Shown here one piece after another: positions 1 through 43,619 of a stretch of DNA of 43,619 bases. The notes under the pieces were generated by a model, which was given only the letters and a program-made list of their open reading frames with translations, made no database searches and was not told the origin of the DNA. Location: the NCBI GenBank assembly GCA_001179505.1, contig CDMY01000607.1, positions 1-43,619 of the forward strand, given 5' to 3'. Positions within the stretch are counted from its first letter, which is position 1, and each line of letters opens with the position of its first letter. Origin of the DNA: Vitrella brassicaformis CCMP3155 (taxonomy: Eukaryota; Protista; Chromerida). The position numbers were made by a program, and so were the translations under genes.

Positions 1-571
1 GGGGTGCAGTGTGTCTGAGGCGCACCAGTGAGTATTGAGATTGATGTGGTCTTTTTTTTTTCTCTGGGACTTACCATTAGGGCGGTGCGGTGCCCTCGCC
101 GCCGTCATGGTTCTCCACATGCAGGCGGTCAGACCAACAGATATCGACACGTGCAGCACATAGTATAGATGCAGAGCTACACACCGAGAAATGGAGAGGC
201 CCCCAGACCCACCACACCCACCCAGCCATCCATCCATCCAGCCATCCGTCCGTCCACGCAGAGGCATGTGAGCCCTCACCACCCACACAGCCATCCAGCC
301 ACTCTGCTGTTCCGTCAACATCAGCAGCAGCAGGCAGCTGATGTACCCACACCGTGGAAATCAGCGAGCTACAGCCAGAGAGGATGACGAGCACCACTCC
401 ATCACCGTCCTGACCACCACACACACGCATGCAGAGGCATGGCACTTTGCAGAGGGGTGCAGTGTGTCTGAGGCGCACCAGTGAGTATTGAGATTGATGT
501 GGTCTGTGTGTGTGTGTGTGTGTGTGTGTCATTAGGGCGGTGCGGTGCCCTCGCCGCCGTCATGGTTCTCC
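1..571. repeat. Direct duplication of a ~115 bp segment (copy 1: 1-116; copy 2: 454-571), containing the last codons, stop and 3' flank of the adjacent minus-strand gene
   Basis: ggggtgcagtgtgtctgaggcgcaccagtgagtattgagattgatgtggtc occurs at 1 and 454, and cattagggcggtgcggtgccctcgccgccgtcatggttctcc at 75 and 530. The spacer between the two blocks differs (T-run vs (TG)n). Both copies encode ...ENHDGGEGTAPP* on the minus strand. Confidence 0.9.
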
Positions 572-2126
572 TCTGCTGGTGCATCCTCACCCTCACCTGC
601 CCAATGGACAAACAAAGGCACACACACACGCACACGCACACACACATATGGAAGGTCCATCAATCGTCCATCTCTCTCTGCGTACCGTACCATTGAGATC
701 GTCACTATCTTCATCCGCCTGCTGCTGTGCCGGTTACTGTGGCTGCTGCTGCTGTGGCGGTTGCACCTGTGGCTGCTGCTGTTGTACCTGGCCGTCGAAG
801 ACGAATGGCGCCACTACCTCCAGCACCACACGAGCCACCCAAGTGGTCAGCGGGAAGCGGTCCTTGAAGGGCGCATACTCACTCACACCTGGCGCAGCTG
901 TCTCGGTCGTCCAAACAGTAGCGAACACTGCAGACAACCAGAAAGAAACACTGATGACATTTGACGAGCAGATCTGCCTGTCTGTCATTCTGACCGGTGT
1001 TGTTGCCCGTATCCGCAATGGAAATCCACGCGACGAAGGGGTGGCTGTTGTCGGTGAGCACCAGCTCTCGCACATCACCACCGTGGAGGCTGAGTGTGGT
1101 GGTGCATTCGGCCACTGGTGCGTGGGGCGACTGAGTGAGGGGGCCATCCAGACGGCCGCCGCCAACATACCTGAACCAACCACACACATACACACACAAT
1201 CATACACGCACCCCTTTCGCCCACTGGTTTCATTGTGTTACCTGTTGAGGAATATCCCTGTGTCATCTATCTGGTGAGTCTGCTTGAAGTGGTCGAGGAT
1301 CTTGTCCTTGACCAGCGACGACACCGACGCATTGATGGATGCGCAAGAGTGCGACAACCACATGCCGTCGTTGTAGTAGTAGATGCGGTCCCTCACTGGA
1401 GGGTCATGCTCTAGTCGGTGCTGCTGATACAGATGGTCGGCAGCGGGGGGCGGGTCGACGGTCAGCCGGAAGCCGGGCTCGTCCTTGATGGCCCGCACCT
1501 CGTTGCCATGGCGGTAGAACTGCAGGCAGCTGCCGTCGCCGAAGTGCACGTGGCGGCCCACCACCATGAGCTGCGCCAACACACGAGCTATGAAACTATA
1601 CGCCTTCACGCCACCACACACACACACACAAACAGACAGAGAGGGAAGAATGAAAAAGGTCTGTCTGTTCTCCCCCGCCCCTGTGTGTGTGCCCTACCGT
1701 CTTATCGGCGTGTATGTTGATGTCATCGGCAGTGATGTTGACCGGCAGAGTGCAGTAGCGGCACTTGCTGGCCAACTGTAGCACCTCTGCGACCTCATCA
1801 GACTTCTGCTGCTCCACCATCCACATGGCCGCCAGCAGCAGCCGCGCCCCGGTCACCGTCTGTGTGTCGAACGTAATCACAGCATCCAGGCGCGTGCCGT
1901 CGGCGAGGGGAATGCGATGCAGCGACCGGTTGAGGCGGCCGCGGAGGGTCTGGGCAGGGAAGTCGACATTGCCGATGAAGAGCGCTGTGCTTCTGAGCCT
2001 GCCGATATCTTTGGTGTCGTCGTACAGGTCATCTCGGCCGTCGCGGTGGACCATGTCGAGGACTTGGCCGTTGATGGCCGGGGGGGCCACATCGCTGCTT
2101 CTGCTCGACGAAACGGTGCCGCCCAT
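532..2126 (-). CDS. Hypothetical protein of a lineage-expanded family (recalled from Vitrella-type hypothetical proteins); premature TAA at 734-736 removes the acidic tail
   Basis: GT-AG exons join in frame: 2126-1698, 1603-1242, 1170-995, 927-691, 596-532 (MGGTVSSS...AYSFIARVLAQLMVVGRHVHFG...HDPPVRDRIYYYNDG...RYVGGGRLDG...HPFVAWISI...FKDRFPLTT...APFVFDGQVQQQQ). After the TAA the frame continues PAQQQADEDSDDLN|GEGEDAPAEENHDGGEGTAPP*. Confidence 0.8.
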
Positions 2127-2471
2127 CCCTCAGCACCGACAAACAGGGCTGCTTTCTACGACATCCAGGGGATCAGTGAAACGCCAAGTCACCTGCAACA
2201 GACAAAGGGCGGCGGTGATGGATCCGTGTGTGTGTTCGGTCTGTCTTCACGGCACTCACCTGTGCGGTCTTTGTGCGCCTAAAGCCTGCCGGCGCGGGCT
2301 CGCCGTGAATGGATTCGATTTGCCGCAACGAAACTACACGCCATGCGGCTGCACACATTCCTTTCTCCTCTGCTCCTCATCCTCAAGCGAGCTTTTTTGC
2401 GAGCTTGAAGCAGATCTCCCCCTAGAGTTTGACCATTTCCTGCATCTACGACATCCTCAATACAAGCACCG

Positions 2472-2667
2472 ATGGACTCGGATGATGACATGCTCAGTCT
2501 GGATGAATCCGCGCCGCCAGAGCAGCATGCAGCGAGTGACGAGGCTCTGAGCCGCGTGGCAAGAAGAAGAGGAAGGGCGGAGGCTTCCAGTCGATGGATC
2601 TCAGCGCCGGCGTGCTCAAGGGCGTCCTCAGGATGGGCTGCAAGGTCCCGACTCCCATCCAGAGAAA
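2472..2667 (+). pseudogene. DDX54: Orphan first-exon fragment of DEAD-box RNA helicase DBP10/DDX54 (Q-motif region), frameshifted
   Basis: ATG at 2472 gives MDSDDDMLSLDE...; a shifted frame near 2558 gives [37 protein letters not shown], matching the DDX54/Dbp10 N-terminal GGFQSMGL...[18 protein letters not shown] donor follows at 2668, but no downstream exon with motif I (ARTGSGKT) is visible before the next gene. Confidence 0.75.
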
Positions 2668-3243
2668 GTGCGTGTGTCATCCATTCATTGCATCCCATCC
2701 ATCGAGAAGCGTCCGCACTGGCGTGGACTGGTCACTCATCCACTCGGTCAGTCAGTCAGTCGTGATGGGCACACTGGTGCATCGGTGAATATGTTATATC
2801 ATCTTATATACACACACAGAGAGAGAGTGAGTGCCCTTTGCTCTGTTTCGGCTGCATGTCGCTCGCTGTCTGTCTGTCTGTCAGTCTGTCTGCATCGATC
2901 AGCTTGTGGTCCGTCGGGCACAGCTAAATAGGCAGGCAGTACGTGAGGCCCGCAAGTGGCGGCCAGCTATTTATGTATCGACAATGGAGAGCAGATCAGT
3001 CATTGAATGAATGAGAATGAATGATATGCACTGTATATATATCGAGGGACTAGGCACTAATCACACCCACCCACACTCCAAACCTGCCCACCGCTTGCAA
3101 CCGTGGTGGCCTGGCCCCTCTAGTCTAGCTAGGCATTCCATCCCTCGGTCTCTTTATGGATCCACCCTCCCTCCCGCCGATGCAGCCGCCCATCAGTCTA
3201 TCTATCGGTCTCTCTGTCTTTCTGTCTCTAACTCTGTGCCTAT

Positions 3244-5757
3244 CTATGTCTCCTGGCTGGCTGCTGTGGCCTTGGCCTTCTCCTTCATGAGCGACTTGAT
3301 CACCTGCTGAACCTGCACACACCACACACCACACCACAGCAGCCAGGAGGTATCGCGTGTGCCGTGTGCTGCTGTGTTACTCTCTCCCTCTCTCTCTCTC
3401 TCTCTCACGTCTGTGGCCTGCACGTGTGGCGGCTTCTGCCGGGGGTTCTCCTTGGCGTCAGCCACCCAACTCTCGCGAGCCTACACACACCACACACACG
3501 CAGCACTGTGTCCCCCACTCACCAGTGTATGTGTGTGTTTGGACGTACCCGTTTGTTGAGTGCGACTACGATTTGGGCAGTGGTGGAGCCGGCCTCCCAC
3601 ATGTCGCTGATCACCTGGGGGAAGTCGGACGTCAGGGGGTGGTCGAACACCGCCTGCCGCCGCGCAGACAAAATGCTCGGCTCCTGAACAAACGAACGAA
3701 CGAACCGCCCCCGCGCCCGAGAGAGAGAGAGAGAGAGAGCGCCACATCAGTCCAGACTGCGGGTGGGTGGGTGTTGAAGTGAGGGCAGGCACATACCTGG
3801 TGTGCGAAGAGGACGTCGGTGCCCGGGCGGATGTCGGGCACGACGTCAGGCCACTTGGCGTCCATCAGGAACCGCACCGCAAACCCGCCCTCGCCCACAC
3901 CACCAACACTAGCATCCTTGCCAGCGGGTGCAGCAGCAGCCACCACTGGCTGCTGTTCTTGCTGCTGCTGTGTCTGTTTCTGTGCTGCTGGAGGCTGCTG
4001 CTGCTGCTGGTGGTCGGGGATGGATACGAGGGCCGGGCGCCACTCCTCGTCGTTGTTGTCCTCCTTGTGGTAGTACCTGCACACACCAGACAGACCACAC
4101 ACAGACGGAGGGTGGGTCGGCGCGAGGCTGGGGTGGGTGGTTTGGTGGTTTGGCGGCTTGCCTTGCGAATGCGAAGCACTCGTCGTCGTCGTTGATGGTC
4201 TCCCACAGGTTGTCGCCCTGCTCCTTGCTGCGCGACTCCAAGCGCTTCCGGAGCTTCGCATACCTAAATGAGTGAGTCAATGAGTGGGTGGACGAGGGAG
4301 GACAGACACAGAGTGACACAGAGAGAGGGAGAGAGGGATGTGTGTGTGTGTGTGTGTGCGGGGCTGTCACTTGGGGTTCTTGTCTGAGTATGCCCTGGTG
4401 GGCGCCATGATCTTGACGTGGTGAATCTGCGCAGACAGACAGACAGACAGACAGAGTGCATTTGAGCACACCCCACCGTCTCCTCCCCTCCCCTCCCCTC
4501 CCCTATGTTTGTGTAAGTGCTGATAAATGGATGGAGGGCCCACCGTTGCTTCTGGTACGCCGAATTGGAATCGAGTGCGGTAGTGTTTGAGCAGCAGGTC
4601 GGGGTCCAACGGCTCCCAGTTCTTCTCGTCTTTGAACTCTGCAACATTTGCGCGCACACACGCGCACACACACACACACACACACACCCGTGTGAGTGGT
4701 GGATGGATGGATGGACAAAGCCTCACACACCTTCCATGAGCACTTTTCTGTAGTCTTTGTGTGTCGGGCTGATGCGACTAAGGCGCTCCGACGGGATGAG
4801 CACCAAAGCACAATAACTGACAATCAATATGACAACAGCCACAGCAGCGACACCGGCTGGTGTCCGTCTGTCTGTCTATCTATCTGTCTGTCAAGCACTC
4901 ACTGACCGAGAGGTGTTGGTGAGGGAGATGCCAGAGTACTTGGACAGGCCCTTCTCAGCCATCTCCTTCTTAGCCAATTCTCCCGCAGCCAAATGGGTCT
5001 TGAGGATCAAATCTGAACACACACACACACACACGCCTTCGTCTGCCCATCCATCCATCCCCTGTCCAGCTTCCTCCCTCCCTGCCGCTGCCCGACCTGT
5101 GACAGAGTCCGATGCCAGCAGAGTCACCCCATGGGAGCCGGCGGCACCAGAGGAAGTCTGCCCCCTCCCTGGACCAGCCGCCCCGGCAGCCATCATCCCA
5201 CCACCACTGCGAAACTCAATCTTGATCTGAGAGTCCCAGAACTTGTCGCTGACTTCTTTGATCTCCTTCTGAGCGGCCCCACGCGCGCCGACAGGGCCGG
5301 CCTGCTTGCGAGCGTCCGCTTGGGCTTGCTCGAGGTGGTCGATGGCCGCTGCGGCGCCGAGCTTGATGTCGAAGGTGTTGTCCTGATTCCAATCGGGGTT
5401 GCACGTTCGCTGCACATTCACGCACCGCAAAGAGAGAGACAGAGAGAGGGGGTGGTGGTGGTGTGGTGGGTGGTGTGGGTGTGGTTGGGGTACTCACGGG
5501 GATTGTCTTGTAGGGTTTGTGTTCGTATCTGTTTGTGTCGGTGTTGAAGCCCTGTGCCAGCTCGAACCGCCCGGTGGTCTCATTCTGACACCAAACAGGG
5601 CACGCTGGTTGATGTGGCTGGCTGGCCATTGCGCTGTCTGTCTGTGTGGGTCGGTGTGGCTGTGGGAGCTCGCCTTGAGCCACACGCGGACGAACGGGTC
5701 AGGAGAGTTGTTGCCATCCACCATCCGCAATCCGTTGGCGCTCCTGACGCACACACA

Positions 5758-5793
<36 letters not shown>

Positions 5794-6936
5794 AATGGGC
5801 GCAGGCCTCTGTGTGTGGAGGGCTGTTGTGAATGTCCGTGTGGACGCGCACGCACAGGAGTTTGAGGTGCAGCCTTCCGCGCTGCTCCTGGCCCGCACTC
5901 GCCAGCTCGGTGCAGGGGTACTCCCACTTGGCCCGGACACTCACGGTGCCCTTCACCTGCACACACACACACACACACACATGCGATTGTCTGTCCATGT
6001 GTGTGTAGAGAGGTACCTGCGCCCCGGCTGGGAGCTGCTTGGTCTTGCCCCCTCTGAAGCGCCACACCAGACAGACCGACACGCACACGGGGAGAGAGAG
6101 AGACAGAGAGAGAGAGGGAGATTCCATGCCTTCGCGCACATGGCTCCCTGCATCCCTCCATCCCTCTCCCTCGTACATCGCTTTTGTGTTGTCCGATTGG
6201 TCGTCTGGGGCCTTCAGCTCGAGGTTGTTGAGCGACCGCAATGTGATCAAACTCGACAAAGACGGCAGCCAGCACTCGCCCAGCAGCCTGACAACCACAC
6301 AATCACATCCATCCATCCATCCAATGAGTGTGGGAGGGACATTCTGCTTAGCTTACGTGGGTGTCCTTTTGAACAGCCTCTTGGTCGGTGATTTGCTGCG
6401 CGTCCCCGTGAGCGACAGAGCGACGTCGGGATCGGGATCCTGGTCCCACACCTCGAGCAGCACCGCCTGGCCGGGGTCCACGCTGCCGAACAGCTCGTCA
6501 ACCTCGGTGCCACTCGGCAACCACACATTCATCTGCACACACAGACACACGCACACAGAGAGAGAGGGAGAGATGGATGGATGGAGCAGGGGAGAGGGGG
6601 GGGGAGGGGGGGTGGGGTACCTACCTGGACAGGCTCAGGGTTGTAGTTCTGCTGTTCTATGTTTGAGAAGCGTGCGAGGGATTCGGTGAGGAGGGGGCAG
6701 CTGAGCATTGCCGTGAGGAAGAACGACTTGTCCACGTAGAACAGAGACCTGTCCCTCTCCTATGGATGGGAACCAACACACACACACACACACACAATCG
6801 CAAGAGATGCTTGCAGGAGTGTGTGTGTGTGTGAGTGTGGTGCTTGCCTGGTCGTCGAATCTGCACACGGGCTCGGGGCTGTCGTACTGGATCTGAACAC
6901 GCACACACCCAATACACGCACGCATCGCCTGTCCCC

Positions 6937-6969
<33 letters not shown>

Positions 6970-9900
6970 TGGTTACCACTCCGCGCTTCACAGGTATCTT
7001 CACGCACACCCTCTCACCAGACGCACTCCGCGAGTACCGAATCCTGCACCATACACACACACACACACACTTCAGCCCATCCCACCCACCCACACCCACT
7101 CTCGGAACTGACCGCAGCCAAGTGGCCCAGTTGGGTGGCCTGATGCCCATGTCGCTGAGCTTGGTGTTCTCCAGCGGCTTCTCCGAGCTGAATTTGAGGT
7201 CGATCTCGCCGGTGCGCGATATCTGCCGCTCCCACTCGCGGACGACGTCGGCCGTCACGTCCACAGAGTTGTGGGGCGGGTCGGAGTCGTCCAGACAGGC
7301 CTCGATGATCGACGGCGTCACGCCAAACCTACCCCAAACCGCACACGAACACACACAGACACAGAGATAGAGAGAGAGAGAGGTGCAAGGGGTGAGGTGG
7401 GGGAGGATGGACGCACCGAGAGAAGGTGGAGTCGGCGAGGCAGATGGCCTGTCTGTTTGAGCAGATGTGCAGGCTGCGCGTCATGATTGCGTGGGTGAGC
7501 GCCCGGCAGGCCTGCAGAGTGATGTGGGTGGCGCCCTTGCCAGCTGCGGACGATGACGCCAGCTTCGGGTCGACCGCCAGCTCGGCAGAGGCCGTCGCGT
7601 TGAAGGTCCAGACCACTGTCGAGGTGTCCAGTTTTGCGGCGTCCGTGTGCATGTCGGTGCCCTTCTTCTGCGCGCGCTCCCTCTTCGCCTTGTCGAATTG
7701 CTGCTTCTTCCTGCATGCATTTCACCCACACACAGGTCCACACAGAGAGAGATGCCCTCATGCACTCCCGGCACACACACGGGCATCGTACGCACAGACA
7801 GAAGCCCTTACTTCTGCACTATGTTGAGATAGAACTTCGCGTCAGTCGGCTTCTCCCTCTTGTCACGGTCGATGTAGTAGACCTGTATGTAAGGCTCCTC
7901 CGTCTGCTGCGCTGAGAAGAAGTGGATGGCGTCGACGTGCACCGTCAGGCGGCCCTTGCCCGAGCCCGGCTGGCCCTCGCGCCACGACACCTGCACACAG
8001 GCAGGGAGGGAGGGAGGGAGCGTCTCTCCGTCTGTCTGTCTGTCTGTTTGTCTGTCATATGTGTGTGTGGTGGTGGCACTTGCCTGCATGGTGATGCGGC
8101 CGACCTGCTCGCCCGTGCCATACGTCGCCGGTGAGAACTGCTGGGAAGGGGGCATGTTCTGCGCGCATTAATGCACAGACAACACTCAATGGAGGAGAGA
8201 TGGGCAGAGGTGGACGGGGTGGACGGTGGGGCAGCGTACGCTCATGGACTGGGGGTTGACTAGCAGCAGGTCCTCGTCCTTCTTCTGCCCGCCGGAGTAC
8301 TTGCCCAGAGACGACAAGTACGCCTCGCCCAACGTCTGACATGACATGACGGCACCCAAAACGATGTGTTCTGGTGCTTTGGTGTGTGTGTGTGTGTGTG
8401 TGGCTCACTCGTGGTGGGGGCCTCTGTGCGGCGGTGACGGCGATCTGCTGCTTGGGCTTCGCCATCACACGCAGGATGACCGCCGGCGTGTGCCCGGGGA
8501 TGATCCCAGCTGGAAGAATGGATGACACACACACGTCTATTGAGGTTGGGGGAGGGGCAGGGAATTTGGCTTACACACGGCGTCTTCCGAGTCGTCCTCT
8601 TCGTCTTCGATCTGCAGGCATCCCACACACCGCACACTCACACACATGGAGTCTCTCTGTGTGTGTTTGTGTGTGCGTCTGTGTGTCTGTGTGCTGACCG
8701 CTAGTGTCGCCAGTTTGCTGCCCTTGAGACGGATGCTGGGGAGGCCGGCCAGAGACAGGTCAGGAGGAGGACGGCAGCCCCACACCTAGCCCCCCACACC
8801 ACCACCATAACACACACGCGCACGCACACACACACACAGACACACACAGACGATCCATCCATCCATCCATCCATCCATGAGAGCCCCCCCCTCTGTCTGT
8901 CTACACCACCCACCCTGAAGAGCTGCAGGGCCTTGCGCGACGCCGTGCCGTGACACGTGACGATCAGCGCTGTGAGGATCTCCTGCAGATTCAACCTGCA
9001 CACACACAAAGGCAGTTCAAGCAATGGATGGATGGATGGATGGCTCGATGGCTGACTTGTTCTCCACGCCGGTGTGGGTGAAGAGCTGGCAAAACTGCCG
9101 GATATATGGGGCCCACGCAGGAATCTGCACCCACCAACCAACCAACCAACCAGCCAACCAACAGAACGATGAATGGACATTTCCCCATTTCCCCATTTCC
9201 CCCCGCCGCCGATACCCACACCTACCGATGCCCCAGCAAAGTTCTGGAAGTCTATGGCAGTCGGGAACACCCCCTTGGGCGGCCCCCTCGCGCCACTTGA
9301 CTTCTCCCACAATTTCACGGGCGCGGGGGCCGCCTTGTTGACCTCCTGGAAAGCCGCCGCCACCGAGCTGACGCAAGAGAGGAAGCGGCCGAAGGCGGTC
9401 TTGCCTCCGGGCGCCTCGAAGCTACCGGAGAGGTCGGCCGGGGTGGGCCGATGGAACGCCGCGAAGGGCAGCACCTGCAGGCACACATGAGGTGTGTCGG
9501 GTGTGTGTGTGTGGGGGGGGNNNNNNNNNNNNNNNNNNNNNNNNNNNNNNNNNNNNNNNNNNNNNNNNNNNNNNNNNNNNNNNNNNNNNNNNNNNNNNNN
9601 NNNNNNNNNNNNNNNNNNNNNNNNNNNNNNNNNNNNNNNNNNNNNNNNNNNNNNNNNNNNNNNNNNNNNNNNNNNNNNNNNNNNNNNNNNNNNNNNNNNN
9701 NNNNNNNNNNNNNNNNNNNNNNNNNNNNNNNNNNNNNNNNNNNNNNNNNNNNNNNNNNNNNNNNNNNNNNNNNNNNNNNNNNNNNNNNNNNNNNNNNNNN
9801 NNNNNNNNNNNNNNNNNNNNGGGGGGGGGGGGGGGGGATTGGGGCATACGTCTGATGCGGCTGTGGTGGAGTCGGCTTTGAGAAAGTGGCCGAACAGGTG

Positions 9901-10476
9901 CTTCTCAATGTAGTCGCAGTCGATGCCGGGCAGTTGCCACCGCACCTTCTGCACCCACCACACACACAGAGACGCGGAGAGAGACACGAGAGGTGTGGTT
10001 GGATGAGCACACAGGGTGGGTGTGTGGGTGCGTCTCTGGACCTCCTGGTTGGTTCGTGGGTCGTGGAGACTCGGCGGCCTCTGGCCCTGCACCAGCTCCT
10101 TCAACCAACTGTTCTGCCGCTCATACATCTGAGAGAGACAAGCACAACAGACCGTCATCAACACGTATCTGACGCTCTATCCCCCGCCCGCCCTCTCACG
10201 ATGTAGAAGTCCCCCCATTGCTTGATCCAATGGGAGTACAGCGGCTCCACCGGCCGCGAGTCAAAGAGGGTGCGCGCGAACAGCACGCTGTCGGCCCACT
10301 TGACGAACTCGACCAGCTTGCTCTCGTCGTGGAGCGTCGTGAAGGCGTTCTCGATGCACTCGCGGCACTGAGTGGCGCTCTCGGCCTCGACCAGGTCGTC
10401 ACCGCAGTGGCAGATGACCGCGTAGGCCAGACAGATGAGCGACTTGCGGCCATGCGGATAGACCTGATGCACCTGA

Positions 10477-10510
<34 letters not shown>

Positions 10511-11242
10511 TGGAAGCCACACGCAACACACAACACACTGCCTCCCTCCCTCCCTCCCTCCCTGTCTCTCTCCTTATGGCGTACCGGCAAAGTCAACTGA
10601 GGGAAGAGGATGTCCCACAGCCGGAACAGGCTGTGGTTGGGCAGTATGCCGGCGTAGAGGCGCATGAAGGCGGGGTAGAAGAAGTCCATCAGCGAGAAGC
10701 CCAGCGAGAAGAGGCGGGTCCAGATGGGCTCCGCGTGCGCCGCCAGGCAGCACTCGAGCAGGAATACGTCGCCCATCGCGCCGCTGGGGGCCGCCAGGGG
10801 GCCGTTCGGACACGGCACACGCAGCTCCAGGGGCTTCCTGAACCCACACACACACACACACGAGATCCGTTGACACATACGGCACACAGGGGGGCGTGTG
10901 GTGGGTGTCTCACTCCGGCAAGGGACCGGATGTGCTTGCTGCTGCCGGTGTGGCGGGTGTCGGGGCCATGGTGGGGTTCTGTGGCTTGGCCCAGTAGGTC
11001 GCGAGCTTTCCGTGGAAAGGCCCGTTGCCCCCCGCCATGGTGTAGATGAGCCAGAAGACCTCTTCCGCAGTCAGCTGGCTGCGCTCCTGCCCCTTGCCGT
11101 GCGGCAGCAGCATGTGCAGCGCCACCAGAGCGATCGACTTGGAGTACTTGATGGGCAGCCTGCCGAAAGGCATGTTGTTGCCGCTGCCGTCGTCCTTTCC
11201 GTAGCCGGGGTTGGCACCGTTGCTGAATGCGATGAGCGCCTG

Positions 11243-11273
<31 letters not shown>

Positions 11274-14200
11274 TACATCTAGATGTGGATGTGTGGATAT
11301 GTCTGTGGGTGTGGGGCTGGCAGGGGTGGGTTCCGACAGACCGTGCAGATCTGCTGCACTTTGGTGAGGATTGCGCGGAAGTTCTCCTTGTGCTCAGCCA
11401 GGCCCGTCGTCTCCCAGCCAGACTGACACACACACACACATAGAGAGAGGGACAGAGAGAGAGAGCGACGAATCCACACACCCCCTCCCTCCCTCCCTCC
11501 GCCCGCCCGCCCGCCCGCCCGCCCACCATCTCAGTGATGTCCTCGAGCAGCTGCCTCTGATCGGGGGTGTCGGTGCGCTGCCCCTCATGAAGCGACTTCC
11601 GATACATCTCCTTCTGGTGCGTCGACGGCTCCGATCGCAAGATCCCCAGCTGCAGCCACAGGGAGCGCCGCACTTGTGGCGGGAACCCCCCGTAATACAG
11701 CGATTCCAGTGCTTCGAGTTGCGCCTTGGCAGCGAGGCCGGCGTTGAGCCACTTCACCCTCAGTTGAGCGAGGTCTGTGAGAGGCTGGTGGCTGAGGGGC
11801 GGGATTGTGGCCGGCAATTCTTTCTGCTGGCCGTCGGCGTCCCTGCCGGTGACCATCTCCTGTGAGACGACTCGCGTGGTGAAGTCGGCGAAGGCCATCC
11901 GCTGCCGCTGCACCTCACAGTGGTGGTGGGCGTCGGAGTGCAGAAACCTTACACACACACACACACATAGACCCGGGAAGTTTAGTGGGGGCGTTGGGCA
12001 CCCAGCAGCTCACTTTTCCTTCTGCGCGAGGATGAACCGGTATTTGGGCACGGGCAACTCGCTGGGGCGCTGTGCTCTCAATACCTCCAGTTCCTTCCTC
12101 TCCTTCTCTGTTGCGCCTTGCGCTTCGGCTCTCCTGGTCGCTGCCGCGAGGGCGGCCTTGAGATCCTCCTCCTCACGGCGAATGGCCTTCCGAAGCCGGT
12201 CGATCTCCTCGGGAGGCATCCCACTGCACACACAGATCCATCATCCATCCATCCAGAAGTGCGTGTGCAGGGTGGGTGTTGGGTTCACCTGATGTAGGCC
12301 TCGAAGACGCTCTTGCGGTTGGAGATGAGGTTGGGCTCGTACTGGCCGAAGTGCACAGGCATCCCGAAGGCGTCAGGGAGGGTGGAGGACGTCTCGACGA
12401 GCATCGAGAGGTAAGCCTGACGCACACAGAGACAGACACACAGAGAGAGGGAGGGGGCCGTTTCGGTGTCATGCAATCAACCACAGACACGCCCGCATTG
12501 ACCTTTGCCGAAGGGGCTTCGAATGCCGCGGTGAGGAGCTGAGTGCGGTCCGAGGGGATGAAGCGCGTCATGATGTGGATGTCGCCCACTGAGTCCTCAA
12601 TCGGCTGATGGATGTATATGACGTCCACACACACACACACACACACACGGGCGCATGGGCGGAGAGCGTTGCTAAGCAGCACATCGAGCGACATACCTTT
12701 AGAGGCCGCCAGATGTTCTGGAAGGGCTCCGTGGCCTTCATCAGGCTGTCCACAGGGATGGACACAGAGCCCATAGGGTACTGCACACACCCCACAAGCC
12801 CCACACATGCCGCAATGCTGTGTGTGTGTGTGTGTGTGCCTGCGTACCTGTATGGCGAGCTTGCGCGTGGCGGGGTCGGTCTCCTGCCACACCATGAGCT
12901 CGATCTCCAAATCTGGCATCTCGTCCTGACCTTCCTCCGGCACTGGCTTGGGCACCAACTCGGGAGTCCGGAACACAAAACCACCTAGTACACACCACAC
13001 ACCGACGGAGAGATGGATGGGTGGCCACACACAGAGGGAGAAGGGCATGCCTGTGCTTCTGAGTTCTTGGATGGCGCTCCACTTTGGGTGTGCAGTCTGC
13101 AGGATGGCGGGGCTCTTGATGAGGCCGTCGTAGCTCTGCACCTCCGTCTGGTCGTTGGCAAGCTTCAGCCTGGTTGGTCGAGCGATTGATCGACACACAA
13201 AACAATATGGATGCACTCAAGGCACGGTTTCATTCTCTCTCTCTCCCTCTCTCTCTCCCTCTCTGTGTGTGTGTGCTTGGTTGGCACCTGAACGTGACGA
13301 TGGAGTTTATGGTGTTGTCTAGGTTGCGCTTCATCTGCATCTTCTGGACGGACTGCCCGGGCACCACGTCCAACGCTCGCCTGTTGTCACACACACACAC
13401 ACGCACACACGGAAAGGATGTCCTTGTTGCGTTGCGTTGCGTGGGGGGCTGAGGGCTTTGTGTGCGTACTTGATGTTGCTGCGCACACCGAACTGGTCAG
13501 TGCTCTTGAGGTTGATGGCCTCCACCAGCACCACCTCGATCTTCCCCGCCTGTCGCCTACACACACGAGCACCCACACACAAACACTCACACCCATCTCT
13601 CTCTCCCTCTCTCTCTCTCTGTCTGTGTGCAGTCCCTGACACCCACATGAGCTGAGGGTCGCCCCACAGGTGCCGGAGCAGCCTCCTTCGAGCGGTCGTC
13701 TCGTCGGCCACCATGTAGTTCTGCACCTTGAGCATCTGGCTGTAGTGCTCCTGGCGGATGGCGATGTTGAGCACCCGGGCGAAGTCGTGCATCTCTTTCT
13801 CTGTGGGGAACTTGATGGACGCCGTCCACTCGTAGTCGCACACAGAGGGATTGGCGTCCCAGGGAAGCGGGGCGGACCTGGGCCGCACGTAGCACTTCTC
13901 GACGACCTCGGGGGAGGACGACTGCCCTCCTGAGGTGCGAGCGGCCTCCCGGCTGGCGGCCTCTTCGGCCTCTTGGCTGGCGGCCTTCATGATGTCCTCT
14001 GCCGTCGTGCACGAACAGTCGTAGATGGGCACACCTACACCACACCACACACAACACACTCCTATGTGCGCCGGGTTGTTGCTCGCTGGTCTACACATAC
14101 CAGCTTCGAAGATGGGCTCGATCTGCGACAGGTGGATCCGCTTCACCAGCTGCTTGTACAGGTCGTCCCACCCCTGCGCCGCACCGCCACCAACACCACC

Positions 14201-15958
14201 ACCCTGCTGCTGCTGCTGCTGCTGGATCTTCTTCAGGAACTCGGGCGGCAGAGCGACGTCGGCCGTGCCATCGGGATACACCGACAAGACCGTGACAGGC
14301 AGCTGATCGGCCAGCAGAGGGAGACACATTCGGATGGGGAGAGTGGGGTGGTGTGTGTGTGTGTGTGTGTTTGTGTGCGTGGTCACGGGTTTCTTGAGGT
14401 GTGTGAGTTGCTCGACGGCTTTGTTGATGATGAGGTTGGCGTTGTCGCCGAGGATGCGGTGCCAGACGCCGGGGAACTTGCCCAACACGAACTCCTGCTC
14501 GGACGCTGGCAGCACAAACTTGTGGGGGATGACGTCCTGCACACACACACAGGTGATGTGAGAGGTCTGCCTTGTGTAGGCGTGTGTTCTGGTGTGGCTT
14601 ACGGAGCAGTAGACGGGAATGCGGTGAGGCTCCAATTTCATGCCCAGTAACTCCAAACCCTACACACACACACATGGCGGATGTCCACTTGTCTGTCTCT
14701 CTCTCTCTCTCTCTCTGTGCATGTGTCTGTAGAGGGCTGGTGGCCACCAGTGGCCCACCGATGCTTTGAACTCCCACGCGGTGGCGGGTTCGCGCAGCGG
14801 AGCAGGCCACGGCTGCCCGCTTCTGGCGTACGTCTGGACACCCACACACAGAGAGGACGACCTGTATATGTGTGGGAAAGCCGCCGTTGGGGTGTGCCTG
14901 ACGGCTGACCTGCTGGTCGTTCTCCTTATAGGTGCCTGGGAGGAATCGCCGGCGGTAGGCGCGCTCGTCCTGCCCAATCGGCACCAACCAACACAGTGGA
15001 CGGAGGCCGCTGTGTGTGTGTGTGTGTGTGTCAAGGTACCTGCGGGTATCTCATGGGCTCCTCCATCATGAGCAGGGCCTGGCAGCCCGGGAAGATGCGC
15101 TTCGGGAGCAACACACGCTCCTACACACACACACACACACAGAGAGAGAGACTTCTGCTGCCTTGTTCCGCCTCTGTGTCAGGGTGTGTGTGTGTGTGTG
15201 TGGCGCCAAAGTACCTGTGGGTCGGGAGCATGGCCCTGCACCCACGCGCGATCCCTGCAAACACACAAACAACCACACACAGCCGACAAAATCAATCTAC
15301 ACCGACCAATGGACGTGTTCGTGTGTGTGTGTGTGTGTGTATGTACGCCACGCACCTGAGGCAGAGGTCCACCATGCACCTGGGGACCGTGCGCTGGAGC
15401 TCGACCTTGGTGTACATCTGCCTGAGCTTCTGGGGCGAGTAGTCGTACTGCTTGATTTTGTCGTCGCCGCAGAAGGGGACGTCCACCCTCTCGCGAAGCA
15501 TGTTCACAACCATGCCCTCCAAGTCGATCAACGCCCTGGAAAATGCGATCCATCCATCCATCCATCCACCCACTCTCTCTCTCTCTGCCGGCCACTCTGT
15601 GTGTGTGTGAGGGGGGGGAGTCTGTCTGTCTTACCTGCCGATGACGGTTGGTTCAGACGGTGTGGCCTTGCCCTCTCCCCTGAGAAGTCACACACACAAA
15701 TAATAAGGACACGCAATGGCGCCCACGCATCGAGACAGCCAGGTACCCACTCACCTGCCGAACTCCGTGAGCACAGGGGCGTCCATCTTGAGCAGGGTGA
15801 CTTCCACGACGGGCTGCCCCTGTGGGTGGGTGCGGTACATGGCCGAATGCGGCGGGATGGGCAGGAACACCCTGGTGCCGTTGAAGGGCAGGTGGTTAGC
15901 CGACACCACGCCGAAATCCCCACTCGACGACCCCGATGCATCACTGCAACACACCAGA

Positions 15959-15994
<36 letters not shown>

Positions 15995-16633
15995 GGTGTG
16001 GGGGCGTACGTCCTTTGTGTTGGGGGGGGCTCATTGATGCCGAGCATTCGGCCGGTGATCCGCCTGCGCCACGGCGACAGCACCCGCACCGACCCGCAGC
16101 GGACCTCGAAGTAGTACAGCTGCGGTCGCCTGTCATCATCTGCACGCACCAACACACACACCCATAATGACGCGGGTCGGTGTGTTTGTGTGGTGCCTCT
16201 GGTGCATGGTTACTTCCGAGGTCGTCCTTGGCGAACTGCAGTGTCCAGAAGTCGATCTGCAGGTAGCTGCCCACCTCCCCGGAGGCCTCAGCGCTGGGCA
16301 GCTTGGCCGTCGACCTGTCCCACCCAGCCGACACATCCATCCATCCATCAAGGCCATTTGTGACGCCCGGATGAGATTGCCCGCTCACTTGGTGTGTGCG
16401 TCGACGGGAGCGAGGTAGGCATGGGAGTGAGACGTGTAGAGGGCCGAGTAGGGTCCCATGCCCACGCTCTCGGGGCACATCGGCTTGGCGGCGATGTCGT
16501 GCATCACGCTTTTCTTGACCGTGTACTCGACCTCGATGAAGCCGTAGCGCTCCGTCGGCTTGTGCCAGGCGCCCAAGGAGTCCTCAGGCCTTTCACGCGC
16601 ACATTGGAACACACACAGATGCGGGAAGAGGTC

Positions 16634-16665
<32 letters not shown>

Positions 16666-19600
16666 GGNNNNNNNNNNNNNNNNNNNNNNNNNNNNNNNNN
16701 NNNNNNNNNNNNNNNNNNNNNNNNNNNNNNNNNNNNNNNNNNNNNNNNNNNNNNNNNNNNNNNNNNNNNNNNNNNNNNNNNNNNNNNNNNNNNNNNNNNN
16801 NNNNNNNNNNNNNNNNNNNNNNNNNNNNNNNNNNNNNNNNNNNNNNNNNNNNNNNNNNNNNNNNNNNNNNNNNNNNNNNNNNNNNNNNNNNNNNNNNNNN
16901 NNNNNNNNNNNNNNNNNNNNNNNNNNNNNNNNNNNNNNNNNNNNNNNNNNNNNNNNNNNNNNNNNNNGGGGGGGGGGAGCTGGGGTACCTGAGCGGGACT
17001 CTGAAGAATTTCTTGGTGCCGTCTATGTTGAGGGGCGTCTTTTCGTCCTGGGCCTTCTCGGTGTCCTTCTGGCCCTTCTGGTCCTTCTCGTCTTTGGTCT
17101 CGACCCCCTTGAGCATGTCGGCGATGGGCAGGCTGCCCGTCAGGTAGCACCTCTTGCGCAGCCGCCGCCCGTCACCCTGCTTGTTCCCCCCACACACACA
17201 CAGACACACAGACCCAATCATATGAGCGTGTGTGTCTGAGTCTTATGTGTCTGTCTGATGGCACTGCACTGACCGCTTCCTCTGCCTCAGGGTCCGACGC
17301 AGATGTGGAAGCAATCGAGCGCATCCCTGCACACCACACCCATTCCATCGTCAAGTGGAGGTATGGGTGATGGGTGGAGATGGCGTACCAGGTGAGCCGA
17401 GTGAGGTGGGGGCCTGGGTGGAGACCCGATCCCGCTGCCACACGTCGAAGAGCACGTCCTCCTTGCCCACCACCGAATGCAGCGCATCCACATACGCTGA
17501 TGACACACCAGACCAGATGCACAATCACACACGACACAGACACCTACGCAGTTGGTCCATCTGGAGTGTGCGTGTATGTGTGTGTGTGTGGAGCTCACCG
17601 AGGTCCTCTGCTGTATTTCCGCAGATGGGGATGTCTACGGTGAGTTCCATGGCGTAGTTGGGGCGGTCGCCCTCGTGGTGGTTGGGGCTCAGGAAGCGGT
17701 GGTTGAGGAGATGCACACTCAGCTCGGTCTCCAGGGCACCGCTGCCTGCACCATGCAGTAAAAATGAAGACAGACACACATCCATCCATCCATTCGTCAG
17801 ACGGACAGATGAGAAGAGAAAGGTACCGACCGCCGCTTCTCGGTGTGGCGCCGGATGAAGCCGATGTGGCTGCACACACACACACACACACACGCACAGA
17901 CAACACACACACGTAGCGTGGAGCACCCCACCCATTCCCGCCTCCCTCCCACCTTGTGTGGACGGCCGCTCGCCATCGGGTGTGACCGACGCTTTCCCAA
18001 TCGTCAGGCTGATGCTCAGGCTCATCGGCGGCGGCGGCGGCGGCTGCTGGCCTGCGAGAGAAGCCGACCCACCCACCACTTGGATGGGCGGCACGGCGCG
18101 CTTGGCGAACGTGACGCCCTTGACGGACAGGGATGGCGCCTTCTGTGTGGTCTCCTTCTCGGCTGCAGCGGCAGCAGGAGGTGTATCGTCCTGGTCCGCC
18201 GCCTCTCCGCCCTCCAAGTGTTCTTCTTCTCCTCCTTTGTCGTCTTGCTCGATGGCCTGGTTGATGGCGTCGCGCAAAGTCTCGCCGTTCTCCTGCATGA
18301 AGCAGCGAGAGGTGTCTGTGGTTGGCTTGGGTTGGTGGATTCAGCTTCGTCTCTCTCTACCTGTCCGCACAGCTTGTTGATTTTGTCAACGAACCCGGGG
18401 GAGGGGTAGATGCGGAATCGCACGAGGGATGACCTCTCCTTCGCCCTTCAAAGACACACACACGCACCACAGAGAGAGAGAGAGAGAAAGGCGTGTGTGT
18501 GCGTCTGTCTGTCCATGTGCTGTGCTGTGCCGACGGACCTACCTGGTGACACTGGCGAGCAGCACCTGATCGCTCCGCAATTGCAGCACCTGGTCGCCCC
18601 GCTCCCGCGGCACACCCAATGCCTGTGTGTGATCGCGACATAAAACACTACTACATTGACACACAAAGGGGGGTGGGGGGGGTGGGGGGGTTACTCGTCT
18701 GAGCATTTCTTGCAGCCGCTCCAGTTGGAGAGTGGCGTCACCCTGACACATCAAACACAGGACCAACACACACACACACACACACACACGAATGCCCCTT
18801 TTCCTCTCTCTCTCCCCGCTCCGATGTCTGTGTGGTGTGCGCACCTTGCCGTCGATGAGCTGGTCAGCGGTAGATGCGACGTGCACGTCCACCACAGCGT
18901 ACTCGTTGGCGCGAGTGGGCCGCACCTTTGGACCGCACAGCGTCAGCCAGTAGCCCTGGTCGACACACACACACATAGAGAGAGAGAGAAAGGGGTGTGT
19001 GACGGGCGGGAGAGGGGGAGGATGGATGTGTATGTGTGTGTGTGTGGGTGCGGACCTCTGAAGTGTCGCAGGCTACGACGTTCTCGCCCCCAGGCATCAG
19101 CTCGAGCAGAAACTCATTCAACATCTGCACACACGCACACACAGACGCGTGGCGCCTGTCCGCCTGTGCGCCTGTCCGTGTGTCCGTGTGTGTGGTGTGT
19201 GGTGTGTGGCGTGGAGGTCGCTGACCTGATTCTTGACTATGAAGGCCTGGGCGTCGATGCGCCGCGTGTTGACTACCACACTCGAAATCGATGACAACCT
19301 GCCACACACAGACACACACACACACATCCACCCCACACATGTGTGTGTCCGGCCGCTCAGCCAGCTCACTTGACGAAGTTGGAGAAGCTGGCCCGTGTGT
19401 TGGCGGCACCCGTCTCGTGCGATGGTGCGATGTTGAGGTGCCGCAACGAGTCGGAAGCAAACACGTGACACGTCTGCACCCGCAGTGGGGTCGCCGAGTA
19501 CTGCGCATCCTGCACCCCCAACACACACACACACAGAGTGACATCAGCTGCTGTGTTGTGTGTCGGGGGGGGATGGTCCAGGGCTACCCCGCTGGCCGTG

Positions 19601-20123
19601 TCAGGGTGCATCTTGATGGTCTGTGCGGCGTAGTACTCGCCGAAGTAGGTCTGCAGCACCTGCTCGCGCGTCTGGCAATCGAACGCCACGGCTACGAAGT
19701 GGCCCGTCCTGCGCCAAAGACACACACATGGGTGAATAGGCGTGTGTGTGAGAGGGGTAGTAGACCTACTTGATCTTGTTGAGAGGGAGCGCCTTCCTGA
19801 CGACGGACCACTGGCTCTTGTCAACGAGGGTCTTCTTGTGGCTGCGGAACTTGGTGCCGATCTTCTCGACTACCTGCAACTTCACCTGCACACACGCCCC
19901 ACGCACCCAACACCCAACCAAACACACACACACCACCATCCTGGAAATGCACCCATCCCGTGTCATCTCAGCTGCCCACCTGGTCCTCAGTCTGCCGCAG
20001 CTTCTCCTTCTGCTCGCGGGCCCGCTGGACCATGCCCCTGCGCACAAACAGACAGACAGACAGACAGACACAGTTAAAGAGAGAAAGAGAGAGAGAGATG
20101 ATGGGATAGCTGCCGTGTGCGGG

Positions 20124-20163
<40 letters not shown>

Positions 20164-22354
20164 GGTGTACGGTGTGTATGGAGGAGAGAGAGACATCCTG
20201 ACCTCATGATCTGTTTCTGCAGCTCCTCTTGCTGCTTCTTCTTCGCTATTTCCTTGGCGTAAGTGGCCTTCCACTTGGTGTAGCCCTTGGACAGCGGCAC
20301 GTGCAGCAGCCGACCCACCACGTTCCGAATCATGTTGCGCTTCTCCTTACGCTCCTCGTACTCGCCCCTGATGGCCTCCCAGCCCTGTTTGATGATGCAC
20401 CACACACACACACGCGCACACACACGGGGGGTGTGGGGGCTGCAGCGGGGCTGGTGACTGACCCTGCAGACAGCCGAGTTGATGATCTTCTGCACGCTGC
20501 GGTGCAGGAGGTCCACCTTGCTGAGGTCGCGCAGATGCCTGCAACACACACACACACAGAGAGAGAGATTCTCGCGTGTGTCGGTTGGGACTCACGAGCC
20601 CGCACCGCCCCGCACCGACCGTGCCGTCAGAATGGCGGTCTTCCAGGCCTCGGCGTGCTGGAGCTCGTGTGTGTAGAGGTACATGTAGCCGTAGGTCCTA
20701 TCGCCGCTCTTGAAGACGCGCTGGGGCGACAGCACCTTCACACGGTACTGGTCGACCCATTCAACGAATCACACACACAGGCAGACAAAGAAGTGAGTGA
20801 CACACACACACACACACACACACATGGGGAGCGCCAGGCTGACGCACGCACCTGGAATTGTTTGCCGGCGGCGTCTGAGAGGAATGGGGGGAAAATCTTC
20901 TGGCCCGCCGTGTTCTCCTCGATCTTCAACTTCTCCGGATCAACCTTCACACACACAACCGCACACACACCCACACAGCCACACAACCGCAGAGAGGGAG
21001 GTAGCCCACGAGGCTTTGTCTCTTTCTCCCTCTCCCTCTGTGTGTGTGGGGGGTGGGCTGGTTGGGGCGGTTGGGCGGCTTTGCTTACGTCTTTGATGTC
21101 GTAGACCTTTTTCCGCTCTCTGAGTGCGTCAGCGGGCGGCTCCTTGCTCTTGAAACAGGAGATCTTCCCCTTCTCCATCCGGAAATACCGCGGCCTACAC
21201 ACCACACCACAACACAACACGCCACAGCACAGATCTTCTGTGTGTCGGTGGGTATGGTGTGTGGTAGGGGGGGTGGGGGGGGCTGGCTGACTTGATGCCC
21301 TTGGACTTCTTGCCCTCCTTGCCCATGAAATCTCGTTTTGTGGCCGAGAAGGCCTCGTCGGCGGCCGACGACACCGGCACGGGGCCGTCCGGCTCCACGC
21401 TCACCGTCTCTTTGCCTTCACGCAACGACCTCAAACTCCGCTCCTGACACACACCGGTGGATGCACACATGCCATTTGGTGGGTCTGTGGGTGCTTGGCG
21501 TCAGTCACTCACCTCATTGAGTATCTTAGATTCGGTCTCCCTCTTCGCCGCCGGGTCGTCGTGAGGGAGGGCCTTCTTGGTGTCCTCGAGAGCTATCCAG
21601 GCCGGCACACATACACTCATGGTGCACACGCACAGGTGTTGTGTTGTGTTGTGTTGTGTGGTGTTGCGTGTGTACCCTTGATCTTGTGTTGGCACGCTGC
21701 GATGGAGAGGGCGGTCTTGAGCTTGCGACGGTACAAGGTGTCATCCCTCTGCACACACACTCACACACGACACATAGGGTGGCTGTTGTGCTGTTGTGCA
21801 CGTGTGTGTCGGGGGTGAGGTGTCTTTACCAGTTTTTTGCCCTCTTTGTCTTTGGTCTCCTTGACGGTGCCCTTGAGCCACCCCGCCGACACCTCCACAT
21901 TGCTCTTCTCGCCATTGCTATTCCTAAACACAAACTGAGTCTTCTCGCCCGGCTTCTGCACACACACACACACACACAGACATGCAGAGAGGACGCCATC
22001 TTTGGGTGCATTGGATGCATGCACACGCGCAATGTGTCAGGTGTGAGCAGGGGTCACACCCATACCTGCCCCGCCGGCCGGGGCTGCGACCCGGAGGACC
22101 GCGTGCTGCAGCAAGCACCAACCAGAAAAGACGCAGGAAGTTAAGAAATACGGCAAGGAGGAGGCTCATGTGTGCGTGGGTGGCCAGATGCGGCACCTCC
22201 CGCACACACATGCGCACTGGGGACACCTCCACACCCACTGGCCATGCTGCCAACACCCTGTGTGCCGTGTTTCTTACGTCATTTTGGATGTGAGCTGCGG
22301 TCAGATGGTCCGGTACGTCCTCACAGGCATCCCAACACGTGCATTCCCCCTCAT
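3244..22354 (-). CDS. Giant multi-exon protein: N-terminal PH-like domain, coiled coil, several C2 domains, TBC/Rab-GAP-like domain, EF-hand-like segment, further C2 domains
   Basis: Dozens of consecutive minus-strand GT-AG exons with coding-like frames. PH-like: KPRYFRMEKGKISCFKSKEP...LQHAEAWKTAILT. C2: AGKIEVVLVEAINLK, VLLEVWDQDPDPD, SANGLRMVDGNNSPDPFVRVW...CNPDWNQDNTF. TBC: GGFPPQVRRSLWLQL...FRLWDILF. Last exon ends KAKATAASQET-TAG at 3244. The start (ATG 22354; tentative exons 22354-~22317 and ~22105-22066) is uncertain. Not every junction was verified and two N gaps fall in introns, so a split into two genes cannot be excluded. Confidence 0.7.
4990..7985 (-). other. C-terminal C2-domain region of the giant gene
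   Basis: Exons encode GKGRLTVHVDAIHFF...EPYIQVYY, AVLLEVWDQDPDPD...LLGECWLPSLSSL, VKGTVSVRAKWEY...GRLHLKLL|SANGLRMVDGNNSPDPFVRVWL and CNPDWNQDNTFDIKL, which are typical C2 strand/loop motifs. Confidence 0.75.
8900..9480 (-). other. EF-hand-like segment following the TBC domain
   Basis: IDFQNF...LNLQEILTALIVTCHGTASRKALQLFR resembles the FxEF..L...G...EKL..F EF-hand motif found after TBC domains in TBC1D8/9-type and recoverin-type proteins. Confidence 0.5.
9521..9820. other. Assembly gap (300 N) in an intron, flanked by poly-G
   Basis: N run bounded by G homopolymers. Confidence 0.98.
10200..11760 (-). other. TBC (Rab-GAP) domain region of the giant gene, apparently non-catalytic
   Basis: YYGGFPPQVRRSLWLQLG...QLLEDITEM|SGW...ICT|ALIAF...IKYSKSIALVALHML...EEVFWLI...FFYPAFMRLYAGILPNHSLFRLWDILF...SLICLAYAVI follows the TBC motif order. 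Confidence 0.75.
16668..16967. other. Assembly gap (300 N) in an intron, flanked by poly-G
   Basis: N run bounded by G homopolymers. Confidence 0.98.
20615..21330 (-). other. PH-like domain region of the giant gene
   Basis: FMGKEGKKSKGIK|PRYFRMEKGKISCFKSKE...YRVKVLSPQRVF...YMYLYTHELQHAEAWKTAILT: beta-strand pattern plus a terminal helix with the invariant PH-domain Trp. Confidence 0.6.
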
Positions 22355-22506
22355 CTCCTCTATATCATCGTCCGCGAGCGTGGATGGCGATCCGTTCTTC
22401 GTTGCGAGCTTAGAAGAGGCAAAGGCACGAGACGAGGCGGCTGCTGCAGAGCTGTTTGTGAGTCTTGCTTGTTGTGTGAGTGATTTGGTTGATTGAGGCG
22501 TGCGAG

Positions 22507-23232
22507 ATGAGCACAGTGGAGAAGAGCAATGACCTCAGCAAGAGCAACATCGTCTACTTCTATGACGGTAGGTAGCTCACTCACAGCCAAGCCAAGCCAA
22601 GCCACACAAGCAAACAGGCAGATCCACTCCACTCGACGCCCACGCAATGTGTCAGCGACTCACTTTCTCTGCATGTCCTGTGTGTGCTGTGTGTTGTGTG
22701 TGTTGTGACTGTGTCAGAGATGGTCGGCAACTTTCACTATGGCTACGGCCACCCGATGAAGCCGCACCGCATCAGGATGACACACGATCTCGTGCAGTCT
22801 TACGGACTCCTCGATGGGCTCAAAGTCGTGGTACTGCACACAAGCACAGCACACCCACACACACCCTGGCGACTCTCTGTGCCCATGGACGGACTCCTGT
22901 GTGTGCAGGAGCCGAAGCCGCTGACGTTCACCGACTTCACCAAGTTCCACACGGACGACTACATTGAGTTCCTGCAGTCGGTCACGCGGAGGAACCAGCA
23001 GGAGCTGGGCGACCAGATGCAGCACTGTAAGCGAAGCACACACGCGGTGGTCGCCGTTCATTCGTGTGTCGTCTGCCTGGATGGATGGATGGATGGATCG
23101 TGTGTGTCATCAGTCAATGTGGGTGAGGACTGTCCCATCTTCGACGGGCTTTACGACTTCTGCAATATCTACTCGGCGGGGTCTGTCGGTAAGGCTGCTA
23201 GCAGCCACCCACCACTGCAGGAACTCCGGTGA

Positions 23233-23266
<34 letters not shown>

Positions 23267-23725
23267 GGTGGTGCCAACATTCTCAACCACAACAAGGCGA
23301 GCATCGCCATCAACTGGGCCGGCGGGCTGCACCACGGCAAGAAACACGAAGCCTCAGGTACCCCCCCCCCCCCCCCCNNNNNNNNNNNNNNNNNNNNNNN
23401 NNNNNNNNNNNNNNNNNNNNNNNNNNNNNNNNNNNNNNNNNNNNNNNNNNNNNNNNNNNNNNNNNNNNNNNNNNNNNNNNNNNNNNNNNNNNNNNNNNNN
23501 NNNNNNNNNNNNNNNNNNNNNNNNNNNNNNNNNNNNNNNNNNNNNNNNNNNNNNNNNNNNNNNNNNNNNNNNNNNNNNNNNNNNNNNNNNNNNNNNNNNN
23601 NNNNNNNNNNNNNNNNNNNNNNNNNNNNNNNNNNNNNNNNNNNNNNNNNNNNNNNNNNNNNNNNNNNNNNNNNNNNNTCCCCCCCCCCCCCCTCCACACC
23701 ACCGCTCACACACGAGGCCCACTTC

Positions 23726-23756
<31 letters not shown>

Positions 23757-24842
23757 AGGGTTTTGTTACGTCAACGACTGCGTGTTGGCGGCGTTGGAGT
23801 TCCTCAAGTACCACCACCGGGTGGTCTATGTCGACATCGACATCCACCACGGCGATGGCGTCGAGGAGGCCTTCTACTGCTCCGACAGGGGCATGTGCGT
23901 CTCCTTCCACAAATACGGAGACTACTTCCCGGGCACAGGCGCCCTCGCGGTGCGTGGGCACACGCACACACACGTCAGATGGACGGATGGATGTGTGTGT
24001 GTTTCTGTGGGTGTGTGGTGTGTGTTAGGATATCGGGGAGGGGCCTGGCCACGGCTACTCGGTGAACGTGCCGCTTCGCGACGGCGTGGATGACGACACC
24101 TTCATCAAGCTGTTCACACAGGTGCGTGTGCGCCCACTTGGTGCGTCAGGCGTTGATTGCATCTCTCTGTGTGTGTGTGTGTGTGTGTGTGCTGGCCGCC
24201 ATCCGTCCCTCTCTCAGGTCATGACATTGGTCAAGGAGCGGTATCAGCCGGAAGCCGTCGTCCTCCAGGCAGGAAACCACACAAGCACACCACACACACA
24301 CATCGCCGGTGCCACTCGTGCCGTCTCTCTTTCTCTCTCTTTCTCTCTCTGTGTGTGTGAATGGTCAGTGCGGTGCCGATTCGCTGAGCGGGGACAGGTT
24401 AGGGTGCTTCAACCTGTCGCTCAAGGGCCACGGGTACGCTGTCGACTACATGAAGAAGTGGAACGTGCCTTTGCTGCTGCTGGGGGGCGGCGGCTACACC
24501 CTCCGCAATGTGCCCAAGTGCTGGGCGCACGAGACGGCAACCGTCCTTGGCACCACGCTTGAAGACGGTCAGTGGGTCGGCGGCAGACAGACACACACAG
24601 GGGGAGAGGGAGGGAGGGCGCGAGGGACAGAGGGGGAGGCACTCATGTGTCTCTGTGCATGTGTGTGTGTGTGTGTGCAGAGCTGCCTCAGTCCAAGTAT
24701 TACGAGTACTTCGGTCCGGACTATTCGCTCACCGTGCGGACGTCCAACATGGAGAACCTCAACGACGACAGATACTGCAACTCTGTCGTGTACCCACACA
24801 CACACGCTGACACACGCTGACCCATCGCACAGACACAGGCCC

Positions 24843-24877
<35 letters not shown>

Positions 24878-25127
24878 TGTGTGCAGTCAGCAGATCACCG
24901 AGAATTTTCGCAACAAAGTCAGCCCGGTGGGCGCCCAGATCATTCCCAGTGAGTGTGTGTGTGATGTAGAGAGGAACCATCCCGTCTCGTGTGTATCTGT
25001 GTGTGTGTGCGTTTCCTTCATCCCCCATTATGGACCAGGTCAGAGTCCTGCGCCCGATGCGGTGGATTACGTGACGCAGTCGGCCGAGCCGTCGCCGGAC
25101 GTCAGGATGCCGGACAAGGACAAATGA
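22507..25127 (+). CDS. HDAC: Class I (RPD3-type) histone deacetylase, HDAC1/2/3 family
   Basis: Spliced product MSTVEK...IVYFYD|[23 protein letters not shown]...[13 protein letters not shown]...[16 protein letters not shown]|GFCYVND...[18 protein letters not shown]...[13 protein letters not shown]...[15 protein letters not shown]...[10 protein letters not shown]...-TGA. All catalytic and Zn-binding motifs are intact. Confidence 0.96.
23378..23677. other. Assembly gap (300 N) in an HDAC intron, flanked by poly-C
   Basis: The flanking exons join seamlessly (EAS G|G FCY), so no coding sequence appears to be lost. Confidence 0.97.
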
Positions 25128-25887
25128 GACCGATCGGCCGACACGTGTGTGTCATGTGTATGTGCAGCCCCTGCTGCCTCCCTGCCTCCCCGCTGTGTCC
25201 ATAATTGACGCTCTGCGTGTATGTGTGTGAGAGACGACTGCTTCATCCATCCCTTCCTGTGGAGACATGCGCTCGTGTCAACGGATGCATGACGCCCGAG
25301 ATATTCGCATTCAGTTGTGTCCGCGTAGTCACACCTACACATCAATCACACAACAGCTAGCTGACACACAATGGTCGTTGCACACGAGCAGCCTGTCAGC
25401 CCTCTTGGACCCGCTCCTCGCCATCCCCTCAAAAGCAGACGAGCTTCACATCTGCCATGAGCAGATGCGCAGAGAGGAACCCAAGAGAAACCGACACTGC
25501 CACTCGCGAGTGAATCATAGTGATAACCGGCTGAGCACGGCCCAACTCGCACAGGATGCACGACCCAGTGGGATACACGATAGACAATCCCATGCAGCCG
25601 TGAGAGCCCCCTGTGCTCTGAACGTCGAGCTCCTCGACCATCTGCGACCTCTGCAGCCATGTTGGATGGCTCCAGAGGTACAAGATGACCGAGGAAGACG
25701 AAGTTTCAAAGCACCAGGCGGCTGCCATCGGCATGTCACACTCACAGTCAACGAAAAAGACCCTTCATTCCCCATTGATTGTCTCACTCTCAGTCAGTCA
25801 TGAAATGCAGCGCACCACAAACAAATAAGATGGGACATCTCTCTCTCCGTCTGTCTGTCTGAAAACATCACAGTCACAGTCACGCCC

Positions 25888-28439
25888 TCACGGCTGCTGC
25901 TGCTGTGGCTGCTGCTGACCACCGGGGAATGGCTGCTGGTGCATCATGGGCATCGCCATATGTGGGGCGAACGGCATCCCCATCCCCATGCCCATGGCCG
26001 TCGGATCAAAACCCATGAAGCCCATCCCACCGACACCACCCCACTGCGGCTGACTTGGTGGCGGTGGGGCCGGCTCAGCGGGGAGTGGGGGAGGGGGCGG
26101 GGCGCTGTCGTCGCTCGGGGGAGGGGGCGCCTCGCTCTCAGAGGGCAATGGGGGCGCATCGGATGACCCGGGGGATGGGGCAGGGGCCGTTGCGTCCTGC
26201 ATGGTGACGTCTGCAGAACCAGCAGCAGCAGGGGTGGGGGCGGGGGAGGCTTGTGGGACGGCTGGTTGTGGTTGTGGCTGTGGCGGGACGGCCATCGATG
26301 GTGCCATTGGGAAGGGCATGAATGGCGGGAAGCCGAAGGGCGGGAAGGGCATGCCCATGCCCGGCATCCCTGGCGCAGGCAGCATTCCCGGACCGATCGG
26401 AGGAACGGGGAAACCTGCAACAACCACACACATAAGGCACACACGATTCACATGAAGAGACATCCCTCCCTCCCTCCCACTCGCCCTTGTTTGCTCTGTT
26501 TCTCACCTGGTCGAGGGACCATATTGGCCAGCCCAGCCATGCCCATCCTCGGACGCAGCTGCTCCGCCCCCGGCGTGGCCGCAGCTTTCGTCGCCTCGGC
26601 CATCTTGGCATCTTCCGACGCCCGTGCGGGCGGTGGCGGGTCGAGGTCATCCAGCAAGGGCTTGCCCGATATCTCCGACATCATCTTGCGATACTCCTGG
26701 TCCATCTTCCATTTTTCATAGGGATTGCTGGCGGCCCCTGGGGGCGGGGGCGGCTGGGTGAGGCCCGGGACGACGGCGCCCATTCCTGGGACAGTGGGGA
26801 GGGTGGCGCTTGCAGGGTTGGCCTCTGCGGCTGCGCGGGCGTCGGAGACGTCGACGCCGTCCTCCTCTGCGGCCTTCATCATGTCGACGAGCGAGGCGCC
26901 TGGGGTGTAGTACTTGCAGTCCATCGTCACGTGACCGAGGTCGCCACAGATGGTGCACCGCTGAATGAACACACAGGACAGGACAGCCACATGGAAGGTG
27001 GTGAGATGGGGGGCACCAGGGATTGCGCCTGTGTGTCGTTATCTCACCACTTCAGGCTTCTTGAAAGTCTGCATCTGCTGTGCCTCGGGACACTCAAATG
27101 CTGCACAACCAACACACACACACAAACACACATGAGAAACATTCCCCTCCCCCCCTGTGTGTGTGCGTGTGTGTGGTTACCGAGGTGCCCGATGGCCTGG
27201 CAGACGGAGCAGCGGACCTCGTTGGTGGCGAGGCCGAAGTTGAGCCCGTTCACGAGTGCCAGCTGCTCCATGCCCTTCTTCTTGAACTCCTCGTGCAGCT
27301 GGTGGGACGGATCCAGCAACGGCTCGATCAACGACACTGCCTTCTACACACGACAAACACACAAAGAGAGACAGGGAGAGGGTGGGCATGCTGGTGTGTC
27401 TGTCTGTGTTTTGCGTGTTCGGTGTCTGTCTGCTGCACACGTCACGTACGTCGAGTTTCTCTTCGGTGTCGGCTGCGATGTGGACGTGCATGGGCATCTG
27501 GGCCTCCTCGTCGGTCTGGTAGTCCTGGCGCTTGCCCTCTTTCTGCACACACACAACACAACACACCGCACGGTCACACACGCTCTGTATGTCTGTCTGT
27601 GTGGGTCTGGCTGACGTCGCGTATCATTGACAGGTACCTGTGTGCCCTTGCCGCGGATTGAAATGTTGGCGCCGCTCTCGGCCTCGAGCCGCTTGTGGTT
27701 GCACCCCCGCGGGCCGATGATCAGACCCATGAAGTTGTACTCGGGAAACTGACACACACATGCACACATACAAAGAAACACACACAGACAGACCAGATGC
27801 ACCCATGGATGTGGCAGTGGGTGTCTCTCGATTATCTCTCTCACACACACGGATGCGCACATACCTTGTCGTGAGGTATCATGATCTTCTTGACCTTCTT
27901 CTGCGGCTTGAAGTCAATCGGCGCCGCGAACCCCTCCACGTTCTTGATCATAAACTCAACCAAACGATTGTGCTCGTTGCTCATCGACTGCTTCACCCTG
28001 TTGGCCAGACCATCCACAGAGACACAGCGCCACACACAACGAGACACACATGAGACACCACACGCGACACGCGACACTCCCCAGCGGCTCACCTGACGTC
28101 ACGTGTGTTGGTCCTGGTGCCCTTGGCGTCGTAAGTGGGCGGCGGGGAGGGCGGTCTGATGTCGGGATCGCCCCACTCGATCTCCCCGCGCTTGAGCTTC
28201 TCGCCCAGCTCCTCCAGCCGCTGCTCGCGGAGGAACTGGTCGACCTGCATGGGCGTGAGTCCAGGCGGGATGTCGAGGAAAGGCGGCGGCTTGAAGGGGA
28301 CGTCCTCAGGGTCACCCCAGCGGCCCTTGCCCCTGCTGTCGCGCTTCCTCTCCCAGCGGGTGCGCCGTCCCTCCTCTGTCGTCTTCTTGGGGAGGGCGGC
28401 ATCCAGCGATACCAACGCCATCAGCTGATCCATCGACAT
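25888..28439 (-). CDS. SF1: Splicing factor 1 / branchpoint-binding protein (KH-QUA2 domain, two CCHC zinc knuckles, Pro-rich tail)
   Basis: RRTRW...[54 protein letters not shown] (KH GxxG), CSVCQAIGH and [14 protein letters not shown] knuckles, Pro/Gly/Met-rich C-terminus ending in TGA. Confidence 0.95.
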
Positions 28440-28698
28440 GCTGCCTGTAGTGTAGATGTGCGATAAGCCGCCTTGGCTTGCTCAGTTGATGTCACAGGGG
28501 TTTGGAGGCCTTTTTTCGCAGCTGCCTTTTTGCGAGCTTGGAACAAAGATGCGCTAGGGTGCTGCATGAAACCGCTGCCTGCTTGCTCGCTTGCTTGAGA
28601 GAAAGGAAACACGAGGGACGGCATGTACAGCTCTGTGTCGACTGCGTGGCTAATCGGTTCATCCCGCATCGGCACGGTGTTCTCATCTTGACAAAGGC

Positions 28699-29655
28699 AT
28701 GTCTGGTGTGCCTCGCCCGCCCCGTCCCGTCCCTCGTCCGGCGGGCAGGCCCGTACCCAGACCAAAGATGCCACCGCCAGCAGCCAAGAACAGCGCACCC
28801 CCTGCTGCTGCTGCTGCCGCTGGTCCACCTCGCCCTCCTCCCGTCGCCAAAAACGGTGCTGCTCCCGCCCGCCCTGCCGCTCCCCCTCCCGCGTCTGGCC
28901 CTGCAGAGTGGTACCACCCGAAGGCGTCCGAGTCAGTCATAGTCGCCCCCCGGCAGGACAAGAATCCCGTGGTCGGCCTCATCAGGGGCCGAGTGCCGGT
29001 GGAGATGGGCAACATCGTCCCCGACTTCCTGGTGGGCAAGGCCAATGCGGTGCTGTTCATCGGGCTGCGGTACCATCGGCTGCATCCCGAGTACCTGGGG
29101 GGGCGTGTGAAGCAGCTGCGGGACAGCCACAAGTACCGGCTGATCACCATATTGTGCAATGTGGACTTGGACGACCCCGCGGGGCCGCTGGAGGGCATCA
29201 CCACCATCGCATACCACAACCAGTGCTCGATGCTGTGCGCCTGGGGGAATGAGGAATGCGCCAAGTCAGTGCACACCACACAACACGACACACAGAGAGA
29301 GAGAGGGCGAGACCCGTAAGCATCTGTGGTGTGTGCGCGCATGTGTGTGTGTGTGCGTGTGTGCAGGTATCTCGTGACCCTCAAGTCCTACGAGAACAAG
29401 CCGGCTGATCTGCTGCAGGGCCGGTTCGAGACGGACCACGCCGTCCGGCTGACCGAGGTGCTGACCACCATCCCCACCGTCAACAAGACCGACGCCAACA
29501 CACTCATGGGTCAGTTCGGTTCGCTCAAGGACATCATGGCGGCCGACGGCAAGGACCTCAGCCAGTGCCCCGGGATTGGGGACAAGAAGCAGCGGCAGCT
29601 CATGAAGGCACTCCACGAGCCCTTCTTCTCTGCCGATAACGGGAAGGACGAATGA
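28699..29655 (+). CDS. ERCC1: DNA excision repair protein ERCC1 (Rad10), 2 exons (28699-29264, 29367-29655)
   Basis: IVPDFLVG...VLFIGLRYHRLHPEY...WGNEECAK|YLVTLKSYENKPADLLQ, plus the tandem HhH motifs TIPTVNKTDANTL and CPGIGDKK. Confidence 0.95.
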
Positions 29656-29948
29656 CTGACTCTCTGCTTGTTTCTTGTACATATCGAGTTGTATGTGTGC
29701 TGGATGGTGATGTTGTCACGGGCCTGTGCGTGTGCCAGAGTGTCTTTTCGCAGCTATTCGACTCAATGGTCGGATTTGCTCACCCGAGCGTCGAATCGGA
29801 TGACTGACGGGGAGGTGCTATGGTTGTGCACACCGAAGCCCCGCGGGACAGACAGACAGACTGACAGACAGACAACAATCAGCCAGTCATTCTCTGTTGG
29901 TCGATGGACGTCTGGGTGCTTTTCACCCATGGTTTATCGCAGAGCGCC

Positions 29949-30048
29949 GTGTGTGGATCATGGTGCCTCGGCCGCTGATGCCCGTCTGGTCTGATTCTCC
30001 TTTCAGACCAGCAGCACGTCAGCGGACAAGGCGCCATGATCCATACAC
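29949..30048. ncRNA. Long imperfect inverted repeat (46-bp arms, 8-nt loop); candidate structured RNA hairpin
   Basis: Arm 29949-29994 pairs with 30003-30048 at 37 of 46 positions by Watson-Crick pairing. Three further positions are G-U on the + strand. The inverted repeat itself is certain; the ncRNA function is inferred. Confidence 0.4.
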
Positions 30049-30566
30049 AAGCCTGCGGCACGATGATGTGATGTTATGCATGGGGCAGTGTGTGTGTGGG
30101 GGGTTCGACAGACTGTGTCTGGCCGGCTGGAGAGATGCCGATGGGTGTGCCTGTATCCTTTCTGACCGATCCAGGTGCGTGGCCGCAGCCTTGCCCATAC
30201 CCGTCTTGCCATCAGCACACGGTCAGGAACGGGCATAGGCCAGGAGAGGCACACGGGCATGGCGGTCAGAAACGGTGCGGACTCGTTTGACTGTGTCTTA
30301 GACGGACGATGGCTGCTGTCATGAGAAGTGACATGGTGCTCTACGTAACAAAGTCACCCACTACCCCTCTCTCTCCCGGGATAAATGAGTGACATCACCA
30401 CACACACACACACACACATGCACCAAACCCACTGCACTGCACTGCACGCCAAATCTCTTTGTCTCACACACACACACACACACGAACGAGCCGCTCTTTG
30501 AGCCGACAAAATGCGAGCCAGTCATCTGTCATCGGTGGGTGCAGACATGGAACCATCCCCTTCACA

Positions 30567-31034
30567 TCACACCACCGCTGGCAGGAGGGGAACCCGCAGT
30601 GTGTGCAGGTACAGCACTAAGGCAGACAGGAGCAGCATGCCGCCAGCCTGCAGCATGAAACACACACACACACACGAACGATAGAGTGAGGTGTGTGTGT
30701 GCTATATGTGTGTCGGCAGGGTGCGGGGGGTTTGCTGGCTGGCTGACAGTGGCAGCCCTCCCTCTCTCTGCAAGCACTCTGGCTGTCTCTCTGGGCTGAT
30801 ATGGGAAGGCCCCACATGTTTGGATGGGCACACACTGGGGAGGCAAACCAGCCACCGTCTCTCTCTCTCTCGCTCTCTCTCTCTCTGTCTCTCTGTCTTT
30901 CTGTTCGTCTGCTGGCGAGGGTGTGCGTGTGCGTGTCTGCTCACCTGGTGTGCGACGCCGAGGTCCACCGGCACATACATCATCAGGGTGGCGATGCCTA
31001 GCAAAACCTGGTGAGATTGAGCCGTTTACACACA

Positions 31035-31066
<32 letters not shown>

Positions 31067-33166
31067 CAAATGGACGATGTGAGTGCATAGTGAGGTGGGA
31101 TGGGTTCCCCTCACCCATCCACTCACCTGTCCAAAAGCAGCGGCCGGGAGGAGGTGCGCCGCAAACTGCACACACGGACGGCACAGACCAAAAGGATAGA
31201 ACACACGATCTCCCTCTCCATGTGTGGACATACCTTGACGGCTGGTGACACAGGCAGGCTCCTCGCCGTCAGGAACAACCCTGACACAAACAAGCAAAGA
31301 GAGACGATGGAGTCATCCAGCCATTGGTCGCTGTGGGCCGCTGTCTGCCACCCACCTGCCGTCGATGCGAGTGTGGCGTATGCGAGCAGCCTGTGGTCGA
31401 ACTGCACCACGGGCGTGCTCTCAAACACATTGCGGATCAGCCCGCCGCGGAGCGTCTCGAACACCTCGGGCGGCACCCAGCTGCACCCCCCCATAAAAAC
31501 ACAATCAGCACGTCTCTCTCTATCTCTCTGTCTCTCTGTCTCGTAGCTCACTCGTCAAGCATTTTGGGCCAGGTGTTGTAGGCACGCCCCGCGTCATTGC
31601 CGGCCACAAACGCACCTAACAAACAGAAGGAAAGAAGATCTCTGCCACATCCATCCATCCATCAATCGGCTCTGTTGGGCTGACCAGACACAAGCGTGAT
31701 GCCGAGCAGAGCGGCCAGTGGCGCACTGAAGCCCCGCAGCCGGCGTGCCGCCTGCACCATGGCCTGTGTGGGGTGCACCGTCTCTGGGAGGGGTCGCAGA
31801 AGGGTCAGGGAGGTCCACAGGCAGCCGGCGTAGAGCGCAAAGGCCATAGTCAGGTGGGTTGCCAGCCGATAGGGCGATACTCTGCAGTCATTCGTCAATC
31901 CATCCACCACAATATCTGTCCTCTGTGTGTGTCCTGGTGGCCATACCTGGGTGTCTTGAGCTGTGTGGTGGGCTCTGTGAGCCCGCTCTTGACCATCCAC
32001 CAGCCGATGCCGCCCTGCATCGCGCCAAAGGCGAAAAGACCTGCACCAAACCCACACACGCGCATCTGTTGTGCCCTTGTGCTCTCTCTCTCTCTCTCTC
32101 TGCGCCTCTCTGTGGCACCTACCTGCGAGCCTGATGAGCAGTGGTGGCCTGAGAGCCCCTCTGAGAAGGAAGTAGGCGAGCCCGGTGCCGAACACCACAC
32201 CAGTGAAGCGGCCAGCCATCCTGGAAAGCGCAACACACGACACAGCAGAGCAGGAGCCATGTCTGCAGTATCGTATTGGTGTACCTGTGGAACCACTCGA
32301 CAAAGTAGATGTACTTGAACTCGTCCAGGGTCATCCCGTAGTTGATCTGGGTGTACTCGGGAGTCACCTGCACACAGACACCGACACCGACACTTCAGCA
32401 ATCAACCGACTGTGGCTCCGTTCATGAGCCGCCCAGGAGCATTCATTGGCGACCGACCTTGTACTTGTCGAACTCCACATTCCATTCGTCTTCAGTGCTC
32501 GGCAGCGGGCGCCCCTACACACACACACACACACACGGGAGCGAATACGTAAACAGCCACACAGCCACCACACGCAGCGTTGGTTAGTGCTGTTTATCCT
32601 ACCTCGAATTTCCAGTCGGTCATTGAGAGGCCCGATTTGGAGAGCCTCGTGTAGCCGCCTATCGTCACCATCCCAAATACGCAACCAGACGATGCTGCTC
32701 AACACACACATCAGACACAGCCCATTCCATGGTTGTCTGTGCGCCTGTGTGTGTACTCCCTCCCTCACCGAGAAGCCACCAGCCGACGGGTTTCTCAAAG
32801 CCTGGCCTCACCCACCCCCCGCCCCAACCTCCACTGCTGTTGCTGGTAGTAGTGGTGCCCTCCGACGCAGTCGCTGACTCACCAGCAGCCGTCCTCCCAC
32901 CCACACTGACAACCAGACCATTCGCACAACGAACAAACAGAGAAAGTACAACACCCTCACGCCACTGATCTCTGTCGGTTGGTTTCATCATCGCACCTGC
33001 TGTCAGCTACAGCCGCTGATGTGAACCCCCGTTGCTGAGCCCGGCCAGCACCACTCGGTGGAGAGCTGCCTGGTGCCGATGAGGGCGGCGACGATGCGTG
33101 GCTGGACGCATCAGATCTGATGGGACGGAGCTGCACGCGGCGGGACAGAGAGGTCCGGAGGGCCAT
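30567..33166 (-). CDS. COX15: Heme A synthase (cytochrome c oxidase assembly protein COX15) with N-terminal mitochondrial-type transit peptide
   Basis: MALRTSLSRRVQLRPIRS... (Arg/Ser-rich leader); VGWWLL|ASSGCVFGMVTIGGYTRLSKSGLSMTDW, EFDKYK|VTPEY, EWFHR, QGGIGWWMVKSGL, VSPYRLATHL, GAFVAGNDAGRAYNTWPKM, VQFDHR, GVAHQ; ends in TGA. Confidence 0.95.
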
Positions 33167-33389
33167 GCGGTGGCCGGCGTAGCTGCCTTGCAGCAGGCGA
33201 GCAAACGATGAGTACCGATACATACTGCACGGCCTCAGATCTGAACCCTTCACCTCCGTCTGTTTCCTTTCTTTTGCCTCAAGCTCGCACAGATCGTCGG
33301 CGAGAAAGGATGAGTTCCTGACGAATCTCTCGTCAGTTATAAGCCGCGCGGCTGTAGCTGAGGCTGTTGCGACCGACAAACAGTGAAGA

Positions 33390-35465
33390 ATGACGAGCGA
33401 CGATACCAAACGTCAGGGCCCTCCACCGTCCTCACCGTCTGTCACAGATGATGGCCATGAGGACGGCATTGCTTCTCAGCTGGCCGCAGCCAGACAGCAG
33501 GCGGCCGTCATCATCGAACAGGCCGACAGAATCGAGAAAGAGATCAGCGAGAGGGTCACAGCCCTGGGCGGCACTGCAGACGTCACGCAGCTGCCGGCAG
33601 ACAGGATGGACGACAAGCTCGACATCAATGTGAGTGGCGAGCGCCTTCGCCGTGTGAAGCGGTCGGCCCTCTGTGCGGTCAAGGGCACCGTGATGGCCAC
33701 CCTGTTCGACGGCCGCTTCGACAAGGCGTTCGTGCGTGACTCGGAGAATCGCATTTTCTTGCCCGTGTACCCACCTGTGTTCAGAATGTAAGCAATCAGA
33801 AGGGGAGAGAGGGACGGCACACGTCGTTGACTCATCTGTTCTGCCGCTGTGTGTGCGCGTGTTTTGGTTTATGTCAGGCTGGTTGAGCGGCTCCACTACT
33901 ACGAGCGATGGGGGGAGATCGCGGCCATCACGCTGCCCGTCTCGAAGAAAGCTGACCGGGCATACAGGTGAAGAAGCACTGACACAATGGAGAGCACAGA
34001 GGGGAGCGGCGCTTTACGTGGATGTGTGTCGATTTGTGTGCGTCAGCTTCTGGTTTGGGCGGCTGATGCACAACCCGTCGACCAGGCGAGCCAAGGCCGG
34101 CGGTGCGGGGGACGGTGGCGTGATGGACGACATCGATGACGATAGCGGTGACGGTGTGGTGGATATGGGGAAGAACCTGCTGGCGACGTTGGAGCGACTT
34201 TCTCGCGAGAAGGCGGTCGAGATGGCCCGTTTGGACGCCATCAAGCCCATGCTCAAGACGGGCGACGTAGAGGATGATCAGGTCCAACACACTGGAGGGG
34301 AGATGGGTGAGGGGTAATGGGGTGGTGTATCCCGCCGTCGTCTGTGTGGTGGTGTGTTGTTTCAGTTGTTGTCGATAGACGAAGAGTTCGGCGGTAGGGT
34401 GACTATGACTCAAGCGGCGGCCAAGTCGCTGGGCGGCGACGACAGCACGTTCTACGCACGATTCACCAAGTAGGCGCAAAAACCGATGGGCGGTTGTGGC
34501 CATCACCCCACTCATCTGCACGCGTGTTGTCACCAAGGTATGATCCGTTGAGTCAGTGTGGGTTGGACGATGTGCGTCGTGTGGTCGACATCGTCGTGCG
34601 GGCCCACCAGCAGTGGAGGGACATGACGGCGGCTGACGTTCTGCAGGCCATGGGCGACACCCCCTTGTCCCTCTTCCGCTGGGCCCTCGACGTGTTCGGC
34701 CTCGAGGCTGAGCGCTTCTTCGGACCGGCCGACGGTCTCCTCACCGCACAGCACCTGCAAAACATCAAAGCCTGGGGTGCGGACTGCAACGACTTCCCTA
34801 ACATCCCTTCATACGTTAGCGAGCCAGTCGAGCGCCTATACAAGTGAGCTGACACGTCATGTCAACCCCCCTGTGGCGCACTATTCTTTCTCCATCTCTC
34901 TCTGTCTGTGTCTATGTCTGTGTGTGTCAGGGCGACTGTAGATGGTTGGCGTTTCGGAGATCTCGTGAAGGCGGTCAAGGCCCACGAGCTGCTGCTGCCG
35001 ATTCTCCGTGTCAAGGGCACCAGCGAGCTCTTCGGCACCGTCATCAAGGGCAAGATTGACCTTACGGGGCCAAAGAAGAAGATGCAGTGCGGCTTGGCCT
35101 ACGACTTCAAGCTGACAGGCACTGACGCACACTCACACGTGGGCTGCATCGGAGACGACGAGCGCATCTATCATCTGGCGGGGCTGCAGGAGAAGCTGCA
35201 CGTGACTGACCTCACCAACATCCGTGCGCCCGACCTTCTGTACGTTCTTGGCACGGGCAACTTCGACATTGGCATCACGGCACCTGACGAGGAGGTCCCA
35301 GCAGCAGCGGCGGACGTGTCGCTGAAGAGGTGCCAGGCATCTGTGCATAAGAGCGATGACCGCTGGGCGGACTGGGAGAGAGAGGAGTCTAACGGGTATC
35401 TGCCTGTGTCTGAGTTGGGTCTCCACTTTGAACTAGACGAGATCGAGGCGTACAAGCTAGCTTGA
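33390..35465 (+). CDS. BTB/POZ (KCTD-type) + degenerate TLDc domain protein
   Basis: KLDINVSGERL...MATLFDGRFDKAFVRDSENRIFLPVYPPVF (KCTD-type BTB), a second degenerate BTB-like segment, and LYK|ATVDGWRFGDL...ELDEIEAYKLA* (TLDc LYRAS.DG...E+E+Y). Canonical GT-AG introns. Confidence 0.8.
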
Positions 35466-35977
35466 CAGAGGGAGGCAGGGGGGATGGAGGAGAGGGGCAT
35501 ACTCTGACTCCAATGAGTGCACGCAATCGAACTCATCTGGTGAATGTCCATATATCGAAGGCTGCCAGGGTGGCTGCATCAGAGGGATAAATGAATCACT
35601 GTCCATTCTTCAAGTATGCATCACCCAGCTGACACACGTACCGAACACTGCAGGAGATCTCTCACAGACGCGCATCGCTCACCGGCAAGAATTAGTCGAG
35701 AATTCGCGATCCGAGACGGCAGGCCCCCCGACTTTCTTCGAGCCCTTTCTTCAAAGAAATGTAGCAAGTGGGCAGATGAAATCCGTGATGGTCAAGCTCC
35801 CCTTCGTCAGGTGAAAGAGCGTCTCACAATATTTCAGCTCCGCATTCTTTCTTCATTCACAGCGTCTGACCCCGGAGCCACTGGTTGAGAGACCCTCTGC
35901 GGCTGGCGTCGAACAGCAGGCAACCAGCAGCCGGCAACCAGCAGCCGGCAACCAGCAGCCGAAATGACACCTTGTTG

Positions 35978-37979
35978 ATGGTGCCGAGCGAAAGCGACAG
36001 GAGCGGGACAAGCGAGAGAGCCAAGACAGTGCTCGATATGGAAAGCGGCCGAATACAGCCTCAGCGAAGACGTTCAACTTGTCGAATGGCTCTATGCCAT
36101 GAAAGAGGACAATGGGGCCCTCATATCCTTTATCCTGTGACGCCTGTAAGTGGGTACCACAGGTCACATGGTCTGTCTGTCTGTCTGTCTGTCTGACAGT
36201 GTCTGTCTGTCTGTTGTCGCTCTCAGGAAACACCCGCAGGAAGGCTCCAAAGGACCCTGACTGTGGCACTCGCCGCCATTCTCATCGGCATACCGGCCTT
36301 CGTTATCTTCACAGCCAAAGCAGAGAAAGCCAAATCTAACTGGGAGAAGTGGGCTGATGATATCGTTAAGCGCTACAGTGAGGAAAACAAGCGTGAAAGC
36401 GTATTGGTTCATCAATCCCTTAAGTTTGGCAGCAGAGGTGGCCTGTGCGGCGCGCCGCCCGAGCTGTCGGCCATCATTGACGACGGCTTCTCGTCGGAGG
36501 CCGAGCTCGATGCGCTGAACAAGAGGGCCATGCGCACCAAGCGCAACGTGCGCACGATACAGACAGGCAAGCAGACCACAGCGACGTGATAGCACATGTA
36601 CCAGCACATGGAAATGAAGGAATCCCTGTGTGTGTGTGTGTGTGTGTGTGTGGTTTGTTTGTGTGCAGTGATGAATGTGTTGGAGTCGCGCCACGAGTAC
36701 GTCGAGGTGCAGAGAGTGAGGGATCTGCTCACGTGGGCCGATGGAAAGGGACCGCAGCCAGCAATCCATCCGCCACATCATGAGCTGCACATGTTTGTCG
36801 TGTACACCGGAGCAAACAGCCATATGATGGAACGATTTATCTTTCCATCGGTGTGTGTGTGTGTGTGTAGAGCCTGACAAGAGGGCCTGGGAGCGGAAGC
36901 ACCAGCGGGGCTACATCGAGGACGAGTTGGACAACCGCTGGGAGGCCGCCCACGTGGCCGAGACCCACGAGCCGTATGTGCAGGACCCCCTGGACCGGCA
37001 CAAGTGGGATGTGCACATGTGGGTGGACGCCGAGCTGCTGTGCGACGCCATGCAGCGTCAGAACCTCAAGCAGGCCACGCGAGATCTGCTGTCCCAGACT
37101 CACTGCCGCATTCAGGAGATAGCAGTGGACAGACAGACACGGTCATACGACCACTATGTGTGTGTCTGGCTGCAGAACATGGTGGTTGACATGCGCATGG
37201 AGAAGGGCGAAGACTGCAGACAGGAACTGGAGACGCTTAAGCGACTGCGGGTAAGGCTCACTCAACGCAGCTAAGGCATGTCGATGTATGTCTCTCTCTC
37301 TCTCTCTGTGTGTGTGTCTGTGTGTGTGGTTTGTTTGTGTACAGGCGCTGACGTGGGGGTGTGGACATCCCGGAGGAGTTTGTCGTACGTTTGAATTCAC
37401 GAGACAGGCACCTCAGTGCACGCACAATGTACTATCGTGTGGTTTAATTGTGTGATTTGTGTGGCTTTTCTGCAGGAGCCGTTTCGCGCATTGCTCAAGT
37501 CCAAGCGCCTCTGGCATAAGATCAACGTGTCGGCATACGACGGCCTGCAGCTGATCCTCATCAAAGCCACCTACCATGTGCGCGGCCACGAGCGTGAGGA
37601 CGTCATAGAGCTGCTGACGAACATGTGGGGCAAGGAACTCACATGGTCCGATGGCAACAAGACGTCGGTACGCACGCATCCACACATACAGCAGCGAGTA
37701 CACGTGTGTCCATCCATCCATCCATCCATCTGTCTGCCTGTCTGCCTCTTGCCTGCCTGCCTGCCGTGTGTGCAGATCAATATCACACGGGCCACCGAGG
37801 AAGAGCGCTAGAAGAAGATCTAGGAATACTCCGAGGGTAAGTGTGCATGGGTGTTCACACGTCTGTGTGCTGTGCCGGTCGGTCGCTCCACCGACCACGT
37901 CTGTATCTCCTCTGTGTCGGTTGGCGTGTGTGCGTGTGTGTGTGCAGATAACCAATCGAAGCGCGCCAAGCTCGGCTGA
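35978..37979 (+). pseudogene. Multi-exon hypothetical protein with a TM segment; apparent frameshift and two in-frame TAG codons
   Basis: TM segment LTVALAAILIGIPAFVIF; spliced exons with good donors and acceptors (including GC-AG intron 36567-36668). The 40-nt exon 37345-37384 lies between two phase-0 junctions. TAG occurs at 37809 and 37821, before a GTAAGT donor (37837) and a final exon DNQSKRAKLG-TGA. The start is uncertain. Confidence 0.6.
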
Positions 37980-38323
37980 TCGATAACGATGACGACGCCG
38001 TGTGTGTCGTATGTAGCTCTGACTCTCTGTCTGGTGCGTGCGTGGTATGCATGGCTGCCTGCCTCACTGTCTTTCTTCCGGGTTTACGAGTGAATGCACA
38101 CACGTCTGTCTCACTGTCTGTTCGATGCGCTCGACAATGGGGGGGAAGCGGAGGCGAGCAAGGCATCGCATCGCTGCCTACATTTTATATATCTGCTGTC
38201 TGTGCGCACTGTCCAATCGATCGTCTCCATGTCTCGTGTCGCACGCCAGGTGTGTATGTATGCAGAAGATACAGTCAGGCACACACATGGGGGCATCCAC
38301 ACGTATCCATTCTGTGTGTACAG

Positions 38324-38830
38324 GGATTCGTGGTTTGCTGAGTGCAAAATCCATCGCAACAACGTGTCACAAGTGGGGCGATGGCGCCCCCCCTTTGGAC
38401 GACCCGTTGGAGTATCGCTATGCAGCGAGAAACCAAGAGTACAACCTGGTCGAGACCAAGTCGCGGGCACATCGAGATAAGGCTGATCCTTAAGCCGGGA
38501 AGCGGCAAACCGCGCAAGTCGGACAGCGTGGCGAAAGTCTTCGGCAGGTGTGGCAGGGACGACAGGGACCCTATACGATGGCAGAAAACAAGTGAGCAAA
38601 GCGGGTGACTAATTTGCCTTCTCATCGGTCTCTCTGCCTGCCTGCCTGCCTGCCTCCTCTGTGTCTGTCTGCAGCACGGAAGCGGTCTCTCGAAGATGAC
38701 GACGACAGGGCACCATTGCCCGTGTCGAAACTGGTCGTCGGTGAGGTCGACCTGGCTGAGACTGCTGTTCCCACGCCGGAGGAGGGAGTGAACTGCTGCC
38801 TACATCTTATATGTGTTGGCTGTGTCTCTC
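38324..38830 (+). pseudogene. Orphan exon pair, frame-disrupted, family unknown
   Basis: Acceptor at 38323, donor GTGAGC at 38592 and acceptor at 38674 join GHIEIRLILKPGSGKP...WQKT|TRKRSLEDDDDRAPLPVSKLVVGEVDL. No single open frame spans the first exon. Confidence 0.35.
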
Positions 38831-39408
38831 CTTCGCGCGCCTCGTGAGCACGTTTCATCGGATCATGGTGCATTCAGACAAACAAAGAAGATGCTGTCGA
38901 GAGACATGTGTGTGAGACATGTTCTCACCAATACACACATTGGACAAATGAAGACATACATCGACTCAGTCGGACTCACTTGTCCGTCCCACCAACCAAC
39001 ACATGATCATCGAGTGTCCACACCCCTACATCACCACAGCCGCACACCACACAGCACACACACGTCCAAGGCAGGCAACATACAACGGATTGCGCTACAT
39101 GGATCGATCAACCCGATATCACGTACGCACACAAAGGTATACAAATAGGGATAATATGCACACAGAAGGACTTCCTTGTGGTCGATCTCGAAAAACCACT
39201 GGCTGTCTCGATTGCTTTCGTCCACGTGCGACAAAACGGCAAGAAAGATCGCACATCCATCGGCATGCATCTCACAGGTCTCATACGCCTCTCCACACAC
39301 ACATACACACATATACATACACTACAATGCGTCGACTACGGTAAAAAGCACCGACACACTTGCATGGCCTAGGGTCAAGACAGGTCAGCCAAGCGCACCG
39401 CAGCTCGC

Positions 39409-40702
39409 TCAGAGGTCCTGACGGGCTTTCGTGGGCTTGGCCTTATATGACCGGATGAGGCGCTCCACGCTTGTGTGGCCCTGAGAAACCAAGGGCCCGA
39501 CACATGCGCCCATATGTGCACGCGTGTCTCTGCCTTGTTCCTCACCCAAACGGCAGCTAACTGGGCTGCTGTGAGAGGTGACGTGGGTGGCGTGGAAACG
39601 ATCGTGGGGTCGGCCCCCGCCTGCAGCAATATCGACGCGATGTTGTAGTTGCCCCTGAATGACCAAGCATTCATCTGTCCCAAGTGAATCCCTCTCTGCG
39701 CTGTCTGTCTGTCTGTCTGTCCGTCAACCGCGCCATGTGAGTGTAAATGTGAGTGTGTATGCGCACACCTGAAGGCCGCGCCGTGTAGAGCGGTCTGGCC
39801 CCCGTGATTCTTGTTGTCCACGTCGGCGCCGTTGGCAAGGGCAAAACGGATGATGCGCTCGTAGCGAGGCATGCACTCGGCCACATCAGGAGGGTCAGCA
39901 CCGGCTTTAGCACTCAGGCCCGGCCTGTACACGCACGCGCAGTCGGCAGCAATGGCGAGAGAGGCCTCCCCGGTATCTTCGGTGAGGGCGTTGATGTCCG
40001 CCCCGCTCTCGACGAGAAGCTCGAAGCACGTAGGGCGGCCCTGAGAGAGACAGCAGCCAAGTGATAGAGGGCCTCCCCTGTCTGCCTCTGTGTGTTTCCC
40101 TCTCTCATTGGTCGGTGACTCACGTGTTCTGCCGCCTGGTGAAGAGGAGTGGTTTTTCCGCATTGGGATTTCCTCGCCGATACGTCCGCTCCTGACCACG
40201 ATATGCGCACACATGTGGCGCAATGGTGAGTGCCGATAATGGTGTCATCCTCCCTTCTCTCCCTGACGTGCACACCATTATCAACGAGTAGCCGCACCAC
40301 CTCCACGTTATCGCCGAACTCGACAGCCTCGTGAAGAGGTGTCATGCCATCTCCCGTCCGTGTGTGCACATCCGCCCCGCCATCCTCAATCAGCATCTTG
40401 ACCACACCAGCGTTGCCGGCAGCAGCCGCGAAGTGCAGAGCCGTCCTGTGCCAGTCACCGCCCTTCTACTCGATGTCTGTGGTGAGGGGCAGCAGCACCT
40501 TGGCCACGTCAGTGGCGTTGTTCTTGGCACAGGCGGCATACATCAGCGGCGTCATGTCGTGGAAGTCCTCTTCATTGGGGTCTTCTCCCTTGCCCAGCAA
40601 TCGCTTGACGCTCACCACATCGCCCTGTGCAGAACATATCGGCACATGGTAGGAATAAGCGGCGATTCGAGCCCAAACAGCACGGCACTGCATTGTTGTC
40701 AT
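39409..40702 (-). pseudogene. Ankyrin-repeat protein with in-frame TAG at 40466-40468
   Basis: MTPLMYAACAK...TDIE*KGGDWHRTALHFAAAAGNAGVVKMLIEDGGADV...GMTPLHEAV...GKTTPLHQAAEH|GRPTCFELLVESGADIN...GQTALHGAAFR|GNYNIASILLQAGADP...GHTSVERLIRSY...-TGA. The frame is identical on both sides of the TAG. The start is uncertain. Confidence 0.8.
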
Positions 40703-40983
40703 CCGCGGGCGCGCACCTCAAGGGCGGCCTTCTGCAGGTCCGGCGATTCATCGCTGTCGGGGAGCTCCAGCCGAAGCCACTCCTGGAAGTTGAGCGAGAT
40801 AGTCGCAAGGCAACCTGCATGCAGGCACACACAGCAACACGTGCCTTAGGCGGCTTCTCATGCAAATGCTGGCTCCGCTATACGTCGGGCTGACCTCCGA
40901 AGCAGAGGGAAAGTGTCAGATACAGCAAGATCTAAGCCAGCATCGCGCAGAGGCTGCTACGCAGGGGACACAGAAGTAGTCAT

Positions 40984-41074
40984 ATACAAGGGATTTCTGA
41001 TACTCACTTCGCTCGCATCAAAAATCCCTTGTATTGGAGGGTTTGATATGGTTAAGGGTTTCACCCAGAAACCC
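40984..41074. other. Two DNA/RNA stem-loops at the edge of an AT-rich island
   Basis: atacaagggatttctgat (40984-41001) pairs with atcaaaaatcccttgtat (41017-41034) at 17/18 positions; gggtttc (41056-41062) pairs perfectly with gaaaccc (41068-41074). Confidence 0.7.
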
Positions 41075-41341
41075 CAATAAAAGTGTTTCATTTTGACGAG
41101 GGAGTGATTATCGATTCACCCTGTGGTCAGTACTGACGTATATATGTATGTGTTTCATTTATTTAGTAGTCCATCGCTTACCAAATCCTATGCGTGGATG
41201 CGTTTATGTGTTGACTCTGCTTTCAAGCTCAAATGTGTATATGTAATTGTAGTCAATTGATAAACGCTTCATTCATTCATTGCTTGTCCATTCATACATA
41301 CATACATAAGTCAATCAATACTTCCCCTCTCCCCTCCCTCT

Positions 41342-41794
41342 TCAAATCATCCATTCATTCACTGCTTCTCCATCTTTATACACTACCTTATACACTGCCT
41401 TAACCTCAATCCTCCCCTGACGACGGTTTCTATACTCTGTTCCCCATCCCTCCCATCTTTCGTGGTCCTTGTACACTCCCTCAAACGTCAGCTTGCCATT
41501 GTCATACTCCTTTGCTGGCCCGTCCATCTTGCCGTCCTTGTACGCTCCCGCAAGCGACAGCTGACCATTGTAGTGGTACTCCTTTGCTGGTCCGTCCTTG
41601 TTGCAGTACTTGTACGCTCCCTCAAATTGCAACTGACCATTGTCGTGGTACTCCTTCGCTGGCCCGTCCTTCTTTCCGTAGTTTGACGACCATTGTGATG
41701 GCGTGGACCACGGAGCGCCTTCCCTTCTACGTTTGATTATAGGCATTAATGCGGTGTTGGTATATACAACAGCTTGGCCACAGGGTAACCCCAA
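41342..41794 (-). CDS. Intronless MORN-variant (MORN_2 / YwqK-like) repeat ORF, possibly a 5'-degraded remnant
   Basis: Three tandem ~22-aa repeats: KDGPAKEYHDNGQLQFEGAYK / KDGPAKEYHYNGQLSLAGAYK / MDGPAKEYDNGKLTFEGVYK. No introns, and the surroundings are AT-richer than the neighbouring genes. The N-terminal ~35 aa look non-homologous. Confidence 0.7.
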   Translation of the reverse strand: MGLPCGQAVVYTNTALMPIIKRRREGAPWSTPSQWSSNYGKKDGPAKEYHDNGQLQFEGAYKYCNKDGPAKEYHYNGQLSLAGAYKDGKMDGPAKEYDNGKLTFEGVYKDHERWEGWGTEYRNRRQGRIEVKAVYKVVYKDGEAVNEWMI

Positions 41795-42479
41795 GAGAAA
41801 AGCGATACTTTTTTATGTGTCGGTGTCGGTCGGTCAGTCGGTCAGCCGATCACTCATCGAATCTTCAAATTTCGGCAGTGTTTCACCACAGCAGGTGAAA
41901 GCGACGTATTCTATCTGTTCGTTGACCATCCATCCATTCACCGAGCAATGCATCCATTACACCGTCGACGAATCAGTCCACATATGGCTCATTGCCCGCC
42001 ACGCTTACAGTCTGACGCACGCGCCGTTCGCTCACGTAGCAGACAGCCATGCACACACACGTCGTGTCATGACCCATACATATATAATAAAAAGGAGGAA
42101 GGCCACACACACGTGCCCGCCTCCATACGTGCATGCGTCATACATAATAAAGGGAGCACACGCATACGGCACGCATCGCCCAAACACACAGCCCCTCTGT
42201 AAATGGGCGATCGATGCCACATATATAGAAATGATCTGATCTGAGGCGCCGCCACTCTACCACTCTCGCCCCTGCGCCGCGCCCCGAGCCGAGTGATTGA
42301 CGCACCCCCACATGCACCCTCACACCCACACGCACCAAAAAGAGCTCATTAGAAGAGAAGGCGCAGAGAGAGGGCAGGCAGGCAGCCAGGCACCGCACCA
42401 CAACGCACAACACACAACACCACACGTCACGTCACGTCTGTCTGCCGCCTGCTGGTGGGCCGGCTGTCTGGCTGGCCAA

Positions 42480-43341
42480 TTAGTAGTCGAAGTGCAGCAT
42501 GCGACCGTCAGTGAATGCGAAAAACTCATTGGCGTCAACCTGAACAAACAACACATACACATGTGTGTATGATGCACATGGATGCATGGATTGATGCCAC
42601 TCCCTCCCTGCCTCCCTCTTTCGCCCAACAGCACCTCGTTGACGCCGTCCCTGACGTCTTCCATGGAGAGGCCGTGTTTGGTGAGGCAGCCGGGGCACAC
42701 GTGGATGGGCACGCCCTTGGCTAGCAGGCGGCCGAGGAGATCGTCCTTCGTAACATTGCCCTCGAAGGCCTCGACGGCGAAGTCCTCTGCTGACTTGGCC
42801 ATCAGTGGGGGGCAGTCCACATCACAGAACACAATCACGTCCTTGCCCATGTTGGCCTAGTAGATGCACACACACACACAGCGAGACAGACAGACATGTG
42901 TGTACAGCACAGCGTGTGTGTGTCCCGACCAGCACCCAGCCACCCACGCACCATTCTATTGGCCATGCTGAGAGCCATGAGAACGCGATGCTGCTCCTCA
43001 GGGCCAGCCGTCATATGGACCATCTGCAGTACACACCACGCACACGTGCAGGAAGAGAAGATCATCGACACACACACACACACACACACAGCCCTCCCCC
43101 CCTCCATCCATGCAATGCATCTGCCACTCACCACTCCATCGGTGGCGGTCTCCTGAGCGACACTCTTCTGCAGGGCAACGGCGCCGACAACCAGTGCAGC
43201 CACTGCGACGGCGGCAGTGACGACGAGCGCCACGATGGCTGCGGCGCTGGACAGCTTCATGCCATGGTGGCCGTGGGCGAAGCCTCTGTCGGTGGCCTCG
43301 GACGTGGTGCGGATCTTGCCGCCTGACTCGATGTCTGTCAT
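42480..43341 (-). CDS. DsrE/DsrF-like (sulfur relay / peroxiredoxin-like) protein with N-terminal signal anchor; 4 exons (43341-43132, 43023-42952, 42856-42635, 42539-42480)
   Basis: MTDIESG...AAAIVALVVTAAVAVAALVVGAVAL (TM)...|MVHMTAGPEEQHRVLMALSMANRM|ANMGKDVIVFCDVDCPPL...LLAKGVPIHVCPGCLTKHGLSMEDVRDGVNE|VDANEFFAFTDGRMLHFDY-TAA, matching the DsrE pattern (V.VF...G...V.VC..C...G). All junctions are phase 0 and GT-AG. Confidence 0.8.
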
Positions 43342-43360
43342 TCTCACTCACTCACTCACT

Positions 43361-43619
43361 CTTCGAGATGCCCTCAACATGCGTTACGGCCGTCACCCCC
43401 CCGGCCTCGCTGCACGCTGCGACCACTGCAACCAGCCCCTCACCGTCGACCATGCGCTGTGCTGCAAGCGGTACGGCCTGGTGATTCGTCGCCACGACGA
43501 GCTGCGGGACACTTTTGCCGAGCTGATTGGGATGGCGTGGGGGGACGCTGGTGTGCGTCGGGAGGTGGTGTTGAAGGAGGGAGAGGAGGGGGAGGGTGGG
43601 GTCAGGGCGGACATCGTCG
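43361..43619 (+). mobile_element. 5'-truncated non-LTR retrotransposon of an RLE-encoding clade (CRE-like): CCHC knuckle and start of the restriction-like endonuclease; runs off the window
   Basis: LRDALNMRYGRHPPGLAARCDHCNQPLTVDHALCCKRYGLVIRRHDELRD...VRREV...VRADIV matches the C-x2-C...H...C knuckle plus RH...E...RAD(I) signature C-terminal to RT in CRE/R2/NeSL-type LINEs. No RT domain is present upstream. Confidence 0.8.

What the first reader, a model, noticed from the sequence alone, without database searches (positions are those of the whole stretch)
10200..11760. TBC domain in a giant PH/C2/EF-hand protein lacks both the arginine and the glutamine finger: candidate pseudo-Rab-GAP
Seen: the spliced TBC reads QLLEDITEM|SGW where the consensus is IxxDxxR, and IKYSKSIA where the consensus is GYxQGM. 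Established: TBC GAP activity uses a dual Arg/Gln finger mechanism, and domains lacking these residues are inactive or act as Rab-binding scaffolds. Inference: this domain is a Rab effector or tether module rather than an enzyme.
Basis: partly seen in the sequence, partly recalled or inferred. Interest (0 to 1): 0.72.

Follow-up and report, generated by a model that had tools for sequence, protein, structure and literature searches.

The report
Catalytically dead TBC domain, conserved family
A 3,620-residue Vitrella brassicaformis protein carries a real TBC (Rab-GAP) fold in which both catalytic fingers are replaced, as they are in all seven relatives found, so it adds a new family to the already known class of non-catalytic TBC domains.

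Summary
The window is contig C607 of a 72.7 Mb, 1064-contig genome, and the database names the protein as Vitrella brassicaformis CCMP3155. A minus-strand gene (22107..3247) encodes the annotated 3,620-aa protein P0001.

Exons 11947-11527, 11422-11342, 11239-10914, 10837-10585 and 10472-10200 encode residues ~1985-2360. Three things support the splice pattern: spliced contigs in three runs, the annotated protein, and intron-less orthologue transcripts that read straight across the junction.

The domain is a TBC:
- An AlphaFold2 model (pLDDT 82.9) matches solved TBC domains at Z 19-22.5; the next unrelated fold scores 4.4.
- Orthologues pass the Pfam RabGAP-TBC cut-off. The Vitrella sequence alone does not.

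Motif A (RxxxW) is kept. The arginine-finger position is E2038 and the glutamine-finger position is K2100. In eight family members these columns read E/H/H/H/N/L/L/K and K/E/E/E/E/E/E/E, and no neighbouring Arg is conserved. The loss is old and family-wide.

Non-catalytic TBC domains are already known (TBC1D7, TBC1D23, and three of 18 Toxoplasma TBC proteins), so this is a new member of a known kind. Rab binding or tethering remains untested inference. The EF-hand in the title is not supported by Pfam. The scan holds a similar note (s1-218534) on another piece of this genome; I found no second locus.

The parts
3247..22107 (-). Whole gene for the 3,620-aa protein P0001 (Vitrella brassicaformis 'C2 domain-containing protein'). 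About 40 exons. Two 300-N runs lie inside it.
   Evidence: tblastn of P0001 on the window; name and source
11527..11947 (-). Exon E1 (aa 1900-2039): linker, TBC motif A (R1992 at 11670-11668, W1996 at 11658-11656) and the motif B remnant QLLEDITEM (11553-11527)
   Evidence: (joint 11945/12012, cut +2)
11530..11532 (-). Codon GAG = E2038, at the position of the catalytic arginine finger (IxxDxxR)
11423..11526 (-). GT-AG intron (104 nt) between E1 and E2
   Evidence: (92-letter count)
11342..11422 (-). Exon E2 (27 aa, SGWETT...QQICT). Carries the family-invariant W2042-E2043.
10914..11239 (-). Exon E3: a Vitrella-specific 17-aa insertion, the motif C remnant, and a low-complexity Pro/Ala loop
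11138..11146 (-). Codons TAC TCC AAG = Y2098-S2099-K2100. K2100 sits at the position of the catalytic glutamine finger (YxQ).
10585..10837 (-). Exon E4: the best conserved TBC core (FMRLYA...FRLWD). The only exon with its own Pfam TBC hit.
   Evidence: E 1.4e-4, 22.1 bits; joint 10836/10913
10200..10472 (-). Exon E5: C-terminal helices of the TBC fold

Best explanation
Residues ~1985-2360 of the 3,620-aa Vitrella protein form a genuine TBC fold. It keeps motif A (RxxxW) and the hydrophobic core. It has Glu (E2038) where the catalytic arginine finger should be and Lys (K2100) where the glutamine finger should be.

The protein belongs to a conserved family of 2,300-3,600-aa proteins. The family has an N-terminal PH-like region, a central TBC and a C-terminal C2, and members are collinear over nearly the whole length. 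Every member found lacks both fingers. The Arg column is variable (E/H/N/L/K). The Gln column is Glu in all members except Vitrella.

Shown: the domain cannot accelerate Rab GTP hydrolysis by the canonical dual-finger mechanism. Inferred: it is a non-catalytic TBC used as a binding or scaffold module. It would bind a Rab without switching it off, or another partner, inside a large lipid-binding (PH, C2) trafficking protein. The residues flanking the dead fingers are invariant (Q-L-x-E-D, W-E, Y-x-x-S), which suggests the former active-site groove is still under selection as a binding surface.
For: Gene and splicing:
- Spliced contigs in three runs, with no such joints in the DNA run, and GT-AG/GC-AG ends.
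- The annotated protein is identical to the exon model.

TBC identity:
- Orthologues P0002-P0005 match the region at E 1e-24 to 3e-30.
- They pass Pfam PF00566 at 32.8-48.5 bits against a cut-off of 25.2.
- The family profile hits PDB TBC domains: 4p17 at E 8e-6 and TBC1D4 at 2e-3, with collinear segments.
- 27 of 30 Atlas feature hits are TBC families.
- The AlphaFold2 model has pLDDT 82.9 and pTM 0.83.
- Foldseek's top 29 hits are all TBC domains.
- VIA-align gives Z 22.5-18.2 for sixteen TBC entries, including Gyp1-Rab33 at Z 20.8 over 263 residues. The next unrelated fold scores 4.4.

Finger loss:
- Family alignments A1 and A4 and per-column counts.
- Joint alignment with 31 canonical TBCs.
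- Pfam profile coordinates.

Full-length collinearity of the family.

Precedent: 3 of 18 Toxoplasma TBC proteins lack both motifs (PMC11101121). TBC1D14 acts as a non-GAP Rab11 effector (PMC3365497).
Against: - No binding or activity test was run. The partner is unknown.
- The Vitrella sequence alone is below the Pfam cut-off (14.1 bits for the whole protein, 22.1 for exon E4).
- hhalign against one canonical subfamily aligned only the C-terminal half, at 16% probability.
- The residue-level mapping of the Arg finger rests on MAFFT, secondary-structure position and pattern. It does not rest on a coordinate superposition, which the tools do not print.
- The model was built from an alignment that included canonical TBC proteins, which favours a TBC fold.
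- The near-invariant Glu at the Gln position could have a role I cannot assess.
Confidence: 0.8

Rival explanations
1. The dead TBC domain does not bind a Rab at all. It has been reused as a protein-protein interaction module for a non-GTPase partner, as in TBC1D7 (binds TSC1) and TBC1D23 (binds golgins).
For: TBC1D7 and TBC1D23 structures are among the structural matches (Z 15.7-18.9). The best weak per-exon PDB sequence hits were to TBC1D7. The Arg-finger column is free to vary while its neighbours are invariant, which fits a surface reused for another ligand.
Against: Catalytic TBC domains match better (Z 20-22.5) than TBC1D7 or TBC1D23. There is no specific sequence relation to either. Motif A, which contacts the Rab in canonical complexes (from memory), is kept.
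Confidence: 0.3
2. The domain is still a GAP but uses a non-canonical mechanism. Other residues could act, for example the conserved Glu at the Gln position together with a basic residue from elsewhere or from a partner. Or it could act on the Rab's own cis-glutamine.
For: The former active-site neighbourhood is strongly conserved: Q2031, L2032, E2034, D2035, W2042, E2043, Y2098, S2101. Glu at the Gln position is present in 7 of 8 members. Non-TBC RabGAPs with other finger sets exist (LepB, PMC3674391, listed).
Against: No Arg is conserved at the finger position or at the nearby alternative 'PQRSD' site, which reads R/R/N/R/R/L/N/K. Vitrella itself has Lys, not Glu, at the Gln position, so even the family's conserved residue is not kept here. 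Mutating the fingers abolishes TBC function in tested cases (TgTBC9, PMC11101121).
Confidence: 0.08
3. The missing fingers are an artefact of a wrong splice model, an assembly error or a misalignment.
For: The codon for E2038 lies within 6 nt of a splice donor, in a stretch (11411-11533) where the read tool cut contigs at repeats. Pfam and hhalign do not align the N-terminal half.
Against: The Arg-finger residue lies inside the exon, not at the junction. The contig letter count of 92 fits the model in three runs. Intron-less orthologue transcripts show the same finger-less motifs in one open frame. No differing letters were seen in laid contigs (table 3).
Confidence: 0.03

Closest known systems
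Canonical dual-finger TBC RabGAPs (Gyp1p, RABGAP1/1L, TBC1D20, USP6NL, Chlamydomonas flagellar RabGAP 4P17)
   Same: Same fold (Z 20-22.5, 237-263 aligned residues, rmsd 2.5-3.5). Motif A RxxxW is kept. The C-terminal core motifs match Pfam PF00566 positions 137-193.
   Different: IxxDxxR reads LxxDxxE and YxQ reads YxK, so both catalytic fingers are missing. Sequence identity is only 10-16%. There are two Vitrella-specific loop insertions. The domain is embedded at residue ~2000 of a 3,620-aa protein.
Non-catalytic human TBC domains: TBC1D7 (TSC complex), TBC1D23 (golgin/WASH bridge), TBC1D14 (Rab11 effector)
   Same: TBC fold without a working dual finger, used as a binding module. TBC1D23 and TBC1D7 structures match at Z 18.9 and 15.7-16.4. 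The TBC1D14 precedent for Rab effector function is in PMC3365497.
   Different: There is no orthology. The domain architectures differ (TBC1D23 has TBC plus rhodanese; TBC1D7 is TBC only). The match is no better than to catalytic TBCs. The replacement residues differ.
Toxoplasma gondii TBC proteins that lack both motifs (TgTBC5, TgTBC6, TgTBC16; 207-324 kDa)
   Same: Very large alveolate TBC proteins scored 'No/No' for IxxDxxR and YxQ (Table 1 of PMC11101121).
   Different: No Toxoplasma or other apicomplexan protein appeared among the homologues of the Vitrella TBC region in the 1,991-6,335-aa length range. No C2 or PH domains are listed for the Toxoplasma proteins in that paper. Orthology was not tested directly.

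Membership tests
RabGAP-TBC domain (Pfam PF00566), as a fold/homology family | Pfam HMM score at or above the gathering cut-off (25.2 bits) | tested here: inconclusive
   Vitrella scores 14.1 bits (whole protein) and 22.1 bits (exon E4), both below the cut-off. Its orthologues (E 1e-24 to 3e-30 to the Vitrella region) score 32.8-48.5 bits, above it.
RabGAP-TBC domain (Pfam PF00566), as a fold/homology family | All-helical TBC fold superposable on solved TBC domains | tested here: met
   The AF2 model has pLDDT 82.9. Foldseek's top 29 hits are all TBC. VIA-align gives Z 18-22.5 against 4.4 for the next fold. Caveat: canonical TBCs were in the input alignment.
RabGAP-TBC domain (Pfam PF00566), as a fold/homology family | Motif A, RxxxW | tested here: met
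   R1992 and W1996 are invariant in all eight family members.
Catalytic dual-finger RabGAP | Arginine finger in IxxDxxR | tested here: not met
   L2032-x-x-D2035-x-x-E2038. The column reads E/H/H/H/N/L/L/K in eight members.
Catalytic dual-finger RabGAP | Glutamine finger in YxQ | tested here: not met
   Y2098-S-K2100. The column reads K/E/E/E/E/E/E/E. Y lies at Pfam profile position 89-90, as in a canonical Vitrella TBC.
Catalytic dual-finger RabGAP | Stimulation of Rab GTP hydrolysis | not testable with these tools
   Needs a biochemical GAP assay.
Non-catalytic TBC acting as Rab effector or scaffold | Nucleotide-dependent Rab binding, or defined non-Rab partner binding | not tested
   No partner is known. 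Complex prediction was not run because no eukaryotic Rab reference is offered and no candidate Rab was justified.
EF-hand (as claimed in the finding's title) | Pfam EF-hand family hit or a canonical 12-residue Ca loop | tested here: not met
   No EF-hand family at E<=1 in nine segments of P0001 or at E<=0.05 in five members. Neither a strict nor a relaxed loop pattern found a site.
C2 domain | Pfam PF00168 above cut-off (22 bits) | tested here: met
   P0001 3124-3199 scores 27.8-32.4 bits. Four of five members match. Only one C2 per protein is detected by Pfam.
PH domain | Pfam PF00169 above cut-off (25.1 bits) | tested here: inconclusive
   P0001 144-264 scores 17.7-21.2 bits, E 4e-4 to 5e-3, covering profile positions 3-100 of 105. 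P0003 scores 19.7 bits. All are below the cut-off.

The most novel reading that the evidence does not exclude
The family is an undescribed, anciently conserved class of giant PH-TBC-C2 trafficking proteins of chromerids and other (probably marine alveolate) protists. In it the former RabGAP active-site groove (invariant QLxED...WE and Y-x-E-S) would have been rebuilt into an acidic binding or catalytic site with a new specificity. Examples would be locking a Rab in the GTP state at a membrane contact or tethering site, or acting on a different GTPase family.
Probability: 0.12. Interest if true: 0.55.

Novelty: new member of a known kind. Interest (0 to 1): 0.3.

Why it matters
Finger-less TBC domains are a recognised class, but their partners are known only for a few animal proteins. 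This is a clean, expressed, family-wide example from the free-living relatives of apicomplexan parasites, set in a very large lipid-binding protein. Conservation marks the residues around the dead fingers as the surface to test. If the partner is a Rab, the protein would be a candidate Rab effector or tether in the chromerid endomembrane system. If not, it adds a third way of reusing the TBC fold. In either case it should not be annotated or counted as an active RabGAP when Rab-regulator repertoires of alveolates are compared.

Tried and rejected
- Exon-by-exon Pfam and PDB sequence searches were nearly blank. Only exon E4 gave a sub-threshold TBC hit and weak TBC1D7 hits. The other PDB hits were designed repeat proteins, which I take as chance.
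- Exon E1 against 1.84 billion representative proteins found only the Vitrella protein itself. It gave no orthologues, but it did give the reference P0001.
- Single-sequence AlphaFold2 failed (pLDDT 38) and that model was not used.
- A family-profile word search in the 237-754-aa length range found nothing at E<=0.001.
- hhalign of the family against one canonical protein and against a 31-sequence canonical alignment aligned only the C-terminal half at low probability, so it could not place the fingers.
- I considered the alternative arginine in the 'PQRSD'/'GQRTD' loop, 13-15 residues upstream, as the true finger. I rejected it because it is not conserved (R/R/N/R/R/L/N/K) and lies in the loop at the opposite end of the helix in the model.
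- A search for a dinoflagellate spliced-leader tail in the fetched loci found nothing.
- Searches of the Vitrella genome with the TBC region of P0001 and P0004, and with the upstream region of P0004, found no second locus. The paralogue suggested by note s1-218534 could not be confirmed.
- The supplements of the Toxoplasma TBC paper do not mention Vitrella or Chromera.
- Complex prediction was not run because there was no justified partner.
- The joined spliced model was never typed or sent to any tool. Exons were searched by reference, and whole-domain work used the database's own protein P0001.
Full report
**What the window is.** The window is contig C607 of a genome of 72,700,666 bases in 1064 contigs. 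The protein database names the encoded protein as an unnamed product, 'C2 domain-containing protein', of Vitrella brassicaformis CCMP3155. The region 10200-11947 reads on the minus strand as five exons. They are separated by short GT-AG introns that end in (GT)n-CAG tracts.

**How the spliced model was handled.** Exons were searched one by one by reference. The search with exon E1 returned the database's own annotated protein, P0001 (3,620 aa, 100% identical over residues 1900-2039). All whole-domain work then used P0001 and its sub-ranges as references.

**Gene model and splicing.**
- tblastn of P0001 on the window maps it to 22107..3247 on the minus strand, in about 40 pieces. Its sequence over the region is exactly the exon model: E1 11947-11527, E2 11422-11342, E3 11239-10914, E4 10837-10585, E5 10472-10200.
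- Contigs of runs X1, X6 and X7 skip 10838-10913, 11948-12013, 10129-10199, 9949-10041 and further introns upstream. Contigs of run X3 cover the introns and show none of these joints, so X3 behaves as DNA and the other three as RNA.
- All supported introns have GT-AG ends, except one GC-AG intron.
- The read tool cut contigs at repeats between 11236 and 11533. Even so, the same contig holds exactly 92 letters between 11235 and 11534 in all three runs. That equals 4 nt of E3, 81 nt of E2 and 7 nt of E1.
- Orthologue transcripts without introns read '...HM-AGWET...' where Vitrella reads '...EM|SGWET...' across the junction.

**Is it a TBC domain?** By sequence alone the Vitrella domain is marginal. 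Exon E4 gives Pfam RabGAP-TBC at E 1.4e-4 and 22.1 bits. The whole protein gives 14.1 bits. The cut-off is 25.2. The case rests on four other lines.
1. A word search with the region 1950-2365 of P0001 found four large relatives, P0002-P0005 (2,340-3,465 aa, E 1e-24 to 3e-30, 27-32% identity). A fifth, P0006, turned up as a member of P0002's cluster. The four score 32.8-48.5 bits on PF00566, above the cut-off.
2. A profile of the family hits solved TBC domains, with collinear segments: 4P17 at E 8e-6 and TBC1D4 at 2e-3.
3. Language-model features place the region among TBC clusters in 27 of 30 hits.
4. An AlphaFold2 model of P0001 1985-2365 was built from 8 family members plus 31 canonical TBC proteins. 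It has mean pLDDT 82.9 and pTM 0.83. Foldseek's 29 best PDB hits are all TBC domains. VIA-align gives Z 22.5 (RABGAP1L), 21.6, 21.3, 21.0, 20.8 (Gyp1p-Rab33, 263 residues, rmsd 2.9) and so on. The first unrelated fold follows at Z 4.4.

The caveat on line 4 is that canonical TBC sequences in the input alignment favour this fold. Lines 1-3 do not depend on that.

**Where the fingers should be.**
- *Motif A.* RxxxW is present (R1992, W1996) and invariant in the family.
- *Motif B.* All eight members have Q-L-x-E-D followed three residues later by a variable residue, then by an invariant W-E. In a joint MAFFT alignment the canonical R-I-F-x-x-D-A-E-R-T-F block of 31 TBC proteins falls on this block. 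Its Asp falls on the invariant D2035 and its catalytic Arg on the column that reads E (Vitrella, E2038), H, H, H, N, L, L, K.
- *Motif C.* The canonical D-Y-H-Q-G block falls on [A/V]-Y-C-E-S, which is K-Y-S-K-S in Vitrella. Pfam's own alignments start at profile position 74-87 in the four orthologues and put their Tyr at profile 89-90. A canonical Vitrella TBC exon (contig C331, GYVQGM) has its Tyr at 89. The glutamine column therefore reads K (Vitrella, K2100) and E in the other seven.
- *Position in the model.* E2038 lies two residues before the C-terminal end of helix 43-56 (model numbering), which a loop follows. K2100 lies at the first turn of helix 116-126. From memory of solved TBC structures, that is where the two fingers sit. 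I could not print a residue-level superposition.
- *An alternative arginine.* An Arg in the loop 13-15 residues upstream ('PQRSD', 'GQRTD' in Vitrella) could in principle be aligned to the finger with a different gap. It is not conserved (R/R/N/R/R/L/N/K) and sits at the other end of the helix. I reject it.

**The family.**
- P0001 is collinear with P0004 over residues 58-570 and 983-3619, and with the others over most of their length. These are orthologues or close paralogues of the whole protein, not just of the domain.
- One scan of metagenome contigs added L008, L009/L010 and L011. These are long open frames on 9-12 kb contigs, apparently transcripts.
- P0004 is encoded without introns on three ~10.7 kb metatranscriptome contigs. 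None of the sources names an organism.
- Pfam finds TBC in 5 of 5 members, C2 in 4 of 5 and a sub-threshold PH in 2 of 5. It finds no EF-hand in any, nor in nine segments of P0001 at E<=1.
- No second locus of this family was found in the Vitrella genome. The scan nevertheless holds a similarly worded note on 'another piece' of this genome (s1-218534). I could not confirm that it is a paralogue.

**Mechanism.**
- Shown: a TBC fold without the Arg and Gln that the dual-finger mechanism needs. The loss is shared by all known relatives. The protein is expressed and spliced.
- Established knowledge: mutating either finger abolishes TBC function (for example TgTBC9, PMC11101121). Finger-less or inactive TBC domains act as binding modules (TBC1D14 as a Rab11 effector, PMC3365497; TBC1D7 and TBC1D23 from memory).
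- Inferred: this domain is a non-catalytic binding module inside a large protein that also has lipid-binding modules (C2; probably PH). The invariant residues around the dead fingers suggest the old active-site groove is still used as a surface. Whether the ligand is a Rab is open. I put that at roughly 0.4-0.5.

**Novelty and score.** Non-catalytic TBC domains are well known in animals. In Toxoplasma, 8 of 18 TBC proteins lack at least one motif and 3 lack both (PMC11101121, Table 1). The new elements are modest. One is a previously undescribed conserved family of giant PH-like/TBC/C2 proteins that includes a chromerid. Another is family-wide loss of both fingers. The third is a near-invariant Glu in place of the catalytic Gln. 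I rate it a new member of a known kind, interest 0.3.

Noticed in passing
window 9521-9820, 16668-16967, 23378-23677: Three runs of exactly 300 N. The first two lie inside this gene, and the annotated protein jumps over them (P0001 ~2400-2413 and ~946). Coding sequence may be hidden or missing there, including just downstream of the TBC domain.
   Followed up: partly
window 12985-13050 (minus strand): A GC-AG intron (66 nt) in the same gene, supported by spliced contigs in three runs. All other checked introns are GT-AG.
   Followed up: yes
window 10845-10862, 11950-11969, 14183-14225: (CA/GT)n tracts at intron 3' ends produce many false long-range 'joints' and loose ends in public contigs of all four runs (for example 10862->11951 and 10861->14203). 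These are repeat artefacts, not splicing.
   Followed up: partly
window ~13550-12550 (P0001 ~1583-1770): A block just upstream of the TBC domain is conserved in the family. Its pattern (consensus 'GGQLEVVLVEARRLKP ... GEIHIMTRWLP') looks like a C2 beta-sandwich, but Pfam gives no hit at E<=1.
   Followed up: partly
window ~8997-8905 (P0001 ~2517-2546): A helix-loop-helix stretch (NKLNLQEILTALIV..GT..RKALQLF) recalls, from memory, the EF-hand pairs of neuronal calcium sensors. There is no canonical Ca loop and no Pfam hit.
   Followed up: partly
window 39917-40717 (minus strand): A separate gene with ankyrin repeats (Pfam Ank E 1e-17 and 2e-6 on two open segments).
   Followed up: yes
window 12241 (inside intron 12224-12288): Three contigs of the DNA run X3 carry one extra C behind 12241. 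This is a polymorphism or a homopolymer error, and it is non-coding.
   Followed up: no
L001 1-25: The metatranscriptome contig that encodes orthologue P0004 begins CTCAAG and has GGCTCAA at 17-23. From memory this resembles the tail of the dinoflagellate spliced leader. It is a weak hint that this orthologue is dinoflagellate. The longer leader pattern was not found in any locus.
   Followed up: partly
G000 contigs C331, C859, C243, C410 and others: The Vitrella genome holds at least a dozen other TBC loci. Two checked canonical ones have intact fingers: C331 (DLPRT / GYVQGM) and C859 = P0007 (DAERT / DYHQG).
   Followed up: partly
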